In this document: positions 1 through 64,000 of the stretch, piece after piece
Layout: every line of letters begins with the position of its first letter
Position numbering within the stretch: position 1 is the first letter of the stretch
The notes under the pieces: model-generated
Database searches by the model: none
The model's input: the letters and a program-made list of their open reading frames with translations, nothing else
What the model was told of the DNA's origin: nothing
From: an uncultured bacterium
Lineage (GTDB): Bacteria > Hydrothermota > Tepidihabitantia > SM23-42 > JAOAFX01
NCBI GenBank assembly: GCA_964559225.1
Contig: CAZLGA010000002.1
Span: 11,837 to 75,836 of the forward strand
DNA length: 64,000 nt
Reading direction: 5' to 3'
Program-made: the position numbers and the translations under genes

Positions 1-320
1 TCAGGACAATATCCTTGTTTCACCGCATAATTCTTTATAGCATTAATAACTTCTGCAACACGAATACCCTGTGGACATCTTTCAGTGCAGGCATGGCAAT
101 GGGCACAGAGCCATAAGAATGGGGAAGAAAGAACTTCGGTTTTCATTCCCAACAAAGTGAGCCTGATTATCTTTCTCGGATTATACCGTTCATCCAGATA
201 CCGCACCGGACAACTTGCAGAACAATCACTGCAGCCAAAACATTTTAGTAAACCTTCGCCACCTTCGCTTTTGATAATTTTCCATTTAAAACTGATATCA
301 GCATTTCTTAAATCAATCAT
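1..320 (-). CDS. hdrC: Heterodisulfide reductase subunit C-like protein, 3' end truncated by the window edge. It is a second hdrC paralogue transcribed divergently from the NtrC-type regulator gene.
   Basis: Reverse-strand translation from ATG(320) gives MIDLRNADISFKWKIIKSEGGEGLLKCFGCSDCSASCPVRYLDERYNPRKIIRLTLLGMK...CAHCHACTERCPQGIRVAEVINAIKNYAVKQGYCP. This is collinear with, and highly similar to, the HdrC ORF at 6188-6682 (two CxxCxxCxxxCP motifs). An RBS ggaggcaatATG is present. Confidence 0.8.
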   Translation of the reverse strand, partial: MIDLRNADISFKWKIIKSEGGEGLLKCFGCSDCSASCPVRYLDERYNPRKIIRLTLLGMKTEVLSSPFLWLCAHCHACTERCPQGIRVAEVINAIKNYAVKQGYCP

Positions 321-386
321 ATTGCCTCCATCGGTGGTGAAATTATATATATTGGAGACAAAAAATCAAGGGGATGATAATGGGTA

Positions 387-414
387 TTGATTTCTTTCAT
401 TGGTTGTGTATAAT
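387..414 (+). promoter_or_regulatory. Putative sigma-70 promoter (-35 TTGATT, 16-nt spacer, -10 TATAAT) 12 nt upstream of the regulator ATG. It lies in a divergent intergenic region.
   Basis: Sequence ..attgatttctttcattggttgtgTATAATttttaatcactATG. Confidence 0.35.
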
Positions 415-425
415 TTTTAATCACT

Positions 426-1778
426 ATGAGGAGATACAGAATCTTGATTGTGGATGATGAAGCAATTGTTAGAGACGCACTGAGTGAATGGCTTGATAAT
501 TTAGGGTATGATACTAAAGCAGTTGATGATGGCGCAAAGGCAGTTGAACAAATTGAGCTGAATGAATGGGACGTTGTACTTGTGGATTTGAAGATGCCGA
601 AGATGGATGGGATTGAGACATTACGCAGGATACATAAAATAAAACCCGATTTGTCGGTAATCATAATAACCGGACATGGGAGTGTTGACAGCGCGGTTAT
701 GGCGATGAAAGAAGGCGCTGCAGATTATGTTATGAAACCTTTCAATCCTGAAGAAATAAATATCATTCTTAAGAAATTGCTTGAACATCAAGAAGTCATT
801 AAAGAGAACATAATTTTACGCAAGGAACTCGAAAAAAGATTCAAATTAGAAGATTTGATAGGGAAGAGCCCGAAAATGCAAAGAATCTTTGACTTGATAA
901 AGACCGTAGCAACAACAAAGTCGACCATTCTGATCAGAGGGGAGAGTGGAACTGGTAAAGAACTTGTTGCAAGGGCAATCCATAATTTGAGTCCTCGCAA
1001 TAAAGGTCCTTTTATCGCAACTGCCTGTGGTGCGATACCTGAGACTCTTCTTGAAGCAGAACTTTTTGGTTATGAAAAAGGTGCATTCACCGGTGCCTTG
1101 AGCCAGCACAAAGGGAGAATAGAGATGGCTGACCAGGGAACGCTTTTTCTTGATGAAATTGGTGACATCAGTCCTAAAACCCAGGTTGATCTTTTAAGAT
1201 TCTTGCAGGAGCGTGAGTTTCGCAGATTAGGTGGAAAAGAGCTTATCAAAGTAGATACGAGGGTGATTGCTGCGACTAACAAGAATCTTGAAGAAATGAT
1301 AAGAAAAGGGACTTTTCGTGAGGATCTGTATTATCGATTGAATGTTATTACGATTGAAATTCCCCCATTACGTGAGAGAAAAGAAGATATACCACTTCTT
1401 ATAGAGCATTTTTTGAGAAAATTTAGCGTTGAAAATAGAAAGGATATTTCAAGAGTCAGTCTTGATGCGATGGAACTATTGATAGCTTATGACTGGCCGG
1501 GTAATGTTCGTGAATTGGAGAATATAATTGAACATGCCGTCGTTGTGTCAAAAGCAAAGGAGATTGGGAAAAAGGACCTGCCAAGGAATTTGACTGATAA
1601 GTTCTCGGTCCCACAACTCGCCACTAAAGATCTCCGTCTTAACGCTGTTGAAAAAGAGCATATCCTGAATGTTCTTAAAATCTGTGATTGGAATATTAAG
1701 AAAGCAGCCCAAGTATTGGACATAAATCGCGTTACATTGTATAATAAAATGGAAAAGTATGGGTTGAAAAAGGGGTAG
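426..1778 (+). CDS. Sigma-54-dependent response regulator of the NtrC/AtoC family (REC + AAA+ sigma-54 activation + Fis-type HTH).
   Basis: N-terminal receiver (ILIVDDE...DLKMP). Walker A GESGTGKE and GAFTGA motif (EKGAFTGAL). C-terminal HTH (KKAAQVLDINRVTLYNKMEKYGL). Confidence 0.93.
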   Translation: MRRYRILIVDDEAIVRDALSEWLDNLGYDTKAVDDGAKAVEQIELNEWDVVLVDLKMPKMDGIETLRRIHKIKPDLSVIIITGHGSVDSAVMAMKEGAADYVMKPFNPEEINIILKKLLEHQEVIKENIILRKELEKRFKLEDLIGKSPKMQRIFDLIKTVATTKSTILIRGESGTGKELVARAIHNLSPRNKGPFIATACGAIPETLLEAELFGYEKGAFTGALSQHKGRIEMADQGTLFLDEIGDISPKTQVDLLRFLQEREFRRLGGKELIKVDTRVIAATNKNLEEMIRKGTFREDLYYRLNVITIEIPPLRERKEDIPLLIEHFLRKFSVENRKDISRVSLDAMELLIAYDWPGNVRELENIIEHAVVVSKAKEIGKKDLPRNLTDKFSVPQLATKDLRLNAVEKEHILNVLKICDWNIKKAAQVLDINRVTLYNKMEKYGLKKG

Positions 1779-1907
1779 TAAAATTCATTCATATTTTAAG
1801 GGCGCGAAGTCCCCTGGCTGAAAATGATTAGAAATCATTTAACCATTCAACCTTACTGGCAATTGTTTTAATTAACATCTGGGATTTGGCAGAGATTTTT
1901 AGATTCC

Positions 1908-1935
1908 TTGACTTCGCAGTCGGTTTTGATATAAT
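1908..1935 (+). promoter_or_regulatory. Putative sigma-70 promoter: TTGACT, 16-nt spacer, TATAAT, 20 nt upstream of the kinase ATG.
   Basis: Sequence ccTTGACTtcgcagtcggttttgaTATAATttg, seen directly. Confidence 0.5.
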
Positions 1936-1954
1936 TTGAAACGGAGATTTCTCA

Positions 1955-3871
1955 ATGGCACTGTTTCAATTTAGCTCTCTAAGAACTAAACTTGCACTAA
2001 GTTACATAGTCGCTGTTGGTTTCGTTGGCATTTTGTGTGCGATGATTGGTATCGTCACCATCAATCAGGGCATTATCAATCAGGCACAGGATCGAGTGAG
2101 CGCGGATTTGAATGCAGCAGGTTATATATATAACCAGATTGCGTTACAAGTTTTGAATACCTGCAGATTTACTGCTTCAAGATTTTTTTTGAAGGAAGCG
2201 TTGGTAAGAAATGACCGGAAAATAATCGCTACTGAATTCCGCCGAATACTAAACACAGAAAAAATCGATTTTCTTTCCGTCATTAATACAAAGTGTATCG
2301 TTGTGGCCCGGGGCTCAACTTCGGACCGATCAAATGATACTGTTAATAATCGGCTAATTGAGCATGCAATAAAAACAAAGACTCCTGTCAGTGCTACAGA
2401 AATATTAACTGCTGAAGAATTATATAAAGAGAATCCTCTGCTAAAACAAAAGGCAGAAATCAGGATTTTGCCGACCACCCGTGCTAAGTTCCAGCGCACA
2501 GGTGTTGAGACTTCAGGATTGGTGATCATCGGTGCTGCGCCAATTCTTGATGAAAATGAAAACGTGATCGGAGTTGTGTATGCCGGTAAGTTGATAAACA
2601 ATAATTTTGAAATTGTCGACCGTATAAAAAATACTGTCTTTATGAGTGAACAGTATAAGGGAAAGGATATTGGAACATCAACCATATTTATGAGAGATTT
2701 AAGGGTTTCCACAAATGTGACAAATATTGATGGCTCAAGGGCAATAGGGACATTAATATCAAAGGAAGTATATGATGCAGTACTTGAAAAAGGTCAGACC
2801 TGGCTCGCTCGGGCATTTGTAGTGAAGGACTGGTACATTACTGCCTATAGACCCATAAAAAATTTTGCCGGGGAGACAATAGGTGTTCTTTATGTTGGAA
2901 TATTGGAAAAAAAATATACTGATATGCGGAATCAGGTCATTTTGTTTTTTGTCGGTCTCACAATCATTGCAATGCTTGCAGTGACTGGATTCTCGTATCT
3001 GCTTTCCGGTGCAATCACAAAATCACTTGGAGAGATTGCTTGTGCAGCACGAGAAATTGGAAAGGGGAATTTCCCAGAGAAGATAAACATCACAACTAAA
3101 GATGAGATAGCAGATTTAGCAAAGGCGTTCCAGTATATGATAGATTCAATAAAGAGACGCGATGAAGAGCTGAAAAGATATGCACAGCAGACCATCGCTG
3201 AAGCAGAAAGACTGGCGATAATTGGACAACTTGCTGCCGGAGTTGCCCACGAGATAAACAATCCTTTGACAGGTATCTTACTGTATTGTGACTTAATGTT
3301 GAAAAATCTTTCTGATGATCACCCTCATAAGAAGCATCTTCTGCGCATAAACAATGAAGCTCAGCGCTGTAAAATGATAGTCAAGGGTCTGCTTGATTAT
3401 GCCAGAGAGAAGAAGCTTGAGATAAAGAAAGCATCAATAAATGAATTAGTTGAATCAACATTGAGCCTGTTGAAAACGCAGCCAATCTTTCTTAATATAA
3501 ACACAAAGATTGAACTTGATGGGAATATCCCTCAAATAAATATGGACCCCGGGCAAATCCAGCAGGTATTGATAAATATTATAATGAATGCGGTTGAGGC
3601 GATGGAAGGAAAAGGCGATTTGATAATAAAAACAGAGTTTTCTGAGGATAAGAGCTTTGTCCTCATATCTATATCTGATACTGGTCCGGGAGTAAAACCC
3701 GAGTTTATGAAGAAAATCTTTGAACCGTTCTTTACAACCAAAGAAGCACGTCAGGGAGTTGGACTTGGACTTTCAATAAGCAAGAGAATAATTGAGGACC
3801 ACAAAGGAACTATTGAGATTGTTAGTGAGCAGGGCAAAGGCGCCACATTTAAGATAAGGTTACCAATTTGA
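1955..3871 (+). CDS. Sensor histidine kinase with a periplasmic Cache-like domain, HAMP, HisKA and HATPase domains.
   Basis: Two TM segments (res ~15-35 and ~325-350) flank a ~290-aa extracytoplasmic domain. HAMP follows. H-box LAAGVAHEINNPL. G-boxes DTGPGV and GVGLGLSISKRI. Confidence 0.9.
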   Translation: MALFQFSSLRTKLALSYIVAVGFVGILCAMIGIVTINQGIINQAQDRVSADLNAAGYIYNQIALQVLNTCRFTASRFFLKEALVRNDRKIIATEFRRILNTEKIDFLSVINTKCIVVARGSTSDRSNDTVNNRLIEHAIKTKTPVSATEILTAEELYKENPLLKQKAEIRILPTTRAKFQRTGVETSGLVIIGAAPILDENENVIGVVYAGKLINNNFEIVDRIKNTVFMSEQYKGKDIGTSTIFMRDLRVSTNVTNIDGSRAIGTLISKEVYDAVLEKGQTWLARAFVVKDWYITAYRPIKNFAGETIGVLYVGILEKKYTDMRNQVILFFVGLTIIAMLAVTGFSYLLSGAITKSLGEIACAAREIGKGNFPEKINITTKDEIADLAKAFQYMIDSIKRRDEELKRYAQQTIAEAERLAIIGQLAAGVAHEINNPLTGILLYCDLMLKNLSDDHPHKKHLLRINNEAQRCKMIVKGLLDYAREKKLEIKKASINELVESTLSLLKTQPIFLNINTKIELDGNIPQINMDPGQIQQVLINIIMNAVEAMEGKGDLIIKTEFSEDKSFVLISISDTGPGVKPEFMKKIFEPFFTTKEARQGVGLGLSISKRIIEDHKGTIEIVSEQGKGATFKIRLPI

Positions 3872-4035
3872 ATACTTCATTCAAAAGTCAATAAATATAT
3901 GTTTAAGAATTAAACAAAAAACCATTGAGATTTGGAAATAAACAATCGTGTTTAAATAATATACAACAAGTCTTTCATTAGATTGCCTGGTTTCACCAAA
4001 AACTCACAAAATTTCATAAAATATTTGTTGTCCTC

Positions 4036-4051
4036 TGGCATGAATTTTGCA
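4036..4051 (+). promoter_or_regulatory. Canonical sigma-54 (-24/-12) promoter TGGCATG-N4-TTGCA. It probably drives the downstream phosphorelay and hdr genes under control of the adjacent NtrC-type activator.
   Basis: ctcTGGCATGaattTTGCAttt matches consensus TGGCACG-N4-TTGCW with one mismatch. GG and GC are spaced correctly. Confidence 0.6.
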
Positions 4052-4064
4052 TTTAGAATTAGTG

Positions 4065-4259
4065 ATGAAATGTCCATACCTTGAAGAGATTGTTGTAAAC
4101 TATTGTGCAGTAGCCCCGGTGAGAAAGATGATTCCCAAAGGAAAGCACAAGGAGCTTTCAAAGTGTGAGCAAGGATATTTTGATTGTCCTGTTTATCAAA
4201 ATTACCTCATGAAGAAGAAACAGGAACGACGTAATGGCGATGGAAGGAAAGAGAAATGA
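4065..4259 (+). CDS. Small Cys4 protein (64 aa from ATG 4065; the ORF track begins at a TTG at 4047). Possible zinc ribbon, translationally coupled (ATGA) to the hybrid kinase.
   Basis: MKCPYLEEIVVNYCAVAPVRKMIPKGKHKELSKCEQGYFDCPVYQ. Cys spacing C-x10-C-x19-C-x6-C. The stop overlaps the next start. The start lies at the predicted sigma-54 TSS, so the mRNA would be near-leaderless. Confidence 0.3.
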   Translation: MKCPYLEEIVVNYCAVAPVRKMIPKGKHKELSKCEQGYFDCPVYQNYLMKKKQERRNGDGRKEK

Positions 4260-5383
4260 AGCCGACGATTCCCAAGATACTGGTGATTGATGATGAACCG
4301 ACCATTTGCGATGCCTGTTATCAAATTCTCGCTGATAGGAACTACTCGGTGGAGGTCGCCAACAATGGTTTAGAGGGACTTAAGAAATTTGAAGATTTTG
4401 ACCCTGATATTGTGTTTATTGACCTGAAGATGCCTGGATTGAGTGGTGTTGATGTGCTAAGGGTAATTGTGGAAAAGAAAACAAATTCAATTCCAATTGT
4501 GATTACTGGTTATGCCTCTATTGAAACTGCAGTGGAATCAATGAAGAATGGTGCGTTTGACTTTCTCCCGAAACCATTCACTGCCGAGGAACTCATTGTG
4601 ATTACTGAACGAGCAATTGCAGAAAAACGGATTCTTGATGAGAAGGAAAAGATTGAAAAAGAGAAGGAGATGATGCGACAGAATTTTATCTCACTCGTTT
4701 CCCATGAATTACGAACTCCGTTGGTTGCGGTAATGCAGTATCTTGAGGTCCTTTTGGGCGGAATGGCAGGTCTGGTAACAGAGCAGCAGAAGAACATTCT
4801 TGATAGGATGAAGATACGGCTGAATGAGCTTCTAAATCTAATCAACCGCTGGTTGAAACTCGCTCGGATGGAAGAACTCAGTGTCAGGGAATCTTTTCAA
4901 AAATTTGAACTTGGGGATATCATTGAAGAGGCAATTGAGCTATTAAAGCCTCTTGCCGATGAAAAGGAGATAAAGATAGAAAAGAAGACAATTAGTGAAT
5001 CAACAAGAGTATTTGGTGACAGGGATTTAATCAAGGAAGTTTTTGTTAACATAATCACGAATAGCATAAAATACAATAAGGAGCAAGGATCGGTTTTCAT
5101 TGATTGCCGGCGAAACGGTAGTTGTGTTGCAGTTGATATTACTGATACAGGAATGGGTATTTCTGAAAACGAACTCAGTAAACTTGGTGAGGAATTTTAC
5201 CGAGTTAAGCGTGAAGGTATTGCCAGCGGTTCAGGACTTGGTCTGGCAATTGTGAAGAAAATACTTGATATTCACAATGGAAGAATTGAAATGAAGAGCA
5301 AACTGAACGAGGGGAGCACATTTTCAGTTTATTTGCCTCTTGCCTTTGATGAGGGTGAGAGCAGAAAAAGGAGTGAGTTATGA
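4256..5383 (+). CDS. Hybrid response regulator/histidine kinase (N-terminal REC, then HisKA + HATPase).
   Basis: REC (ILVIDDEPT...DLKMPGLSG). H-box ISLVSHELRTPLVAV. ATPase boxes DTGMGI and GSGLGLAIVKKI. Confidence 0.9.
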   Translation: MKPTIPKILVIDDEPTICDACYQILADRNYSVEVANNGLEGLKKFEDFDPDIVFIDLKMPGLSGVDVLRVIVEKKTNSIPIVITGYASIETAVESMKNGAFDFLPKPFTAEELIVITERAIAEKRILDEKEKIEKEKEMMRQNFISLVSHELRTPLVAVMQYLEVLLGGMAGLVTEQQKNILDRMKIRLNELLNLINRWLKLARMEELSVRESFQKFELGDIIEEAIELLKPLADEKEIKIEKKTISESTRVFGDRDLIKEVFVNIITNSIKYNKEQGSVFIDCRRNGSCVAVDITDTGMGISENELSKLGEEFYRVKREGIASGSGLGLAIVKKILDIHNGRIEMKSKLNEGSTFSVYLPLAFDEGESRKRSEL

Positions 5384-6171
5384 AAAAATCAAAGATTTTG
5401 TTCATTGATGATGATAAGGACTTTACTGAAGCGAACAAAATAATACTTGATAACGCGGGATATGATGTTATTACTGCTCAGGATGGTAAGACTGGAATGC
5501 AGAAGGCGATGAATGAGAAGCCCGATTTGATTATTCTTGATGTCATTCTGCCCGATATAAATGGGTTCTCATTGTGCCGGGAAATAAAAGAGGATATGAA
5601 CTTACAGGGTATCCCGGTAATACTTTTTACTGCTATTGGTGGAAAACCAGGTGCTTATCCTGAGAATATTGGAATACAGCACAAGGCAGATGCATATATT
5701 GAAAAACCTGCAAGTCCTCAAATTCTCTTAGAGAAAGTTAGTTTTCTCCTTACCACTGCTGCGCCCAGACAAAAAATTGAAGGTGCGAAGCCTAAAATTC
5801 TGCTTGTTGATGATGACCCAGATTTTCTTGAGGCAACAAAGCAAATCTTACAGGCAAATCGTTTTGAGGTGATCACTGCTAAGGATGGTGAAGAAGGTAT
5901 TCAAAAGGCAAAGATTGAGAATCCTGACTTAATATTTCTTGATGTGATTATGCCTGGCAAGGATGGTTATACGGTATGCTATGAACTGAGAAAGAATCCT
6001 CAAACAAGGCCAATTCCCATAATTATGCTTACAGCAATCGGACAGCAATTATCAAAACCCGAGTATGCTGTTGATATTGCGATTGACCACCTCGCAGATG
6101 ATTTTATTGACAAACCAGTTGATGCCCAAACTCTTTTGAAAAAAATAGAGAAGCATCTGTTATTCAGATAG
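5380..6171 (+). CDS. Tandem dual receiver-domain protein (REC-REC) with no output domain.
   Basis: Two receiver domains: ILFIDDDKDF...DVILPDINGF and ILLVDDDPDFLEA...DVIMPGKDGY. The start overlaps the upstream stop. Confidence 0.85.
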   Translation: MKKSKILFIDDDKDFTEANKIILDNAGYDVITAQDGKTGMQKAMNEKPDLIILDVILPDINGFSLCREIKEDMNLQGIPVILFTAIGGKPGAYPENIGIQHKADAYIEKPASPQILLEKVSFLLTTAAPRQKIEGAKPKILLVDDDPDFLEATKQILQANRFEVITAKDGEEGIQKAKIENPDLIFLDVIMPGKDGYTVCYELRKNPQTRPIPIIMLTAIGQQLSKPEYAVDIAIDHLADDFIDKPVDAQTLLKKIEKHLLFR

Positions 6172-6187
6172 ATAGGGTGGGCGATTT

Positions 6188-6682
6188 ATGAGCGATATTG
6201 AACCAAAATTCAAATATGAAGTCGCGCAGGAACCTGGTGGCGAGAAGATAAAACTCTGCTTTGCCTGTGGAATATGTACTGCAAGCTGTGCAGTGAGGGA
6301 AATTGACGAACGCTACAATCCCAGGAAGATAATAAGAATGATTCTTTTAGGTATGAAGAAAAGGGTTCTTGAGAATGAGTTTATTTGGTTGTGTTCGAGT
6401 TGTTACGCCTGCACTGAACGGTGTCCACAGGGTGTTCGGTTTACCGATGTTATGAATGCCATAAAAAATCTTGCAGTAAAACAGGGGTATGTCCCAAGTG
6501 CATTCATTCAGCAGATTGAAATCTTAAGAAATCTGGGAAGGCTCTATGAGATTGATGAATTTGACAATAACAAGAGAACAGCACTCGGGTTACCGAAGGT
6601 CTCAAAGGCTAAAGGATTTACACGGAAGATTATGGAGATAACAGGACTAATCAAGATTGTTAATAGAAAGAATGGACTGTAG
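6188..6682 (+). CDS. hdrC: Heterodisulfide reductase subunit C (4Fe-4S dicluster domain protein).
   Basis: CFACGICTASCAV and CSSCYACTERCPQ motifs. The end of the gene matches HdrC. Confidence 0.88.
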   Translation: MSDIEPKFKYEVAQEPGGEKIKLCFACGICTASCAVREIDERYNPRKIIRMILLGMKKRVLENEFIWLCSSCYACTERCPQGVRFTDVMNAIKNLAVKQGYVPSAFIQQIEILRNLGRLYEIDEFDNNKRTALGLPKVSKAKGFTRKIMEITGLIKIVNRKNGL

Positions 6683-6730
6683 GTTATCCGTTATTCTGAT
6701 AACCTTTTCTATGAAATGGAGTGTTAGATT

Positions 6731-7609
6731 ATGAAGTACGCATTTTTCCCTGGTTGTACGGTATTGGGTCGGGGCAGAAACTACGAGATGTCGGCAAGGG
6801 CGATTTCTTCGGTTTTAGGCATTGAGCTTATTGATCTTGATGATTTTGAATGTTGCGGCTTTCCGTTGAAATCGGTTCACTATGATACATATACGCTTAT
6901 GGCAGTAAGGAATATTTTTATTGCCGAAGAAAAGGGGTTTGATATCTGCACATTATGCAGTGCCTGCACTGGCTCACTTACGGAGGTCAACAGACATTTC
7001 AATGAAAATTTTGATGAAAAAGCCAAGGTTGTAGCACAACTGAGGAAAAGTGGAATTGAATTGAGAGTCAGCAAACCAGTAAGAGTAAAACACTTGATAA
7101 AAATTATTTATGAAGAGGTCGGGTTGGAAAAATTAGAAAAATCAATAAAGAAAAAGTTATCAAATCTTGCTCTTGCACCACATTACGGTTGTCATTACCT
7201 AAAACCTTCAGACATTTATGAGCCATCAGAAGATCCTGAGAATCCGAAATCCCTGGATGAATTGATCAGTGTTACTGGTGCACGAGTCGTCAATTATTCA
7301 GAGAAATTGAGATGTTGTGGGGCAGGTATCCTTGCGGTTAATGAAGATACCGCATATTTAATGACTCAACCGAAATTGAGAGAACTGACAAGAAATTCAG
7401 CTGATGCAATGGTTCTGATGTGTCCATTTTGCAGTGTGATGTATGATGATAATCAGAAGAAAATTGAACAGAAGTTTCAGGAACAGTACAATCTTCCCGT
7501 TCTCTATTACCCACAAGTGCTTGGGCTGGCAGTGGGATTAGAACCGAAAGCTCTTGGATTACAGATGAACAGGGTATCAACGCGGACACTGTTGGAGAAA
7601 ATAAAATGA
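6731..7609 (+). CDS. hdrB: Heterodisulfide reductase subunit B (two CCG cysteine-rich domains).
   Basis: CCG motifs ECCGFPL and LRCCGAG, flanked by CxxC-type segments (CTLCSACTG; CPFCSVM). Confidence 0.88.
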   Translation: MKYAFFPGCTVLGRGRNYEMSARAISSVLGIELIDLDDFECCGFPLKSVHYDTYTLMAVRNIFIAEEKGFDICTLCSACTGSLTEVNRHFNENFDEKAKVVAQLRKSGIELRVSKPVRVKHLIKIIYEEVGLEKLEKSIKKKLSNLALAPHYGCHYLKPSDIYEPSEDPENPKSLDELISVTGARVVNYSEKLRCCGAGILAVNEDTAYLMTQPKLRELTRNSADAMVLMCPFCSVMYDDNQKKIEQKFQEQYNLPVLYYPQVLGLAVGLEPKALGLQMNRVSTRTLLEKIK

Positions 7610-7675
7610 TGGCACTAATTATAACCACCCCTTTAATCTTATTGACTGTCATATTATTCAACCGGTTACTATATA

Positions 7676-10600
7676 ATGAATACATCTGATCAAAAAGTTG
7701 GTGCTGTCTTGGTCATTGGTGGTGGTATAGGGGGGGTCCAGGCATCTCTGGACCTTGCCGATTCTGGATTCAAAGTGTATTTGCTTGAAAAGTCCCCAAG
7801 CATTGGTGGTGTGATGGCACAACTTGATAAAACATTCCCAACCAATGATTGTTCAATGTGTATATTAGCGCCAAAACTTGTCAGTGCGGGCAGACATCCG
7901 AATATTGAATTAATAACCTATGCTGAACTTGAAAGTATCCAGGGCGAACCTGGTGAGTTCACGGTTCGTATTCTAAGAAAATCGCCATTTGTTGATTGGG
8001 ATAAATGTAATGGGTGTGGTGTATGCTGGGGAAAGTGTCCAATAAATACTCATTCTGATTTTGAATGTGGCCTGGGAAAGAGAAAGGCGATATATGTTCC
8101 GTTCCCACAGGCAGTCCCGAATAAAGCAGTTATTGATAAGGAACACTGCACATATTTCGTAAAGGGTGGTAAATGTCGGGTGTGTCAGATTCTTTGTCCA
8201 GCAAAGGCAGTAGATTTCAATATGCCTGATAAGATGATTGATATAAGTGTAGGTAGCATAATAATAAGTAGTGGCTTAAAAACTTTTGATCCTCATTTGA
8301 AAACAGTTTTTGGTTATGGTAAATATGCAAATGTAATAAAATCTATTGAGCTGGAAAGAATCTTGAACGCCTCGGGTCCGTTCCAGGGGCATCTTGTAAG
8401 ACCTTCAGACCGAAAGGAACCACAAAAACTGGCATTTATTCAATGTGTTGGTTCCAGGGATATAAAATCAGGTAATGCATATTGCTCATCAGTTTGCTGT
8501 GTATATGCAATAAAAGAGGCAATTCTAATGAAGGAGCATAATCGGTCACTTGATTGCACGATATTTTATATGGATATGAGAACATTTGGAAAGGGGTTTG
8601 AAGCATACTACAAAAGGGCAAAAGAAAAATATGGAATAAAATTTAAGCGGGCAATGGTTGGAGAAATCACTGAGTTGTCCGAGAGCAAGAATTTATTGGT
8701 CAAATATGAAGATGAGGACGGCAATCTCAATAGAGAAAATTTTGATATGGTTATTCTGTCTGTTGGACTGAGACCCGATGAAAACGCAAAAAAACTTGCT
8801 GAAATTTTGAATTTAGAATTATCCGAATTCAATTTTGTAAAATCTATTCCTTTTTCGCCGATTGAGACAGCCCAACCAGGTATATTTGTATGCGGAACCG
8901 CTTCGTCACCCAAAGATATTCCAGAAACAGTTACCGAAGCGAGCGCTGCGGCGCAGAAGGCGATTGAATTGATAAAAGAAGAAAGGCATAAACTTACGAG
9001 AAAGGTTGAATATCCTGGCGAGATTGATGTTTCGGGTGAACAACCCCGTATAGGTGTCTTTGTCTGTCATTGTGGCATAAATATTGCTGGAACAGTAAAG
9101 ATAATGGAAGTTGTTGAATATGCAAAAACATTACCGAATGTTGTATATGCAGAAAATAATCTTTATTCCTGTTCTGATGATTCCCAGCAACATATAAAAG
9201 AGATGGTTGAAAAACATAAACTGAACAGGGTTGTAGTGGCTGCATGCACACCAAGAACTCACGAACCTTTATTCCAGGAGACGATAAGAGAAAAAGGATT
9301 GAATAAATTTTTATTAGAATTTACAAATATACGAGACCAGTGCTCCTGGGTTCATTCGCAGGAACCAGAACAAGCCACTGAAAAGGCAAAAGACCTTGTT
9401 AGAATGGCGTGCGCGAGGGCAAGCCATTTGGAAGCGTTGCCAACGATTACTATTCCGGTTACACAGAGTGGGCTTATTATCGGCGGTGGTATCAGTGGAA
9501 TGAATGCAGCACTGAGCCTTGCAAATCAGGGATACAAGGTTTATCTTGTGGAAAAACAGGGAGAGCTTGGTGGAAATGCCCGGCATCTAATCTACACAAT
9601 TGATGGCAGGAATATAAAAGAATATTTGGATTCACTGATACAAAAAGTGGAGACACATCCTGATATCACGGTTCATAAGAACAGCAATATTGAATCAGTA
9701 AACGGATATATTGGTAATTTTCAGACGAGAGTAAAGAAGCAAGAAGCAGGAAATAAGAAGCAGGAAATAATTGAGATTGAACACGGCGTGATAATCATTG
9801 CAACCGGGGCTACAGAATACAAACCAGTTGAATATCATTATGGTAAGGATCCGAGAATAATTACTCAGAGAGAACTTGAAAAATTTCTATTTGACCATCA
9901 AACTATCACACCATCAGACTATAAGACGGTTGTCATGATTCAATGCGTTGGTTCACGCGATAACGAAAGAAAATATTGCAGTCGCATCTGTTGTTCTGAG
10001 GCGATAAAAAATTCCTTGCTTATTAAACAGAAGAATCCTGAAACCGAAGCCATTATATTTTATAAAGATATGAGGACGTATGGACTTAATGAGATATTCT
10101 ATCAAAAGGCAAGGGATGCTGGTGTTGTATTCATAAGATATGATGACGAGTTTAAACCTGAGATTTCTTCTCATAATGGTAAGCTTGTTGTTAAGGCAAG
10201 AGAGCCGATACTGAATGAGGAAATTGAATTACCAGCAGATCTCGTTGTTCTGTCTGCAGGAACTGTTCCGAATGAATCAAACAGGGAGATCGCCCAGTTG
10301 CTAAAAGTGCCTTTGAATGAAGATGGATTTTTTCTTGAGGCGCATATGAAACTTCGTCCGGTTGACTTTGCTACAGATGGAATATTTATTTGTGGTATGG
10401 CGCATTCACCAAAGACAATTGATGAGTCCATTGTTCAGGCTCAGGCAGCAGCATCAAGGGCAGGGATAGTTCTTTCAAAAGACACAATTGAAGTCCTGCC
10501 AGCAGTTGCCAAAGTGGATGCGGAAAAATGCATTGGTTGTGGAATTTGCGAGACGTTATGTGCTTATCAGGCACACGAGTTAAAAAAGACTGATAAGGGT

Positions 10601-10729
10601 TATCGTTCAGAAGTCATTTCCGCTTATTGTAAGGGCTGTGGTAGTTGTGCAGCGTCCTGCCCCCAGCATGCGATACTGATGAAACATTTCACAAATGACC
10701 AGATAATGGCAATGGTGGAAGCAGTATGA
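7676..10729 (+). CDS. hdrA: Large HdrA-like flavoprotein (1017 aa) with two FAD/NAD(P)-type Rossmann modules and ferredoxin-type clusters. The architecture is HdrL-like.
   Basis: N-terminal VIGGGIGGVQASLDLA. HdrA hallmark Cys clusters (CNGCGVCWGKCP; CRVCQILCP; CVGSRD...YCSSVCC). A second dinucleotide fold IIGGGISGMNAALSLA at ~res 600 with its own CVGSRD...YCSRICC segment. C-terminal 2x[4Fe-4S] (CIGCGICETLC...CKGCGSCAASCPQ). Confidence 0.88.
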   Translation: MNTSDQKVGAVLVIGGGIGGVQASLDLADSGFKVYLLEKSPSIGGVMAQLDKTFPTNDCSMCILAPKLVSAGRHPNIELITYAELESIQGEPGEFTVRILRKSPFVDWDKCNGCGVCWGKCPINTHSDFECGLGKRKAIYVPFPQAVPNKAVIDKEHCTYFVKGGKCRVCQILCPAKAVDFNMPDKMIDISVGSIIISSGLKTFDPHLKTVFGYGKYANVIKSIELERILNASGPFQGHLVRPSDRKEPQKLAFIQCVGSRDIKSGNAYCSSVCCVYAIKEAILMKEHNRSLDCTIFYMDMRTFGKGFEAYYKRAKEKYGIKFKRAMVGEITELSESKNLLVKYEDEDGNLNRENFDMVILSVGLRPDENAKKLAEILNLELSEFNFVKSIPFSPIETAQPGIFVCGTASSPKDIPETVTEASAAAQKAIELIKEERHKLTRKVEYPGEIDVSGEQPRIGVFVCHCGINIAGTVKIMEVVEYAKTLPNVVYAENNLYSCSDDSQQHIKEMVEKHKLNRVVVAACTPRTHEPLFQETIREKGLNKFLLEFTNIRDQCSWVHSQEPEQATEKAKDLVRMACARASHLEALPTITIPVTQSGLIIGGGISGMNAALSLANQGYKVYLVEKQGELGGNARHLIYTIDGRNIKEYLDSLIQKVETHPDITVHKNSNIESVNGYIGNFQTRVKKQEAGNKKQEIIEIEHGVIIIATGATEYKPVEYHYGKDPRIITQRELEKFLFDHQTITPSDYKTVVMIQCVGSRDNERKYCSRICCSEAIKNSLLIKQKNPETEAIIFYKDMRTYGLNEIFYQKARDAGVVFIRYDDEFKPEISSHNGKLVVKAREPILNEEIELPADLVVLSAGTVPNESNREIAQLLKVPLNEDGFFLEAHMKLRPVDFATDGIFICGMAHSPKTIDESIVQAQAAASRAGIVLSKDTIEVLPAVAKVDAEKCIGCGICETLCAYQAHELKKTDKGYRSEVISAYCKGCGSCAASCPQHAILMKHFTNDQIMAMVEAV

Positions 10730-10934
10730 ATACTACGACGCAGGATTGCATCGCTCGCAGGATCGTCCTGACAGGGAAGTCAAGACTCGCAGGATTATCC
10801 GCCACGAAGATTGGCGGATTTGCAGGAGATGCTTTTGCAGGTCGCAGGCGATACTGCAAATTGAATCACACTGCGAATCCCGATTTTATTATTGAGATAG
10901 ATGCTCCGAATAGTGCATCTTTTTAGGAGTTTCA

Positions 10935-11693
10935 ATGTCTGATTTTCAACCACGGATTCTTGGGTTTTTATGCAACTGGTGTTCTTATGCAGGTGCCGAC
11001 CTTGCGGGTGTATCAAGAATTCAGTATCGCCCGAATATCAGAGTGATAAGAGTGATGTGTTCGGGTAGGGTTGATCCAGTTTTCATAGTTAATGCTTTTT
11101 TGAGAAAAATTGATGGTGTTATGGTACTGGGTTGTCATTTTGGCGATTGCCATTATCTGAACGGCAATTATAATGCTGAAAAAAGGATTGTTGCTGCACA
11201 AGAGCTTTTGGCTTTTACCGAAATTGCAAAGGATAGACTATACTTAGATTGGGTATCTGCAGCAGAAGGCGAAAGGTTTGCAAATCTCGCAAACACATTC
11301 GTAAACAAAATTAGGGACATCGGTCCGATAACTATCTCAGAGCAGACCGAAGCAATGCTTTTATCGGTCAGAGATGTGCTCCAGAGTGAACTATTTAGAC
11401 ACCTGACTGGTGTGGAGTACCAGATAACCGAGAGAGAGAATGCCTATGGTGAGAAGATTCCGGCTGAGGATTTCAAGAAGAAGTTAGGTGGAATACTTTA
11501 CCAAGAGTATATTAGGGCACGCATATGTCGCTTACTGAAGAGCAACTATTATACAGTACCTGAAATTGCTCGAATTCTCAATATCGCGCCGGACCTTGCA
11601 TTTGAAAGTGTCTGTTCATTGCAGGAAAAAGGTAGTGTTTCAATGATAGAAATAAGAAATGAATATCCGATATATGGAGCTAACAAATCATAA
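10935..11693 (+). CDS. mvhD: MvhD-like protein (methyl-viologen-reducing hydrogenase delta-subunit family) fused to a ~120-aa C-terminal extension that has the look of a winged helix-turn-helix.
   Basis: N-terminal ~130 aa LGFLCNWCSYAGADLAGVSRIQYRPNIRVIRVMCSGRVDP...GCHFGDCHY is collinear with the MvhD ORF at 14980-15384. The C-terminal tail ...YTVPEIARILNIAPDLAFESVCSLQEKGSVSMIEI resembles a wHTH recognition helix plus wing. Confidence 0.8.
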   Translation: MSDFQPRILGFLCNWCSYAGADLAGVSRIQYRPNIRVIRVMCSGRVDPVFIVNAFLRKIDGVMVLGCHFGDCHYLNGNYNAEKRIVAAQELLAFTEIAKDRLYLDWVSAAEGERFANLANTFVNKIRDIGPITISEQTEAMLLSVRDVLQSELFRHLTGVEYQITERENAYGEKIPAEDFKKKLGGILYQEYIRARICRLLKSNYYTVPEIARILNIAPDLAFESVCSLQEKGSVSMIEIRNEYPIYGANKS

Positions 11694-11836
11694 TCCAAGA
11701 GTTAATAAAGATTTATGGGTTGAGGTTGGGATGCGGCTCTTTTTGAACCACTTAACCAATTACCATTTAACCAAAATATACCAGTTTATCAGCCCCAATC
11801 AAGCAACTATTCCCGGACATTTTGAAGGATACATAT

Positions 11837-14800
11837 ATGAATAAGATTGGTGCAGTCATGGTCGTGGGTGGCGGTATCGGCGGTATCCAGGCATCTCTTG
11901 ACCTGGCGAATTCTGGGTTCAAAGTCTATTTACTGGAGTCCGCCCCGGCAATAGGCGGAATAATGGCAATGCTTGATAAGACATTTCCGACAAATGATTG
12001 TTCAATGTGCATAATGGCACCTAAACTTGTTGAATGTGCACGCCATCTCAATATAAAAATTATTCCCGACGCAAGAATTGAAAGGCTTAGCGGTGGAGCG
12101 GGAAATTTTATTGTCAGGGTGCGGAAGAAAGCAAGATATGTAGATACTACAAAGTGCACAGGCTGTGGTGAATGCCGGAAACACTGTCCGATTGAAATCG
12201 CTGATAGATTTAATCAGGGATTGACAAAGAGAAAGAGTATTTATATTGACTATCCACAGGCTGTCCCCGCAGTATACGCGATTGATAAGAACAATTGTCT
12301 TGGATGTGGGGTATGTGAAAAGATATGTCTTGCTGGTGCAGTTAAATATAAAGATAGTGACACAATAGAGGACCTGAATGTTGGTTCAATAATTCTTTCT
12401 TCTGGTTCAGACGCATTTTACCCGAAGGGTTATACAAATTTTGGTTATGGTATTTATAAGAATGTTGTTACAAGCCTTGAATTTGAGCGTATTCTATCTG
12501 CTTCAGGCCCGTTTTCCGGGCATTTGCTCAGACCTTATGAAGGAAAGGCGCCAAAGAGGATTGCCTTTATTCAGTGTGTTGGTTCAAGAGACCCGCAAGC
12601 AGGGAAGGGATATTGTTCTTCAGTTTGCTGCACCTATGCGATAAAAGAAGCAATAATTGCAAAAGAGCACTCAAAGAATGGACTTGAAGCTACGATATTC
12701 TTTATGGATATCAGGACATTTGGTAAGGGCTTCGAAGATTATTATAATCGTGCCAAGAATGAATACGGTGTAAGATTTGTTCGTGCTGGTGTATCCAAAA
12801 TAGAAGAGGTTCCTGAGACGAATAACCTCATAGTGCATTACGAAGATGAAGAAGGCAAGATTATAGAAGAAGAATTTGACATGGTGATACTCTCTGTTGG
12901 TCTTGTCCCGAAGCAGGATACTGCTCAAATGGCAAGATGCTTGCGGCTTAAGCTGAATACTTATGATTTCTGTAAGACCTCTGAATTTATTCCAGTTGAC
13001 ACGATACATGACGGAATATTCGTTTGTGGTGCATTTGCGGGTCCCAAAGACATTCCTGAAACTGTTGCCCAGGCTTCTGCTGCTGCAGGTAGGGCAATGG
13101 CTTTGTTGTCTGAATCCCGGGGTAGTTTAATTGTCAGGAAAGAATATCCTCAGGAATTAGATGTATTAAATGAGAAGCCACGCATAGGAGTTTTTGTTTG
13201 CCACTGCGGAATAAATATTGGTGGGTACGTAAATGTGCCTGAGGTTGTAGAATACACAAAACAATTGCCAGATGTAGTATTTGCAGATAACAATCTTTAT
13301 ACCTGTTCCCAGGATACGCAGAAGAGAATAATTGAAAAAATCAGAGAGCATAACCTGAACCGGATTGTTGTTGCTTCGTGCACTCCGAGAACCCATGAGC
13401 CACTTTTCAGAGAGACCATTCGTGAGGCAGGTTTGAACCAGTATCTATTTGAGATGGCAAATATCCGCGACCAATGCAGTTGGATTCATATGAATGAACC
13501 ACAACCTGCAACTCAAAAAGCAAAGGATTTGGTGAAGATGGCGGTCTCAAAGGCAAGGTTACTTATGCCTTTGAAAAGGGTTGAAATTGATGTAATTCAG
13601 AAAGCGCTTGTTGTTGGTGGTGGTATTGCAGGTATGAGTTCTGCACTTCTGCTTGCGGAACAGGGATTTGAAGTTGTTCTTGTTGAGAAGGAAAAAGAAC
13701 TTGGTGGTAATCTACGACATATACACCGGACATTAGAAGACAGAGATGTACAGGATTTTTTGAAGAAGACGGTTGAAGCAGTAAGCAAAAGTAAATTGAT
13801 AAAGGTGTACACAAATGCTCGGATTGAAGATATAACAGGCTTTGTGGGGAATTACAAAACACGTATTAAAATTGGGGGGTTGGAGGCGGAAAGTGAGAAA
13901 CTGGAACAAAAGCAAGTGGAAATTGAACATGGGGTAGTCATTGTTGCAACCGGGGCTCAAGAATACAAACCCACAGAATATCTCTATGGTAAGGACCGAC
14001 GGATAATCACCCAGAAAGAACTTGAAAGAGTTATTTTTGACGATCAGACCATCAGACTGTCAAACTATGAGACTGTTGTCATGATTCAATGCGTCGGTTC
14101 GCGCGATAACGAAAGAAAATATTGCAGTCGTATATGCTGTTCTCAGGCAATAAAGAATGCCTTAAATCTTCTTGAAATAAACCCTGATACGAACATCTAT
14201 ATTATTTACAAAGATATCCGTACCTATGGATTCAAAGAAGAATTATACCGCGAGGCAAGAGGAAAAGGTATTGTCTTTATTAGATATGATGATACAAGAA
14301 AGCCAGAACTAAAAAACGAAAATGGAAAATTTAAAATAAAGGTCTTTGAACCGATTTTGAAAGAAGATTTGATAATAGATGCTGACTTGATTGTTCTTTC
14401 TTCTGGTATTATTGCAGATCCGAACAATAAAACCCTCGCAAAAATGCTAAAAGTTCCTTTGAATAGTGATGGTTTCTTCCTTGAAGCCCATGTTAAGCTA
14501 AGACCGGTTGACTTTGCAACCGAAGGTGTATTCGTAGCAGGAATGGCGCATAGTCCGATGACTATCGCTGAATCTATTACACAGGGACAGGCAGCAGCAG
14601 CACGTGCTACAACTATTTTAGCAAACAAAAAATATTATGCGGAAGCAACTGTTTCTTCAGTTAATGAAGAACTATGCGCAGGTTGCGGTATGTGTGGGGC
14701 ATTGTGTCCTTACGAGGCAATAATATATAAAGAAAAAGATGGCAAGAAAATTTCCAGTGTTAATGAGGCATTGTGTAAGGGCTGTGGGACCTGCGTTGCT

Positions 14801-14875
14801 GCTTGTCCTTCTGGTGCAATAGTTCAGTATGGTTTTACAAAAAAACAGATAATCGCAATGGTGGAAGCAATATGA
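11837..14875 (+). CDS. hdrA: Second large HdrA-like flavoprotein, a paralogue of 7676-10729. The ORF track starts at a TTG at 11822; ATG 11837 has a better RBS.
   Basis: Collinear with the first copy: VVGGGIGGIQASLDLA; CTGCGECRKHCP; CVGSRD; VVGGGIAGMSSALLLA; C-terminal CAGCGMCGALCPY...CKGCGTCVAACPS. About 75% identical over the first ~75 aa by eye. Confidence 0.88.
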   Translation: MNKIGAVMVVGGGIGGIQASLDLANSGFKVYLLESAPAIGGIMAMLDKTFPTNDCSMCIMAPKLVECARHLNIKIIPDARIERLSGGAGNFIVRVRKKARYVDTTKCTGCGECRKHCPIEIADRFNQGLTKRKSIYIDYPQAVPAVYAIDKNNCLGCGVCEKICLAGAVKYKDSDTIEDLNVGSIILSSGSDAFYPKGYTNFGYGIYKNVVTSLEFERILSASGPFSGHLLRPYEGKAPKRIAFIQCVGSRDPQAGKGYCSSVCCTYAIKEAIIAKEHSKNGLEATIFFMDIRTFGKGFEDYYNRAKNEYGVRFVRAGVSKIEEVPETNNLIVHYEDEEGKIIEEEFDMVILSVGLVPKQDTAQMARCLRLKLNTYDFCKTSEFIPVDTIHDGIFVCGAFAGPKDIPETVAQASAAAGRAMALLSESRGSLIVRKEYPQELDVLNEKPRIGVFVCHCGINIGGYVNVPEVVEYTKQLPDVVFADNNLYTCSQDTQKRIIEKIREHNLNRIVVASCTPRTHEPLFRETIREAGLNQYLFEMANIRDQCSWIHMNEPQPATQKAKDLVKMAVSKARLLMPLKRVEIDVIQKALVVGGGIAGMSSALLLAEQGFEVVLVEKEKELGGNLRHIHRTLEDRDVQDFLKKTVEAVSKSKLIKVYTNARIEDITGFVGNYKTRIKIGGLEAESEKLEQKQVEIEHGVVIVATGAQEYKPTEYLYGKDRRIITQKELERVIFDDQTIRLSNYETVVMIQCVGSRDNERKYCSRICCSQAIKNALNLLEINPDTNIYIIYKDIRTYGFKEELYREARGKGIVFIRYDDTRKPELKNENGKFKIKVFEPILKEDLIIDADLIVLSSGIIADPNNKTLAKMLKVPLNSDGFFLEAHVKLRPVDFATEGVFVAGMAHSPMTIAESITQGQAAAARATTILANKKYYAEATVSSVNEELCAGCGMCGALCPYEAIIYKEKDGKKISSVNEALCKGCGTCVAACPSGAIVQYGFTKKQIIAMVEAI

Positions 14876-14979
14876 ATATGAATTCCAGATTCCATACTCA
14901 TCAGAAATACTCAAAGATCAGAAATTGGAATTGGTTTGGTCATCGGTGGTTCGGATTTAGTACTTGATTTTGCGGAGTA

Positions 14980-15384
14980 TTGATGTCTAATTTCAAACCC
15001 AAAATAATCGTCTTCTGCTGCAACTGGTGTTCTTATGCGGGTGCTGACCTTGCAGGGGTATCAAGGCTACAAATGAACCCCAATTTTCGGGTAATAAGGA
15101 CTATGTGTTCAGGAAGGATAGAACCAGAGTTTATATTAACTGCATTCACAAAAGGGGTAGATGGTGTATTAATCACTGGATGCCATCCTGGTGACTGTCA
15201 TTATATTTCAGGTAATTATAAAACCTTGAGGCGGTATAATGCATTAAAATTACTCTTAAAAGAAATGGGTATTGATGATAGACGCCTTAAATTAGAATGG
15301 ATTTCTGCAGGGGAGGGGGCAAGATTTCAGGAGGTTATAAATAACTTCATAAAAACTATTTCCGAACTTGGACCCAAAGATTAA
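14980..15384 (+). CDS. mvhD: MvhD-like protein (134 aa, no C-terminal extension).
   Basis: IVFCCNWCSYAGADLAGVSRLQ...RVIRTMCSGRIEP...GCHPGDCHY. Confidence 0.85.
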   Translation: MMSNFKPKIIVFCCNWCSYAGADLAGVSRLQMNPNFRVIRTMCSGRIEPEFILTAFTKGVDGVLITGCHPGDCHYISGNYKTLRRYNALKLLLKEMGIDDRRLKLEWISAGEGARFQEVINNFIKTISELGPKD

Positions 15385-15502
15385 ATAGCATTTTTCCCTT
15401 ACCTCTAATAGTTTTAGTATGTATCAAAAAAGGAATTGAAGTTCTCTGAATTAAATAACGGAAAACGAGTTTTACAAAAAGGGCGGAAAGATGATAGATT
15501 GA

Positions 15503-16240
15503 TTATTTGAGGATTTCTTTCAGATTTTCCATATTTTCATAATCAGTAAGGTCAAGCTTTAAAGGAGTGATTGAGACATAGTTATTATCAACTGCCTCAA
15601 AATCAGTATCAGTATCAACATGATAGTCAAGAACCCCATCAATTACACTATACATTACACCATTCTGTTCCAGATCTCTTAAAACTTTGTCCCTGTATAT
15701 TCTTCTGCCCATTTTTGTTATTTTTTCGCCTTTAATCTCTTTTTCTGGAATGTTTACATTAAGAATGAAATTATTAATATGCTTATAAAGTAGCCGTTGT
15801 ATTAAATTTATTGAATATTTGACCGCACCTTCAAAATTGCTATAAGTCTCACCTGAAAGTGAAAGTGCAATCGCTTTTTTTATTCCAAGTGTGCCAGCCT
15901 GGAGTGCAGCCGCAACCGTCCCGGAATAGAATACATCGCTCCCCATATTGGGTCCATGATTTATGCCGGAGACCACTATCTCTATTTCTTTATTACGAAC
16001 AAGGTCATGATACGCAAGTAACACACAGTCGGTTGGTGTCCCATCAATGATAAAAAAGTCGTTCTTTAATTTTTCGACCCTTATCGGCCGGCGCAGGGTC
16101 AAAGAATGGCTTGAACCACTCTGTTGGAATCTGGGTGCAGCAACAAAAATTTCAAATTTTTTATTCTTCAATTCTTTATAGAGTGCCTGCAATCCCGCTG
16201 CGTCATAGCCATCATCATTTGTTAATAATACTAACCCCAT
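15503..16240 (-). CDS. surE: 5'/3'-nucleotidase SurE.
   Basis: N-terminal MGLVLLTNDDGYDAAGLQAL is the SurE signature. Length 245 aa. Confidence 0.9.
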   Translation of the reverse strand: MGLVLLTNDDGYDAAGLQALYKELKNKKFEIFVAAPRFQQSGSSHSLTLRRPIRVEKLKNDFFIIDGTPTDCVLLAYHDLVRNKEIEIVVSGINHGPNMGSDVFYSGTVAAALQAGTLGIKKAIALSLSGETYSNFEGAVKYSINLIQRLLYKHINNFILNVNIPEKEIKGEKITKMGRRIYRDKVLRDLEQNGVMYSVIDGVLDYHVDTDTDFEAVDNNYVSITPLKLDLTDYENMENLKEILK

Positions 16241-16899
16241 AAGAACCTCACCGCCATATTTATAAATCTTATCGTATCAAGAACGGGCATTATATAACTC
16301 CTTTCGCTATTATAAAGCGTTGCTATTGGCACGCAACCAACCCGATATCCGTTTTTTATTGTTTTATAAATAAGCTCAGACTCAGTCTGAAAATTTTTTG
16401 TTTTCAATTGAATTTTATCAAAAATTTTTAAATCAATCAATCTAAATCCAGATTGCACATCAGGTATATATTTTTTGCTCAACAAAGAGATTACCAATGA
16501 TGTGGTCCGATTCACAATTCGTCTTATAAGAGGCATATCAGGTGAGTTTTTTAGTCGCATGCCGATAATAAGGTCATACTCATTTTCAATTTTTAAAAAG
16601 TTTGGTATATCAGCAATTCTATGCTGTCCGTCCGCATCAATGGTAAATACCTTGTTGATACCCTTGGATATCGCCCTTTTAAATCCTTTATCCAGTGATG
16701 CACCTTTTCCAGTATTTTTTTCGTTCCTTAAAACATCAACTTTGTACTCAAGAGCAGTATTTCCGGTTCGGTCTTTCGAACCATCATCAATAACAATTAT
16801 TGCTTCCCGGTCAAAACCATAATCAACTAATGATTTTATTATTGCGCCAATAGTTTTTTCAGCATTATATGCAGGTATCACAATTCCAATGCGAGCCAT
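16231..16899 (-). CDS. Family-2 glycosyltransferase (dolichol-phosphate mannosyltransferase-like).
   Basis: IGIVIPAYNAEKTIGAII...VIDDGSKDRT with DxD-like IDADGQH. Confidence 0.8.
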   Translation of the reverse strand: MARIGIVIPAYNAEKTIGAIIKSLVDYGFDREAIIVIDDGSKDRTGNTALEYKVDVLRNEKNTGKGASLDKGFKRAISKGINKVFTIDADGQHRIADIPNFLKIENEYDLIIGMRLKNSPDMPLIRRIVNRTTSLVISLLSKKYIPDVQSGFRLIDLKIFDKIQLKTKNFQTESELIYKTIKNGYRVGCVPIATLYNSERSYIMPVLDTIRFINMAVRFLWG

Positions 16900-16947
16900 A
16901 GACGAATAATTTTATGCCTATTAGGGATAAAGTCAAGTATCATCAAC

Positions 16948-18207
16948 TTATCGCGCTAATACCGCAGTCTTTTTTGCCTTTGTGATGTTATTAAGATAGT
17001 GATATTCAAGATAGACAATATACATTCCTGTTGGTGCATTGCCCTTTACCGTCTTGCCATTCCAAAATAAAGTTCCTTTATCAGAATCAATGGGCATTTT
17101 TTTGCATAAGTCGCAGATTTTAATTCCTCGTGAATCATAAATTGATATTGTAAGTTCACCACCGGGTTGAGGTAATCGATAATCGATTTGAAGTTCATCA
17201 TTATAACCATCACCGTCAGGCGTAAATATTGCGGGTGTAAGGCATAGTTCACCAACTTTGCCGAGGACGAGCAATTTTTTAAAGGCGGTGTTATTGTTTA
17301 AATTTTTATCTTCGGCAAATTCTATTTTAAATCCAAGATTGTGTTCTCCCTGATATGGTTTCACATATTCATGATATAGAAAGGTTGTATCAAATGCACC
17401 GACTGGTTCGCCGGTAATATTCCAAAGTAATTCAGAATTTTCAAGAATTTTGTCATTATTTTTGTCATCAAAGATTAATAGACTATAATCAATTGAAGAC
17501 CTTATTCCTGAGTTTATTATTCCAATGCTTATTTTAACATCTTCGCCTGCCTCTACTTTCGCGGGTATAAATGAAATCAAATCGGCACCAAGTCCAAGGT
17601 CAAATGCATCAGTTACACTATTTGTATAACCGGGTGTGCAACCAGAGGCACTAATACTGGGATGCCAGTTTGTAATTGTGTCGGGTAAGCTATAATCAAT
17701 TCTTTCCCAGGAAATGCCATCCCCGGGATTTTTAGGAAAATTATCTCCAATGTATGGTGTCCCAAAGCTCGTGGTACAGGCAGCACTGATTGAAAAAACA
17801 ATTATCGGGTCATTCGTTGCGAGCCCATCGCCAATTGATGTATCATCTGTTGTTAATATCAGAATTCCCGGAGGTATATTATATGGCTGACAATTTATGG
17901 AATCCGGAACAATATATTCACGGTCAAGTATCAAAGCATAAGAATAGGGATAAATAATGGTAGAATGAATACGGACAGCAGGGTATTTTATTAAGATTGA
18001 TTCATTTTCCCATGCACATATTTCATCCGGGTTTGCATCAAAATCAGAAACAAGGTAGCCGTTCAAATCAATCGTATCGGAACTTTGATTGTAAATTTCC
18101 ACAAATTCATTTCTGTCTCCGTAGGGATTTTCCGGTCCTTTTACATTGGACATTACTTCAGTTATAATTAGTCGTGAGTTGCTTATTAGTATAAAGAGAA
18201 TTACCAT
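16948..18207 (-). CDS. Secreted lamin-tail-domain (LTD) protein with a T9SS type-B (gliding-motility-associated) C-terminal sorting domain.
   Basis: LTD motif LIITEVMSNVKG...NEFVEIYNQSSDTIDLNGYLVSD. C-terminal FTPDGDGYNDELQI...ISIYDSRGIKI matches the type-B CTD pattern FSPNGDGxND. Confidence 0.7.
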   Translation of the reverse strand: MVILFILISNSRLIITEVMSNVKGPENPYGDRNEFVEIYNQSSDTIDLNGYLVSDFDANPDEICAWENESILIKYPAVRIHSTIIYPYSYALILDREYIVPDSINCQPYNIPPGILILTTDDTSIGDGLATNDPIIVFSISAACTTSFGTPYIGDNFPKNPGDGISWERIDYSLPDTITNWHPSISASGCTPGYTNSVTDAFDLGLGADLISFIPAKVEAGEDVKISIGIINSGIRSSIDYSLLIFDDKNNDKILENSELLWNITGEPVGAFDTTFLYHEYVKPYQGEHNLGFKIEFAEDKNLNNNTAFKKLLVLGKVGELCLTPAIFTPDGDGYNDELQIDYRLPQPGGELTISIYDSRGIKICDLCKKMPIDSDKGTLFWNGKTVKGNAPTGMYIVYLEYHYLNNITKAKKTAVLAR

Positions 18208-18256
18208 AACATATATTACAAATTTTATTTATAGTGTCAAGTATTGTTTATAAATC

Positions 18257-18961
18257 TTGACCCTGTTGACTTTTGTTCTATTCTGGTTATATTTTTATGT
18301 GAAAGTTTTCGCAATCATTGTTGGTGCTGGAAAAGGAAAACGTTTTGGCGGACCGAAGCAGTTTTTCGATGTTTTGGGCAAGCCACTTATTGTTCATACT
18401 GCTGAATGTTTTGAAAAAAACAGATCTGTGGATAAGATAATAGTTGTTGTTCCCAAAAATATGATAAAAAAGATAGAAAGAGTTATGAACAATTTCGGAT
18501 TAAAAAAAATTCAGAAGGTTGTTTCTGGGGGCAAAAGAAGGCAGGATTCGGTTTTAAATGGTGTCAAGACTATTAAAGATGAACATGGAATAGTAATAAT
18601 CCATGATGCGGTGAGACCATTTATTACTCAGAGATTAATAAATCGCGGGATAAAATTATGCAAGAAATATAAGTCGGTCATATTCGGAACACCGGTCTTT
18701 GACACATTGAAACTTGTCAAAGGAAATAAAGTAGTTTATACGGTCCCGCGAATATCACCATATGCGATTCAGACTCCCCAATTTTTTGACATCAAATATT
18801 TAAGAGAGGCTTACAAAAAAGTCAATTTCAAAAATGAATTTACTGACGAGGCAGGTATCATTGAGAATGCGGGAATGGGTGTATTTGTCTTTAAGGGCGA
18901 GCCGAACAATATCAAGATAACAACAAAAAAAGATTTAAGATTCTTAAAAATAAAAAAATAA
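18257..18961 (+). CDS. ispD: 2-C-methyl-D-erythritol 4-phosphate cytidylyltransferase. The true start is probably GTG near 18298; the ORF track begins at an upstream TTG.
   Basis: AIIVGAGKGKRFGGPKQF nucleotide-binding motif. Length and position (upstream of dxr) fit IspD. Confidence 0.8.
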   Translation: MTLLTFVLFWLYFYVKVFAIIVGAGKGKRFGGPKQFFDVLGKPLIVHTAECFEKNRSVDKIIVVVPKNMIKKIERVMNNFGLKKIQKVVSGGKRRQDSVLNGVKTIKDEHGIVIIHDAVRPFITQRLINRGIKLCKKYKSVIFGTPVFDTLKLVKGNKVVYTVPRISPYAIQTPQFFDIKYLREAYKKVNFKNEFTDEAGIIENAGMGVFVFKGEPNNIKITTKKDLRFLKIKK

Positions 18962-18964
18962 ATT

Positions 18965-20101
18965 ATGAGAAAAGTAATAATATTTGGCTCTACTGGTTCA
19001 ATTGGATTGAACACAATTAAAGTTTTAAAAAAATTAAAGAAATATAAAATTGTTGGTTTAGCAACTTATTCAAATTACAAACTTTTGCACAAGCAGATAA
19101 ATGCATTAAGACCCCAATATGCTGTTCTGGTTGATAAACGATACTACACTGGACTAAAACAATTTTACAAAAAAAAGAATATTCTGTTCGGTGAAGATGG
19201 ATTATATGAAATGATAGAAAAATCTTATGCTGATATACTTGTTGCGGCATTTTCAAGTGCAATTGGCATATATGCAATTCTTGCCGCAATTAAGAAAGCT
19301 ATGAGAATATGCCTCGCGACAAAAGAGATACTTGTAAGTTTTGGTGAAGTTGTAATGCGCGAGGTAAAAAAGAGTAATGGAGAATTGATACCAGTGGATA
19401 GTGAACATTCAGCGATATACCAGTGCCTTGAAGGTAGAAAACCAGACGAGATTGATAAAATTATCCTCACTGCAAGTGGTGGTCCGTTTTTAAAACGTTC
19501 CTTAAAAAATGTTCGTAAATCAGATGTCCTGAAACATCCTGTCTGGAATATGGGTAAAAAAATAACAGTTGATTCGGCAACGATGATGAATAAGGCACTG
19601 GAGATTATAGAAGCGCACCATCTTTTTAGTATTCCCCCTGAGAAAATAAAGGTTGTAATACATCCTGAGGCAATCTGTCATTCTTTAGTCCAATTTATTG
19701 ATGGTACTTTAATCGGTCAATTTTCTCGTCCCGATATGAAATTGCCCATCCAATATGCATTGACCGCCCCCCAGAGAATGCCATCACTTGTAAAATCAAT
19801 AGCGCTTGATAAAATAAAACAGTTAAATTTTCTCACTCCAGATTATAAGAAATTTCTTGGATTAAATTTAGCCTATGATGCATTAAGGATTGGAAAAAGT
19901 ATGCCGGCGGTCCTTAATGGTGCGAATGAAGCAGCGGTCAAGGCATTCCTTGATGATAAATTAAAATTTCAGGACATCACCACTATTATTAAAAAAGCAA
20001 TGTCAGCCCACAATCCTGTGTCAGGAGGTATTGAAGAATACAGGCAGGCTGAGATATGGGCAAAAGAATTTGTTCGCACCGAGATAAAAAAAAGGAGGTA
20101 A
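18965..20101 (+). CDS. dxr: 1-deoxy-D-xylulose 5-phosphate reductoisomerase.
   Basis: MRKVIIFGSTGSIGLNTIKVL NADPH-binding N-terminus, 378 aa. The classic dxr-rseP arrangement follows. Confidence 0.9.
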   Translation: MRKVIIFGSTGSIGLNTIKVLKKLKKYKIVGLATYSNYKLLHKQINALRPQYAVLVDKRYYTGLKQFYKKKNILFGEDGLYEMIEKSYADILVAAFSSAIGIYAILAAIKKAMRICLATKEILVSFGEVVMREVKKSNGELIPVDSEHSAIYQCLEGRKPDEIDKIILTASGGPFLKRSLKNVRKSDVLKHPVWNMGKKITVDSATMMNKALEIIEAHHLFSIPPEKIKVVIHPEAICHSLVQFIDGTLIGQFSRPDMKLPIQYALTAPQRMPSLVKSIALDKIKQLNFLTPDYKKFLGLNLAYDALRIGKSMPAVLNGANEAAVKAFLDDKLKFQDITTIIKKAMSAHNPVSGGIEEYRQAEIWAKEFVRTEIKKRR

Positions 20102-20102
20102 G

Positions 20103-21401
20103 GTGTTATTGATCACAGTAATTGCATTTCTCTTTATTCTCGGGTTTTCCATTACTATTCATGAATTTGGTCATTTTATATTTGCCAAAATTTTTCGTAT
20201 TCCGGTAGAAAAGTTTTCTATTGGTTTTGGCCCGCCGATAATAAAAAAGAAAATCGGTGAAACTGATTTTAGAATTGCATATTTACCTGTTGGTGGTTAT
20301 GTGAAAATGGCAGGTGAGGAAGATGCTGAAATTCCTTTTTCAAAACAGAATCTTAAATTACCAGAAAATCAAGTTCCGGGCTTTTATGAAGCACCTTTAT
20401 TCCATCGAATAATGGTTGTCCTTAGCGGTCCTGTGTTTAATATATTTTCTGGAGCATTTGTGTTAATTGTTCTTTATATGTTTTTCGGATTATATGTAAA
20501 TCCGCATTTGCGAATAAAAGTTGAAGATGGAAGTTATGCAGAAAGATTGGGATTAAAAAATCTTGATTCACTTATTGCTATAAATGGCTTGTCTATAAGT
20601 TACTGGGATGAGATAGAAAGAATATTTGAAGCAAAAAAAGACAGTGTTATAAAATTTACAATCAAAAGAGAATTTCAAATATTAGAAATGGATTTAGTTG
20701 TGAATCCTGAATCACTTGATTTGAGACCTTTTGTGCCACCAGTAGTTGGCTCTCTTAAAATAGATGGACCAGCACACAAGGCAGGAATGGCAAATAATGA
20801 CACCATCATAAGTATCGAGGGAGAAAAAATTGAAACCTGGGATGACTTTGTGTCAATAGTCCGCAGGTCTAAGAATGTGTCATTAAATATAACCTGGAAA
20901 CACAACAATGAATTGAAATCAGCAGTAATAACCCCGCAACCTTATTATGACCCTATATTAAGAGATACGATTGGTCAAATTGGTATTGTTATGTCATTGA
21001 AGAAGATCAATATTAAACCGGGTAGGGCAGTGCTAATGGCTATAAATCGCTCAGTAGAATTGATCTATTTGACACTCAAGATCTTTTATCAACTAATAAA
21101 AGGCGAAATTTCAAGAAAAGCGCTGGGAGGTCCAATTGCTATTGCCAGGCTTACTGGAGAATCAGCTCGCTGGGGGTTTGAGAATTTATTGAGTTTATTG
21201 AGTGTAATATCTATAAACCTTGGGCTTGTAAATCTCTTTCCTATTCCAGCATTAGATGGAGGTCACATAGTCATTGCACTAATCGAAGGTCTCCGAAAGA
21301 AACGATTCAGTAAAAGGACAAGATTGGTGATTCAACAAATAGGTTTTGCCATAATCATAATGCTTATTATTTGTATTACACTTAACGACCTTACGAGATG
21401 A
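20103..21401 (+). CDS. rseP: Site-2 protease RseP (M50 zinc metalloprotease with PDZ domains).
   Basis: HExxH (ITIHEFGHFIFAK). Multi-TM. Internal PDZ-like segments. Located downstream of dxr. Confidence 0.88.
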   Translation: MLLITVIAFLFILGFSITIHEFGHFIFAKIFRIPVEKFSIGFGPPIIKKKIGETDFRIAYLPVGGYVKMAGEEDAEIPFSKQNLKLPENQVPGFYEAPLFHRIMVVLSGPVFNIFSGAFVLIVLYMFFGLYVNPHLRIKVEDGSYAERLGLKNLDSLIAINGLSISYWDEIERIFEAKKDSVIKFTIKREFQILEMDLVVNPESLDLRPFVPPVVGSLKIDGPAHKAGMANNDTIISIEGEKIETWDDFVSIVRRSKNVSLNITWKHNNELKSAVITPQPYYDPILRDTIGQIGIVMSLKKINIKPGRAVLMAINRSVELIYLTLKIFYQLIKGEISRKALGGPIAIARLTGESARWGFENLLSLLSVISINLGLVNLFPIPALDGGHIVIALIEGLRKKRFSKRTRLVIQQIGFAIIIMLIICITLNDLTR

Positions 21402-22705
21402 AGATTCTATTTTATTATCCGGTTTCATCCGCAAAAAGATTTGAACCGCTCATTGCAATTAAGGGAAGTGCATTTTTTCGCAGACCTAATTATGATGCGA
21501 TACGACTTGCGTATCTATCAAAAAACCATTATTTTTATTATTTTGATGAAAGAACCGAAGAAAGACCCGAAATCACACCAGATTTGATTGTTTTTCCTGT
21601 CCCCCTTGCACTGGCATATTATACCCAAACTTTGGCACAACAGTATCAAAAAATAGGTGCCAAGACGGTCGCCTATGGTGTTTATCCATCGTTATTTTTG
21701 GCTGAAGCAAAAAAGTATTTTGATGTGGTAGTCAGGGGTGACATAACAGCAGTCTGGGAAAGGATTCTCAACGACTATGAAAATAAAGAAATAGCTGATG
21801 TTTATGAGGCAGGGGAGACAAAAGTAAGTTTTAAAACGCAACGTGAGTTTGAGAAAAAATATGGTTTAACGCCGATAATTTCTCAATTAAGAACTTCCTA
21901 TGGATGCTTCTGTAGCAATGAGTTTAAAGACTATTGCTACGAAAGTGTCATTTATAAAAAAGAGCAATTCTGGAATCCTAAAGAAGTTTACCAAGAGGTG
22001 TCGAGAATAGGTCGAAAGATGATATATATAATGGATGATGATTTTTTAAATAATCTTGACTATGCCTGTGAAATTCTCCGTGAATGCTGGCGGTTTAAAA
22101 AGATGTGGATATTCCAAACTAGTAGTTTGCTTTTCAAACATCACTGGCTTATTAACTTTTTAAAAGAGCATGGTGCACGCATAATATACCTGAAAGAAGA
22201 TTGGTTAGCTACTAATCTCGTAAATGATATTTACAGGCGGGAGTTTATAAGGCAAAAGGAATACGAAGTAAATATGATACATGGAAGTAGAATGACCGTT
22301 GGCACGAAGATTATTCTTGGTTTTGAAGGCGAAACTGCACAGTTTTTCAGAGATTTCTTAAAATTTTTGATTAATATCAAACTTGATTTTGTGGAAATTG
22401 CTGTGCGCACACCGTTGCCTTTTACCGAGACATATAAAAAGCTGGAGAAAAATAAACGAATTAACAAAGATCTTTCTTTATATGACCGATGGATGCCAGT
22501 GGTAAGGCTCGATGGAATCGCCCAGAATGAATTGTATAGTTGGCTTGAGTTATTAAGGGATAGTTTTTATTCCTGGGATTCAATCTTACGGCGTTTAATA
22601 CTTGTGGCACCACAGCTTGGATTTTACAATACTATGTTTTTCTATCTTGTTCCCAATCTTTCTTATCGTGATAATTTTCTTGAAAAAGTAGGTTATCCAC
22701 CTTAA
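21398..22705 (+). CDS. Hypothetical protein. It has a possible B12-binding/radical-SAM-like fold, but the canonical CxxxCxxC is degenerate (SYGCFCSNEF).
   Basis: 435 aa, translationally coupled to rseP. The motif context resembles SRGCPYRCSFC with a deletion. No firm family assignment is possible by eye. Confidence 0.45.
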   Translation: MKILFYYPVSSAKRFEPLIAIKGSAFFRRPNYDAIRLAYLSKNHYFYYFDERTEERPEITPDLIVFPVPLALAYYTQTLAQQYQKIGAKTVAYGVYPSLFLAEAKKYFDVVVRGDITAVWERILNDYENKEIADVYEAGETKVSFKTQREFEKKYGLTPIISQLRTSYGCFCSNEFKDYCYESVIYKKEQFWNPKEVYQEVSRIGRKMIYIMDDDFLNNLDYACEILRECWRFKKMWIFQTSSLLFKHHWLINFLKEHGARIIYLKEDWLATNLVNDIYRREFIRQKEYEVNMIHGSRMTVGTKIILGFEGETAQFFRDFLKFLINIKLDFVEIAVRTPLPFTETYKKLEKNKRINKDLSLYDRWMPVVRLDGIAQNELYSWLELLRDSFYSWDSILRRLILVAPQLGFYNTMFFYLVPNLSYRDNFLEKVGYPP

Positions 22706-22788
22706 TAATGAATTGCGTTAAAGTTATTTAATTATATCTTGATGTGGTTTTTTTCTGTTAATATAATTTATTATAGAGAAGAGGTACA

Positions 22789-23028
22789 ATGAAGCGGTTT
22801 ATATTTTTTCTGTCTTTTATAGCGACAGGGGCTTTATCTGCCCAGACAATGATAGTGAGGGTCTATGGCAGATGGGAAGACCTTACTTCCATATCACCAA
22901 AATATAATCTTGATATTGCCACAGGAAGAATGAATGAATGGTATGACATCGTTGCAGACTACAATACAGCAGACAGATTCCTGATTCAATTTTATGTGCC
23001 CAGAAAGGAAGTTATATGGCTTCCTTAA
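22789..23028 (+). CDS. N-terminal fragment (signal peptide plus 60 aa) of a T9SS cargo protein. It is the 5' part of a frameshifted gene that continues at 23016.
   Basis: MKRFIFFLSFIATGALSAQ signal peptide. The ORF terminates 12 nt after an out-of-frame ATG that opens the CTD-bearing ORF. Confidence 0.5.
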   Translation: MKRFIFFLSFIATGALSAQTMIVRVYGRWEDLTSISPKYNLDIATGRMNEWYDIVADYNTADRFLIQFYVPRKEVIWLP

Positions 23029-23813
23029 TCCTGCGTCTCGGTGGCGGAACTTATTCACCGAGTCATATGAGTGGATTGAGCGGCTCAAGCATAGACTGGT
23101 TCTATAGTTATAACCATTATTTAAACGGTATATCAAATCTTGCATACCTGGCAGAAATCGGTACGGCATTCTATCAATCCATAAATGACCTTGATATAAT
23201 CTTTCGCGAAAATTTTAAAGCCTTAAAATATCTTGCTCGCTTTACTGATTCTATTGTTTATCTCTGCGAAGGAGTAGTTCCGCCTCCAGTGATATACCCA
23301 TTAGATACGGTCGGGCAGACTGTGTGTTTATTTAATAATGTTAATGTGATTGCGAATAATATAACGGATACGACATATGCCTTTACGAATCATGCGGTGG
23401 GTGAGTATTATTATTATGTTCGTGGTTATAACACAACCTGGGGTTGGGGTGGTTATTCTTGTCTGGAAAAGATTGTAGTGAGCGATGTGGGATTTCCCGA
23501 AATAAAGCATAATGATAAAAAAGGGTTTATGTTTTCAGTGTATCCGAATCCTTTCACGAATTACTGCGTGATTAAATTTCAATTTGCCACGCATCCACAA
23601 TTCGAAATTATTTCTAAATTAGCCAGTATAAAGATTTTTGATAGTCGTGGTCGTTTGGTAAAATCATTTAACCATTTAATCAATTGCTCATTTGACCAAG
23701 TTGTGTGGTCTGGTGAAGGTGATTCGGGTCGGCTTTTACCTGTTGGTGTCTATTTTGTGCGGCTGGAGACAGAGAATTTCAAGAAGGTAGAAAAGATCAT
23801 TATTTTGAGATAG
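23016..23813 (+). CDS. C-terminal part of a T9SS type-A sorting-domain protein. It has no signal peptide of its own and is probably a single gene with 22789-23028.
   Basis: C-terminal FSVYPNPFTNYCVIKFQF...IKIFDSRGRLVKSF...GVYFVRLETENFKKVEKIIILR is a Por-secretion tail. Confidence 0.6.
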   Translation: MASLILRLGGGTYSPSHMSGLSGSSIDWFYSYNHYLNGISNLAYLAEIGTAFYQSINDLDIIFRENFKALKYLARFTDSIVYLCEGVVPPPVIYPLDTVGQTVCLFNNVNVIANNITDTTYAFTNHAVGEYYYYVRGYNTTWGWGGYSCLEKIVVSDVGFPEIKHNDKKGFMFSVYPNPFTNYCVIKFQFATHPQFEIISKLASIKIFDSRGRLVKSFNHLINCSFDQVVWSGEGDSGRLLPVGVYFVRLETENFKKVEKIIILR

Positions 23814-23884
23814 TGTTATTTTATGTCTACCTTTGGTCCAGCCTCTTTAATTTTTTGTTATAAAGTAAAACTTGAAAGGAGAAA

Positions 23885-25162
23885 ATGATGCTGAATCTCA
23901 TTACATTTATATTTTCTTTTCAGCCCATTAATGTTTATGAATATCAACTTGATAATGGGCTGAAAATTTTGGTATACGAAGACCATTTTGCACCAGTAGT
24001 TGCGACTCAAATTCATTATAAGGTAGGTTCATATAATGAATTCCTTGGCTGTACCGGTATTTCCCATTTGTTAGAACACATGGCATTCAGGGGTACTAAA
24101 AATTATGGTCCCAAAGAATATGACCGCATCATTGGGGAGGCCGGTGGTGAAGAAAATGCATTTACCTCAACCCATCAGACCGTTTATTGGGCTAATCTTT
24201 ATAAAGACCGTTATGAATTAGAATTGATGTTAGAATCAGATCGTATGCAGAATTTGCTCATTGCTGAGAAAGAATTTATACCAGAAAAGGGTGTGGTAAT
24301 GGAAGAGCGGAGGCTCGGTGAGAATGATCCCTACGGAACTTTCTTTGAAATGATGGACCAAATGACTTATCTTTATCATCCGTATCGGAATCCTACAATT
24401 GGCTACATGATTGATTTACAAAATATCACACGTGATGATGTGTTTAATTGGTACAAAAAATACTACAATCCCTCAAATGCAATAATTGTTGTTAGCGGGG
24501 CTGTTAATAAAGAAGAGGTAGTCAAACTCGTAAAAAAATATTACGGTAAAATAAAGGGTAATCCAGTAAAAGAGGTTGAATATTTTGAACCGCTACAAAA
24601 TGGTGAAAGGAGGTTTAAATTGTATAAAGATGTAAATTTTCCAGTTCTGGCGATAAATTATCGCACAGTATCAATTAATCATCCTGATGTTTATGCCCTT
24701 GATGTTATAAGTAAGATACTGTCTTATGGTAAATCATCAAGATTTGAAAAAATTCTCATAAGAGAGAAGGAACTGGCTACAAATATAAATGTGTATACTG
24801 CTTCTACAAAATACGACGGCACATTTTTTATTTTTGCTATACCCCAGGCAGGGATTAATAATGAAGAACTTGAAAAGGAAATATATTCCGAGATTAATTT
24901 ATTGAAAAGTGGTGCTATAACCGATGCTGAGATAGAAAAGGCAAAAAATCAAACCCTTGCTCAATTTGTTTTTCGCCAGGATTCACCTACCGGGATGGGT
25001 TTTACAATTGGATATTGGGAGATTATAAGTGGTTCCTGGAAGAATATTAATATTTATCCACAAAAAATTCTTGAGTTAACGAAGAATGATATAGCGCGTG
25101 TTGCTGAAAAGTATTTTACCGAAGATAATAGGACAGTAGGATATTTACTGCCACGGAGGTAG
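23885..25162 (+). CDS. M16 family zinc peptidase (pitrilysin/insulinase-like), the active subunit.
   Basis: Inverted zinc motif HxxEH (GISHLLEHMAFRGT). 425 aa. Confidence 0.85.
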   Translation: MMLNLITFIFSFQPINVYEYQLDNGLKILVYEDHFAPVVATQIHYKVGSYNEFLGCTGISHLLEHMAFRGTKNYGPKEYDRIIGEAGGEENAFTSTHQTVYWANLYKDRYELELMLESDRMQNLLIAEKEFIPEKGVVMEERRLGENDPYGTFFEMMDQMTYLYHPYRNPTIGYMIDLQNITRDDVFNWYKKYYNPSNAIIVVSGAVNKEEVVKLVKKYYGKIKGNPVKEVEYFEPLQNGERRFKLYKDVNFPVLAINYRTVSINHPDVYALDVISKILSYGKSSRFEKILIREKELATNINVYTASTKYDGTFFIFAIPQAGINNEELEKEIYSEINLLKSGAITDAEIEKAKNQTLAQFVFRQDSPTGMGFTIGYWEIISGSWKNINIYPQKILELTKNDIARVAEKYFTEDNRTVGYLLPRR

Positions 25163-26499
25163 TGATGATAAAAAATATCATTTACTTTTTATTAAGTCTG
25201 GTGGTATTTTTAAATTTTACTTTTGCATTTAATATTCAGAGAGATACGCTTGAAAATGGCTTTGTGATGCTTTTAAGTGAAGCACACAAAATACCGATGG
25301 TTGAACTGAAAATTATTGTTAAATCAGGTAGTGTGTTTGACCCACCTGGTAAAGAAGGTCTTGCAAATTTGACTACAAAGATGTTATTGAGGGGCACGGA
25401 ACTTAATAAAGGGGACGAATTGATTGAAAAAATTGAATATCTTGGTGCAAATATTAATGTGAATGCACAAGAAGATTACATTGAAATTTCAGGTCGTGCA
25501 TTGAGCAAACATCTTTTTATATTAATGGACATTGTCTCAGAATGTTTGCAAAAACCTGCTTTTGATACCACAGAATTAAAAAAACTACAAAGAAAGACAT
25601 ATTCCGAAATTTTAAGTCAGTTAGATGACCCATTTTATGTTGGTCAGGTTGCGTTTAGAAGTCTGCTCTTCGGGACCCATCCACTTAACCACGACCCGCT
25701 CGGTTTTGATTCCACAATTATGAAGATAAGTATAACGGATATAAAAAATTTTTATAATACTTATTTCGTTCCGAATAATGCTGCAATTATTCTGGTCGGC
25801 GATTTTAATACTGACTCCGTCAAAGAGGGGATTAAAAAATATTTCTCTAATTGGAAGAGAAAAAACATTCCAGATTTTTCGGTTCAATTACCTGAATTCA
25901 AAGGCAAGAAAGGAATGATAATAAACAGAGATCTATCGCAATCTTATATCTTCCTTGGATTTTTTGGCCCGAATAATAAAATATCAGATTGGATACCGAC
26001 GCGGATAATGAACTATATACTGGGGGGTTCGGGTCTAACTTCGCGGCTCGCCACCGAAATTCGCGAAAAAAGAGGACTTGCTTATAGCGTATATTCATTC
26101 TTTGACCGTTATAATTTAGGGGGCTATTTTCTCGCCGGGGTGCAAACCAAAAACGAGTCTGCTGATGAAGCTATTAATTTGATTTTACAAGAAATAAAAC
26201 GGATGGCTGAGGGTGCCAGCACTGATGAGCTTGAATGGGCAAAAAAGTACTATATTGGAAATTTTCCACTTAATTTTGATACCTATCGTGAAATGACAAA
26301 TTTTATCACAAGAATTGAGATTGAGAATTTGGGGCTTGATTATCCAGACAAATACGAACAAATGGTTAAGAAAGTTACAATAAAAGATATAAAGGAGTCA
26401 GCACTAAAGTATCTTAAACCAGATGATTTTTGTCTTGTCATTGTTGGAAATATTAATGAAGAGATGATTAAGATACAAGGTGTAGAGTGGATTAAATAA
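25162..26499 (+). CDS. M16 family peptidase partner subunit. It has a signal peptide and no HxxEH motif.
   Basis: N-terminal hydrophobic signal. M16 C-terminal-domain-like sequence. Overlapping start (ATGATG), which is the typical paired arrangement. Confidence 0.75.
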   Translation: MMIKNIIYFLLSLVVFLNFTFAFNIQRDTLENGFVMLLSEAHKIPMVELKIIVKSGSVFDPPGKEGLANLTTKMLLRGTELNKGDELIEKIEYLGANINVNAQEDYIEISGRALSKHLFILMDIVSECLQKPAFDTTELKKLQRKTYSEILSQLDDPFYVGQVAFRSLLFGTHPLNHDPLGFDSTIMKISITDIKNFYNTYFVPNNAAIILVGDFNTDSVKEGIKKYFSNWKRKNIPDFSVQLPEFKGKKGMIINRDLSQSYIFLGFFGPNNKISDWIPTRIMNYILGGSGLTSRLATEIREKRGLAYSVYSFFDRYNLGGYFLAGVQTKNESADEAINLILQEIKRMAEGASTDELEWAKKYYIGNFPLNFDTYREMTNFITRIEIENLGLDYPDKYEQMVKKVTIKDIKESALKYLKPDDFCLVIVGNINEEMIKIQGVEWIK

Positions 26500-26509
26500 T
26501 ACTTGTTTT

Positions 26510-27610
26510 TTATCTAATTATACTCAAAAAAGCCTTTACAACCTTAGGGTCAAATTGTCCGCCGCTTTCCTCTTTCAGTCTTTTAATTGCCTCTTTTTTG
26601 CTTAACGCCTTACGATATGGTCTGTCCGTAGTCATTGCGTCGTATGCATCGGCAACTGCAATAATCCTTGCCCCGATAGGTATTTCACTTTTTTTAAGTC
26701 CATTGGGATAGCCATTACCATCGTATCTTTCGTGTTCGTATTTTATTATCTCGCAGGCACCGGATAAATGGTGGGCGTGTTTTAATATATTATGCCCGAT
26801 CTTGGGATGCTTTTTGATTGTTTCATATTCTTCTTGTGTTAAGGGGCTTGGTTTAGTCAAAACTGAATCACTTATGCCTATCTTTCCAATGTCATGTAAA
26901 TATCCTGCATAATCAATTTCTTCTATAGCCTCGGGTGGAAGTTTTAACTTGCGTGCGATTTTCAATGCATACTTTCTTACCCTTTCTGAATGCCCTGATG
27001 TATATGGGTCTTTTGCCTCAATTGCTGAGACAAGTGTTTTGATACTATCAAGATAACTCTGTTTCAATGAAGAATATAACTCACTGTTCTGGATGGCGAT
27101 AGATGCCTGATTAGCAACCAGTTTTAAAACTTCTAAGTCTCTTTCACTAAATGCATTCTTTTCATAACTTTCAATATTAATAACACCGATTACTTTTTCA
27201 CCTATTTTTAGTGGAACAGCGATTTCAGATTTAGTTTTTTTATCAAAAATGTGATAATGATGATTTCTTGAGACATCGTTGGCAATGTAGGGGTTGCCAG
27301 TCTTGGCTACATAACCGGTTATGCCTTCCCCCAAATTGAGTCTCAATCGTGGTTGTATTTTTTTTGAATAAGGTTTTTCCGCAGCCCTGATTACCAGTTG
27401 TTTTGTTCGTGGATCTATTAAAGCAACAGCAGCCCTTTCGTACTTAAGGGTTTCTTTAAGATGTCGCACGATATGCTGTAACAAAAGTTCAAGATCAAGG
27501 ATAGAAGAAAGTTCCTGACTTATTTGCTGGAGTAGATAAAGTTCTTTTACCATCTGGGATAATTCCATAGTCAATTTTTTATGTTCTGTAATGTCGGTTG
27601 CAATACCCAT
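26510..27610 (-). CDS. GAF + HD-GYP domain protein (c-di-GMP phosphodiesterase). It is the 3' part of a PAS-GAF-HD-GYP gene disrupted in an A10 run.
   Basis: HD motif GYLHDIGKIG. GYP motif ERYDGNGYPNGL. The N-terminus GIATDITEHKK is the end of a PAS/PAC domain. Confidence 0.8.
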   Translation of the reverse strand: MGIATDITEHKKLTMELSQMVKELYLLQQISQELSSILDLELLLQHIVRHLKETLKYERAAVALIDPRTKQLVIRAAEKPYSKKIQPRLRLNLGEGITGYVAKTGNPYIANDVSRNHHYHIFDKKTKSEIAVPLKIGEKVIGVINIESYEKNAFSERDLEVLKLVANQASIAIQNSELYSSLKQSYLDSIKTLVSAIEAKDPYTSGHSERVRKYALKIARKLKLPPEAIEEIDYAGYLHDIGKIGISDSVLTKPSPLTQEEYETIKKHPKIGHNILKHAHHLSGACEIIKYEHERYDGNGYPNGLKKSEIPIGARIIAVADAYDAMTTDRPYRKALSKKEAIKRLKEESGGQFDPKVVKAFLSIIR

Positions 27611-27639
27611 TATACCCTGAACTTTGTCTTCTTTAAAGA

Positions 27640-27990
27640 TTATATGTTCGCTTGTTTTAAGATGGATTTTTTTTTTCTATCTTTATCAAAAACAACTAAT
27701 TCATAAGGTTTGATATCTTGTCCTTTCAACTGCTGAAGGAATGTTTTGCGCACATTCTTAATAGATTCAGGAGCAACGATATGTTTGAAATGTTTTCCCA
27801 GAAGTTCTTTAACTTTATAATGCGAGATTTTTTCAGCAAAGTCGTTTAGATAAACTATCCTGCCTTTACGGTCAATTACATAAATGACTGCGTTCAGATT
27901 TTTAAAGAGTAATTTATAATTGGGATTTATATCTGCAACATCAAAAAAATCTTTAAACTGAAGTCTAAGCTTATTGGGGGAGATCCTCAT
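27640..27990 (-). CDS. PAS-domain fragment, the 5' part of the same PAS-GAF-HD-GYP gene.
   Basis: IYVIDRKGRIVYLNDFAEKISHYKVKELLGKHF. It ends in KKK encoded by the A10 run at 27661-27670 (plus-strand T10). One extra A gives a continuous ...FDKDRKKKIHLKTSEHIIFKEDKVQGIMGIATDITE. Confidence 0.7.
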   Translation of the reverse strand: MRISPNKLRLQFKDFFDVADINPNYKLLFKNLNAVIYVIDRKGRIVYLNDFAEKISHYKVKELLGKHFKHIVAPESIKNVRKTFLQQLKGQDIKPYELVVFDKDRKKKSILKQANI

Positions 27991-28131
27991 CAGTCAATTA
28001 TAATTAATAAATATAATTTGTCAATAATATATTTAACATTTTTGAAAAATTATTTTTGATTTAAATCGTGTGCTTGATTTTTTAAATTATCAGAATATAA
28101 TTAACCAATGAGGTTATAGAAAGGAGTAGTT

Positions 28132-28779
28132 ATGAAGATTAAATTCTTGGGTCATGCAGCGTTTTTAATAACATCAGAAAAAGGTGTTAGAATAATCACT
28201 GACCCATATAAACCGGGTTGTTACGGTGGGGGCATAAAATATAATCCGATAACAGAAGAGGCAGATATTGTAACAATCTCACACGAACACGACGACCACA
28301 ACGAAACAAAGATAAATGGTAATCCTGTTTTTGTGCGAGAATCGGGCAAGAGACAAGTGAAAGGCATAAATATCTCTGGTTACGAGGTTTATCATGACAA
28401 GAATTCAGGAAAAGAAAGGGGGAGGGATGTTATTTTCAATATTGAGATAGACGGTGTTAATGTTGTTCATCTTGGAGACCTTGGACATACACTTACAGAA
28501 TCAGATGCCGAAAAAATTGGAAGAGTGGATATTTTACTCATTCCTGTCGGCGGATATTTCACGATTGATTCTACGGATGCAGAAGCAATTGTAAATTTAC
28601 TTAATCCTAAGGTAGTGATACCAATGCATTTCAAAACTTCTAAATGTGACTTTCCAATTGCGCCGGTTGAAGAATTTACTAAAAGTAAAGAAATAGTGAA
28701 GGTTGATGGCGAATTAGATATCAAAAGTGAGATGCTACCAGAAAAAACTACGATTTACCTGCTAACACCAACAAAATAA
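28132..28779 (+). CDS. Metallo-beta-lactamase-fold metal-dependent hydrolase.
   Basis: HxHxDH motif (ISHEHDDHNE). 215 aa. Confidence 0.7.
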   Translation: MKIKFLGHAAFLITSEKGVRIITDPYKPGCYGGGIKYNPITEEADIVTISHEHDDHNETKINGNPVFVRESGKRQVKGINISGYEVYHDKNSGKERGRDVIFNIEIDGVNVVHLGDLGHTLTESDAEKIGRVDILLIPVGGYFTIDSTDAEAIVNLLNPKVVIPMHFKTSKCDFPIAPVEEFTKSKEIVKVDGELDIKSEMLPEKTTIYLLTPTK

Positions 28780-28793
28780 TTTAAGGGGGTACA

Positions 28794-29633
28794 ATGAGAG
28801 AAATTGAATATAATACAATCGTGGAGACGGTTGCACGATTGTGTAAAGAGGCGAATTATTTTTTAGGTGACGATGTATACAATGCCTTGAGAAATGGACT
28901 GGAAAAAGAAGAATCACCAGTCGGTAAAGATATATTGAATCAACTAATTAAAAATGCAGATATTGCAAAAAGTGAACAGATTCCAATGTGTCAAGATACC
29001 GGGTTTGCTGTAGTATTTCTTGAATATGGTGCCGATGTTCGGGTAAAGGGAGATATTAATAAGGCAATCAGTGAAGGTGTTGCAAAGGGATATACCGAAG
29101 GTTATTTGAGGAAATCTATTCTTTCTGACCCGATTCAGGGCAAAAATACAAATGATAATACCCCGCCTATTATACATACTACAATCGTGCCTGGTGATAA
29201 AATAAAGATAACCGTAGCGCCAAAGGGCGGAGGCAGCGAGAATATGAGCGCGGTTAAGATGATGACACCCGCTGCCGGGATTGAAGGGGTGAAGAAATTT
29301 GTCATTGATACAGTGGTGCAGGCGAGTTCCAATCCCTGCCCCCCAATTGTCGTTGGTGTGGGAATCGGTGGTAATTTTGAGTATGTTGCATATCTTGCAA
29401 AAAAGGCCCTATTGAGAAACATCGGTGAAAGACATCCAGACCCATTCTATGCTGATGTGGAAAGAGAACTGCTCGAAAAGATTAATAGGACCGGAATTGG
29501 TCCAATGGGGCTTGGTGGCAGGATTACCTGTCTTGATGTCTTTATTGAAGTCTTTCCAAGACATATCGCTTCTTTCCCTACAGCAATAAATATTAACTGC
29601 CACGCAGCACGACACAAGAGTGCAGTGATATAA
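28794..29633 (+). CDS. Fe-S hydro-lyase alpha subunit (class I fumarate hydratase / L(+)-tartrate dehydratase alpha type).
   Basis: QDTGFAVVFLEYGADVRV and ...GGGSENMSAVKMM segments are typical of the FumA/TtdA catalytic domain. Confidence 0.8.
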   Translation: MREIEYNTIVETVARLCKEANYFLGDDVYNALRNGLEKEESPVGKDILNQLIKNADIAKSEQIPMCQDTGFAVVFLEYGADVRVKGDINKAISEGVAKGYTEGYLRKSILSDPIQGKNTNDNTPPIIHTTIVPGDKIKITVAPKGGGSENMSAVKMMTPAAGIEGVKKFVIDTVVQASSNPCPPIVVGVGIGGNFEYVAYLAKKALLRNIGERHPDPFYADVERELLEKINRTGIGPMGLGGRITCLDVFIEVFPRHIASFPTAININCHAARHKSAVI

Positions 29634-29669
29634 GCACATAAGTGAGAAGTGGGAAGTAGGAAGTGAAAA

Positions 29670-30029
29670 ATGCAAAATAACAAAGAACTGCGACAACGTC
29701 TTTATGAATTTGCCCTAAGAATTGTTAAATTTGTTCAATCACTTCCCAAAAACTGGGTCGTACTGGAATTAGGAAGACAACTGCTAAGGTCGGGTACATC
29801 TATAGATGCCAATTACGAAGAAGCCTGTGGTGCGTTCAGCAAAAGTGATTTTATTTATAAGTTGAATACATCGTTTAAGGAAGCAAAAGAAAGCCACTAC
29901 TGGTTACGATTGTTATATAACTCCAAAATTGTGACTAATGAGGAAACGCGATATTTACTCCGAGAATCTGAAGAAATTAGAAACATACTTGGAAAAGGGG
30001 TAAAAACAGCAAGGGCAAACAAAAAGTGA
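29670..30029 (+). CDS. Four-helix-bundle protein (23S rRNA intervening-sequence protein family) inserted between the alpha and beta hydro-lyase subunit genes.
   Basis: ELRQRLYEFALRIVKFVQSLPKN...LGRQLLRSGTSIDANYEEA...EAKESHYWLRLL is the hallmark of that family. 119 aa. Confidence 0.75.
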   Translation: MQNNKELRQRLYEFALRIVKFVQSLPKNWVVLELGRQLLRSGTSIDANYEEACGAFSKSDFIYKLNTSFKEAKESHYWLRLLYNSKIVTNEETRYLLRESEEIRNILGKGVKTARANKK

Positions 30030-30092
30030 AAACTTTCTTGATTTCTCACTTCCAACTTATTAAGTTATTATGGTTGTGTACAAGGAGGTAAA

Positions 30093-30650
30093 ATGTCTGA
30101 ACCAATCAGATTGAAAACCCCTCTTTCTGAAGGGGATGTTTTGAAACTTAAAATTGGTGATAGTGTTTTAATCACAGGGAAAATTTACACAGCAAGGGAT
30201 GCAGCCCATAAAAGACTTTTTGAACTTGCACAGAAAGGTGAACCATTGCCTCTTGATTTAAATGGGCAGATTGTGTATTATGCCGGACCCGCACCAGCAA
30301 AACCTGGTTATGTGATTGGTCCAGCCGGTCCCACGACATCGGGTCGGTGCGACCCCTATACCCCTAAATTGCTTGAGATTGGTTTGAAAGGAATGATTGG
30401 TAAGGGTGTGCGTTCAAAGGAAGTGCGTGATGCAATGAAGACATACAAAGCAGTCTATTTTGCGGCGACTGGTGGTGCCGCAGCACTTATTGCCAAAAAT
30501 ATCAAGGCGGTGAAGATAGTTGCTTATGAAGACCTTGGTGCTGAGGCGATTCAGGAACTCGAGGTTGAAGACTTTCCAGTGATTGTTGCCAATGATGCAT
30601 ATGGTGGTGATTTGTATGAAGAAGGTATAAAGCAGTTCAAAAAAGAATAG
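30093..30650 (+). CDS. Fe-S hydro-lyase beta subunit (fumarate hydratase / tartrate dehydratase beta type).
   Basis: KIYTARDAAHKRL...GPAPAKPGYVIGPAGPTTSGR. 185 aa. Partner of the alpha subunit at 28794. Confidence 0.8.
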   Translation: MSEPIRLKTPLSEGDVLKLKIGDSVLITGKIYTARDAAHKRLFELAQKGEPLPLDLNGQIVYYAGPAPAKPGYVIGPAGPTTSGRCDPYTPKLLEIGLKGMIGKGVRSKEVRDAMKTYKAVYFAATGGAAALIAKNIKAVKIVAYEDLGAEAIQELEVEDFPVIVANDAYGGDLYEEGIKQFKKE

Positions 30651-30758
30651 TAAGCGGGTTAGGATTGGGTAGTTGGTTTTTTTCAAATCTATAGCGGCGT
30701 TCTGCCATAAAGTATGGTGTTTTTCTTAACAAACAGTCTTAAAGAAAGGAGATAATGT

Positions 30759-31886
30759 ATGAAAATATGCTTGATTTTGCTTTGTGTGTTAATGCTTTCC
30801 TGCAAACCGCAGGAGAATGTTATAAAGATTGGTCTTGTAGCACCATTGACCGGTGATGTAAAGACTTTTGGTGAATCTACAAAAAATGGCTTTCTGTTGG
30901 CAATTGAAGAAATAAATGCACAGGGTGGAATAAACGGAAAGCAGATAAAGACTTTTATTCAGGATGACAGGAATGACCCGACCGAGGCTAGGAATGCAGG
31001 TAGTAAACTCATAAATCAGGATGGCGTCAAATTAATAATTGGTTCGGTTTCTTCAAAGTGTTCAATATCATTATCACAGGTCTGTCAGGATGCAAGTGCG
31101 GTGATGATAACTCCTACATCAACAAATCCTAAGGTTACTATCAGGGACGACGGTTCTCGTAAAGATTTCATATTCAGAGCCTGTTTTATTGACCCGTTTC
31201 AGGGAAGGGTTGCTGCAAAATTCGCGCTTGAGAATCTGAAGTCAAAGACAACTGCTATCCTTTATGATGTGGGTAATGATTATGTAAAAGGACTTGCTGA
31301 ATTTTATCGTGATAATTTTGTTCAAGGGGGTGGACAGGTGCTGGTTTATGAATCGTATCAGAAGGATGACACAGATTTCTCGGCGTTGTTGACCAAGGTC
31401 AAACAGGCGAATCCAGATATACTTTATATTCCTGATTACTATAACAAGGTGGGTTTAATCGCAAAACAGGCAAGGCAGGTGGGCATAAAATCAATTCTTA
31501 TGGGCGGTGATGGCTGGGATTCACCAGAGATGCTCAAGATTGCGGGTGATGCAATTGTAGGTGGTTATTTTACTAATCATTATTCACCTGATGACTCCAG
31601 ACCTGAAGTTCAGGAATGGGTTAAGAAATACTTAGCAAAATATGGCTCAATGCCTGATGCCTTGGCAACCCTTGGTTATGATGCAACCTGTCTTTTGCTT
31701 GAGGCAATAAAAAAGGCAAATTCTGACAATCCGATAAAGGTAAAAGAATCTTTGCAAGGAATAAAAGATTTCAAATCTGTGTCAGGAAATATTTCATTTG
31801 ATGAATTCGGTAATCCAATAAAAAGTGCTGTGATTCTTAAATATACCAAAGGTGGACAGGAGTATGTAGCAACGGTAAGTCCGTAG
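30759..31886 (+). CDS. Orphan ABC-type branched-chain amino acid (LivK family, type-1 periplasmic binding fold) substrate-binding lipoprotein.
   Basis: Lipoprotein signal MKICLILLCVLMLSC. KIGLVAPLTGDVKTFGES...DPTEARNAGSKLI. No permease or ATPase genes adjacent. Confidence 0.8.
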   Translation: MKICLILLCVLMLSCKPQENVIKIGLVAPLTGDVKTFGESTKNGFLLAIEEINAQGGINGKQIKTFIQDDRNDPTEARNAGSKLINQDGVKLIIGSVSSKCSISLSQVCQDASAVMITPTSTNPKVTIRDDGSRKDFIFRACFIDPFQGRVAAKFALENLKSKTTAILYDVGNDYVKGLAEFYRDNFVQGGGQVLVYESYQKDDTDFSALLTKVKQANPDILYIPDYYNKVGLIAKQARQVGIKSILMGGDGWDSPEMLKIAGDAIVGGYFTNHYSPDDSRPEVQEWVKKYLAKYGSMPDALATLGYDATCLLLEAIKKANSDNPIKVKESLQGIKDFKSVSGNISFDEFGNPIKSAVILKYTKGGQEYVATVSP

Positions 31887-32048
31887 GAAAGTTCACACTG
31901 TCTTAAACCAATAACCACGCCTGTTCAAAGAGCAGGGGTCAGGACTAAAACAGTCTGGTCTTTCTGGTCTATTTAGTCTGTTTGGTTTATCTGGTTTCAT
32001 AACTACTTTCGCTACCATAATCATTCTAATTCTGCTGTAGCAGAATCA

Positions 32049-32066
32049 AAAATAAACACCTTTTCC
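32049..32066. repeat. Perfect 18-nt palindrome attctgcTGTAGCagaat. It shares the TGTAGC core with the repeat family below.
   Basis: Seen directly; self-complementary. Confidence 0.5.
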
Positions 32067-32446
32067 ACTACCAGTTTTTTTTCACTAATTAACAATTTTA
32101 TCAACTAAACCTGAGGGAAGATGATTTGAATTTAATTCCTTTACGGGTTCACAGAGAAGAACCCTGAAAGGTTATTTTTTTATTGTTCATAACATTGGTT
32201 GTATTTATTATAAAGGAGATTATAGAGAAATTGAAGATCATAGTGCCTGAAAGTTTGGGAATTTAGGTAAGTGCAGAAATTTCAAAAATGCGCACACCTA
32301 TTTTGGGGAGTTCTGTTTATTACCATATTTTTTGGAATGAAAATAGCACAAATCTGACACAAGAGGGGGTCAGCAATAGCCTGCCCGTCTGAAAAGATGC
32401 CTTGATGAAAAAAGGATTGTGTGGGTGGAATAAACTAATTCCAGAT

Positions 32447-32511
32447 TGTAGCGTCCAGATTTATCTGGACCGAATAGTTTTTTCGTCCATCTAAAGATGG
32501 ACGCTACAGAT
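32447..32511. repeat. Compound head-to-head pair of TGTAGC hairpin elements (REP/MITE-like small palindromic repeats).
   Basis: TGTAGCGTCCAGAtttaTCTGGACcgaatagttttttCGTCCATCTaaAGATGGACGCTACA. The outer TGTAGCGTCC and GGACGCTACA arms are inverted complements, with two inner hairpins. Confidence 0.6.
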
Positions 32512-32590
32512 GCAATACCTAAATTTACTTTGCCTTCGTAGGTGGTAAACACACTTTTCCATTGACAAACTGCAAAAATTTGATAAACTT

Positions 32591-35500
32591 ATGTATATGC
32601 CAGACGATTTAAGGAAGACTATCATTGAAAGGCTTAAACCTCTTTTTGTTCAGTATGATTCAAGTTTTAAAGATTTTTTATCCATAGGTCAAAAAATTGA
32701 TGATGGGCTTCAAACAAATTCAGAAATTTTGAGTGGAATCCCTCATAGATTTAATAACCTCTCGGCAACTGTAGAACTCGTTCTTGAAGGTGTAGATGTA
32801 TTTGATACTGAAATCAAGAAGATGCACGAATTTCTGAAAAAAAGTATTGAGAATTTTAAAGAATCAGTGCTGATATCAGAAAAAATAAGTTCGGATCTTA
32901 ATAATATCGCAGAGGTTTTAAAGCAAATTCAACGCGGTATTAGGAATCTTGCAGAGATTATTTATAATATCAATTTTGTTTCCGAATCAATAGAGGTTGC
33001 CTCAAGAAATGCGGGAATAACTGCTTTTCATGCTGGCAGAGAGGGAAGGGGTTTTGAGGTAATTGCACGAGAGATGACAGTTCTGGCGCGCAATGTCCAG
33101 GGACCGACAAAAGTTATTCCTGTAGTATCTAACGAATTATTAAGAAATATTGATGAATTAAATCAAGATTTAAAAAAGATTCAAGATGTAATTACATATT
33201 TAAGAGAGATTGGTGAAAAGTTTTTGACTATCAATAACGAATTGCTCACCTTGATTCCGGAGCTTGAAAATTCTATAAGGGATATATCTAATAGTATATC
33301 TGTCCAGAAGGATTTGCATATAAATTTGCAAAAAGAAAGTGATAAGTTGTCTGAATATCTTGGTGATATTTATCGTATCATTAGAACAACCGCAATAACA
33401 GAAATGTTTTTAGGTGCATTTTTTCAGCACCTTAATAATTTAAAAAACAACTTGATGATTGCCGAAGACGAACAGAATTTTTATTATATCTTCAATAGCA
33501 TAAAACAGGTATTGGATAATGAACCAAAATTAGAGGGAGGACATGAGGAATTTTTCAATGTTGCATTAAAAAAGCTTGAAATGCATACTTCAGAAAGATT
33601 GATATTACAGTTTATTTCGGAAGCAAAACATCTCAACGAAGTAATAGGAGTAATATCTGAAAGAATAAAATCCTGGACAAAAACCCATAATTTTGCAAAT
33701 GAAGCATTGACCCGTGCCAAAGTTTTTTATAAGGATATTAGTGAATTACTTTGTTCTTTGAATGAAAAATCAAATAACTTAAAGAAACTTATTAATAAAG
33801 TAGAAAGGCCGGTTCAGGAATTAAAAAGGATATCTGAACGTTCGCGTCTTTTGGGTTTATATGCGGGTATTGAAAGTGCACGCAGTGGAAAATATGCTGA
33901 AGCACTCGGGGTTGTTACTAATGAAATTAAGACGCTTTCAATGAGGTCCTCTGAATTCGTTGGAAGCGTTGACTCGGTTGTTGGAGAGATATTGAAGAAT
34001 ATAAATTATCTCATTTCGTGTTTTTCCCGAACTACTGAAGATGTTGAATTGGGTGTAGCGTCTCTAACTATCTCAATGGAGGCAGTTGGTGAGAGCGGTA
34101 AAGTTCTTGATAACATTACAGCTCTTTCGCAAGAAATGTTGTCTTCTACGATGGAAATGGTAAATCAGTGTGGAATGCTTGGAGAACACTACCGGAATTT
34201 TGATACTGAATACCACAAAATAGGTGAATATTTTTCTTCCTATGGAACGACAATAAAATCAGGTGAAGAATTAACAAAGCAAATGAAGACAATTATAAAT
34301 GAGTTCAAAAAAGAGATTTCTCTGCTTACAACCAAGAGGAAGAAGATAGTATTGCGTGCGACTGAAGACCCAATAACACTTGACCCGGCAATAAAAACAG
34401 ATACTACAAGCCATCAGGTAATTGAACAAATATTTACCGGGCTCTATACCTTTGATCAGTTTAACCGATTGATTCCCGGTGTCGCATTATCATTCACAGT
34501 ATCTGAAGACGGAAAGGTTTGGGATTTCCATCTTAAAAAAGGGGTGAAATTTCATAATGGAAAAGAAGTGCAAGCAAAGGATATTTTGTTTTCACTGGAT
34601 AGGGTTAAAAAGGGTCCTAATGCAAATTTTATAGAGTATCTAAACGAGATGGTTGTTATTGACCCTTACCATATAAGGTTTATACTGAAATTTCCTTATA
34701 TTCCGTTTCTTGCAAACCTTGCCTGTGGTGTATGTGATATAGTTCCTTCAGACTTTAATCCAGATAAGCCGGTGGGTTGTGGTCCATATAGACTTGTTTC
34801 TTATGAAAAGAATAACGAAATTGTTCTTGAGGCTTTTGATGAATTCTATGACGGCAGACCACCGATTGATGAATGTGTGATTAAAACCGTCCGAGACGAC
34901 AGGGAAGCGATTGAATTATTTAAAAATGGTGAAATTTCTATCCTTGATTTAACCCCGGATATGCTACAAGAATTTTCGCAGGAAGGAATTTATACGGGTC
35001 CTGCCCTATCTACTCAGTATCTTGCTATAAACTTTTCTAAAAAAAATCCATTTTTTGATTTAAATGTGCGAAGAGCAATGAATTACGCTATTGATCGCGA
35101 CTATTATTGTCGCACATTGTTGAAAGGAAAAGCAATCCCCGCATTTGGAGTATATCCACCCGGACTTCCTGGATATAATAGAAATCTTCAGGTTTATCAA
35201 TATGATATCAAAAAAGCTCGGGATTTAATGCGCCAGGCAGGATTCGGGGGTGGAATTCCAGAGGAATTCGTCTTTGATGTCCGGGCAGGGGTTGATACAG
35301 TCAAAAGGGCAGAATTCATAAAAGATTCGTTTGCCAAGATTGGTATCCATCTACAGATAAATCCCCTGCCCTGGAAAGAGTTTCTTGATAAAACATATAG
35401 TGGAAATAGTGTGCTCAGTCTGAGGGGGTGGGTATCGGACAACGGTGACCCAGATAATTTTGTCTATACACTATTTCATTCAAAGAATTTTGGAGCGAGT

Positions 35501-35740
35501 GGCAACACCTCTTTTTATGCTAATGAAGAACTTGATAAAATGATTGAGTCAGCCAGGGCTGAACAGATTCCAAGACGAAGAATTGAACTATATCAAAAGA
35601 TAGAAAATTTTATTGTGGAGAATGCGCTCTGGGTTTTCATTTCCCACGGAGTCGATTGCTACGCCGTTCAAAAGAATATAAAGGGGTTTACAGTTGACCC
35701 TTTTGGTTTGGTCCGTTTTCGCAACCTATTTTGCTTATAA
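32591..35740 (+). CDS. Soluble chimeric receptor: two tandem methyl-accepting-chemotaxis-protein signalling modules (N-terminal ~590 aa) fused to a C-terminal ABC solute-binding-protein family-5 (OppA/DppA/NikA-type) domain.
   Basis: MCP conserved-domain motifs SESIEVASRNAGITAFHAGREGRGFEVIAREMTVLARN and SERSRLLGLYAGIESARSGKYAEALGVVTNEIKTLS. C-terminal EDPITLDPAIKTDTTSHQVIEQIFTGLYTFDQ...SEDGKVWDFHLKKGVKFHNGKEV is a textbook SBP_bac_5 N-lobe. No signal peptide or TM segment is evident. Confidence 0.75.
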   Translation: MYMPDDLRKTIIERLKPLFVQYDSSFKDFLSIGQKIDDGLQTNSEILSGIPHRFNNLSATVELVLEGVDVFDTEIKKMHEFLKKSIENFKESVLISEKISSDLNNIAEVLKQIQRGIRNLAEIIYNINFVSESIEVASRNAGITAFHAGREGRGFEVIAREMTVLARNVQGPTKVIPVVSNELLRNIDELNQDLKKIQDVITYLREIGEKFLTINNELLTLIPELENSIRDISNSISVQKDLHINLQKESDKLSEYLGDIYRIIRTTAITEMFLGAFFQHLNNLKNNLMIAEDEQNFYYIFNSIKQVLDNEPKLEGGHEEFFNVALKKLEMHTSERLILQFISEAKHLNEVIGVISERIKSWTKTHNFANEALTRAKVFYKDISELLCSLNEKSNNLKKLINKVERPVQELKRISERSRLLGLYAGIESARSGKYAEALGVVTNEIKTLSMRSSEFVGSVDSVVGEILKNINYLISCFSRTTEDVELGVASLTISMEAVGESGKVLDNITALSQEMLSSTMEMVNQCGMLGEHYRNFDTEYHKIGEYFSSYGTTIKSGEELTKQMKTIINEFKKEISLLTTKRKKIVLRATEDPITLDPAIKTDTTSHQVIEQIFTGLYTFDQFNRLIPGVALSFTVSEDGKVWDFHLKKGVKFHNGKEVQAKDILFSLDRVKKGPNANFIEYLNEMVVIDPYHIRFILKFPYIPFLANLACGVCDIVPSDFNPDKPVGCGPYRLVSYEKNNEIVLEAFDEFYDGRPPIDECVIKTVRDDREAIELFKNGEISILDLTPDMLQEFSQEGIYTGPALSTQYLAINFSKKNPFFDLNVRRAMNYAIDRDYYCRTLLKGKAIPAFGVYPPGLPGYNRNLQVYQYDIKKARDLMRQAGFGGGIPEEFVFDVRAGVDTVKRAEFIKDSFAKIGIHLQINPLPWKEFLDKTYSGNSVLSLRGWVSDNGDPDNFVYTLFHSKNFGASGNTSFYANEELDKMIESARAEQIPRRRIELYQKIENFIVENALWVFISHGVDCYAVQKNIKGFTVDPFGLVRFRNLFCL

Positions 35741-36159
35741 TTATGGATACATTGATAGTTTTTAAGGTTGCCGATGAATCAGTCGGCTTAGATATTAAGA
35801 AGGTGCGGGAGGTTACAGAATTATCTTCTTATGTTCCTGTACCTAAAACACCGGATTTTTTAACAGGACTGGCAAATATAAGGGGAGAGGTTGTGCCGGT
35901 CATTTCCTTACGCAAACGTCTTGGTCTTGCCGGCGAGGAGCTCTGTAATATATTAGTGGTTGTTGAAGAAGAAGATAGAATAGCTGGTTTGCGAATTGAC
36001 CATCTGCTCGGGACAAAAAAGATTGATGAAAGATTGATAAATAAGCATTCTGAATTGCTTTCTACGAAAAAAGAAAAGGATTTCTTCATTGGTGCTTATG
36101 AGACCGAAGAGAAACCGATTTTGATATTAAACCTTGCGCGAGTTTTTGCAAAGGAGTGA
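35731..36159 (+). CDS. cheW: CheW-like coupling protein.
   Basis: 142 aa. LIVFKVADESVGLDIKKVREV...IRGEVVPVISLRKRLGL. Overlaps the upstream stop. Confidence 0.85.
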   Translation: MLIIMDTLIVFKVADESVGLDIKKVREVTELSSYVPVPKTPDFLTGLANIRGEVVPVISLRKRLGLAGEELCNILVVVEEEDRIAGLRIDHLLGTKKIDERLINKHSELLSTKKEKDFFIGAYETEEKPILILNLARVFAKE

Positions 36160-36171
36160 TAAAAAAAGATA

Positions 36172-36199
36172 TTGACTTTTTTAAAAATTAAGATAGAAT
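36172..36199 (+). promoter_or_regulatory. Possible internal sigma-70 promoter (TTGACT, 16-nt spacer, TAGAAT) ahead of cheY-cheA.
   Basis: atTTGACTtttttaaaaattaagaTAGAATtaa, ~70 nt upstream of cheY. Confidence 0.3.
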
Positions 36200-36270
36200 T
36201 AATTTACTATGGATATAAGAAAAAGGGTAATCATCTTATCACATAGGAGTTTGAGGAAAAAGGAGGTTAA

Positions 36271-36630
36271 ATGAGAATACTGGTGGTGGACGACGCCATG
36301 TTTATGCGTCGGATGCTAACCGATATTTTAGAAAAAGGTGGACATAGTGTTTGTGGGGAAGCATCAACGGGTAAAGAAGCGGTGGAACGATATAAAGAAT
36401 TGAAGCCTGATTTGGTTACTATGGACATTATTATGCCGGATATGAGCGGGATAGAAGCGGTTAAAGAAATAAAAAAGATTGATCCGAAGGCGAAGATTTT
36501 AATGGTATCAGCAATGGGTCAGCAGGCACTTGTGCTTGAAGCGGTTCAAGCAGGTGCAATAGACTATGTAGTAAAACCCTTTCAACCTTCAAGGGTTCTT
36601 GAGTCTATTGAACGGATTATGAAAAAATAA
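36271..36630 (+). CDS. cheY: CheY-like single-domain response regulator.
   Basis: 119 aa. MRILVVDDAMFMRRML...DIIMPDMSGIEA...AMGQQ. Confidence 0.88.
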   Translation: MRILVVDDAMFMRRMLTDILEKGGHSVCGEASTGKEAVERYKELKPDLVTMDIIMPDMSGIEAVKEIKKIDPKAKILMVSAMGQQALVLEAVQAGAIDYVVKPFQPSRVLESIERIMKK

Positions 36631-36647
36631 GTAATAATTTATAAAAG

Positions 36648-38156
36648 ATGGCTGAAGAATATTTATCCCTTTTTATCAGTGAGACTGAATCATATATAAA
36701 ACAACTTGAAAAGGAACTTTTGGTCCTTGAGAAGGATGGGAAAAACCGAAATTCAATACTTGAGGTTTTTAGAATTTTACACACAATTAAAGGGATGGCA
36801 CAGACAATGGGTTTTGATGAACTTGGTAATTTAGCACACTCAGTTGAAGACTTGCTCACCGAACCCAAAACAAAAGGGAAGATAGATGGAAAAACTGTGG
36901 AATTTCTCTTTATTATAGTTGATTACTTTTCTCAGTTTTTAAAATCAGTAAAAAATAATGTGGTTGCACCACCCGTAATTGAGTTATTGACAATTTGTGA
37001 AGACATTAAACAGGGAAAGGAAGTTACATTAAAGAAAGGTGCGGTTGAAGGTGAAGGATTTGGCGAGATCAGAGTAAAAATGTCAAAGATTGATAATCTA
37101 TTCAATCTTACGAATGAATTACTTATAATAAAATCCCGTCTTGTAAAATTGAGTTCGGAGATAAAAAATAGTGAACTACAAAATATTAGTGAAAATGCGT
37201 CAAGGTTAATATCCGCATTACAGGATGAAATGATGCGATTACGAATGCTTCCATTGTCAACAGTATTTGAATTTTTCCCACGCTGGCTTAGGGATGAGGC
37301 AAAAAAACAGGATAAAGAGGTTGAATTTGTAATAATTGGTGGTGAACTTGAGGTTGACCGTTCAATCATAGATATTCTTAAGGAACCCATTATGCATCTT
37401 TTACGAAATGCCCTTGATCATGGGATAGAGAAAAAGGGCAAAATAACTTTGAACGCAACGAGAGAAAAAGAAATCATTAGAATCAGCGTTTCCGATGATG
37501 GAAAAGGAATTGATTCCGAACAGATTAGAAGACTGATTGTTGAAAGGAATATCGTTGATTATAAAACTGCACAGGCATTGGGCGGTGATGAGTTGTATAA
37601 ATTTTTATTGAGACCCGATTTTTCAACAAAAAAGGATGTATCAAAGGTTTCGGGAAGGGGAATAGGACTTGATATAGTCAATTCTTTTGTTAAGGAATTG
37701 GGCGGCAGACTGGAGATAAAATCGGAGAAAGGGAAGGGCTCAACATTTATTATTGAACTACCCATCAGTCTCGCCGTGATACGTGCTCTTATTTTGAGCA
37801 TGGACAGCCAGCGTTATGCACTTCCGCTTAATTTAGTTCAGGAAACTTTTTATATTGATGATAATAATATCCAGACCGTTTGTAACCATGAACTTATTAA
37901 ACTTAGAAATAGTATTCTGCCTCTGGTTAGAATATCTGAAAAATTAAATTGCACAACAAAGTTAGGGAAAAAATCGGTTGTTGTTGTTAATTACGAAGGG
38001 AAAAAAAGAGGATTTATTGTTGATGAGATATTAAGTGAGGATGAAATTGTTGTTAAAAAAACAGACCGATTTTTGCCTTCTTCACTATATTCAGGCTGTT
38101 CAATTTATGGGGATGGCAAGCCTATATTAATCCTTGATCCGAGGGGGTTTGAATGA
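36648..38156 (+). CDS. cheA: CheA histidine kinase (Hpt-dimerisation-HATPase-CheW-like; no obvious P2).
   Basis: Hpt FRILHTIKGMAQTMGF. ATPase RNALDHGIE...GRGIGLDIV. C-terminal CheW-like domain. Confidence 0.88.
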   Translation: MAEEYLSLFISETESYIKQLEKELLVLEKDGKNRNSILEVFRILHTIKGMAQTMGFDELGNLAHSVEDLLTEPKTKGKIDGKTVEFLFIIVDYFSQFLKSVKNNVVAPPVIELLTICEDIKQGKEVTLKKGAVEGEGFGEIRVKMSKIDNLFNLTNELLIIKSRLVKLSSEIKNSELQNISENASRLISALQDEMMRLRMLPLSTVFEFFPRWLRDEAKKQDKEVEFVIIGGELEVDRSIIDILKEPIMHLLRNALDHGIEKKGKITLNATREKEIIRISVSDDGKGIDSEQIRRLIVERNIVDYKTAQALGGDELYKFLLRPDFSTKKDVSKVSGRGIGLDIVNSFVKELGGRLEIKSEKGKGSTFIIELPISLAVIRALILSMDSQRYALPLNLVQETFYIDDNNIQTVCNHELIKLRNSILPLVRISEKLNCTTKLGKKSVVVVNYEGKKRGFIVDEILSEDEIVVKKTDRFLPSSLYSGCSIYGDGKPILILDPRGFE

Positions 38157-38764
38157 TTGATGCAAAAAATCTTACCGTAAAACAGATTGATGCTCTCACC
38201 GAAGTCGCTAATATTGGAGGTGGGCATGCAGCCACATCATTATCCCAGTTACTTGGTAAAAAAGTAATGATTCGTGTTCCAAAACTTTATACGGGACAAC
38301 TTGAAGAAGTGATATTAAAGATTGCTGACCCCAATGATGTTGTTGCATCAGTTCTATTATATTTCCTTGGTGATTTGACGGGGAGAACTCTCCTTATTTA
38401 TCCTTATGAAGATGCCCAGGAACTAACAAGGTTATTGATGCCAGAAGGACACGAAAGCACAATTGAAATCCAGGAATCACTACTTAAGGAAGTTTCAAAT
38501 ATATTGTCCTGTGCCTATATGAACGCCCTGGGCGAATTACTTGGACTTTTGATTCTCCCTTCAGTTCCCGGGATGATAATTGATATGATTGGTGCGGTTC
38601 TCTCCAGTGTCATTGTTGAATTCGGCAATGAGAAAGACTTTATTTTCTGCATTGAGACTCAATTTGATTTTGGAGATTTCAACAAGCCGTTATCAGCCTA
38701 TTTTCTCTTGCTACCTGATAATTCAAGTTTAGAAGTTATGTTGAAAAAACTAAATTTAGTATAA
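38153..38764 (+). CDS. cheC: CheC-family CheY-P phosphatase (CheC/CheX/FliY family).
   Basis: Both D/S-x3-E-x2-N-x22-P active-site motifs are present: D-ALT-E-VA-N-(22 aa)-P and S-LLK-E-VS-N-(22 aa)-P. Confidence 0.8.
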   Translation: MIDAKNLTVKQIDALTEVANIGGGHAATSLSQLLGKKVMIRVPKLYTGQLEEVILKIADPNDVVASVLLYFLGDLTGRTLLIYPYEDAQELTRLLMPEGHESTIEIQESLLKEVSNILSCAYMNALGELLGLLILPSVPGMIIDMIGAVLSSVIVEFGNEKDFIFCIETQFDFGDFNKPLSAYFLLLPDNSSLEVMLKKLNLV

Positions 38765-38765
38765 A

Positions 38766-41162
38766 ATGATTTCCCCAGAAGAATATAAGGTATTGAAAAG
38801 TTTTGCAGAAAGAATCCCGGCTAATGACCCAGGTGCACATAACAATCTGGCAGTAGTGTATTATAATAAAGGGCTCTATGAGGAAGCAATTCAGGAATTG
38901 GAAAAGGCACTAAGCATTGACCCGAATTTTACGCTTGCAAGAAACAATTTAGAGATAATTTTAAAAAAATCTGGAAAACTTGATAACAAGGTAAAGGAAC
39001 TTGCACACCATATTGATGTTGAGCCATTTGATGAAATAAAAACCCTTGAACTTGCTGATACCTACCGGAAATTGAATCGGTATTCTCAGGCAATAATCTA
39101 CTACCGTAAGGTCCTTGATTTTAACCCAGGTTCTTACGAAGCACATTTTGGTCTTGGTATTACGCTTAGACACCTGGGCAAATATGATGATGCCCTTGAG
39201 GAAATAAAAAAGAGTCTTGAAATAAAGATTTCGCCAGAAGGTTATCGCCTGCTTGGTGAGATATATTTTAACAAAGGCATCATCGACCTTGCGATCAAAA
39301 ATTTCGAGGAAGCAATAATGCTTGATCCAGCTTCGGCTGAAGCTCATTTCTTTTTAGGCTTTGCTATGGGTGAGAAGGGAATGCACAAAGAAGGAAGGGA
39401 AGAAATTAAAAAGGCAATTCAGTTGAATCCCGCACTCGCCCAATTTGAACCAAATCTGCCAATTGAATTAAAAGAACACAAGGGCTACCTTGATTTTTTA
39501 AAGGAACAGCTGGGAGTTCCCAAAAGTTCAGTAAACGAGTTTCAGGTTCATAATAATCTGGGTATTACATACCGGAATAAGGGTTTGTTTACTGAGGCAA
39601 AAAGAGAATTTGAAGAGGCTTTGAAATTTAAAGATGATGATGCTGAATTGTTTGCTTCTTTAGGTGAGGTAAATCTTTTTTTAAACAAACTGGATGATGC
39701 TTATAACTATTTTTCCCGCTGTCTTGCACTTGATTCACTGTCGGTAAGAGGGCTCAATGGTTTGGGCGTTGTCTGTTTAAAGAAAAATAATTATGGAGAG
39801 GCTAAAACTTATTTTGAGAAAGTGCTCGCAGTTGATAAAACTTATATACAGGGTCTTGCGAATCTTGGGCTTGCTAATTATTTATTAAATCAGATTGAAG
39901 AAGCGGTGAAGATTTTTAATGCCGCTATAGAACAAGGTAGTGAAGATGCAAAATACAATTTAGGTATGTATTTTTATAAAAAGGGTGATTATGAACAGGT
40001 ATTAAAACTCTTTAAAGATGAATCTGTTGATAGCAAGTTTTTCCGCGGTCTTGTTTATGCCGAGTTAGGAAGAGATGATGAGGCAGTAACTTCATTTAAA
40101 AATGTCATCAATGTTCTGCCGAGTTATGCAGGTGCATACTATAACTTGGGCTTTTTACTGATGAAAATGGGACAATTTGAAGACGGTTTATCAAATATCC
40201 GAAAGGGTATGGAGATAGAACCGAACTACGAAAAAGAAAAATATCGTATTGCAATTGCACCCGAATTATATGAATATGGCTTATACTATACACCGTTCCG
40301 AATAGAAGAAAAATTTGAAGAAAAAATTATTGAAGAAGTTGAAGAGTTTTTCCCGACTCTGGAAGTTCCCACACCTCAGGATTATATACAGGAAGCAGAA
40401 AATTTGTTGAAAAAGAATGAATTTGATAAGGCGTTAAATATGATTGATGAAGCACTTAAACTCGTTCCGGAAATGAGTGAACCAGTTATACTGAAATCTA
40501 AGATTTTGTTTCAGGCTGGTAATATTGATGATGCACTTAATCAACTTGAAAGTTTTACAAAAAAACACCCTGATGACATTGATTCTATTTTGACACTTGC
40601 GAATATGCTAAAGACACTTGGCAAATTAAAAGAGGCCAAAGAGAAATATCGTAATCTTTTGCTAATACAAAAAGATAATTTTGACTGGCTCAAAGAACTG
40701 GCTTCATTAAGTTTTGCCTTGAATGAGTTGGAAGATGCTTTGATTATTTATAATCAGTTATATGAGAAAAATCCTGACGACATTTCAGTTAATTTAGGAC
40801 TATTGAGTATACACCTGAAGAAAAAGGATTTGGAAAAGGCGGCGAAATATATTGATATGCTTGAGAAAGACAAACCTGAAATTTATGACTTTTACGCTTC
40901 AGCAGGATTGTATTATCTTGAAAAGAATGAACGAAGTAAGGCAAAGAATTATTTTGAACGGGCAGTAGAACTTGAGCCTTCAAAGCCAATTCCTTACTAT
41001 AACCTCGGCATTATTGCTGTTCAGGAGGGTAAATTCGACGAAGCATGCAGTTACTGGAAAAAGGCAATGCTTTTAAGTCCGGACGAAGACCTGGCAAGTA
41101 AAATCACCCATTGTTTGAATATAACTATGGAAATGATGGAATTCTTAAAAAGTAGTTTATAG
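38766..41162 (+). CDS. Large tetratricopeptide-repeat (TPR) protein, 798 aa, inside the che-like operon.
   Basis: Many 34-aa TPR units (..AHNNLAVVYYNKGLYEEAIQELEKALSIDPN..; ..AYYNLGFLLMKMGQFEDGL..). Confidence 0.8.
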   Translation: MISPEEYKVLKSFAERIPANDPGAHNNLAVVYYNKGLYEEAIQELEKALSIDPNFTLARNNLEIILKKSGKLDNKVKELAHHIDVEPFDEIKTLELADTYRKLNRYSQAIIYYRKVLDFNPGSYEAHFGLGITLRHLGKYDDALEEIKKSLEIKISPEGYRLLGEIYFNKGIIDLAIKNFEEAIMLDPASAEAHFFLGFAMGEKGMHKEGREEIKKAIQLNPALAQFEPNLPIELKEHKGYLDFLKEQLGVPKSSVNEFQVHNNLGITYRNKGLFTEAKREFEEALKFKDDDAELFASLGEVNLFLNKLDDAYNYFSRCLALDSLSVRGLNGLGVVCLKKNNYGEAKTYFEKVLAVDKTYIQGLANLGLANYLLNQIEEAVKIFNAAIEQGSEDAKYNLGMYFYKKGDYEQVLKLFKDESVDSKFFRGLVYAELGRDDEAVTSFKNVINVLPSYAGAYYNLGFLLMKMGQFEDGLSNIRKGMEIEPNYEKEKYRIAIAPELYEYGLYYTPFRIEEKFEEKIIEEVEEFFPTLEVPTPQDYIQEAENLLKKNEFDKALNMIDEALKLVPEMSEPVILKSKILFQAGNIDDALNQLESFTKKHPDDIDSILTLANMLKTLGKLKEAKEKYRNLLLIQKDNFDWLKELASLSFALNELEDALIIYNQLYEKNPDDISVNLGLLSIHLKKKDLEKAAKYIDMLEKDKPEIYDFYASAGLYYLEKNERSKAKNYFERAVELEPSKPIPYYNLGIIAVQEGKFDEACSYWKKAMLLSPDEDLASKITHCLNITMEMMEFLKSSL

Positions 41163-41184
41163 GTGAAGGAGGTTATGATTAAAT

Positions 41185-42252
41185 ATGGCAGATGAACTTG
41201 CAATGGACTCCAAAGCACTCATATTTGCTACACTGGCAGATGTCTATTTAACTTCGGGTATGGTTGATGAAGCAATATCAATTTTAAAAGATGGGTTGAG
41301 TAGAAATCCCAATTATACACTCGCTAAGATAATCCTGGGAAGGGCATATTATCTTAAAGGCGATATAGAACAAGCACGGAAAATTCTTGAAGAAATATAT
41401 GAACAGGCAAAAGAAAGTGAAAACGAAAATCTTTATTTAGGATATATATATAACAAACTTGGTGATTATGAAAAGGCAATCCAATTTTATGAGGCAACAT
41501 TAAAGATAAATCCTGAAAATAAAGAGGCAAAGCAAGAGCTTGAATTGTTAAAACCAAAGCCACAGGTTGTTGAGGTTGAGAAAGGGGTAGTGCATGAAAG
41601 ACCTTTTGAGACTATTACCCCTGAAATGATTGCAGTCCCGAAAGAGAAAATTACTAAACCTGAACTGCCGATAGAGGAAGTTATTGAGAAGATAGAACCT
41701 GAAAGAGAAAAGATAACTGAACCAGAACCGGAAATTAAACCTGAAGAAGTTTCAAAGTCTGAACCGGTTCAGGTGGTTCCTGTCCAGAAGCCTGTGGAGG
41801 TATCGAGGAAAGAAGAGGAGATAGAACTTATACCCGTTTTACCGGAAATAGGACTTGAGCCTGTGGTTGAAGAGAAAGAAATTGAAAAAGTAAGTCCGCT
41901 TGATGCCTTGAACGAACCTATGAAAAGATTGACTGATATAAAGTCTGTAAAGGGTGCATTTATATTATCACGCGATGGGTTACTCATTCAGAGTTATTAT
42001 CAAGGCAGGGATGATATAGAAGAAATTTGTGCTCTTCTTGCCGGCGTATACAATGATGCCGACAATGCCTTTAAATTTTTGCAAACGGGTTGTTTAGAAA
42101 AGTTTATTATTGAAAAAAGTGATGAGACAATCTGTGTAATTACAGCAGGTGAATCACTTTTGTGCATAATAACAAAGCCTGAAGCAAAACCAGGACTTGT
42201 ATTTGTTTATGCACGCAAAATTATTGAAGAAATTAGAAAAATACTGGGGTAA
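41185..42252 (+). CDS. TPR domain, then a Pro/Glu/Lys-rich linker, then a Roadblock/LC7 (MglB-like) domain protein.
   Basis: N-terminal TPRs. Low-complexity linker KPELPIEEVIEKIEPEREKITEPEPEIKPEE. C-terminal LTDIKSVKGAFILSRDGLLIQSYYQG is a Roadblock fold signature. Confidence 0.7.
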   Translation: MADELAMDSKALIFATLADVYLTSGMVDEAISILKDGLSRNPNYTLAKIILGRAYYLKGDIEQARKILEEIYEQAKESENENLYLGYIYNKLGDYEKAIQFYEATLKINPENKEAKQELELLKPKPQVVEVEKGVVHERPFETITPEMIAVPKEKITKPELPIEEVIEKIEPEREKITEPEPEIKPEEVSKSEPVQVVPVQKPVEVSRKEEEIELIPVLPEIGLEPVVEEKEIEKVSPLDALNEPMKRLTDIKSVKGAFILSRDGLLIQSYYQGRDDIEEICALLAGVYNDADNAFKFLQTGCLEKFIIEKSDETICVITAGESLLCIITKPEAKPGLVFVYARKIIEEIRKILG

Positions 42253-42255
42253 GTT

Positions 42256-42555
42256 ATGGATTTATCTCAAATTATAAAAATTCCGAGGGTTTTAGGCGTG
42301 GGTCTGGCAACTTATGATGGTTTCATAATAGATAGCCAGCTCGTTCATGGCTTTGATGCAGAAAAATTTGGAGCAATGTCAGCAAAGATTGTGAATCAAA
42401 TCAAAAGAAATTTTGGGAAGGAAAATCCGTCTATAATCCTTTATACAGATAAAATCATATTTCTTGCAAAGGCAAAGAACGAAGGTGTCTTTTTTGTCGT
42501 TGCAGATAAGGAAGCAAACTTAGGTCTTATCAAAATAAAATTTGAAAAGATGTAG
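42256..42555 (+). CDS. Stand-alone Roadblock/LC7 (MglB-like) domain protein.
   Basis: 99 aa. IPRVLGVGLATYDGFIIDSQLVHGFDAEKFGAMSAKIV. Confidence 0.7.
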   Translation: MDLSQIIKIPRVLGVGLATYDGFIIDSQLVHGFDAEKFGAMSAKIVNQIKRNFGKENPSIILYTDKIIFLAKAKNEGVFFVVADKEANLGLIKIKFEKM

Positions 42556-42596
42556 GAAAAAACTTCGGGCTTGCATTTAATGCGGACGGTTTAATT

Positions 42597-43304
42597 ATGA
42601 AAACAATATTGGTTCGGTTGTTAATTATGATACTCATATTTGGCTGTCGCCAGAAGACGAAAACAAATACACCCTGGCATGAAATAGCACGCAGACAGAT
42701 GGTGAAAGAACAGATTGTTGCGCGAGGGATTATTGACTCAAATGTAATAAATGTAATGCTCAAGGTTGAAAGACACAAATTCGTTCCCAAGGAATACGAA
42801 AGATATGCATATACAGATGGACCTTTACCTATCGGTGAGGGGCAGACGATTTCCCAGCCGTATATTGTGGCGTTAATGACCCAAGTTTTAGAACTCAAAG
42901 GAAGCGAGAGGGTCTTAGAAATTGGCACTGGCTCAGGATACCAGGCAGCAATTCTATCACTTCTGGTAAAAGAGGTTTATACGATTGAAATAATTCCTGC
43001 GCTTGCAAATTCAGCACAGCAGCGCCTTGAAAGTCTTGGTTATAAAAATGTATATGTAAAATGTGGAGATGGATTTCTGGGGTGGCCAGAAAAGGCACCA
43101 TTTGATGGAATAATAATAACCTGCGCAGCACCAAGGGTTCCTGAACCATTGATAGAACAACTTGCAGAGGGTGGTAGACTGGTAATGCCCGAAGGTGAAG
43201 ATTGGCAGATGCTCGTCTTATACAAAAAAATTGGTGGTGGATTACAAAAGAAGGAACTTATTCCTGTCTTGTTTGTGCCTATGAAAGGGAAGATAAGAGA
43301 GTAA
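42597..43304 (+). CDS. pcm: Protein-L-isoaspartate O-methyltransferase with an N-terminal lipoprotein-type signal.
   Basis: GEGQTISQPYIVALMT...VLEIGTGSGYQAAIL. Signal MKTILVRLLIMILIFGC. Confidence 0.88.
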   Translation: MKTILVRLLIMILIFGCRQKTKTNTPWHEIARRQMVKEQIVARGIIDSNVINVMLKVERHKFVPKEYERYAYTDGPLPIGEGQTISQPYIVALMTQVLELKGSERVLEIGTGSGYQAAILSLLVKEVYTIEIIPALANSAQQRLESLGYKNVYVKCGDGFLGWPEKAPFDGIIITCAAPRVPEPLIEQLAEGGRLVMPEGEDWQMLVLYKKIGGGLQKKELIPVLFVPMKGKIRE

Positions 43305-43306
43305 GC

Positions 43307-43340
43307 CCACCAGGAAATTACGAATGACCCTGCCTGGTGT
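43307..43340. terminator. Bidirectional stem-loop (CACCAGG-N18-CCTGGTG) between convergent pcm and the radical-SAM gene, followed by a T-rich tract.
   Basis: ccCACCAGGaaattacgaatgaccctgCCTGGTGtgttattcatttt. Confidence 0.35.
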
Positions 43341-43345
43341 GTTAT

Positions 43346-44287
43346 TCATTTTATCACTGAGTATGTATAACTATCCTTAAGCTTCCGGGCTGTTTTCAGA
43401 TAATGCATTATATATTGTCCACAGTTTGAACCAATTTTATTTTCTTCAAGTTCACCAATGCTTAAAATTACTTCATAACCGGCTGCTTTTAACCGCTCTA
43501 TTATCTCATTTTTTTCGTTTTCTATTTTAATGTATGAAACTACTTTGTTTTCAGAAGCGGTAAGGGTGGGATTTACTGGCGTAATCTTTATCATAAATTT
43601 TTCAGGTTTGAAATGTCTTAATAGCACATTTTCATCAACAGGCATATCTTCAGCAAGGGCAAAATTTAATGCAATTTTTCTATCCCCATTTTGATAAAAT
43701 ACTTCACCGAAATCGGAAATTTGCTCGAAATTCCATTTGTTTATGGGAACAAGCCAATCTCTTAATCTGTCGTCCGTTGTATGGATGGAAAATTGTAACT
43801 GAAATTTACCCGTGTAATATTTCTGTTTTATTTTCAACATTTTGGCAAAAAATTTTTCTCTGCCAGACGGTGCGATTGTGGAGATGCACACCATAAGTCC
43901 GGGTGCATTATAGAGTTCTGGTAATCTTTCAAGAACCTCAAGGACTTCATCATTAAAAACAGGCTCGCCAATGCGGGCAAATTGAATCTTGAACTTTTTT
44001 ACGGGAATCTTGCTATCAGGAAAGCGATTTTTAATCATAAAATCTATCTGTTGAATGATGTCTTCTGCGGATAATTTTCCTTTATAAGTTCCTCCTGCAT
44101 CACAGATTTTGCACTTTACCGGGCAACCATAGAGTGTAGATACAATTAAAACCCATTTTTCTTCACGGGGGATTGGAGGCTGAACAGATTCAACAAATTC
44201 AGTGAATAGTCCATTACCCATTTCAGCAATGTATACGACGGCGATGTCTTCTCTTCCTGCCTTGCCTATTATTTTCATATTTATCAA
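43346..44287 (-). CDS. Radical SAM domain protein (CxxxCxxC). The subfamily cannot be resolved by eye.
   Basis: YGCPVKCKICDAGG gives C-x3-C-x2-C. 313 aa. Confidence 0.65.
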   Translation of the reverse strand: MINMKIIGKAGREDIAVVYIAEMGNGLFTEFVESVQPPIPREEKWVLIVSTLYGCPVKCKICDAGGTYKGKLSAEDIIQQIDFMIKNRFPDSKIPVKKFKIQFARIGEPVFNDEVLEVLERLPELYNAPGLMVCISTIAPSGREKFFAKMLKIKQKYYTGKFQLQFSIHTTDDRLRDWLVPINKWNFEQISDFGEVFYQNGDRKIALNFALAEDMPVDENVLLRHFKPEKFMIKITPVNPTLTASENKVVSYIKIENEKNEIIERLKAAGYEVILSIGELEENKIGSNCGQYIMHYLKTARKLKDSYTYSVIK

Positions 44288-44342
44288 TGGTCCTTAGTTT
44301 TTGCCATACTATTTTTAAAATAATGCAGAGTAAAGTCTGCCA

Positions 44343-45227
44343 CTACTTCTTGGGACAACTATCATCGTGTCGTTCTCCCATTGTTATTTCCATAGCAGTT
44401 TTAATCCCATTGCCCACTGCGATTGCTGTCTGTCTAAAAATCTTATTCTTCACATCTCCAATCATATATAACTTTTTGTTTTTTTCAAGCATTTTTAGTT
44501 TATGTTTTATATTTTTGCTTAAGAAATCAAGGTTTGGTTCCCGACCGATTGCCACAATAAGATAGTCTACAGAAACTGACTTTTTATTCTTTGGATGTAA
44601 AACGAGTTTCTTATTCTTTAATTGAATTTTTGTAATTTCAAAATTGGTTATATACATTATATTCTTATTTTCCATACATCTTTTAAAAAGTATTGGCAGG
44701 CATTTATGTTTATCAGTTCTATTGAATATGATAATTTTATTCTTTTTGCTTAAACCTATTGCATAATCAAATCCTGCGTCACCCGAACCAATTATTCCAA
44801 TTTTTTTCCCATTTAGTTTTTTAAGGTTAACAACTTCATAAAATATTTTTGATTCAGTATTGCGTGGTATCTTAATATTCAATCTTTTCGGCTTTGTTCC
44901 TGAAGCAACAATTAGTATTTCTGACTGGTATCTACTCTTATTTGTTTTAATCGAAAAACCATCTTTATAATCAATAGATTCAACATTTTCTTTTGTAGGA
45001 TTTATATTGTTGAACTCCAATTGTCTGCAAAAAAGATTCACAAGTTCTTCGCCTGTTATTTTTTCGGGAAACCCTAAGTAATTTTCAACAAGATTGGCAT
45101 TTCTAAGGAGACCACCCGGCTTATTCCGTTCAAATATAATAAAATCAATCTCATATCTTTTCAGTTGTATCGCGCAGGCAATACCAGCAGGACCAGCACC
45201 GATAATTGCGACTTTGAATGTTCTCAT
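44343..45227 (-). CDS. FAD/NAD(P)-binding oxidoreductase of the thioredoxin-reductase structural family. No redox-active CxxC is evident.
   Basis: VAIIGAGPAGIACAI and a second IGIIGSGDAGFDYA dinucleotide motif. 294 aa. Confidence 0.7.
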   Translation of the reverse strand: MRTFKVAIIGAGPAGIACAIQLKRYEIDFIIFERNKPGGLLRNANLVENYLGFPEKITGEELVNLFCRQLEFNNINPTKENVESIDYKDGFSIKTNKSRYQSEILIVASGTKPKRLNIKIPRNTESKIFYEVVNLKKLNGKKIGIIGSGDAGFDYAIGLSKKNKIIIFNRTDKHKCLPILFKRCMENKNIMYITNFEITKIQLKNKKLVLHPKNKKSVSVDYLIVAIGREPNLDFLSKNIKHKLKMLEKNKKLYMIGDVKNKIFRQTAIAVGNGIKTAMEITMGERHDDSCPKK

Positions 45228-45580
45228 TTAATCAAATTTTCTGTAAGAACAGGAATGGCAAATCCATAGGTGAGATTTATAAGTGTAGCGCGATGCATCA
45301 TTTCATTCTGGGTTGCGGTTCCATCAATGACAAAGAATACTTCAAACCCCTTCATGAATGCATTCCGAGCTGTGGTCTCGCAGCACAAATTTGTCATAAC
45401 GCCAGTGACGACAACCTGCTTTGCTTTAAATTTTTTCAAAAGTTTTTCTAAATTCGTTTTGTAAAATGCATCATACTGGGTTTTTACAATTACAGGTGAG
45501 CCAGGCACATAGATTTCATCGCTCAGTTTGTAATAATCATTATCCTGTGTAATTATCTCGTCCCACCATTTCTTGAGCAT
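45224..45580 (-). CDS. Isochorismatase-family hydrolase, C-terminal part (frameshifted in an A9 run).
   Basis: VVVTGVMTNLCCETTARNAFMKGFEVFFVIDGTA is the catalytic Cys region. Confidence 0.7.
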   Translation of the reverse strand: MLKKWWDEIITQDNDYYKLSDEIYVPGSPVIVKTQYDAFYKTNLEKLLKKFKAKQVVVTGVMTNLCCETTARNAFMKGFEVFFVIDGTATQNEMMHRATLINLTYGFAIPVLTENLIK

Positions 45581-45618
45581 ACCAGCATTTTTCCGAGTAT
45601 TAATATGCTGGGTGAATA

Positions 45619-45867
45619 TTACCGGTCTTTTTTTTTACGAAAAAGTTCTATGAGTTTATTAATATTTGGAATTATTGCAGGTGCTGAAGGTATAAATGCG
45701 TGCGAGTTTCTTTCAAGAAAGTATTTCTGCATATCAATAACAAGCAGGGCAGAGGTTTCAGGATTAAATTTTATATAGGGAAAATGATAGAGTACCCTTA
45801 ATTCTCTTAAAAATTTTCTGGACTTGTTTAAAATATTCTTATGAGTAAAATAAATTTCTTTACCCAT
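45619..45867 (-). CDS. Isochorismatase-family hydrolase, N-terminal part.
   Basis: [12 protein letters not shown]. It ends FRKKKDR* encoded across the A9 run (plus-strand T9 at 45628-45636). One extra A restores ...[26 protein letters not shown], joining the downstream ORF. Confidence 0.7.
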
Positions 45868-46168
45868 TCACCTGAGACTTTTTCTGGTTTATTGGCGGTA
45901 GTTTATTGCATTTTTGTTGATATTCATCAATCAATTTCTTGTATTCTTTTTCTGGTTCGCTTGTGGTTTGGAATCTGAAAAATGCAGCGATATTGAAATC
46001 CGGGTCTTTTTTTTCAAAGATTAATTGCATAGTCTGGGCAAGGCTCTGTGTACATCCAATATAAACAATATCCTGCAAAATATCCGATAGTTCAAATACC
46101 CCGGGATAATCCGGTGCATTCTTTAACTGCTCGGGTATCAATTTTCTCCATCCACTATCAATTGGCAT
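45860..46168 (-). CDS. Hypothetical 102-aa protein with a degenerate GIY-(10)-YIG-like motif.
   Basis: [22 protein letters not shown]. The conserved Arg and His are lacking, so the assignment is weak. Confidence 0.4.
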
Positions 46169-46252
46169 AAGAGATTATATATAAAAAAATTAGTCTGTCA
46201 ATAATACGATTTAAATCAAATGATTTCTCACCTTCTTCATTATTTACTATTT

Positions 46253-47191
46253 TTATGATATTTCAAAATCTGTTGTTACTCTATTTCTTCCATTCTGTTT
46301 ACTCTGATACATCAATTTATCTGCCCTCTTTATTATTGATTTTAGTGTATCTTTCTCTTTTATGAGGGTGGCACCAATAGAGACAGTGATATTTATAAAA
46401 TCTGAATTAACTCTTATATTGGAGAGACTGACTAAATTTTTGAATTTATGGGCAATTGTATATAATTGAGTGTCATTAACATTCGGAATAATGACAATAA
46501 ATTCTTCACCGCCCCAGCGACCTACAAGGTCAAATGAACGCGAATTTTTTATAAGAAGATTGGCGAGCATTTTAAGAACGCGGTCTCCAGTTTCATGACC
46601 ATATTTATCATTTATTGACTTGAATAAATCTATGTCAATAAACAGGAGCCCGAATTGCCAACCAAACCTTCTAAATTCGTTCAACCGTGCATGAAGTTGT
46701 ATTTCTATATATCTTCTATTAGCAATCTTTGTTAGGCTATCAATCAAAGCAAGCTTTTCAAGTTCATGGATTCTTACATTCAAATCATCTATTTCCGAGT
46801 TGTCGTAGAAGATTTCTATCGCACCAATAACATTGTGATTTTCATCAAATACAGGATATGTTTTTATTTGAACCAAAACTCTATATCCCTCGCGGTGTTT
46901 GAAATATAATTCTGTATTATAGGGATGTTTAGAATTCAAGGTTTTTAATACAGGACAAAACTCAGGATTTTCACAGCATTTCTTTCCTTCTTCATTAATA
47001 TGAATTAGTATGTCATCACCACAACTTTTTCCAATAACATCTTCTGCTTTATATCCGGTAATTTGCTCAGCTCTTGAATTCCAGTATATTATCTTTTTAT
47101 TTCGGTCTACGAAATAGACCCCCTGGTTAAGGTTTTCCAAAAGTATCTGGCAAAAATTATGACAGTCTAAATTTGATATTGATTGTGCCAT
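46253..47191 (-). CDS. Cys-rich PAS domain + GGDEF diguanylate cyclase.
   Basis: GGEEF active site. RYIEIQL...FIDIDLFKSINDKYGHETGD. PAS with C-x13-CC-x5-C (CGDDILIHINEEGKKCCENPEFC). Confidence 0.85.
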   Translation of the reverse strand: MAQSISNLDCHNFCQILLENLNQGVYFVDRNKKIIYWNSRAEQITGYKAEDVIGKSCGDDILIHINEEGKKCCENPEFCPVLKTLNSKHPYNTELYFKHREGYRVLVQIKTYPVFDENHNVIGAIEIFYDNSEIDDLNVRIHELEKLALIDSLTKIANRRYIEIQLHARLNEFRRFGWQFGLLFIDIDLFKSINDKYGHETGDRVLKMLANLLIKNSRSFDLVGRWGGEEFIVIIPNVNDTQLYTIAHKFKNLVSLSNIRVNSDFINITVSIGATLIKEKDTLKSIIKRADKLMYQSKQNGRNRVTTDFEIS

Positions 47192-47505
47192 ACAAATTTT
47201 TCTATGGGTACTCTTTGGGGCCTATTTTTTTCTGCCTCAATCTGTTTTTCAGAAAGAACCATGCTGATTTTATCTGAATGTTTGCCCACAATTACAAGGG
47301 TAATTAGTTCCATGTCACCAGGAATTTTTAAGATTTCTTTTACCTTTTGCTGATTATAACCCGCAATTGGATGGGCGACCAGTCCGAGTTCAGTTGCCCG
47401 CAATATTATTGCGGCGGTTGCCATTCCAGTATCAAATAAATAGTATTTTCTGCCATCTTTCATTATACAATCAAGTTCAGGTTTGCTAAAAACTGCAATA
47501 ATCAT
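47167..47505 (-). CDS. Nitroreductase-family protein, C-terminal ~110 aa only. It is N-terminally truncated and possibly a gene remnant.
   Basis: LFDTGMATAAIILRATELGLVAHPIAGY. The ORF begins 35 nt after the upstream gene stop, leaving no room for the ~70 missing N-terminal residues. Confidence 0.45.
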   Translation of the reverse strand: MIIAVFSKPELDCIMKDGRKYYLFDTGMATAAIILRATELGLVAHPIAGYNQQKVKEILKIPGDMELITLVIVGKHSDKISMVLSEKQIEAEKNRPQRVPIEKFVWHNQYQI

Positions 47506-47540
47506 ACTCGCTGACCTTGCCCATTCATTATTATTTTCTC

Positions 47541-48356
47541 CTAACCAAAGGCAACATCAAGTATCATCATAATCAAAAATCCTATGATTGTGCCGCCGGT
47601 TGCAAATTCTACATTACCGTTCCGTTGTGATTCAGGGATTACTTCTTCTACAACAACGAACAGCATGGCACCCGCCGCAAAACTCAATGCATAAGGAAGC
47701 AATAAGTGGGCATATATGACCGCAGAACATCCAATTATCGCCGCAATTGGTTCTACTACACCTGATAATTGACCAAACCAGAAACTTTTAAATCTGGAAA
47801 TTCTTTCCCGGTATAGTGATATTGAAACTGCAAATCCTTCGGGAATATTTTGAATACCTATTCCAATTATTAGCGCCAGTGCACCGGTGAAAGTTGAGTC
47901 AGGAAAACCACTGACCGCAGAGCCGATTGCAACTCCAACCGCCAGTCCTTCTGGAACATTATGGAGTGTTATGGCAAGAACTAAAAGTATACTACGGTGC
48001 CACGAAGTTTTAATTCCTTCGGATTCTGCAGTTGGAAACCCAAGATGAAGATGGGGGAGAACCATATCAACAACTCTCAGAACAATTGCACCAATTAAAA
48101 AACCAACGGTTGGAGCAAACCAGGAGAGGAAAGAATTATATGATTTAGCAATTTCTATTGCTGGAGCAAGCAGCGACCAGAAACTTGCCGCGACCATAAT
48201 TCCGCCTGCAAATCCTAACATTGTATCAAATAATTTCTGGCTGAATTCTCTTTTTAAAAAGACAAGTGCCGAGCCTAAACCAGTGAATAACCAGGTGAAG
48301 CATCCTACAATGAGAGCAATGATAACCGGATTAATCTTATTGATTAAATCGTCCAT
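47541..48356 (-). CDS. ZIP-family divalent metal (zinc) transporter, ZupT-like.
   Basis: HNVPEGLAVG and HNIPEGFAVS metal-binding motifs in a multi-TM protein. Confidence 0.85.
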   Translation of the reverse strand: MDDLINKINPVIIALIVGCFTWLFTGLGSALVFLKREFSQKLFDTMLGFAGGIMVAASFWSLLAPAIEIAKSYNSFLSWFAPTVGFLIGAIVLRVVDMVLPHLHLGFPTAESEGIKTSWHRSILLVLAITLHNVPEGLAVGVAIGSAVSGFPDSTFTGALALIIGIGIQNIPEGFAVSISLYRERISRFKSFWFGQLSGVVEPIAAIIGCSAVIYAHLLLPYALSFAAGAMLFVVVEEVIPESQRNGNVEFATGGTIIGFLIMMILDVAFG

Positions 48357-48389
48357 TCTATTTTAGAGTATCTGTAAGTTCCTTTTTGA

Positions 48390-49094
48390 TTATCTATTTA
48401 ATTTCTTGTGGCATAACCACCAGTCAAAACATTCATATTCACCAATCTTTGCTTTTTCAATTCGTTCTTTGGCAGTTTTGACATCCTTTGCTGGTGGAAC
48501 AATCACATGGTCTTTTACAATTTCATTATTAGGCCAGTTTGCCGGCATTGCCACACCGTATTTATCTGAGATTTGCATTGCTTCAACAGCCCTCAGAATT
48601 TCATCTATATTTCTACCGAGTTCTTGAGGATAATAAAATATTATTCTAATTTTCCCCTTATCGTCAACCACAAAGACCGCTCGAACAGTATTGGTCCCCT
48701 TGCCTGGATGAATAAGACCAAGAGTTTCTGCTACTGCGCCGGTATCAGCAATGATGGGGAATTGTATTTCAACCCCTAACTTTTCTTTTATCCATTCTTC
48801 CCATTTGATGTGTGAAAAGACCTGATCAACACTGAGACCTATCAGTTCGCAATTCAATGCCTTGAATTTCTCGTACCTTTTTTGGAATGCAACAAATTCA
48901 GTGGTGCAGACTGGTGTAAAGTCCGCAGGATGGCTGAATAAAACAAACCATTTACCTGCGAACGCTTTTGGTAGCTCCAGAACACCATGTGTGGTCTGGA
49001 CTTTCATCTCTGGGAAATCATCTCCCAGAAGCGGCATCCTTTTTTCGGTTATTTTGTCCATATTACCTCCTTTTTCAATAAAATTACTCTTCAA
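48390..49094 (-). CDS. Peroxiredoxin (AhpC/TSA family, Prx6-like 1-Cys type). The true start is probably an internal Met (MDKITEK or MPLLGDD).
   Basis: FTPVCTTEF peroxidatic-Cys motif. Confidence 0.85.
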
Positions 49095-49449
49095 TTTTCT
49101 TTATTATTTGGTTGGTTTTTACTGTTAATTTTTTCTTTCCAGAAATATTACAGTATGCTTCAAAAGTGATAGTGTCATCTATTTTTGCCTCCGGAATTAT
49201 GTAAATGTATCTTTGAATCGTGTTATCTATCTGTTGAACGCTTTTCTGTTCTATTATCTGGCTATCGTTAAGTTCAATTTCGAGCTTATTGATATAATGC
49301 TTTTGTGCATCGCGAACCGGATGTTTAATTGAAACTTGTAAAATCTTGCTGGTTGTATCAAATTCAGCAACAATTTCACTCGGTGGATGGGCATAGGTGA
49401 TATTAGCTATTACTAATGTCATTATTGTAATAAGAATCAAGTGCTTCAT
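49084..49449 (-). CDS. Hypothetical secreted protein (signal peptide).
   Basis: [20 protein letters not shown]. Strong RBS aaggaggcaaaaATG. Confidence 0.5.
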
Positions 49450-49459
49450 TTTTGCCTCC

Positions 49460-49639
49460 TTAAAAATATGTCAGATAAATGACAATTAATGCGTGTATCG
49501 TTGCGAGAAGAATAGCGATAAGGGCGATGAATCTATGTATCTTTAAGGGCGCTTTAATGATTTTTAAACCTGTAAGAACTGCCAATAACACGCATATATA
49601 AGTAACAATGCCTAAAGGTTTTATTAAATCACCAATCAT
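49460..49639 (-). CDS. Unannotated 59-aa two-helix small membrane protein, just below the ORF-track length cutoff.
   Basis: Manual translation: MIGDLIKPLGIVTYICVLLAVLTGLKIIKAPLKIHRFIALIAILLATIHALIVIYLTYF*. It ends 10 nt before the next gene's RBS. Confidence 0.35.
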   Translation of the reverse strand: MIGDLIKPLGIVTYICVLLAVLTGLKIIKAPLKIHRFIALIAILLATIHALIVIYLTYF

Positions 49640-49698
49640 TGTAATTTCCCATTATTATCGTCCGAATGAATTTGGAGGCTACAATTAAAAAAGTTCTT

Positions 49699-49726
49699 CT
49701 GTAGCGTCCAACTTTAGATGGACGAG
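49699..49726. repeat. TGTAGC hairpin element copy (TGTAGCGTCCAACTTTAGATGGACG). It matches the reverse complement of the second half of the 32447 element at 24 of 25 positions.
   Basis: Seen directly. Confidence 0.55.
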
Positions 49727-49738
49727 TATTTTTTAACA

Positions 49739-50242
49739 CTACTCTCCCCAGACAATCGTTCCTTTATTTGCAAGATTATATACCTCTGCCTCAAGAATTG
49801 TCTGATGCCTCTTTTCATCCTCAGCCAGTTGTTCAAATAACTTTTTACCTTCCCGGTCTTTTATACTTTTTGCAATCTTCAAATATCTGGACATCGCCAT
49901 TTTTTCCGCCTTTATCCCGATATTCAAAACATCAATAATCTCATCCTTATTTGGTTCAAAATCTCCTGATACCTCGGGCTTTATATTTTTTGATGCCGGG
50001 GCAAAGCGCGAAAGGTCTATGGCTGTTTTACCCTTACGGGCTTCAATAATGTTATGGATATATTCGTAATGCCTTGCCTCAAATCCAGCAAGTTCTAAGA
50101 ATAGCTTTTTTCCTGCTTCACTCTGTGCCTTTCCTGCGGCATCAGTATAGAAATCCTGTGCCTTTTTTTCCGCTATTAGGGCACTTGTAAGTAGTCTGTT
50201 TATACTCGTTACTTTCCTCTTTGTTGTTTTTTTCTTTTTCAT
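49739..50242 (-). CDS. Ferritin-like / rubrerythrin-family diiron protein, with no rubredoxin domain.
   Basis: E...EARHYEY and E..EKRH paired motifs. 167 aa. Lys-rich N-terminus. Confidence 0.65.
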   Translation of the reverse strand: MKKKKTTKRKVTSINRLLTSALIAEKKAQDFYTDAAGKAQSEAGKKLFLELAGFEARHYEYIHNIIEARKGKTAIDLSRFAPASKNIKPEVSGDFEPNKDEIIDVLNIGIKAEKMAMSRYLKIAKSIKDREGKKLFEQLAEDEKRHQTILEAEVYNLANKGTIVWGE

Positions 50243-50243
50243 T

Positions 50244-50702
50244 TTACCTCCTTCCGCCTAAAAATGTTAATATTTCTTCAAAATCGGGTAATTGGGGAAT
50301 ATCATAGGTCTTCATCCAGACAACAAACTGATTTTCATCGATTATGATATTCGCCCGTTCTGAGAAACCTTCTTTTTCCCTGAATATTCCAATTTTTTGA
50401 GCATATTCACCATGGGGCCAGAAATCAGACAAAAGCCGGGTCTCTTTGACACCCATATCTTTTGCCCAGGCATGCTTTGAAGGAACCGGGTCAACACTGA
50501 TACCAAATGCTACAGTGTTTAATCTATCAAACTCGGTCTTGTATTGTTCCAGTGCCTTCATTTGTTTAGTACAGACACCGGTCCAGGCAAGGGGGTGGAA
50601 GGATAAAAGAATCTTTTTGCCTTTGAAATCAGCAAGTTTAACCTCCTGATTATGCTGGTCTTTTAGAACAAATTCAGGAATTTTATCACCAACTTTCACC
50701 AT
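50244..50702 (-). CDS. Thiol peroxidase / peroxiredoxin (Bcp/PrxQ-like redoxin).
   Basis: HPLAWTGVCTKQM. Confidence 0.8.
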   Translation of the reverse strand: MVKVGDKIPEFVLKDQHNQEVKLADFKGKKILLSFHPLAWTGVCTKQMKALEQYKTEFDRLNTVAFGISVDPVPSKHAWAKDMGVKETRLLSDFWPHGEYAQKIGIFREKEGFSERANIIIDENQFVVWMKTYDIPQLPDFEEILTFLGGRR

Positions 50703-51575
50703 TTAGCCTCCTTTATTCTCTTCAAAAAATTTTCTAACAAAATCCAATCGCTTTTCCGTATTTCTATAAATTATCGGGATTTTATCATCTTTGTAAACAT
50801 TGAGGTTCTCTTCAAATGTTGTCCTTTTTGGATTTTTGTATATTATTCCAAGTGGCATCGGGTCTTCCTCACAGGCTTTTTTAAATGCCCCATAGCGGTC
50901 AAGTGGGTTATAGGAGTTATCAAGATAATAAGTGTGTTCTCTGAACCAGGAATATGTATTAAATTTATTGAAGGTAACACAGGGTTGTAATACATCAATA
51001 AGTGCATATCCTTTATGCAAGATTGCCTGTTTTATGATTTCTTTTGTTTTCTCAACATCACCAATGAAAGTTCGTGCGACGAAGGATGCATCCAGAGCAA
51101 TCGCTATGGCGATAGGATTGAATGGTGTCACGAAGACACCATCTACCTGGACAGGTGTTTTAAATCCCATTTGGCTCGTTGGTGATGCCTGCCCTTTTGT
51201 CAATCCATACACCATATTATTGTGGACGATATTTGTAATATCTGGATTCCGTCTTATTGTATGTATGAAATGATTTCCGCCCTCTGCGTATGTACATCCA
51301 TCACCACTCACAGCAATAACAGTTAATGCCGGATTCACTGATTTGATTGCAGTTGCAGCTGAAAGGTATCTTCCGTGCAATCCATTAAAGAGATTTGTCT
51401 TTAGATAATGGGGTAGTTTTGCAGCCTGACCGATACCAGAAACGAGCACGAGTTTTGATGGTTCAATATCCAGTTCACTTAATGCTTCTTTTATCGTATT
51501 CAATATACCAAAATTACCGCAACCAGGACACCAGGCAATATCAATATCGTCAAGGGTAAATCTGTTTTTTTTCAT
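50703..51575 (-). CDS. korB: 2-oxoacid:ferredoxin oxidoreductase beta subunit (TPP-binding).
   Basis: [11 protein letters not shown]-terminal motif and the TPP-binding GDG region. Confidence 0.85.
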
Positions 51576-51580
51576 AATTA

Positions 51581-51991
51581 TTAAGCCTCCCTTATTTCTA
51601 TCATATTACCTTCAGGATCCTCAATAAAATATACCTTGCGCTCATTTCGTTTAATGGTGATGATTTTTACTTGTTTTTTTCTTAGATAATTTATGAATTG
51701 TTCCCGGTCGCTTACTGTTAATCCAAAATGGTGTAATCCGTAATGATTTTTTCTTTTCTCTACTCTATTTTTGTAATGCGGTTCAAATATTTCTAAAATA
51801 AGTTTTTCGGATTTCAGCCGGTAGAAACAGCAGGTAGAATTTGTTCTAAAAAGTTTTTTGACGATGTCGGTCTGGAGTCTTTCTCCTGAGATAAGTTTAA
51901 ATCCCAAAATATTTCTGTAAAATTTTATCAAACGCTCGGCGTTTTTCGTGAATATTCCGATATGGTCACAGGAATAAATGCTTTTATTCAT
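51581..51991 (-). CDS. Glyoxalase / VOC-family protein inserted between korA and korB.
   Basis: 136 aa. [24 protein letters not shown]...GLHHFGLTV. Confidence 0.65.
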
Positions 51992-53715
51992 ATTAACTCC
52001 TCTATTCCCTTTGTAATTTCTTCTACATAAAATGGTAATCCGTTATACTTTAAGATTAAATCTTTAATATCCACTCCAAAATTCAATTTCAAGAATTTTG
52101 CCATTTGTCCGGTCGCATTATTTTCAACCATACATAATTTTTTTGCATTGCTTAAATACTGATATGTAACTGGATGGATAGGATGGATCTGGCTGAAATA
52201 TAGCATTGCTACATCATCTGAATTTATTCTTTCGATCGCTTCTTTTACAATCTCATAATTTGAGCCCCAGCACATCACGAGTAGTTTATAATTTTTCGAC
52301 CCGATGAATTCAGGTTCAACCAAATCAGCGCTTATCACCCTATATTTATTCAACAATTTATTCATCATCTTAGTGCGTAGACTGAGGTCTTCAGAAATGT
52401 GTCCTTCTTCATCATGGTGATGGCAGTCCGCTATGACCAGGCCTTTACCGTAACCTGGTATTCCCCGTGGCGATATTCCAGATTCCGTAAGTATATACCG
52501 CTTATAATCCTCTGTTGTTTCAATTATATAATTTTCAATCTTTATATCCTCTACATTGAAAGGGATGACACTATATGAAGAATCAATAAAATATTGGTCA
52601 GTAAGTATGAAGACAGGAATCTGATATTTATCTGCAAGATTGAATGCCTTTTGAGTCAGGTAAAAACCCTGTTCAAAGTTGCCTGGAGCAAAGATGATGC
52701 GGGGAAATTCACCATGTCCGGCATACAAAGCGAGCTGGAGGTCTGCCTGCTCTGTTCTTGTTGGTAATCCTGTAGCAGGTCCTGGTCGCTGGGCAAGGTG
52801 AATTACCATTGGGGTTTCTTGTATTGCTGCCAAACTCAATCCTTCGGTCATCAAATCAAAACCTCCACCCGAGGTGGTGACCAAGGCACGGGCACCTGTG
52901 TAGGAACCACCAATGCCCATATTCATTGCTGATATTTCATCTTCAGCCTGTTCGGTTATTATGTCTAAATCTTTTCCAACCTGAGCAAGATATGTCCAGA
53001 CACCACTTGAGGGTGTCATTGGATAGGCAGCAATGAATTTTACTCCGCCTGCTATCGCACCTAATGCAATCGCTGCTGAACCGTCAATAATTTTCTCTTT
53101 AAACACATCCTTGCTCGATGGAGAGGCAAAATTTATCAATTTTGGTCCTTTGACCTCTTCAGCCTTTTCAAATCCCAATTTTGCTGCCTGAATATTTTTT
53201 TCTACTATTGTCCCACCTTTAGCAACAAAATGAGTTTTGATAAGGTTTGCAAGGTTATCAAAGGAAATATTCATTAGACCAACAAGGAGACCGACTGCAA
53301 TGGTATTAGCAAAAAGCGGATTTCCAAGCTCCTTTGCCATTTTCAGATAAGGAATATAATAATATGAATTGTAACCACTGATTGGAAATTCACTCAAAAT
53401 CAATGTGTCTTTAGAGATATTATCTTTATTGTGTTCCAATGCCTTATCTGTCAGTGGAATTAAAACATCAATTTTTTTAAGAGGTGCCCGTGTTCTCTTA
53501 TTACTAATTCTTATTTGCACTGAATTCATACCCCCACGAATACGGGACATAAATTCAGTCCAGATGAATGCATAATAACCAGATGACTGGGCTACTTTTA
53601 ATGTAATATCACCAACAGCATTTATGCCCTGTCCAGCCTCACCGGAAATAACTATTGAGATGTCAGAGTTCGTCATAATATCAGAACTTCTTGAACTTGC
53701 TATTCGGTGCACCAC
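51988..53715 (-). CDS. korA: 2-oxoacid:ferredoxin oxidoreductase alpha subunit (fused gamma-alpha type).
   Basis: 575 aa. The N-terminal gamma-like domain (ISGEAGQGINAVG) is followed by the pyruvate-flavodoxin/ferredoxin oxidoreductase core. Confidence 0.85.
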   Translation of the reverse strand: MVHRIASSRSSDIMTNSDISIVISGEAGQGINAVGDITLKVAQSSGYYAFIWTEFMSRIRGGMNSVQIRISNKRTRAPLKKIDVLIPLTDKALEHNKDNISKDTLILSEFPISGYNSYYYIPYLKMAKELGNPLFANTIAVGLLVGLMNISFDNLANLIKTHFVAKGGTIVEKNIQAAKLGFEKAEEVKGPKLINFASPSSKDVFKEKIIDGSAAIALGAIAGGVKFIAAYPMTPSSGVWTYLAQVGKDLDIITEQAEDEISAMNMGIGGSYTGARALVTTSGGGFDLMTEGLSLAAIQETPMVIHLAQRPGPATGLPTRTEQADLQLALYAGHGEFPRIIFAPGNFEQGFYLTQKAFNLADKYQIPVFILTDQYFIDSSYSVIPFNVEDIKIENYIIETTEDYKRYILTESGISPRGIPGYGKGLVIADCHHHDEEGHISEDLSLRTKMMNKLLNKYRVISADLVEPEFIGSKNYKLLVMCWGSNYEIVKEAIERINSDDVAMLYFSQIHPIHPVTYQYLSNAKKLCMVENNATGQMAKFLKLNFGVDIKDLILKYNGLPFYVEEITKGIEELI

Positions 53716-54184
53716 ATACCGGACAGTATTCAGGCGGTTTGCCGATGTGTGTAAATCCGCAGATAGGGCAGATGTAGATTTCTTTAATATCTATGTCTTT
53801 GCCTTTTTCTGCAGTTGCCTTTGCGTCAGCATACATTCTCATATGGATTTTTTCTGCTTCCAGAGCGTAATGGGTTGATTGCTCGGCGCCTTTTTCGTTT
53901 TGAAATTTGGCAGTATTATTAAATACCGGATACATCTCCTCTACTTCGTAGGTCTCGCCATCAATACCGGTCTGGAGATTATCGGGTGTCTTTTTTATTA
54001 TTCCTAAATTGCGTGCATGATTTGTTGCATGGACCTGCTCGGCATAGGCAATTGCTTTGAAAAGGCGCGCTATATTCGTTAGTCCTTCTTTTTCAGCAAT
54101 TTCGCTGAAGATTAAATATTTCATATGTGCCATTGACTCTCCTGCAAATGCCTCAAGCAATGCTTTTTCGGTCATTTTCTTCAT
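53681..54184 (-). CDS. rbr: Rubrerythrin (diiron domain + C-terminal rubredoxin-like Cys4).
   Basis: C-terminal CPICGFTH...CPVCGAPNSKF. N-terminal ferritin-like helices with E..H pairs. Confidence 0.88.
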   Translation of the reverse strand: MKKMTEKALLEAFAGESMAHMKYLIFSEIAEKEGLTNIARLFKAIAYAEQVHATNHARNLGIIKKTPDNLQTGIDGETYEVEEMYPVFNNTAKFQNEKGAEQSTHYALEAEKIHMRMYADAKATAEKGKDIDIKEIYICPICGFTHIGKPPEYCPVCGAPNSKFKKF

Positions 54185-54266
54185 TTTAGCCTCCTTTCAC
54201 CCTCACCTTAATCCTCTCCCTTCAAAGAATAGGGCAAGGGTCCAAGATTGACTTCTACTCTATGAA

Positions 54267-54293
54267 TTGTAGCATCCAGATTTATCTGGATGC
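54267..54293. repeat. TGTAGC hairpin element copy (TGTAGCATCCAGAtttaTCTGGATGC), 24/25 identical to the first half of the 32447 element. A partial CGTCCAG unit follows at ~54303.
   Basis: Seen directly; perfect palindrome. Confidence 0.6.
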
Positions 54294-54368
54294 TTAAATA
54301 GTTCGTCCAGTTAAAACTGAACACTGCATTAATTGTTCTGCTGATTAATGCGGAAAACTGCAGAGAAT

Positions 54369-54785
54369 CTATTCAACTTTTATCTCCTGTGAATTCTGCC
54401 ATAAACCATGGATGTTGCAGTAGGAGAATGCGACAATGGTGCCTGGTTTCTCGGTCTTGAATGTAAATACTGCTTCAGGATGTGTATAAACCGTGCTCGT
54501 ATTTGGACCATTGGTTGATGCCCCATGTGCCAGAAATTCAAATTTGCCTATCTGATAGGGAAATTTTTCTCCATCAGGATAAAAGTAGACATCAATCCAT
54601 GAGATATGGTGTTCTGTTGTATTTGGATGGGCAATCTCCTTGCCAACGCAGACCGTAACTTTAAAATTTTCACCTTTTTTTACCTTTGCCGGTGCTTCAA
54701 TCACCGGAACATGTTTTTCTTTTTTCCAGTCTGCAGACTGGAAGATTATATTAAGGTCTTTCATAATTGCTCCTTTCTTAACCAT
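54369..54785 (-). CDS. Superoxide reductase, 1Fe neelaredoxin type. The likely true start is the second Met at 54764.
   Basis: ADWKKEKHVPVIE...HPNTTEHHISWIDVYF...SYCNIHGLW. Nearly collinear with archaeal 1Fe-SOR. Confidence 0.88.
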   Translation of the reverse strand: MVKKGAIMKDLNIIFQSADWKKEKHVPVIEAPAKVKKGENFKVTVCVGKEIAHPNTTEHHISWIDVYFYPDGEKFPYQIGKFEFLAHGASTNGPNTSTVYTHPEAVFTFKTEKPGTIVAFSYCNIHGLWQNSQEIKVE

Positions 54786-54909
54786 TTATTGTAGCATCCA
54801 TTCCTGATTTTCATCAACATTACCACATATTTCGCACTTAAATATTTGACCGACACTGGTCACATTTGCCATATTACCTCCTTGAGATTATCTATTTATA
54901 TGCATCATT

Positions 54910-56136
54910 TTAGTCTAACAGCCTTTTTTCGCCTTCAATCTTTTTTATATTGGTTATATCCTGGGTTACCTCAAGACATCCCAGGTATTCACATTTAACA
55001 TTCCGGACTGGAAAATAGCGGATGTAAATCAATCTTCCTTTTAGATTTATCCAGAATTCTGCAACATCCCTTTTATTGTTCCTGAAATCATTCAAAATCT
55101 GTTCTACCCTGTGGACACTCTCCTTAGGATGACATAACTGGACTTTGCGCCCAATAACTGCTTTTGTCCTTGGAAAGATGCGCTCCTTTGACTGGCTGAA
55201 ATACCTCACTTTATCCTCTTTATCAACAAATGTGATATCAACAGGCAGTGTATTGAGCAGGGTCTCAAGTTCTTCTTTAGAAAAACTTCCGGTATCAAAT
55301 GCTATTTCCCTTTCAGCGGGTATGGATTCCGGCGAGATTTGCTCTGTTTTCGCAAAAACCTTCATTGTTGGTTCAGGAGTAAAGCAACAGTAGCCTATTT
55401 CATCAAATTGCTCTCTAATTTCTGTCCATTCATTTTTGTCAATTACCTTCAATGCAGTTGGAAAAAGAATATTATTTTCTTTGTAAAAATGGTTTGAAAG
55501 CATTTCAATCAGTGATATTGATATCTCATTCAGTGTTTTAGTAAAGTCGAGAAACTCAAGGGATTGCATATCCTCTACAATTTCGTAGAGTTTTTTTTCA
55601 ATCTTCCTGATCTCGTTATGCTCTGACCACATTATTGCTGGTGGTTGGGTAATTCCGTGTTTTTCAAGGAACGGAAAAAGCACATTCTCCTCGCGAAGAT
55701 AATGACTTTCTGATTCCTTAAAGTGTGAAATCAGATGTTCTAACTCTTCTATTTCTTTATCTATTGATGAAAAACCTTTAGCCTTGCTAATTTTTGACGA
55801 AGTTTTTTTTAGTCCATCAGCGAACTCAAGAAGCTTTTTATGCTCCTCCATAAGAATATGAATGGGATGTCCTTGTTCTCCTAAAGATTTTTCCTGGTTT
55901 AAGGATTCTTTAAATAGTGCAATGTGCACATCACAGAGTTTTTGAATCTCATCCCTTGATATTCCTTCATTTATAAGTTCTTCTTCTATTTGCGTGATGT
56001 CTGCTGGTCCTACATCCTTTAAAAAATCTCTAAATTCCTTTTTTAGTTCATCCAGCGGCATCCCTTTATGGAGTTGTTTTATAATCTCCTTTAATTTGTG
56101 CTTTTTATTTTTTTCTCCACCGAATGCTTCAGTCAT
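54910..56136 (-). CDS. Hemerythrin-like (HHE cation-binding) / DUF438 / C-terminal PAS domain protein. A candidate O2/NO or iron sensor.
   Basis: Multiple H/E-rich helical repeats (ELINEGISRDEI..CDVHIALF...MWSEHNEIRK). C-terminal PAS-like segment (VDITFVDKEDKVRYFS...GRKVQLCHP). Confidence 0.65.
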   Translation of the reverse strand: MTEAFGGEKNKKHKLKEIIKQLHKGMPLDELKKEFRDFLKDVGPADITQIEEELINEGISRDEIQKLCDVHIALFKESLNQEKSLGEQGHPIHILMEEHKKLLEFADGLKKTSSKISKAKGFSSIDKEIEELEHLISHFKESESHYLREENVLFPFLEKHGITQPPAIMWSEHNEIRKIEKKLYEIVEDMQSLEFLDFTKTLNEISISLIEMLSNHFYKENNILFPTALKVIDKNEWTEIREQFDEIGYCCFTPEPTMKVFAKTEQISPESIPAEREIAFDTGSFSKEELETLLNTLPVDITFVDKEDKVRYFSQSKERIFPRTKAVIGRKVQLCHPKESVHRVEQILNDFRNNKRDVAEFWINLKGRLIYIRYFPVRNVKCEYLGCLEVTQDITNIKKIEGEKRLLD

Positions 56137-56141
56137 TTTTT

Positions 56142-56576
56142 CTACTCCTTTTTTGAACAGTCTTTGCAGATGCCAATTAAATAACCACAGACTTCATTGA
56201 TTTTATGACCAGCAATGGTTTTTTTGCTTGATAGCGCAAGCGGACATTTAATCATGATATCATAGACCTTACCGCATTTTTTACAGAGCAGATGGTGGTG
56301 GTTTTCAATCTGTGGGTCATATCGTGTCTCTTCTCCAGTAATAGTTAGGGCATTTACCATACCCTTTTTCCGCAAAGCGTTGATTGTATTATAGACCGTG
56401 GTTATTGAAATTACCGGAAGACTTTTGTGTAGGTAATTATATATCATCTCAACTGTAGGATGTTTGTACCGAAATTTGTTCATCAAACAATCCACAACAC
56501 AAATTCGCTGATATGTGGCTTTGAGTCCTGACTGTTCTAACATTTTTCTAATATCTTGGGTTCGTATTTTTTTCAT
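56142..56576 (-). CDS. Fur-family transcriptional regulator (probably PerR-type peroxide sensor given context).
   Basis: TYQRICVVDCL...HHHLLCKKCGKVYDI...CGYLIGICKDC. Fur fold with structural CxxC pairs. Confidence 0.8.
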   Translation of the reverse strand: MKKIRTQDIRKMLEQSGLKATYQRICVVDCLMNKFRYKHPTVEMIYNYLHKSLPVISITTVYNTINALRKKGMVNALTITGEETRYDPQIENHHHLLCKKCGKVYDIMIKCPLALSSKKTIAGHKINEVCGYLIGICKDCSKKE

Positions 56577-56604
56577 TTTTCACCTTGAGGCTATACTCCA
56601 TTTA

Positions 56605-57117
56605 TCAAATAAATCGTTCAAACCTTTCTTTTTTTGCCTTGCAGATAGGGCAGACTTCAGGTGGAACCAGGCGAGCACACAGATAACCACAGACCCTACA
56701 TCGCCAGACCGGAAAGGGGAGAGGTGCAGATATTTCCCTTACCGAGGAAATACTATTTTTTCTTTGTTCTGCAGGCGGTCTCCTTTCTGGTATAGATTGA
56801 AGTTCCATTTCACCCTTCATAACCCTTTCTGAGACATATAGTCCACAATAACAGGCACCATATTCTATAATATCATCATCCCGATAATCACAAGGGCAGA
56901 TTATATCAAGGTCATCTGCTTTTTCACCCGATGCCAACCTGCATGGGCATGCCTGATAACCATACCTTTTTTGGTTTATTATCAATGATTTTACAAGTTG
57001 CTTTGTGAACTCAACATCTGGATTCAGATGATAACCACCCTCTTCTGATTCTTTTTTCAGTTTCTCGTAAAGTTTTTGAATTTCTGCATCGGTAATAATA
57101 TTTATATTATCTCGCAT
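56605..57117 (-). CDS. Ferredoxin:thioredoxin-reductase catalytic-subunit-like domain fused to a C-terminal rubredoxin-like domain.
   Basis: [22 protein letters not shown]...GACYCG is the FTR CPC..CPC..C(H/Y)C pattern. Then WRCRVCGY...CPICKA is a rubredoxin Cys4. Confidence 0.75.
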
Positions 57118-57214
57118 TTAAGCCACCCATTATTCGGGAGTTAAGCCGTAAGGCTTTTATTGTAGAATTCATACGAATTAACTTTAGAAAACCTTCTTTG
57201 AAATTCAAAAAATA

Positions 57215-57496
57215 TCACTGCAATAAATCCTTTATTTCCTTTTCTTTAAATCCCACGATACATTTCTCGTTATTAAATACTATTGTTGGAAAAGAGCAGG
57301 CTGGGTTCCATTTCTCTACCTCTTTTTTTATCTTCCCTTTATCATCGCCGTTTAGCAAATCTACATAGATATAGTCAAATTCTACACCAAGTTTTTCTAA
57401 CAATTCTTTTGTTTTTTTACACCAGATACAGGTGCTCAATGCATAGAGCATAATTTTGCCTTTATTTATGCCCGGAACATGTTTGATTTCAACCAT
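57215..57496 (-). CDS. Glutaredoxin-like / NrdH-like small thioredoxin-fold protein.
   Basis: LYALSTCIWCKKTKELLEKLGVEF gives a CxxC in a thioredoxin fold. 93 aa. Confidence 0.75.
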   Translation of the reverse strand: MVEIKHVPGINKGKIMLYALSTCIWCKKTKELLEKLGVEFDYIYVDLLNGDDKGKIKKEVEKWNPACSFPTIVFNNEKCIVGFKEKEIKDLLQ

Positions 57497-57554
57497 TGGT
57501 CACCCCTGTAGAATTCCGGGGCAGGGTAAAATACTTCTGCCCCGGAACCATTGG

Positions 57555-57995
57555 TTAAATTTCCTCCAGCAGACTGGAAAAGGTGTCGTGATGTTCCTCT
57601 TCATCAGTAAGTATAGATTCAAACAATTTTCTCGTGACCTCATCACCTTCTTTGCGGGCGATTTCAATGATCTGTTTATATAATTTAATTGCACCCTCTT
57701 CATCCTTTTTATCCTGCTCAATCATCTCTTTTAATGTATTGCCAACATTTATCGGTTCGGGTTTGGTTGTTGGTTTGCCTCCGAGATAGTTTAAACGTTC
57801 AGCAATCGCCTCGGCGTGTTTCATTTCGGTGATTGCAATTTTCTTTAATTCATCTTTCACTGCAAATCCCTTTACACCTACCCACTGAACATGCTGCCAC
57901 ATATACTGAATGGCAACCTGTAGTTCACGCGCAATCGCACTGTTAAGTGCTTCCAGCAGTTCTTTTGATGCCATACATACCTCCTTTTTTAGCAT
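57555..57995 (-). CDS. Bacterioferritin-like ferritin-fold protein.
   Basis: LNSAIARELQVAIQYMWQH resembles the Bfr N-terminus LN..L..EL.AINQY. E..H motifs (EMKHAE; EEEHHD). Confidence 0.7.
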   Translation of the reverse strand: MLKKEVCMASKELLEALNSAIARELQVAIQYMWQHVQWVGVKGFAVKDELKKIAITEMKHAEAIAERLNYLGGKPTTKPEPINVGNTLKEMIEQDKKDEEGAIKLYKQIIEIARKEGDEVTRKLFESILTDEEEHHDTFSSLLEEI

Positions 57996-58048
57996 CTAAA
58001 CATCTGTGATTGTATTTGAATAATTTCATATTTAAAATCATTTCAAAC

Positions 58049-58063
58049 TTATAATCATTATAA
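58049..58063. promoter_or_regulatory. PerR/Fur-box-like 7-1-7 inverted repeat TTATAATcATTATAA upstream of the bfr-like gene, which is the first gene of the long ROS-defence transcription unit.
   Basis: Plus strand cTTATAATCATTATAAtc at 58048-58065, ~55 nt upstream of the minus-strand ATG at 57995. It matches the Bacillus-type PerR box consensus TTATAATNATTATAA. Confidence 0.55.
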
Positions 58064-58410
58064 TCATTTTTTAGACAATGTCAAGGGGGAAGATGTTTAG
58101 TCAAATAGTCATAAGGGGTGGTTTGATGGTTATCAATGGAGTAGGGATTTTTATCCTGGAACTAAAGCATATCCTAAAGAAGGTCAGGGTCACTATTCCA
58201 GAGGAATCAGGGGTCAATCTTTTAGCCAGGAGCAGGAACTCTGATTTTCATTAGGGCAGGATTTAGTTTCATAAAAATTGTAAGTTGTTTAACTAAAGTC
58301 GTTTTTTTCTATAGGAACAGGTTCCGGCTATCGCTCCGCAGACCAGGAAATACAACCATAATACCTGTGTAGCTATTTTGTAATATACGGTTTTAACCAA
58401 ACGAAATAGC

Positions 58411-59772
58411 TTACCTCACAATCAGCAGTCTCTTTGTTTCCCTTTCCATTTTGCCATCAAGGATTAAAAAATAAACCCCAGAGCTGAGCTTGGTAGTATT
58501 GATGTTAAGAGAAAAAATTCCAGCGTCAACAATTCTATTAGCAATAACTAAGACTTCTCGCCCAACAATGTCATAAAGTTTCAGGGTAATTCTCTGTTTT
58601 TCAGGAATGTTGTATTGAATTTGAACATTATTCCTGATAACATTTGGCAAAACCATCAACTTTAACCGTTCACATTCTGCTTCTAACCTTTTATCCTCTT
58701 CAATTCCCACTATTGTGCCGTAGATGTAATGGATTTCGCGGATGGTGTTGGGAGCGTTATATGCTATTCTCGACACATGGATTGTGCCATCATGGTCAAT
58801 ACGAAGGGCACCGGGAGATTGGCAGTCGAAAGGGGGATTTATAGACGGTAAAGTTACTCTTTGCCATACATTAGGTTCTTTTCTGTAAGCCACAAAATTA
58901 CTATATAGTATCCAAGGGCGGCCTAATCCATCTATATCCATTGCTTTCGGAGTTCCGATCACTGCAGGAGAATCCACATGCTCAATATTCCAGGATACAC
59001 CATTGTAGTAATAATATTTCAACCAATCTCTGCCATCTTCTGAAACAACGTGAAGTATGTTATCAGAACCTGCACGAATAGACGTTGGACTACTAACTAA
59101 GAAGAACATATCATCTACCTGTTCTGAGAACATGTTGCCCCCTATCTTATATGAATGAAATAAACCCTCTGGCGGAAATAGTTCCTGGCGTATCCAACTT
59201 ATGTGAGGTTGATTGGAAGAATCACAGTCAATAGAACAGCAGTACTCAAAAGTGTATTTACTAGAAGGGACTGTATCAAAGAGCCATTGATTTAATATCT
59301 TGTAGCCATAGAGGCCAGCCTTGTCGTTCGGCAGTTCATCTACACGTTTAGTGTAAGTAATATGAGGATTATTCCCCTTATCAATGGCGATTGCTTTCCA
59401 TAGGAAATCTATGTTTAGGCCAGAATCTACGGTGTCTTTTACCCACCCAAATCCATCTTTCCTGGCCACAATCAAATAGTATTTTGAAGCGAGAGTATTA
59501 TAAACTCTATAAATAGTCCACGGACAATTATTATAATCAATTGTTAAATCTAGTGGAGTGTGACTATAAATTTCACTCGCGCACGTATCAATGGTATCAC
59601 ATATCCAAAGTGCACCAATTTTAGAATATAATGCGAGTAATGAAGTATCATATACTGCAAGTATGTGGGGATTACCTGATGAATCAATTGCAAGTGTAGG
59701 GCGAACGAGAATGGTGGTTGGGGTAACTATTTCCATAGTCCATGAGGTAAATAATAAATAAATTATTAGCAT
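58411..59772 (-). CDS. T9SS type-A sorting-domain cargo protein. The start is reassigned to Met22 of the track ORF (RBS ggaggatatcttATG).
   Basis: Signal MLIIYLLFTSWTMEIV. C-terminal KLYDIVGREVLVIANRIVDAGIFSLNINTTKLSSGVYFLIL is a Por-secretion tail. Confidence 0.75.
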   Translation of the reverse strand: MLIIYLLFTSWTMEIVTPTTILVRPTLAIDSSGNPHILAVYDTSLLALYSKIGALWICDTIDTCASEIYSHTPLDLTIDYNNCPWTIYRVYNTLASKYYLIVARKDGFGWVKDTVDSGLNIDFLWKAIAIDKGNNPHITYTKRVDELPNDKAGLYGYKILNQWLFDTVPSSKYTFEYCCSIDCDSSNQPHISWIRQELFPPEGLFHSYKIGGNMFSEQVDDMFFLVSSPTSIRAGSDNILHVVSEDGRDWLKYYYYNGVSWNIEHVDSPAVIGTPKAMDIDGLGRPWILYSNFVAYRKEPNVWQRVTLPSINPPFDCQSPGALRIDHDGTIHVSRIAYNAPNTIREIHYIYGTIVGIEEDKRLEAECERLKLMVLPNVIRNNVQIQYNIPEKQRITLKLYDIVGREVLVIANRIVDAGIFSLNINTTKLSSGVYFLILDGKMERETKRLLIVR

Positions 59773-59838
59773 AAGATATCCTCCTCGCCTTTGTCTCCTG
59801 TTGTGCAAACAGGAGACAAAGGAATCAACCATCAAGCG

Positions 59839-62800
59839 TTATTTTATTGTTATGATTTTCTGGGTTTTTGTTTCTTTTTCACCAGTGAACACGAGGAAGT
59901 AGACACCGGCACTGAAATTTGTAGAATTAAAGTTGTAGGAGTAAATACCGGATTCAACAATGCCTTCGGCAATCGTTACGACTTTACGACCGAGAACATC
60001 ATAAACATTCAAGCTAATATACTGTTTTGCAGGCGTAGAATAATGGATTTGAGCATTACGATTGAGAATATTAGGAAGAACTTTAAGACTGAATTCAAAA
60101 TTTAATGGAATACTCATAATCGTTTGTGGTCCACCTTGCCCTTCTTTTTCAAACCCATAGAGATTTCCTTTATGTAGTGAGGCAAAATTTCCACGGATTT
60201 TTGGTATTCTGACAATAATTTCACCATCATTCATATAAGATGCAGGTGGCACCGGCACCTCAACAGTTTTCGGATTACCTCCATCATATTTTATCAAATG
60301 TTTGGCAGTATTATCCACCTCCACCCATTCCCGCCACTCACCATCACCCTCATGATAGGCAGTTATATCAAACCGATATTTCAAGTGAGGATTCAATCCA
60401 GTGAATTTGTAGATTAACTCTGTTGTATCATAATCAACTGGATAATTTTCGTAAGGAATGTATCCATCCCTCTGGATTAAGTAAGGTGATGGGATTTCGC
60501 TACCCGCATAAATCGTATATGCCGGAATTGGTAACACTAAGGGGAATATCTCCGTCTTAGTTTTAATGCCGAAGATATAAGGATCAGGTTCATATTCATA
60601 TTTTTCAGTAAAAGCAGAATAGAGATAAACATTATTCAAGGTCTGACGCCAATCACAAGAAGAATAAAGAGATTGGGTGTAAGGTGTATTACTTAAATTC
60701 CCAGAACCATAAATAGACGATTTGTAGAGGACTTCCCAGTTCTGTTTCAGTTCAATAAATTGATGCTCGCACCAGACAAGGAATTCGCCGTTTGCTGTGA
60801 TAACCGGCCAATCCGATGCCTGATTTGGTGTTACGACCTCGGGCCAAATGTTCCAGGTATTGGGCGGCGCAGTTATCAGCCGTTCACCTCTATAAATGTC
60901 GCGACTTTCTGTATTACCCGGTTCCTCTTCTTCGCTCCATACTACAAGAACTTTTTCATTCGTTGTATAAATAAATGGATGTTCGCTCGGCTTATCATAG
61001 GAGTTAGAAATATTTATCTTTTCACTCCACCCGGTTTCTTCCAAGCATTTATGCCAGATTTCAGGATATGGTTCACTAGCCTCAGGTGGGAAGTCCCAAA
61101 CAAAGTGTGGGTAACCATAATAAGTCGCAATGCAGGGTGAGGAAGGTTGCCAATCTAAAGGCACATCCGCTGAATCAATAATTACAGTTTCGGTTGATGG
61201 ATTGAAGGCATCAAAGCGTTTGTAGATAACATATGCCTTGCCCGGGGCATAGAGCACACCAGAATAGACCAGATGGCAGATGTCATTTGCATCAATAACA
61301 ATGCTGGGCGGCGATACGCTGGGTGTGAATGTAGGTATAACAGGATAAGAATCAATCGTATAGACTATCCAGTTTGGCTCATCATAACGGGCAAAATAGA
61401 TGACAGCGGATTGTTCGGTCATCCAGCCTACGGATTTTCTAAATGCTATGCAGGGACGATTGTCACTGGTTATATCTATACTTGGATTATGATTATATCC
61501 CATTGGCAAAACCGAGACCCCTGAAGACCAGGCAGAACCGCCATCCGTAGAGAAAGAATAATTTGCCCATTCCTTTGGTATATCAGCACCGCCTATACCA
61601 TAAGTATACGCCAGATGCAGATTCTCTGCATTAAATTGACGTACCAATTTTCTGCCTTCAGTATATTGAGTGTGCGCGGTTGGAAAGTCAACCACATATT
61701 CAAAGACCCGGACATCATCTTGATAGGGAATATGATTACTCACCGTAACGGTCACTTTCATCATGCCGGTTGTGGGAACGGTAAGATTATTAAAGATAAC
61801 TAATCCACTGGCATCGGTTCTCTTTGATTCTGCCAGATAACCTTCAGGTTCTTTATAAAGGGTAACGAGCGCATTAACCAGCGGTCCATTTACATCCTGA
61901 ATATAGACCTGAAAATCAATTGGTGTATTTGCCGGAATAGCGTCTATATGCTCAACAATAAGGTCTAATGGAATTTCGGTCCACACAGGCATTTCCGGTG
62001 AGCCGAAGAGGTTGTGGCTATAGGCTACATACCAGCCTTGCCATCCCCATGGCTCAGAAGAATATCTTGCCTTTGCTTCAGCAATTCCTAAGAGTGTATC
62101 ATAATAGAATACCCGTTTGATGAAGTTTTGATGTAAGTAAAAAGAATTCCAGTATAACCCCCATCGTGTATTGCCTAAAAACGCAACAGCATTAAAGGGT
62201 GGGTATCCGTTTGGAGAAGGCCCTGGCCAACGATAAAAAGACGCAAAGGCTTCGGCTATGCAGGGATAAGGGCCGTTGGCTGTCCAAGGGTAACAAGGAC
62301 CGTCAAGATAAGTGCTTGTGTCAAAGCAGGCATTCTCACAGCCCACAGAATAGGCAACATAGAATTTGTTGATATTGCGCGGTTCACCCAAATAAGGCAA
62401 ATTATTTCTTTCCCAGGAGTAAAAGTGTCTTCCATCCGCAACTCTTGCCCTTTGAGCCTCGGGAGAACCATGTCCATAGGTTGAGAGAATTCCATATCCC
62501 TTGCTCAATGTATCGGTCATCAATCTATGATCACCTTCATTGCAGGGATGGTCTATGACACGCCGTTGTGTAAACTGAGGTGGAAAGCATCGAATAGCAT
62601 CCTCCATAAGGGATATAAAACTATTACCACTTTGAGTAATCCAGAGTGACTGTGTCATAGAGTCTCTATTTGCTGGCGCCCTTTCGTAGACTAATCGCTT
62701 CTCAACCCAGGAAATAGATTGTTCTAAATCCCAGGCAGGAACACGACCAATCCAGATTTCTTCATAATAGTCTGCTATATCATTATTAGGTTCACCGAAC

Positions 62801-63840
62801 CTTCTATCTTCATCAGCATCCCATCTACCAGTAAAATCCTGAAAATAGAGGTCAGAAGGAATAACGTCCCTTGGATCATCGTAATTATTATAACGCCAAC
62901 AATATCTTATTGGAAAACTCCTGTTGATATTGCCAGGTTGTAGTACACCACCAAGAATAGCAAAGGCAGTGCCGTTCGTCAGGTATAATGTTCTTAAATA
63001 TTCTTTTATCTTAGCTGCCTCATCACCAGTATTCTCACCAGGATAACCAGGCAGGTCATGCCATATCCCATCAAAATTATCATATACCCAGGTAGTTGCC
63101 CTTACAAAGCAGAGCATTCCTTTCTGGGTTAACCAATCGGCTAAAGGACGATATGCAGCGGTGCAAGCAGGCGCAGCAATTATTATTACTTCAGGATAAC
63201 CCAACCTTCCTAATTGTTCATCAGGCACAACTTGGTTCGGCGGGGTATAGAAAGCATCGACTTCCCAGGAGTTGAAAACTGCAGATTTTATGCCATTAAG
63301 GTATAGTTGATGAATTCGCATACCGCGTATCTGTGGTCGGATTGACATCGGTACCGTCTCAAATTGAAAACGGAAAGTAATTGATTGAATCAGGTATAAA
63401 GTATTCCTAACAGGATTATACAGTAGTGGATAAATACCAACTGTTACAATCGGATGACCATCGTAATAGCCTTGATGGGACATAAAAATCGGTGTTGAAT
63501 CCGGGTAAAGGGCATCCTGTGAATAAACAGAAGAATCAGGAGGAACCCATGGAGGCGGTGCTTCATGGATTGATAGTGGTATCGGTGGTTGTGCGGGGTA
63601 GATATTATATGTGCCTGTGAGTGGAGCTACGGAAAGATTAATAATTTCAATATTTAGAACTCTATTACCATTGGGAATAATGAAGTTTAGGTATTTTACG
63701 GGTAGTTCTGGTGCGCCGGTGTCCGTTGTGGCGGACATATCTATTCCGTTTACCCTATCAAAACCATTCTCAACTGAAAACTCAAATTGAGAAAGGTCAA
63801 AAGGTAGGGTATATGGACTTTGAGCAAAGAGCATACTCAA
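59839..63840 (-). CDS. 1333-aa gingipain-like C25 cysteine peptidase with a T9SS type-A C-terminal sorting domain. The 5' end is affected by a probable 1-nt deletion; the SD-linked ATG is at 63869.
   Basis: C25 propeptide-like N-terminus. Catalytic His (LSTYGHGSPE) and Cys (YSVGCENACFD) segments. C-terminal VYDVLGRKVVTIAEGIVESGIYSYNFNSTNFSAGVYFLV. Confidence 0.8.
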   Translation of the reverse strand: MSMLFAQSPYTLPFDLSQFEFSVENGFDRVNGIDMSATTDTGAPELPVKYLNFIIPNGNRVLNIEIINLSVAPLTGTYNIYPAQPPIPLSIHEAPPPWVPPDSSVYSQDALYPDSTPIFMSHQGYYDGHPIVTVGIYPLLYNPVRNTLYLIQSITFRFQFETVPMSIRPQIRGMRIHQLYLNGIKSAVFNSWEVDAFYTPPNQVVPDEQLGRLGYPEVIIIAAPACTAAYRPLADWLTQKGMLCFVRATTWVYDNFDGIWHDLPGYPGENTGDEAAKIKEYLRTLYLTNGTAFAILGGVLQPGNINRSFPIRYCWRYNNYDDPRDVIPSDLYFQDFTGRWDADEDRRFGEPNNDIADYYEEIWIGRVPAWDLEQSISWVEKRLVYERAPANRDSMTQSLWITQSGNSFISLMEDAIRCFPPQFTQRRVIDHPCNEGDHRLMTDTLSKGYGILSTYGHGSPEAQRARVADGRHFYSWERNNLPYLGEPRNINKFYVAYSVGCENACFDTSTYLDGPCYPWTANGPYPCIAEAFASFYRWPGPSPNGYPPFNAVAFLGNTRWGLYWNSFYLHQNFIKRVFYYDTLLGIAEAKARYSSEPWGWQGWYVAYSHNLFGSPEMPVWTEIPLDLIVEHIDAIPANTPIDFQVYIQDVNGPLVNALVTLYKEPEGYLAESKRTDASGLVIFNNLTVPTTGMMKVTVTVSNHIPYQDDVRVFEYVVDFPTAHTQYTEGRKLVRQFNAENLHLAYTYGIGGADIPKEWANYSFSTDGGSAWSSGVSVLPMGYNHNPSIDITSDNRPCIAFRKSVGWMTEQSAVIYFARYDEPNWIVYTIDSYPVIPTFTPSVSPPSIVIDANDICHLVYSGVLYAPGKAYVIYKRFDAFNPSTETVIIDSADVPLDWQPSSPCIATYYGYPHFVWDFPPEASEPYPEIWHKCLEETGWSEKINISNSYDKPSEHPFIYTTNEKVLVVWSEEEEPGNTESRDIYRGERLITAPPNTWNIWPEVVTPNQASDWPVITANGEFLVWCEHQFIELKQNWEVLYKSSIYGSGNLSNTPYTQSLYSSCDWRQTLNNVYLYSAFTEKYEYEPDPYIFGIKTKTEIFPLVLPIPAYTIYAGSEIPSPYLIQRDGYIPYENYPVDYDTTELIYKFTGLNPHLKYRFDITAYHEGDGEWREWVEVDNTAKHLIKYDGGNPKTVEVPVPPASYMNDGEIIVRIPKIRGNFASLHKGNLYGFEKEGQGGPQTIMSIPLNFEFSLKVLPNILNRNAQIHYSTPAKQYISLNVYDVLGRKVVTIAEGIVESGIYSYNFNSTNFSAGVYFLVFTGEKETKTQKIITIK

Positions 63841-64000
63841 AAGTCCTGTAAGTAAGTAATGCGTAACATCTTACCTCCTGTGTTTATATTGACCCATCTT
63901 TTCTGCTATCCATTTAAGTGTGGTGCAGGCACTTAAAAGTATTTTTGTCTTTACCTTTCCACCACCTTCTATAACTTCATTTCTAATTATAATATTTTAC

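Follow-up and report, generated by a model that had tools for sequence, protein, structure and literature searches.

The region studied here is the catalytic part of a single long operon of a candidate division WOR-3 bacterium, lying in a 64-kb window (the whole stretch of DNA that was analysed). It encodes two type II HdrA proteins, A1 and A2, each of which combines the two unequal halves of an HdrA dimer, both with an FAD-binding domain, in one chain (a pseudo-dimer). The best explanation of the operon as a whole, and in our judgement a reasonably probable one, is a type II HdrA-based core whose six proteins work together as a bifurcating or confurcating complex. The donor and the acceptor of such a flavin-based electron-bifurcating complex are most likely encoded outside the region.

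Starting from a sigma-54 promoter, the operon runs through a small Cys-rich ORF, a REC-kinase, a REC-REC protein, hdrC, hdrB, hdrA1, an mvhD with a winged helix, hdrA2 and a second mvhD (Table 1). ORF and Pfam analysis thus agreed with an earlier sequence-only reading that a single hdrCB precedes two equally long HdrA-like ORFs, each followed by its own mvhD. The start of hdrA2 is probably the ATG at 11837, located behind GAAGGA, which would give 1012 aa, and the short mvhD probably starts at the ATG at 14983.

Table 1. Features of the operon and its upstream region (positions in the window)
Feature	Position	Strand	Basis or remarks
divergent hdrC' (5' part, 106 aa visible)	1..320	-	translation; extends past window edge
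NtrC-type sigma-54-dependent response regulator	426..1778	+	Pfam: REC, AAA+ sigma-54 interaction domain, Fis-type HTH
Cache/HAMP sensor histidine kinase	1955..3871	+	Pfam
sigma-54 type -24/-12 promoter element TGGCATGAATTTTGCA	4036..4051	+	pattern search
conserved 64-aa Cys-rich ORF (MKCPYLEEIVVNYC...)	4065..4259	+	first gene after sigma-54 promoter
REC-HisKA-HATPase hybrid kinase	4256..5383	+	Pfam
tandem REC-REC response regulator without output domain	5380..6171	+	Pfam, synteny
hdrC-like, 2x[4Fe-4S]	6188..6682	+	Pfam Fer4
hdrB-like, two intact CCG motifs (non-cubane cluster sites)	6731..7609	+	Pfam CCG, two stretches; Cys pattern
hdrA1, type II HdrA, 1017 aa	7676..10729	+	5odc_A mapping, motifs, AF2, Foldseek
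long mvhD, 252 aa	10935..11693	+	MvhD [2Fe-2S] domain 1-~132, helical linker, C-terminal winged-helix domain ~205-250
hdrA2, type II HdrA, 1017 aa from TTG	11822..14875	+	Pfam, motifs; A1 domain order
short mvhD, 134 aa (standard MvhD length)	14980..15384	+	Pfam FlpD

The whole operon was kept in WOR-3 MAGs at 84-86% identity and in locus L020 at 64%. In 8 of 8 WOR-3-type syntenic loci the sigma-54 element was found about 13 nt 5' of the small Cys-rich ORF, for which Pfam and NCBIfam searches returned zero matches. The hybrid kinase was syntenic in L001-L005, L017 and L020, and the NtrC-type regulator in L001-L004, L013, L014 and L020; the Cache/HAMP sensor kinase was operon-linked also in L020 and in L017, there downstream. 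Of the hdrC genes in the window, the divergent hdrC' at its start is the second and not, as counted earlier, the third. In syntenic relatives (L002, L012-L015) it is followed by hdrB' and by a 703-705-aa HdrA::MvhD fusion (type Ia; Pfam on the fusion).

Each HdrA contained two Pyr_redox_2/NAD_binding_8 stretches together with ferredoxin motifs (Pfam), and two CVGSRD...YCS(S/R)(V/I)CC segments (A1 residues 256-275 and 756-773), so that the two dinucleotide-binding modules per ORF described earlier were recovered. Both modules matched FAD/NAD Rossmann models, and the two thioredoxin reductase-like domains of A1, TrxR1 and TrxR2, are homologous and of the FAD type (36% identity over 253 aa, E 4e-41). 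TrxR1 (residues 1-440) carries C59/C62, E227, K280 and the cluster cysteines 257/270/274/275, and encloses an inserted 2x[4Fe-4S] ferredoxin domain at about 101-185, the second motif of which has the unusual form CX8CX2CX3CP in A1 and the canonical form CxxCxxCxxxC in A2. An N-type [4Fe-4S] domain (455-590), corresponding to the N-terminus of an ordinary HdrA, connects to TrxR2 (591-940; K778, Cys 757/768/772/773), which is without the CxxC pair and without an inserted ferredoxin domain, and a C-terminal 2x[4Fe-4S] ferredoxin domain (941-1017) completes the chain. This architecture predicts 2 FAD and 7 [4Fe-4S] clusters per type II HdrA chain.

The suggested domain mapping against HdrA supported this assignment: in phmmer searches against the PDB, A1 residues 11-346, 455-609 and 833-1016 aligned with HdrA (5odc_A) residues 146-475, 2-156 and 465-648, respectively. 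The AF2 model of A1 reached a pLDDT of 87.5 and a pTM of 0.90, and HdrA chains were the best Foldseek matches for both of its halves (TMt 0.78 and 0.93). All cluster cysteines, C59/C62, K280 and K778 were invariant across 119 homologues, as were E227 and E735 in a 53-sequence alignment. The term 'internally duplicated', used previously for these ORFs, should be replaced; published phylogeny indicates that type II HdrA is the fusion product of two different type I classes.

The sequence-only reading had regarded A1 and A2 as HdrL-like and potentially able to bind NAD(P)H directly, which would mean that the second dinucleotide-binding module oxidises NAD(P)H. HdrL of Desulfobacterium autotrophicum is defined as a HdrA/glutamate-synthase fusion with an NADH site (PMC2702500); A1 and A2 are not HdrL, because this defining GltD (PF14691) NAD(P)H module is absent from both. 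Since the second Rossmann module aligns to the thioredoxin-reductase-like FAD domain of HdrA, direct NAD(P)H binding is unsupported as well. The nearest non-WOR-3 relatives of A1 (65-68% identity) do bear a GltD insertion and share the architecture of the Moorella HdrA (1487 aa, with GltD inside an extra N-terminal unit), and the GltD-less HdrA of Sporomusa retains a weak NADH:benzyl viologen activity of 0.5 U/mg. The HdrA of Moorella, which has the type II form plus the GltD module that A1 and A2 lack, reaches 190 U/mg, about 400-fold more, and high NADH activity thus accompanies GltD (PMC9430772, PMC5861303). Taken together, direct NAD(P)H oxidation by A1 and A2 appears very improbable. In the A1 lineage the inserted ferredoxin domain may mark the site where relatives hold the GltD module, which A1 might have lost or never had.

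The two HdrA ORFs are equal in length and domain order, as expected if the locus had recently undergone tandem duplication or been misassembled. However, A1 and A2 share only 57% of their residues (566/1001), and the codon-aligned DNA of hdrA1 and hdrA2 is 62% identical, not more than 95% as had been named for a collapsed assembly; because of this value the pair is not an assembly artefact. Moreover, orthologous pairs of both the HdrAs and the MvhDs occur in MAGs that were obtained independently in different studies, and the split into long and short MvhDs is older than these lineages. A recent duplication or artefact is thereby refuted and its probability is practically negligible, and the earlier view that the paralogues are old holds. 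The N-terminal identity of about 75% given along with it applies to roughly the first 60 residues and falls to 66% over the first 100.

The description of the modules as tandemly duplicated is right in that two of them are present, yet it understates the case. The four-gene HdrA/MvhD unit, composed of a type II HdrA, an MvhD with winged helix, a second type II HdrA and a short MvhD, together with one HdrCB or HdrD, recurs in distant bacteria and archaea; it is not a local duplication and is also present in other bacteria, in Hodarchaeota (Asgard archaea) and in probable Bathyarchaeia. Type II HdrA is already known as a protein type; we found no paper describing the four-gene arrangement as a unit. 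Outside WOR-3 the neighbours of the unit are MvhAG hydrogenase, MetFV or FrhB-like genes: mvhG, mvhA, hycI and mvhD lie 5' of it in L021, hdrC, hdrB, mvhG, mvhA and hycI follow it in L024, FrhB-like genes and an HdrD-like gene accompany it in L023 (Hodarchaeota), and in L025 it sits between hdrCB and metV-metF. The position-2 HdrAs always kept the canonical ferredoxin motif, while the position-1 HdrAs had, with one exception, a loop or a GltD module at this place (GltD in L017 and L005). In neighbour-joining trees, crude in being midpoint-rooted and without support values, position-1 and position-2 HdrAs grouped by lineage and not by position, a pattern equally compatible with an ancient pair and with repeated duplication or gene conversion.

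The first of the two adaptor proteins is not an MvhD of the standard length of about 135 aa, although each HdrA does have its own mvhD as stated earlier. Pfam placed FlpD at residues 8-130 of the long MvhD, and PDB MvhD aligned solely to its residues 1-138. Of 60 remote homologues of the extension, 30 matched HTH_5 (ArsR family); the AF2 model had a pLDDT of 93.8, and Foldseek matched its C-terminal half to winged-helix regulators. DNA binding would be an equally plausible role for this winged helix. The long and short MvhD are 56% identical, and the long MvhDs of different lineages cluster together, separate from the short ones, so both classes are older than the lineages compared. HdrC and HdrB scored below the NCBIfam equivalog cut-offs (114.8 bits against 160 for TIGR03290 and 265.8 against 345 for TIGR03288), as did HdrA, and CoM-S-S-CoB is not implied as a substrate.

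Among the window ORFs scanned with Pfam, i.e. all of at least 140 aa except 2122-2712 and 36932-37390 (both on the minus strand and antisense within larger called genes), no hydrogenase, formate dehydrogenase, MetF, Etf, Flx/Nuo or Dsr/Apr was found, which bears out the earlier statement on the first two. Likewise, in none of the WOR-3 relatives did a donor or acceptor gene adjoin the operon. WOR-3 MAGs commonly hold mvhADG plus hdrABC (PMC12542636). The operon might also supply the Hdr subunits of a methylene-tetrahydrofolate reductase of the Moorella type (MetFV-HdrCBA-MvhD), the metFV genes of which would lie elsewhere in the genome, since the order hdrC-hdrB-hdrA-mvhD is that of Moorella and Sporomusa and metV and metF flank the unit in L025. 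This is very improbable given that neither the 64-kb window nor any WOR-3 syntenic locus contained an MTHFR or MetV gene, and that MvhAG or FrhB-like genes accompany the unit at other occurrences.

Judging from the analogous MvhADG-HdrABC and BamDEF (class II benzoyl-CoA reductase), the six proteins would assemble into a soluble complex that carries out flavin-based electron bifurcation or confurcation. Electrons would enter via the C-terminal ferredoxin domain and the [2Fe-2S] cluster of MvhD and reach the FAD of TrxR1. From there the high-potential electron would pass through the TrxR1 [4Fe-4S] cluster and HdrC to the non-cubane clusters of HdrB and finally to some disulfide or other high-potential compound, and the low-potential electron would reach ferredoxin by way of the Cys pair, the N-type cluster and the inserted ferredoxin domain. 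The short MvhD may dock A2 to a donor module encoded elsewhere, for which MvhAG hydrogenase is the likeliest candidate, and the winged helix of the long MvhD may serve to dock A1 to another partner, which might be A2.

A possible though rather doubtful alternative is two bifurcating isoenzymes, one made of A1 and the long MvhD and the other of A2 and the short MvhD, which would each assemble separately with the shared HdrBC and differ in donor or ferredoxin partner. The adaptors that belong to the two HdrAs are of different types, A1 and A2 are unlike in the ferredoxin-domain motif, and Bathyarchaeota loci exist with a single type II HdrA plus mvhD, hdrCB and mvhGA. However, both modules stand behind one promoter, no terminator was detectable between hdrA1-mvhD and hdrA2-mvhD, and as judged from the DNA they are presumably co-transcribed. 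Distantly related lineages furthermore retain the pair, in every case together with a single HdrCB or HdrD set, and in several lineages positions 1 and 2 are closer to each other than to their counterparts elsewhere, as would fit co-evolution in one complex.

Joint action in one complex can be compared with several characterised systems. BamE of Geobacter metallireducens class II benzoyl-CoA reductase is a fused HdrA dimer (bioRxiv 10.64898/2026.04.10.717634) which, like A1 and A2, has two TrxR-FAD domains, an inserted ferredoxin domain and a further one at the C-terminus; its seven [4Fe-4S] clusters equal the number predicted for A1 and A2. By its published description, Cys59-Cys62 and Lys280 at the bifurcating FAD have identical residue numbers in A1. 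Two flavins per chain do not equal two bifurcation sites, because the FAD of the second TrxR domain of BamE is non-bifurcating and apparently structural (same preprint). BamF, as published, is an MvhD that exceeds the usual length by more than 100 aa and contains a winged helix-turn-helix for docking; the 252-aa MvhD shows the same layout. In contrast to the Bam system, BamB/BamC (tungsten AOR) and BamGHI genes are absent here, HdrB and HdrC are separate proteins whereas BamD is fused, TrxR2 of A1 retains a Lys (K778) where BamE has Gln768, MvhD has Cys at the place of the BamF selenocysteine, and two paralogues replace the single HdrA of that system.

The MetFV-HdrCBA-MvhD systems of Moorella thermoacetica and Sporomusa ovata (PMC9430772, PMC5861303) have, besides the gene order, a HdrA with two TrxR-like FAD domains in common with WOR-3. 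Unlike A1 and A2, the type II HdrA of Sporomusa is without the inserted ferredoxin domain, and these operons hold one HdrA and one MvhD, whereas WOR-3 has two of each and no metFV nearby. Archaeal type II HdrAs of methane-metabolising lineages (classes A3/A4; PMC12054007, PMC9012536) similarly combine two thioredoxin-reductase domains in a single chain; the half-units have lost the N-domain and Cys197 in a complementary manner, and both domains keep K409 and E356 equivalents. Their clusters are described with FdhB and a non-catalytic molybdopterin protein, and HdrA3/4 have the half-units in opposite order (PMC9012536); the WOR-3 locus is bacterial, has the Cys-pair unit first, and differs in its two type II copies, long and short MvhD and sigma-54 control. 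Large HdrA relatives followed by mvhD are shared with HdrL, and at one D. autotrophicum locus hdrL and hdrA lie in tandem, accompanied by hdrCB (PMC2702500). Finally, compared with MvhADG-HdrABC of hydrogenotrophic methanogens (PDB 5ODC), each A1 domain aligns with HdrA (E 1e-48 to 1e-116), the MvhD domain is 52% identical (TMt 0.88) and HdrB has both CCG motifs; in this bacterium, single-chain pseudo-dimers take the place of the methanogen HdrA dimer, mvhAG is not adjacent, and the window shows no sign of CoM/CoB metabolism.

The open reading frame (ORF) map and Pfam confirmed what the sequence-only reading had observed, namely hdrC and hdrB followed by two large HdrA ORFs (A1 and A2, encoded by hdrA1 and hdrA2), each with its own mvhD. 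The first mvhD is long, the second short and probably starting at 14983; translation of A2 probably begins at the ATG at 11837. A1 and A2 shared 57% protein identity and 62% DNA identity (codon-aligned), which excludes an assembly artefact, as the reading had also held; the two MvhD domains were 56% identical to one another. The genes of the operon are separated by 16-205 nt, a simple terminator scan gave no convincing terminator inside it, and no Rfam match was obtained across positions 3800-15600 of the window. Between hdrA1 and the long mvhD lies a 205-nt spacer (10730-10934) that is GC-rich relative to the flanking sequence and carries direct repeats (CGCAGGAT three times, TTTGCAGG twice) as well as an 8-bp perfect hairpin, with a predicted RNA fold of z = -2.7 and no counterpart in Rfam. 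Since this spacer is not kept in relatives and measures only ~40 nt in the related locus L002, it was left out of the system.

Coordinates of the hdr and mvhD genes and of the small ORF opening the operon
Feature	Position	Strand	Evidence
hdrC', incomplete, divergent, running off the window start	1-320	-	translation
64-aa Cys-rich ORF	4065-4259	+	kept in 8 of 8 WOR-3-type syntenic loci
hdrC	6188-6682	+	ORF map; Pfam di-cluster ferredoxin motifs
hdrB	6731-7609	+	ORF map; Pfam CCG, 2 stretches
hdrA1 (A1), 1017 aa	7676-10729	+	ORF map; two separate Pyr_redox_2/NAD_binding_8 regions and ferredoxin motifs (Pfam)
long mvhD, 252 aa	10935-11693	+	ORF map; Pfam FlpD (MvhD)
hdrA2 (A2), 1017 aa	11822-14875	+	ORF map; two Pyr_redox_2/NAD_binding_8 regions and ferredoxin motifs (Pfam)
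short mvhD, 134 aa	14980-15384	+	ORF map; Pfam FlpD (MvhD)

[quoted passage not shown] A further TrxR domain, at residues 591-940, has diverged more and shares 36% identity with the first (E 4e-41). Mapping and TrxR alignment thus give the order TrxR1, N-type cluster domain, TrxR2, C-terminal ferredoxin domain. The C59-x-x-C62 pair, the TNDCSMC motif and the inserted ferredoxin domain are confined to TrxR1, TrxR2 having no CxxC at all. The chain shows complementary domain loss, with single N-type cluster, inserted ferredoxin and C-terminal ferredoxin domains and the Cys197 equivalent in one TrxR only; fused HdrA proteins with complementary loss of Cys197 and the N-domain have already been described (PMC9012536). 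The equivalents of Lys409 and Glu356 are present in both FAD domains, as K280 and E227 in TrxR1 and as K778 and E735 in TrxR2. Across 119 homologues, no variation was seen in any cysteine of the seven [4Fe-4S] clusters, in the Cys pair or in the flavin-adjacent K280 and K778; E227 and E735 were likewise invariant in an alignment of 53 sequences. An AF2 model of A1 (pLDDT 87.5, pTM 0.90) gave a confident global arrangement, and each half had HdrA chains as its best Foldseek matches. A1 and A2 are type II HdrA proteins, i.e. single-chain pseudo-dimers with two TrxR-type FAD domains, a known, recently defined protein class that also includes HdrA of Moorella and Sporomusa and HdrA3/4 of ANME. According to the paper that defined it, no biochemistry had been carried out on the class as such (PMC12054007). 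BamE of class II benzoyl-CoA reductase was the one type II HdrA structure found.

The sequence-only reading had interpreted the two ORFs as HdrL-like, internally duplicated flavoproteins potentially able to bind NAD(P)H directly, and this interpretation was supported in part: the flavoprotein with two FAD domains stands, the HdrL label and direct NAD(P)H use lack support. HdrL of Desulfobacterium autotrophicum was defined by the fusion of HdrA to glutamate synthase and by its NADH site (PMC2702500). The glutamate-synthase small-subunit module (GltD) inserted in HdrL and in type III or GltD-bearing HdrA has an NAD(P)H site and two [4Fe-4S] clusters; PF14691, which represents it, was matched in neither A1 nor A2 by Pfam. 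Alignment with three GltD-bearing HdrA relatives (P0011, P0014 and P0022, 1470-1580 aa) revealed in these an extra block of 484-593 aa, composed of PF14691 and a Rossmann domain and placed within the inserted ferredoxin domain of TrxR1, that is missing from A1 and A2. GltD-bearing forms are nevertheless the nearest relatives of A1 beyond WOR-3 (65-68% identity), and in the A1 clade the inserted ferredoxin domain has an unusual CX7-8CX2CX3C motif exactly at the GltD insertion point. Moorella HdrA, with GltD, oxidizes NADH at 190 U/mg, Sporomusa HdrA, without it, at 0.5 U/mg (PMC9430772, PMC5861303). As the additional dinucleotide fold is an FAD domain, whose flavin is non-bifurcating in BamE, and high NADH rates come with GltD, direct NAD(P)H use is not supported.

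The FlpD domain covers residues 8-130 of the long MvhD, and solved MvhDs align to residues 1-138 only. In the AF2 model (pLDDT 93.8, pTM 0.91) a helical linker follows and leads to a C-terminal winged helix of three helices and a beta-hairpin; accordingly, Foldseek matched the C-terminal half to ArsR/MarR-type and other winged-helix domains, namely those of AdcR, ZitR, CzrA, HlyU, SmtB, Z-alpha and S25e. With the extension alone as query, a word-indexed homology search found one protein, while an exhaustive phmmer search found 59 remote homologues. Including the query (n=60), 32 members of this set contain an MvhD domain and 30 an HTH_5 (ArsR-type) match. Proteins of 250-260 aa that are homologous over the full length (45-51% identity) occur commonly in WOR-3, Promethearchaeota/Lokiarchaeota, Hodarchaeota, Hermodarchaeota and Bathyarchaeota.

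The best genome matches were metagenome-assembled genomes (MAGs) of candidate division WOR-3 (84-86% identity); exact-sequence look-ups of window proteins, made to prolong the contig, gave no match. Their conserved gene order comprises a divergent hdrC'-hdrB'-hdrA'::mvhD cluster, an NtrC-type regulator, a Cache kinase, a REC-kinase and a REC-REC protein, then hdrC, hdrB, A1, long MvhD, A2 and short MvhD; L020, a relative at 64% identity, shows this arrangement too. Beyond the divergent cluster the relatives carry unrelated housekeeping genes. In these relatives (L002, 158-3631) the cluster encodes hdrC' of 163 aa, hdrB' of 284 aa and an HdrA::MvhD fusion of 703-705 aa, the latter being a type Ia HdrA with C-terminally fused MvhD like Methanosarcina HdrA2. 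In L012, the divergent cluster is present without an adjoining paired operon.

A sigma-54 -24/-12 element, TGGCATGAATTTTGCA, is located at 4036-4051 (+), directly 5' of the 64-aa Cys-rich ORF that opens the operon, and both element and ORF were found at the same place in all eight WOR-3-type loci. The 64-aa protein contains four cysteines (MKCP[YF]LEEI[VI]VNYC..APVRKMIPKGK..ELSKCEQGYFDCPVYQNYL), its ORF overlaps the start of the REC-kinase, and it had no match in Pfam or NCBIfam; possibly it acts as a small metal- or redox-binding regulator. The sigma-54 pattern is matched exactly a second time within hdrA1 (TGGCATAAATATTGCT, 9073-9088, +), and at the same relative position in L002 (11398-11413). 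This site may act as an internal promoter but sits where the gene is conserved, which makes coding constraint the likely explanation. Sigma-54 promoter, NtrC-type activator and Cache sensor kinase together offer a regulatory handle on the operon.

Every ORF of at least 140 aa in the window was scanned with Pfam, minus 2122-2712 and 36932-37390, which run antisense within larger genes. No hydrogenase or formate dehydrogenase was detected among these ORFs, in line with the initial claim that such a partner is absent from the window, nor were MetF/V, Etf, Nuo/Flx or Dsr/Apr.

A dense oxidative-stress and redox block (48390-57995, -) contains two peroxiredoxins, two rubrerythrins, a ferritin/Dps-like protein, a Fur-family regulator and a DUF438-hemerythrin-PAS protein, and in its midst a two-subunit 2-oxoacid:ferredoxin oxidoreductase (50703-53715, -). 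The block also includes a 170-aa protein (56605-57117, -) in which the catalytic subunit of ferredoxin:thioredoxin reductase is fused to a rubredoxin-like domain. An unusual chemoreceptor layout was seen in a 1049-aa protein (32591-35740, +) with an MCP signalling domain at ~392-523 and a C-terminal family-5 extracellular solute-binding domain at 627-967, followed by CheW, CheA, CheC/X and large TPR proteins. Type IX secretion sorting domains end a 1333-aa gingipain-like C25 peptidase (59839-63840, -) and a 474-aa protein (58411-59835, -), and a lamin-tail-domain protein (16948-18207) carries a CHU_C sorting signal; the type IX sorting domains fit an FCB-group (WOR-3) origin.

The four-gene unit, composed of a type II HdrA (position 1), an MvhD with winged helix, another type II HdrA (position 2) and a short MvhD, was also found in other genomes, with or without GltD in the position-1 HdrA and with winged-helix MvhDs of 250-258 aa. 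Two loci from unclassified bacteria (L017 and L005) combine it with hdrCB and the same regulators as in the window. In L021, hdrCB precedes the unit, and mvhG, mvhA, hycI and the short mvhD lie upstream; in L024 the unit is followed by hdrC, hdrB, mvhG, mvhA and hycI, in L025 it is flanked by hdrCB and metV-metF, and in a Hodarchaeota genome (L023) it is accompanied by two genes of FrhB-like type and one for an HdrD-like protein. At every such locus found, two HdrAs are present per one HdrCB or HdrD set. Neither mvhA nor mvhG, which adjoin the unit in L021 and L024, was found in the window, and MTHFR and PF12225 (metF, metV), both adjoining it in L025, were found neither in the window nor in the WOR-3 syntenic loci. 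Bathyarchaeota also possess a single type II HdrA with mvhD, hdrCB and mvhGA, and in L022 a GltD-bearing HdrA accompanies NuoEFG-like genes without hdrBC.

Two of these loci have further neighbours. About 3 kb upstream of the GltD-HdrA operon of L005, on the opposite strand (717-3874, -), ORFs of 407, 263 and 328 aa resemble acyl-CoA dehydrogenase, EtfB and EtfA, judged from N-terminal sequences alone. In class II benzoyl-CoA reductase, an ETF serves BamD as high-potential acceptor, and the proximity of the Etf-like genes may or may not be a coincidence. L021 (3030-6619, archaeal-type) encodes a GlcD-like FAD oxidase, an HdrD-like protein and a lipoate-protein ligase between mvhGA-hycI-mvhD and hdrCB, with DsrE and TusA genes downstream; these neighbours hint that some versions of the unit may use lactate/glycolate-type or lipoate-/sulfur-carrier-linked substrates.

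In a neighbour-joining (NJ) tree of MvhD domains, the long forms clustered across lineages, with that of L024 basal, and the short ones grouped with stand-alone MvhDs. The HdrA NJ tree, in contrast, clustered position-1 and position-2 copies by lineage and did not support the two positions as two ancient HdrA clades. Only the MvhD tree and a ferredoxin-motif signature tell the positions apart: the canonical CxxCxxCxxxC of the inserted ferredoxin domain is present in every position-2 copy, whereas position 1 has a loop or the GltD module at this site in seven of eight cases. Within pairs, HdrA identity was 72% in L024, 67% in L021, 60% in L025 and 57% in the window. The grouping by lineage fits co-evolution or gene conversion in an old pair as well as repeated duplication, between which these crude trees, midpoint-rooted and without support values, cannot decide.

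HdrA-based electron bifurcation is a route to low-potential ferredoxin in many strict anaerobes. On the observed inventory of domains and cofactors and the conserved gene unit, an electron path may be projected by analogy with MvhADG-HdrABC and BamDEF. Electrons would enter via the C-terminal ferredoxin domain and the [2Fe-2S] cluster of MvhD and reach the FAD of TrxR1. From there, the high-potential branch would run over the TrxR1 cluster to HdrC and HdrB, and the low-potential branch would pass the Cys pair, the N-type cluster and the inserted ferredoxin domain before reaching ferredoxin. We weakly infer that the short MvhD links A2 to a hydrogenase-type donor, because of the gene contexts in L021 and L024 and because WOR-3 MAGs often have mvhADG (PMC12542636), that the long MvhD uses its winged helix to dock A1 to a further partner, and that A1 and A2 belong to one complex.

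A more far-reaching reading, which we regard as rather improbable, sees an ancient module of Bacteria and Archaea in which the winged-helix MvhD joins both HdrAs physically and electronically, so that two bifurcating flavins would act within a single machine, in series or in parallel. Donor or acceptor modules would vary and be plugged in as MvhAG, MetFV, FrhB-like proteins or a GltD insertion. Up to four bifurcating flavins are conceivable, as the Lys/Glu signature is kept in both TrxR domains of A1 and of A2. If true, the four-gene unit would parallel, with Hdr proteins only, the coupled bifurcation modules newly reported for class II benzoyl-CoA reductase.

Recurrence of the unit in WOR-3, Asgard archaea and probable Bathyarchaeia points to a defined, uncharacterised enzyme architecture in abundant uncultured sediment and subsurface lineages, and the partner modules (H2, methylene-THF, F420-type, NAD(P)H) provide testable guesses on what it couples. 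As far as we found in the literature, no description exists of the pairing with its dedicated long and short adaptors, of how widely it is distributed or of its control by sigma-54.

Among known Hdr systems, the methanogen-type CoB-CoM heterodisulfide reductase HdrABC was rejected, all subunits scoring under the NCBIfam equivalog cut-offs (HdrA 829 bits against 1400, HdrA2 model 1081 against 1100, HdrB 266 against 345, HdrC 115 against 160). HdrB does have two CCG motifs for non-cubane [4Fe-4S] clusters like methanogen-type HdrB (Pfam), with cysteines at C9/C41C42/C73-79 and C154/C195C196/C231,C234 as read from the translation; CoM-S-S-CoB as substrate is not implied by these sequences. The sHdr system of sulfur oxidisers uses a small single-domain HdrA, 6tjr matching residues 190-432 only, and to our knowledge has no MvhD. 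Qmo did not fit either (HdrC reached 76 bits against QmoC, cut-off 300; no membrane domain and no apr), and Flx-Hdr was discarded as no flx genes were present. The annotation is thereby corrected: the labels HdrL and methanogen-type HdrABC equivalog both do not apply to the protein in the window, and support for an NAD(P)H site is lacking. Sporomusa HdrA shares the two-TrxR layout of A1 and A2 but lacks the inserted ferredoxin domain, and Moorella HdrA has the GltD module in addition (PMC9430772, PMC5861303).

A class II benzoyl-CoA reductase is not encoded here, as bamB, bamC and bamGHI are missing and no window ORF matched the AOR, NuoE, NuoF or NuoG families. A1, A2 and the long MvhD resemble BamE and BamF of Geobacter metallireducens, compared by description (bioRxiv 10.64898/2026.04.10.717634), this preprint being the only place in the searchable literature where an MvhD-type adaptor with a winged-helix domain is described. 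The long MvhD has the BamF layout, a [2Fe-2S] MvhD domain with an extension of more than 100 aa ending in a winged helix-turn-helix, which in BamF docks BamI. BamF has Sec19 near its [2Fe-2S] cluster, whereas the long MvhD has Cys in FLCNWCSYAG and no in-frame TGA. BamE, which this recent preprint describes from cryo-EM as a fused HdrA dimer, has the same architecture as A1 and A2, and its bifurcating FAD is associated with Cys59-Cys62 and Lys280, the same residue numbers as in A1. The second FAD of BamE is non-bifurcating and off the electron path (bioRxiv 10.64898/2026.04.10.717634); unlike BamE, A1 keeps the Lys/Glu signature at this second flavin site, in TrxR2.

Follow-up and report, generated by a model that had tools for sequence, protein, structure and literature searches.

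The long MvhD encoded at positions 10935–11693 of the window (the whole stretch of uncultured-bacterium DNA that was analysed, 64 kb) is, as judged from its sequence, a member of the BamF-type family. BamF is the MvhD-homologous adaptor in the class II (tungsten) benzoyl-CoA reductase BamBCDEFGHI of Geobacter metallireducens (bioRxiv 10.64898/2026.04.10.717634). [quoted passage not shown] The linker and the wHTH, hereafter the tail, probably form a docking arm for a neighbouring redox module, a reading to which a probability of about 0.65 is given.

The Long MvhD Gene and Its Core

The open reading frame has an AGGAG Shine-Dalgarno sequence 6 nt ahead of its ATG start, comprises 252 codons and ends with a TAA stop. 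Its parts are as follows:

10935–11693, + strand: long MvhD gene, BamF-like adaptor (252-aa ORF, homologues, AlphaFold2 model)
10956–11324, + strand: MvhD/FlpD [2Fe-2S] domain, aa 8–130 (PF02662, PDB chains, Foldseek, invariant columns)
11325–11462, + strand: helical linker, aa 131–176, with R155 and N169-x-Y171-x-E173 (NxYGE) (alignments, high-pLDDT helices)
11463–11681, + strand: winged helix-turn-helix, aa 177–249

It is established for the MvhD family that the core binds HdrA and relays single electrons to the bifurcating FAD. The whole PF02662 profile (positions 1–123 of 123) matches aa 8–130 of the long MvhD (E = 1.3e-50; 171 bits, cut-off 22.3), which bears out the first-pass annotation, where the first ~130 aa had been read as a canonical MvhD. 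The core also matches the PDB chains 5odc_D, 7bkb_F and 8rvu_F, the MvhD subunits of the Mvh-Hdr, Fdh-Hdr and Elp-Hdr complexes, with E-values of 1e-61 to 1e-65, and Foldseek agrees. Alignment of 36 full-length homologues of the long MvhD revealed no variation at C13, C16, C42, C67, H68 and C72 and almost none at D71; Cys16, His68 and Asp71 are the MvhD residues highlighted in the Mvh-Hdr-Fmd structure paper (PMC13580544). Binding of a [2Fe-2S] cluster and electron transfer to HdrA by the long MvhD are predicted from the MvhD family.

In the long MvhDs of Desulfobacterales (L016, L020, L021, L025 and L028; e.g., L021:10001–10744), an in-frame TGA is found exactly at the invariant Cys67 (G-U-HFGDCHY). 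It probably encodes selenocysteine at a presumed cluster-ligand position; the neighbouring long HdrA ORFs are shortened as well, probably for the same reason. The selenocysteine of G. metallireducens BamF is located elsewhere, at Sec19, the equivalent of which in the long MvhD of the window is a cysteine (C16).

A further MvhD gene is found downstream:

14980–15384, + strand: short canonical MvhD paralogue, 134 aa, without tail (PF02662, E = 1.3e-54)

The core of the long MvhD is co-linear with this unfused paralogue, as had been noted before, with 55.7% identity over 131 aa. The LCNWCS motif, which lacks the CC of canonical MvhDs, was considered as a hallmark of long MvhDs and rejected, as it is the commonest form in tail-less MvhDs too (26 out of 45). 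In the neighbour-joining tree of MvhD cores, which is poorly resolved, the tail-bearing proteins do not group as one clean clade (best F = 0.69), and the BamF-type proteins form a single clade nested among them.

Fold and Distribution of the Tail

AlphaFold2 modelled the whole long MvhD, together with an alignment of its homologues, with a pLDDT of 88.4 and a pTM of 0.88, the tail exceeding 90; modelled by itself, the tail reached 92.8. In the model, three linker helices (136–149, 152–159 and 161–165) are followed by a loop with the NxYGE motif, and the wHTH is composed of a long H1 (177–202), H2 (208–215), H3 (219–231) and a beta-hairpin wing (235–249). The pTM of 0.88 indicates that the tail is packed rigidly with the MvhD core. 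According to the homologue alignments, the tail has conserved positions of its own, namely R155, N169-x-Y171-x-E173 ('NVYGEKI'), I197 and P245.

The structures nearest to the tail are those of DNA-binding MarR/ArsR regulators, e.g., CzrA (1r1u), PH1932 (1uly/2cwe) and 4nb5. The HTH matches of the tail of the long MvhD are below the Pfam cut-offs (PF21476, 17.7 bits vs 33; TrmB, 12.6 vs 25.6), and HTH_5 and PF0610-like_N match the tails of 15 out of 26 relatives at E < 0.01. As modelled, the fold is that of a genuine wHTH and not a non-DNA-binding one, and the ~120 extra residues, described as wHTH-like in the first-pass annotation, are accounted for by the helical linker and the wHTH (pLDDT 88–93). 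The wHTH fold on its own leaves undecided whether the tail binds DNA or docks.

A word-indexed protein search with the long MvhD returned more than 120 proteins of 250–270 aa at 97–100% query coverage, sharing 60–84% identity in the case of candidate division WOR-3 and 44–51% in the case of Asgard archaea/Bathyarchaeota. Full-length homologues are known from WOR-3, Dehalococcoidia, Desulfobacterales, Asgard archaea, Bathyarchaeia, Thermoplasmata and ANME-1; the same extension is thus widespread across phyla and not unique to this assembly. These homologues also bear on the question of whether a missed stop or a frameshift has fused mvhD to an unrelated downstream ORF in the assembly. The same continuous ORF architecture is found in hundreds of independent assemblies from many phyla, the tail carries conserved motifs, and its fold is predicted with confidence. 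Such an artefact is already refuted by the homologues and the conservation, and its probability is negligible.

When the tail alone was used as the query, the word-indexed search gave only 8 matches, and an exhaustive profile search gave 582 cluster representatives, 239 of them at E ≤ 1e-10. The profile matches are ~250-aa proteins, fragments, longer natural fusions or unrelated proteins of tandem wHTH repeats. In all of the 10 longer matches that were checked, an FlpD domain immediately precedes the tail. One natural fusion (P0133) joins an HdrA half, FlpD and the tail in a single chain, and another (P0241) continues from an HdrA half, FlpD and the tail into Fer4 and an NfnB-like flavoprotein module; the domain order of P0241 places the tail physically between two redox modules. 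No free-standing tail was found by either the profile or the word-indexed search, the apparent short matches being truncated gene calls: P0121 and P0123, considered as standalone tails, were rejected because both start inside the MvhD domain.

Gene Neighbourhood and the Conserved Cassette

In the window, the genes are arranged in the order hdrC, hdrB, long hdrA, long mvhD, long hdrA and short mvhD. In addition to the two MvhD genes, the following were mapped:

6188–6682, + strand: HdrC-like 4Fe-4S subunit, 164 aa (Fer4_8, Fer4_17)
6731–7609, + strand: HdrB-like CCG-domain subunit, 292 aa (PF02754 CCG, two copies)
7676–10729, + strand: long HdrA no. 1, 1017 aa, BamE-like fused HdrA dimer with C59-x-x-C62 and K280 (Pfam, identity to BamE-position proteins)
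11822–14875, + strand: long HdrA no. 2, 1017 aa, BamE-like (Pfam; conserved place directly downstream of the tail-bearing MvhD)

The two long HdrAs are 57% identical. The four-gene core of the cassette (long HdrA, long MvhD, long HdrA, short MvhD) recurs in WOR-3 (L084, L085) and Hodarchaeota (L001), as well as in an archaeal lineage (L002, L003), where a [NiFe] hydrogenase follows downstream; among the matches listed, it is also present in Dehalococcoidia, Desulfobacterales, Bathyarchaeia, Thermodesulfobacteriota and Methanomassiliicoccus-like genomes. The first HdrA of the cassette is split in some cases (~431 + 555 aa) and in others carries an additional NfnB/GltD-like module (~1475 aa). 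The adjoining donor module varies as well, being FrhB-like, a [NiFe] hydrogenase, an Elp/Asr-like trio or absent, and none is found in the window.

A long HdrA of ~1475 aa is encoded upstream of the MvhD gene at L084:5272–9693, and also in L006, L010, L024, L047, L065 and L075. Pfam identifies the NfnB/GltD-like module (Fer4_20, Pyr_redox) in the L084 protein, which points to NAD(P)H as a putative substrate of this form of the protein. The MvhD that follows the ~1475-aa HdrA was scored as tail-less in L065 and L075.

Several further observations were made around the cassette. An HdrC-like fragment at 3–311 (−), which shares 58% identity with the HdrC encoded at 6188, is cut off by the left end of the window; it is oriented divergently to the gene of the sigma-54 activator, suggesting that another hdr locus adjoins. 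Between long hdrA no. 1 and long mvhD, a gap of 205 bp (10730–10934) contains direct repeats CGCAGGAT(T/C) at 10739, 10756 and 10788 and further repeats TTTGCAGG at 10819 and 10834, the longer repeat units recurring at a spacing of 32–33 nt. As RNA, the gap folds somewhat more stably than its shuffles (z = −2.7); it is not conserved in the WOR-3 relative L085, and Rfam gave no match within 10600–12000. A 66-aa ORF (10726–10926) has no Pfam match, is uncalled in relatives and is probably not a gene.

Relationship to BamF and Class II Benzoyl-CoA Reductase

According to a cryo-EM preprint of April 2026, BamF is more than 100 aa longer than other MvhD adaptors and its wHTH interfaces with BamI, while BamE is a fused HdrA dimer (bioRxiv 10.64898/2026.04.10.717634); this one preprint is the source for the BamF–BamI contact. 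As stand-ins for the G. metallireducens BamF sequence, the BamF-position proteins from four bam-type clusters of other genomes were used. These loci (L036, L059, L063 and L066), found among the matches listed of the species-representative genome scan, follow the exact bamBCDEFGHI order by gene mapping. By Pfam, the L036 cluster encodes AOR, a CCG/Fer4 protein, a 1036-aa HdrA, a 255-aa FlpD+HTH_5 protein, NuoE-like and NuoF-like proteins, and a Fer2_4/Fer4_7 protein.

The long MvhD aligns end to end with the BamF-position proteins of all four loci, with 38–40% identity and the wHTH in register. Both 1017-aa HdrAs that flank it share 44–50% identity with the BamE-position proteins and retain, with the numbering unchanged, Cys59-x-x-Cys62 and Lys280 as landmarks of BamE. 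Thus, based on the colinear homology to BamF-position proteins and the BamE-like neighbours, the long MvhD is assigned to the same family as BamF. In both long HdrAs, a Lys (K778, at CCSEAIK) is present in the second TrxR-like half at the place that Lys280 takes in the first. In BamE, the second FAD has been described as non-bifurcating, with Gln (bioRxiv 10.64898/2026.04.10.717634).

The kinship does not extend to the reductase itself. By tblastn, no match to BamG, BamH or BamI was found in the window, where a second long HdrA lies downstream of long mvhD instead, and AOR/BamB and BamC have no match anywhere in the 64 kb. On this gene content, the long MvhD is not part of a benzoyl-CoA reductase. 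The literature search revealed no MvhD homologue joined to a winged helix beyond the class II benzoyl-CoA reductase preprint (bioRxiv 10.64898/2026.04.10.717634); a wHTH-bearing adaptor of the MvhD type has been known only for BamF, and since 2026. Likewise, no account of a BamF-like adaptor in a non-BCR cassette of long HdrA, long MvhD, long HdrA and short MvhD was found.

Tail Presence and the Downstream Gene

Every MvhD gene in a sample of 82 loci, taken from the best 80 matches listed of the species-representative genome scan, was sorted according to whether it has a tail and which gene comes next downstream on the same strand. Among the 36 tail-bearing MvhDs in these loci, HdrA is next in 23 cases and BamG/NuoE in three; in the fourth bam-type locus (L059), an unlabelled ORF lies between the tail-bearing MvhD and BamH. 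A [NiFe] small-subunit or Elp-FrhB gene never follows directly (0 out of 36). The next gene of the 53 tail-less MvhDs is Elp-FrhB in 15 cases, the [NiFe] small subunit in 12, HdrC in six and HdrA in only three. In the same loci, long HdrAs are paired with short MvhDs where a hydrogenase or an Elp-type donor follows. This pairing in front of classical donors implies that a fused HdrA as such can do without the tail, which tracks the next attached module. The correlation with the downstream gene could come in part from tandem duplication and not from physical contact.

Possible Regulatory Function of the Tail

In the first-pass annotation, the long MvhD was proposed as a redox-state-reporting transcription factor for the Hdr module; the wHTH would bind an operator, and hdr transcription would be switched by the [2Fe-2S] redox state or by release of the protein from the Hdr complex. 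By fold, the tail is a true wHTH, and among both structures and profiles it comes nearest to DNA-binding regulators of the ArsR/MarR type; a non-DNA-binding fold was not predicted for it, and in some family members the wHTH is basic, with a net charge of up to +8. Across the family, the charge of the wHTH lies between −4 and +8 (median +1) and is not decisive. In the protein of the window, the wHTH has a net charge of 0 and the recognition helix −2, conserved basic surface residues are missing, and the exposed recognition-helix positions are variable in the family alignment. As the chain stops 3–8 residues past the wing, it has no counterpart of the C-terminal helix through which ArsR/MarR regulators dimerise. 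The three gaps around the long mvhD gene contain no inverted repeats, and only weak AT-rich ones, at 3882–3965 and 4172–4207, are located upstream of the operon. In addition, the tail occurs only as a fusion to MvhD in the matches checked, its position in the operon is fixed across Bacteria and Archaea despite unrelated promoter types, and the homologous wHTH of BamF is reported as a subunit interface (bioRxiv 10.64898/2026.04.10.717634). The proposal has no positive support; a DNA-binding role of the tail is called for by no observation, and a transcription factor is quite improbable.

Conventional regulators adjoin the operon, which also argues against a regulatory tail:

426–3871, + strand: NtrC-type sigma-54 activator (426–1778) and Cache/HAMP histidine kinase (1955–3871) (Pfam)
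4256–6171, + strand: hybrid histidine kinase (4256–5383) and double-receiver protein (5380–6171), immediately upstream of hdrC and co-oriented (Pfam)
4036–4051, + strand: candidate sigma-54 −24/−12-like element TGGCATGAATTTTGCA, TGGCAT-N5-TTGCA (pattern search, 1 mismatch)

In the WOR-3 relatives L084 and L085, too, the cassette is flanked by the same kinase/receiver genes, and L085 also has a sigma-54 activator nearby. From their gene content, the sigma-54 activator and the two-component system are candidates for the transcriptional control of the operon. The candidate element is intergenic and on the right strand, lying after the Cache kinase gene and before the hybrid-kinase/receiver/hdr string, downstream of the NtrC-type activator, although matches of this kind are no more numerous in the window than expected by chance. 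The promoter/terminator scan likewise gave counts at chance level, and no terminator inside the gene string.

In L002 (1510–1848, −), as well as in L003 and L012, a divergent operon of hdrC, hdrB, split hdrA and mvhD lies beside the type-A cassette and ends in a free-standing HTH_5 (ArsR-like) gene of 112–115 aa. The 112-aa gene of L002 was considered as a split form of the tail and rejected, because BLASTP revealed no similarity between the two. In view of this lack of similarity to the MvhD tail, the free-standing gene may encode a true regulator of these operons.

Proposed Role of the Tail

HdrA-type electron bifurcation has a central part in how anaerobes conserve energy. In the proposed mechanism, the core of the long MvhD would bind long HdrA no. 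1, and its [2Fe-2S] cluster would relay single electrons to the bifurcating FAD of that HdrA. The linker and the wHTH would act as a rigid protein–protein arm that docks a further redox module, and not as a reader of DNA. In class II benzoyl-CoA reductase, the BamF tail would, correspondingly, hold BamI of the NADH/ferredoxin module against the HdrA-type core. Since the cassette lacks BamGHI and has a second BamE-like HdrA next instead, the tail is most likely to tether the second HdrA/MvhD unit; it would link long HdrA no. 2, along with the short MvhD, to the first HdrA/MvhD/HdrBC unit and give an asymmetric supercomplex, in which two HdrA-type flavin modules share one HdrBC. The chance that long HdrA no. 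2 is the specific partner is put at somewhat less than even. We infer both the docking and this partner; the BamF–BamI contact is taken from the preprint. Docking had been named as the alternative role in the first-pass annotation, and it is now favoured by the homology to BamF, the occurrence of the tail only with MvhD and its tracking of the downstream module.

The arm might instead be a structural element with another partner, contacting its own long HdrA no. 1 or HdrBC, or dimerising protomers, and thereby positioning the mobile MvhD arm. The high pTM, suggestive of a rigid unit with the MvhD core, would fit such a role, as would the joining of an HdrA half, MvhD and the tail in P0133, and Hdr complexes are dimers with mobile MvhD-bearing arms (bioRxiv 10.64898/2026.04.10.717634; PMC13580544). 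The linker motif of the type-A group differs from that of BamF, so the partner surface may differ too. However, the long HdrAs paired with short MvhDs before hydrogenase or Elp donors need no tail, tail presence follows the kind of module encoded downstream, and P0241 has a flavoprotein module fused behind its tail. A partner of this kind is thus considered unlikely, and docking of the neighbouring redox module is preferred.

A more far-reaching and rather doubtful extension of the docking reading is that the cassette, HdrBC and the variable donor form a supercomplex, in which two HdrA-type bifurcating modules operate in series or in parallel and are coupled by the wHTH tail. If true, this would be a second mode of coupling bifurcation modules, beside the pairing of HydABC-type and HdrA-type modules in class II benzoyl-CoA reductase, and one with a wide distribution among Asgard archaea, Bathyarchaeia, WOR-3, Dehalococcoidia and Desulfobacterales.

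Most HdrA/MvhD paralogues of uncultured lineages, including Asgard archaea, are without assigned partners. The BamF-like MvhD as a mark of the double-HdrA cassette leads to a testable prediction of subunit architecture, i.e., of which modules couple, and the presence or absence of the tail may serve as a sequence signature that separates MvhDs bridging to another multi-cofactor redox module from those bridging to a classical donor. It also guards against annotating such tails as ArsR-type regulators, as has happened to at least one fragment (P0123). The proposal overturns nothing; it would turn many unassigned Hdr paralogues of uncultured anaerobes into a testable architecture.

Comparison with Known Systems

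With the canonical MvhD/VhuD/ElpC proteins (PF02662; 5odc_D, 7bkb_F, 8rvu_F), the long MvhD shares the core in full, including the conserved Cys/His/Asp residues, and in both cases an HdrA gene adjoins. Canonical MvhDs are 130–145 aa long, have no tail, and bridge HdrA to a hydrogenase, a formate dehydrogenase or an Elp donor. In contrast, tail-bearing genes never precede those donor genes in the sampled loci (matches listed). Unlike the ArsR/SmtB and MarR regulators (HTH_5, HTH_20, MarR), the tail is not a free-standing dimer, has no helix after the wing and is located behind MvhD; conserved basic DNA-contact residues are absent, and the protein of the window stays under the Pfam cut-offs.

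Fused or tandem HdrAs of more than 1000 aa, comprising two HdrA units and occurring several per cluster with MvhD, have been described for ANME, Asgard archaea and Moorella (HdrA3/4 in PMC9012536; PMC11237513). Similarly, the cassette has multiple long two-unit HdrAs and MvhD, whereas a wHTH-tailed MvhD or the order long HdrA, long MvhD, long HdrA, short MvhD does not appear in those two papers.

In the class II benzoyl-CoA reductase cluster, BamD is fused, whereas HdrB and HdrC are separate genes here. Unlike bamF, the long mvhD gene is followed by a second long HdrA and a short MvhD and not by BamGHI, and the linker of its product has the conserved R155 and the NxYGE motif specific to the type-A group. 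Like BamF, the long MvhD belongs to the ~255-aa length class, combines an MvhD core with an extension of more than 100 aa that ends in a wHTH, and has a gene that directly follows the one for a BamE-type fused HdrA dimer (7676–10729).

Follow-up and report, generated by a model that had tools for sequence, protein, structure and literature searches.

REPs are small palindromic DNA parasites or passengers that are usually copied by a domesticated transposase (RAYT), and good descriptions of REP/RAYT systems exist for Proteobacteria and for a small number of other phyla. In the GTAG super-family, a palindromic unit of 20-50 nt follows a conserved GTAG tetranucleotide (PMC8266576, PMC3733652). 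GTAG REPs fall into sub-families distinguished by complementary stem changes, form heterodimers and predominantly dimers with the GTAG ends outside, are found between unidirectional or convergent genes, and flank RAYT genes (PMC3733652). The group 3 RAYTs cleave REPs that are short perfect palindromes, a reaction for which the GTAG is needed, a loop base is critical, and perfection of the stem matters (PMC8266576); the REP of the 'group 3' REPtron of Stenotrophomonas maltophilia, REP_Sm, is 23 nt long with an 8-bp stem and a 3-nt loop (PMC8266576). RAYT acts on the folded single strand, and both binding and cleavage of single-stranded cognate REPs by RAYT have been demonstrated in three pairs only, those of E. 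coli, S. maltophilia, and Marinomonas (PMC8266576).

The 64-kb stretch of DNA analyzed here, referred to as the window, contains six copies of a 25-nt unit, arranged as three intergenic doublets at 32447-32508 (A), 49659-49724 (B), and 54268-54328 (C). A covariance model built from 69 distinct unit copies, the copy at 54304-54328 not among them, identified exactly these six units in the window with filters off (E-values between 8e-9 and 4e-5, compared with 0.5 for the next match). The sequence TGTAGCGTCCA, with one mismatch allowed, occurs six times in the window vs. an expected 0.38, and none of 100 shuffles reached six. Doublet A (TGTAGCGTCCAGATTTATCTGGAC-cgaatagtttttt-CGTCCATCTAAAGATGGACGCTACA) is a heterodimer with its GTAG ends outside ('HH') and a 12-nt spacer: the left arm, 32447..32471 (+), has the middle stem AGA/TCT (TGTAG-CGTCCAGA-TTTA-TCTGGACc; 38.9 bits, E=9e-8), and the right arm, 32484..32508 (-), has ATC/GAT (TGTAG-CGTCCATC-TTTA-GATGGACG; 43.2 bits). 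Doublet B has its GTAG ends inside ('TT') and comprises a degenerate left unit at 49659..49683 (-) (TGTAGCcTCCaAATTCATTcGGACG; 31.7 bits, E=6.5e-6) and a unit with one stem mismatch at 49700..49724 (+) (TGTAGCGTCCAaCTTTAGaTGGACG; 38.4 bits). Doublet C, with GTAG ends outside, has a left arm at 54268..54292 (+) (TGTAGCATCCAGATTTATCTGGATG; 38.9 bits), in which a pair at the base of the stem has changed from G-C to A-T with compensation, and a decayed right arm at 54304..54328 (-) (TGcAGtGTtCAGTTTTAACTGGACG; 28.7 bits, E=3.7e-5). There is also an 11-nt remnant of a REP head, TGTAGCATCCA, at 54790..54800 (+). The window gave no match to Rfam at gathering thresholds, and a tRNA/tmRNA scan of it found none.

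A prior sequence-only reading had described repeated TGTAGC hairpin units at several intergenic sites. These are real and have the sequence described, being the six covariance-model units and the one remnant. The copies exist, three of them one or two nucleotides from where they had been placed (49700 rather than 49699, 54268 rather than 54267, and 54790 rather than 54788). The 24/25 identity attributed to the copies applies only to 32447 vs. 54268, the 49700 copy being 76% identical over the same 25 nt. The copy reported near 49699 is present, its degenerate partner at 49659-49683 had been overlooked, and site B is also a doublet. A palindrome, attctgcTGTAGCagaat, that had been listed as a relative at 32049 is found at 32029-32046 and was rejected as a family member: it lacks the CGTCC hairpin and has only the hexamer TGTAGC in common with the units. 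The statement that the repeats are not a CRISPR array is correct, as the units occur in inverted pairs and their three sites are separated by 17 kb and 4.6 kb.

The unit consists of T-GTAG directly abutting the hairpin CGTCC-xyz-TTYA-z'y'x'-GGACG, a perfect stem of 8-9 bp. Across the 69 distinct units, the GTAG, the stem base (CGTCC/GGACG), and the loop (TTYA) are at least 90% conserved; G2 is invariant, and T3, A4, G5, and C6 are each conserved at 90% or more. Paired cells amount to 94.4% in the 69 units vs. 76% in shuffles, with none of 500 shuffles as high, and controls with slid partners pair at 25-39%. The three middle pairs (11-20, 12-19, and 13-18) each exhibit three to four Watson-Crick types, five of the eight stem pairs have changes on both sides, and at least 13 complementary combinations of the middle pairs were found, including AGT/ACT, ATC/GAT, AGA/TCT, CGA/TCG, ACC/GGT, and GAC/GTC. 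Since the rule used to select units fixed the head and the last five bases and left the middle pairs free, covariation of the middle pairs is an independent signal of hairpin maintenance, and the hairpin of the unit is under selection. The copies form a clean natural mutagenesis series that separates the fixed hairpin positions from the free ones. A looser scan for GTAG plus any hairpin was too noisy, with 2.3 hits per shuffled window, and was superseded by the head-plus-tail rules and then by the covariance model. The combination of 5' GTAG, an 8-9 bp perfect stem, and a 2-4 nt loop is that of the GTAG REPs (Di Nocera et al. 2013, PMC3733652) and of the group 3 REP_Sm, and it differs from the REPs of E. 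coli, which are longer and whose activity depends on an imperfect stem with a bulge (PMC3479197).

Arrangement was counted in 208 units defined by a head-plus-hairpin rule, of which 73 are singletons; the others make up 46 doublets and a small number of larger clusters. Among 77 adjacent pairs, the commonest orientation places GTAG outside (40 pairs, with spacers mostly of 6-14 nt), and 18 have GTAG inside. Nearly all doublets are heterodimers in which one arm is usually of the ATC/GAT type, and site A of the window (AGA + ATC) is typical. They are two inverted REPs with a short spacer, as in a REPIN or BIME. When site A (32440-32515) was folded as single-stranded DNA, one long imperfect hairpin formed from either strand (z=-6.6 and -7.5), as do the inverted doublets of the REPIN-RAYT systems of Pseudomonas fluorescens and E. 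coli (Bertels & Rainey 2011, PMC3116915; Bertels et al. 2017, PMC5581495). The inverse heterodimers of two subtypes, with GTAG and an HUH/Y1 enzyme bearing HxH and Tyr, also resemble the E. coli BIMEs (REP Y/Z) and TnpA_REP (Ton-Hoang and Messing 2012, PMC3479197). Unlike the P. fluorescens and E. coli REPINs, the arms here nearly always differ in the three middle stem pairs, and unlike the Pseudomonas REPINs, where spacers are conserved, spacers vary between loci. Doublets that are identical including the spacer were found at two loci of contig L038 and on both sides of the RAYT gene in L083, and three similar doublets were found in the Kamch bin23 MAG, spacers being mostly unlike between loci. 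These cases lend weak support to the doublet as a possible replicating unit, given that the spacers are in general short and variable between loci.

To place the family in other genomes, one genome per species (GTDB) was scanned for the strict pattern TGTAGCRTCCANNTTTANNTGGAY. The scan returned 79 loci (given L numbers here), approximately 67 of them in nine related MAGs that are mostly labeled WOR-3 or 'Elusimicrobia CG1_02_37_114'; in one MAG the strict pattern matches 22 times, spread over 21 contigs, and in others 10-13 times. The unit is also present, with the ACC/GGT middle, in a few Acidobacteriota and Eremiobacterota MAGs. The covariance model found 177 units in 516 kb of motif-containing loci, a density biased upward because the loci were chosen for containing the motif, as against six units at three sites in the 64 kb of the window. 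Nucleotide identity between the window and three of the nine MAGs is 71-84%, which indicates that the window comes from the same lineage as those MAGs and from none of those species. The hosts, namely WOR-3-like bacteria, Acidobacteriota, and Eremiobacterota rather than Proteobacteria, and the very short spacers of ~6-14 nt distinguish the family from described GTAG REPs. As far as checked, the stem and loop sequence of the family is new; in the literature searched, the figure of the 24 published GTAG families aside, the motif turned up only in what look like primers or other unrelated uses, and no paper was found that links REPs to WOR-3.

Several irregularities were seen among the related loci. 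Contig ends or runs of N often adjoin units, e.g., L023 4-28, L031 1-24 and 56-80, L032 14-38, and L058 10-68; the repeats probably break short-read assemblies of these MAGs, so that copy numbers from MAGs are probably underestimates. At five loci of the Kamch4342 bin23 MAG (L047, L053, L054, L065, and L073), the ~25 nt upstream of the units are conserved (ggtaagtttttcccaaaaa) and the doublet spacers are nearly the same, and the repeated element in that MAG may be longer than the doublet. A longer element proposed from flank conservation in L017, L039, L046, and others was rejected, because the flank encodes the C-terminal end, itself conserved, of secreted proteins that are paralogs. The REP head is partially duplicated in tandem (tgtagcgtccaactga twice before a full unit) at L012 ~3815-3860, L020 1936-1975, and L071 1439-1485, and among these cases a GTAGGTAGTA-like microsatellite abuts a unit. 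These irregularities may be due to replication slippage or may be aberrant RAYT products.

The sequence-only reading had suggested a check for association with a RAYT or IS200-like gene. Leads were obtained by tblastn with RAYT and IS200 queries, and every resulting match was re-tested with Pfam and NCBIfam models. Y1_Tnp genes (PF01797) with units on both sides were found in L027 (Acidobacteriota MAG) and L037 (WOR-3 MAG). With the frameshift-corrected L037 protein as query, a close clade at 47-74% identity was recovered, followed by a drop to ~40%. The four clade members in contigs L080-L083 are all flanked by family units; units on both sides of the Y1 gene were confirmed in L081-L083, and the L080 gene extends to the contig end. 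RAYT genes flanked by cognate units are therefore present in six related genomes (L027, L037, L080, L081, L082, and L083), the arrangement of a RAYT gene between cognate REPs being that of a REPtron. Against the NCBIfam model of the REP-associated tyrosine transposase (NF047646, cutoff 80), three proteins (P0003, P0004, and that of L027) pass, with scores of 97.1, 88.1, and 99.5 bits among them, and the clade member P0014 scores 71.8 bits, under the cutoff. The HxH motif (H69, H71), the catalytic Tyr (Y113), and NPVR are invariant in the RAYT alignment. The frameshift in the L037 RAYT gene could reflect a pseudogene or a low-coverage assembly error. Two more distant RAYTs, at ~40% identity, are flanked by GTAG REPs of different sequence, as expected of co-evolving pairs. 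No RAYT was found in the 64-kb window by tblastn with the clade's own proteins (best E=0.6), and the hdr-like genes of the window are only ~35% identical paralogs of the RAYT-bearing locus described below.

The repeats of the window are, very probably, GTAG-type REPs, mostly in inverted doublets (REPIN/BIME-like), belonging to a WOR-3-like family that would be maintained by a RAYT encoded outside the window. The 25-nt unit has the tag, the maintained hairpin, and the predominantly extragenic location that are characteristic of a GTAG REP, and the family shares with the GTAG REPs of Di Nocera et al. (2013, PMC3733652) the complementary-change sub-families, the heterodimers with GTAG outside, the extragenic location between unidirectional genes and near ORF 3' ends, and the RAYT gene flanked by units. 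The sequence-only reading's proposal of REP or MITE-like elements is thereby borne out: the units have a 5' GTAG and a short perfect palindrome, are dispersed and mostly extragenic in many related genomes, and form inverted doublets, and in six related genomes they flank a gene whose product scores as a RAYT and not as an IS200 transposase under the NCBIfam models. Neither confinement to the window nor confinement to coding sequence, either of which that reading had named as refuting it, was found, the motif being dispersed and mostly extragenic in relatives. The protein-binding or RNA-processing sites that it had offered as alternatives are not needed as the primary explanation.

The genomic location of the units bears on whether they are host RNA elements first, i.e., terminators, stabilizers of mRNA 3' ends, or processing sites in operons, so that the family would have been selected at many gene ends. 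All six units of the window are intergenic and lie between co-directional genes. Site A precedes a che cluster and sites B and C are among rubrerythrin, peroxiredoxin, and superoxide reductase (SOR) genes. The unit of site B at 49700..49724 is ~15 nt past the stop of a rubrerythrin-like gene, 49739-50242(-), and doublet C falls in the spacer bounded by the SOR stop (54369) and the rubrerythrin start (54184); sites B and C are 15-41 nt past stop codons inside co-directional clusters. Crude ORF calls account for 87% of the sequence of the related loci, and 68% of the units are outside them; many units are 0-60 nt from an ORF end, and many of the 'coding' units reflect ORFs over-extended through units, which in some frames are open and translate to RPSKDGRY, VASDFSRT, and similar. 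The window's rubrerythrin is on record in five contigs; the two retrieved were uninformative contigs of ~1 kb from metagenome assemblies. RNA roles have been reported for E. coli REPs, and GTAG REPs are mostly downstream of ORFs (PMC3733652); an RNA role is also compatible with the REP/RAYT explanation. However, there is no sense-strand intrinsic terminator at any unit of the window, the lone call (49705-49724, +) being antisense to its neighbors and the scan giving no terminator-like call at site A, and the orientation of singletons relative to the upstream gene is unbiased (18 same, 15 opposite). Doublet A precedes the MCP-SBP gene (32591) by 83 nt and follows the stop of a Peripla_BP_6 gene by ~560 nt, with a promoter-like site just downstream of it. 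Nor does an RNA role alone account for the way units cluster around RAYT genes or for a GTAG tag that is conserved although unpaired. We consider it unlikely, although with some claim to attention, that the units are RNA elements first. As a secondary host effect of REPs at sites B and C, it is possible that the hairpins stabilize or attenuate mRNA 3' ends in co-directional clusters.

The che cluster 3' of site A comprises genes for an MCP-SBP fusion, CheW, CheY, CheA, and CheC. The first of these genes, 32591-35740 (+), encodes an unusual fusion of 1049 aa with an MCP signaling domain and a C-terminal family-5 solute-binding protein domain; a look-up of this protein gave no existing record. 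The intergenic region upstream of it, 31887-32590, is long (~700 nt) and has no Rfam match.

If the flanking enzyme were a classical multi-copy TnpA rather than a domesticated RAYT, the units could be miniature IS200/IS605 derivatives (PATE/MITE). The enzyme does have the Y1_Tnp fold (PF01797) common to IS200 TnpA, and subterminal hairpins are typical of IS200/IS605 ends. Yet it passes the RAYT equivalog model, and all tested proteins fail the IS200 model NF033573, scoring 27-37 bits vs. a cutoff of 55. No tnpB is adjacent to the RAYT in the L080-L083 contigs, and the 5' GTAG tag is the REP signature (PMC3733652, PMC8266576). The gene also occupies one conserved chromosomal site in four WOR-3-like genomes (L037, L080, L081, and L082), which is not transposon-like: it lies between an HdrD-like gene of 382 aa and a Fer4 gene of 156 aa, in an operon with the order HdrA-like, FlpD, 23S_rRNA_IVP, HdrD-like, RAYT, Fer4, CCG, and the four syntenic RAYT proteins are 55-74% identical. 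An IS200/IS605 origin of this kind is very improbable. The shared position in the hdr-like operon of four genomes instead points to vertical inheritance of a domesticated RAYT, as judged from gene order and protein sequence. In this fixed RAYT position, and in having copies that are gained, lost, and decaying, the family is like the REPIN-RAYT systems of P. fluorescens and E. coli (PMC3116915, PMC5581495).

A second type of Y1 transposase is encoded in the MAG CG1_02_37_114, at L042 3-488 (-), beside an (A)GACCTGACCCCAT motif that recurs at L030 3865 and L052 991 of the same MAG. This L042 Y1_Tnp was rejected as the cognate enzyme: it is of another type, lacks flanking units, and is bordered by a GGGGTCAG-type sequence, as in the 'TIRYT' class of the literature, whose terminal-repeat consensus is GGGGWSAS (PMC3733652). 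The GGGGTCAG sequence, which is the reverse complement of the GACCTGACCCCAT motif, fits that consensus. In a separate observation, translated REPs extend the annotated RAYT proteins of the L037, L080, L081, and L082 loci spuriously at the N or C terminus. The RAYT homolog P0007 has a 41-residue insert (NENRRPTEVGRYGVRNRPTEVASRFSGTKNRPTEVGRYDGR) at ~95-135 of the alignment that resembles translated REP units, and REPs may have inserted in-frame into the P0007 RAYT gene itself.

Under the REP/RAYT explanation, family upkeep would be due to a single-copy, vertically inherited RAYT (HUH/Y1) whose gene lies outside the window. By analogy with the published systems, the RAYT would bind the folded single-stranded hairpin, would require the GTAG tag for cleavage, and might excise or copy units or doublets into new intergenic sites, after which new copies would decay via mutation and deletion. 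RAYT-dependent copying followed by decay is taken as the mechanism because the fixed tag, stem base, and loop, together with the compensated middle, match the published model; we infer catalysis by RAYT on the family units from the published RAYT/REP pairs.

Units have been gained or lost between orthologous loci. Doublet C is present in the window and missing from the orthologous spacer of the MAG QZM1.Bin.83 (L004), and a doublet in L028 has no counterpart in the window at 57118-57228. Conversely, L004 has an intact doublet where the window keeps only the 11-nt remnant at 54790, which confirms as a true remnant the partial unit that the sequence-only reading had placed near 54788. The gene order in L004 is an intact 42-aa desulforedoxin (Desulfoferrod_N), the REP doublet, and a gene for an LMW phosphotyrosine phosphatase/ArsC-like protein. 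In the window, at 54786-54885 (-), the desulforedoxin ORF is cut to 28 aa (MANVTSVGQIFKCEICGNVDENQEWMLQ*), its second Cys pair is gone, and it ends within the remnant, which is at the deletion junction; the LMW phosphatase gene, present in L004, is gone from the window. The desulforedoxin truncation was probably caused by a deletion with one end inside the REP. REP-associated gain, loss, and deletion, including this truncation, have thus taken place within an oxidative-stress gene cluster. That the units are operator sites of a DNA-binding regulator, e.g., of an oxidative-stress or chemotaxis regulon, is very improbable. In its favor, the units are intergenic palindromes, ROS-defence genes are the setting of two of the three sites in the window, and one site is ~55 nt upstream of a promoter-like site. 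Against it, the neighbors of the unit in more than nine genomes are unrelated genes, changes in the middle of the palindrome are compensated, which is the behavior of a hairpin rather than of a sequence-specific duplex operator, orthologous intergenic regions differ in the presence or absence of the unit, sites B and C are at gene 3' ends, and units pile up at RAYT genes.

A further proposal concerns the age of the REP family. The GTAG tag, the CGTCC/GGACG stem base, and the TTYA loop are kept across WOR-3-like, Acidobacteriota, and Eremiobacterota MAGs whose RAYTs are only ~40% identical, whereas other RAYTs at a similar distance have quite different REPs. The unit with the ACC/GGT middle beside a ~40% identical RAYT hints at a lineage that is either old or transferred. 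It is conceivable, if on balance rather improbable, that this is an unusually old, conservative REP-RAYT lineage in which the variable middle and the doublets with two middles are a possible selected device; the differing middles might prevent doublets from folding into perfect cruciforms, or they might set sub-populations apart. Were this reading true, the family would be well suited to studying what the enzyme recognizes in a REP and the persistence of REPIN populations outside Proteobacteria. Finding such a system is not in itself surprising, and what is documented here is a REP family with its cognate RAYT in the uncultivated, little-studied WOR-3 lineage. The family also explains spurious ORFs in these MAGs, where translated REPs are appended to annotated proteins, and probably assembly breaks.

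Elsewhere in the window, an ORF of 1017 aa is tandemly duplicated at 7676-10729 and 11822-14875 (+), with a period of ~4146 nt and 70-77% nucleotide identity, and each copy is followed by an ORF matched by an FlpD/MvhD protein (10935-11693 and 14980-15384). The region 6188-7609 holds a Fer4 gene and a CCG gene, both hdr-like as judged by tblastn. An inverted repeat of 105 nt with 75% complementarity, 9-113 vs. 6386-6490, reflects an inverted paralog of the Fer4 (HdrC-like) gene, the two copies being at 3-302 (-) and 6188-6682.
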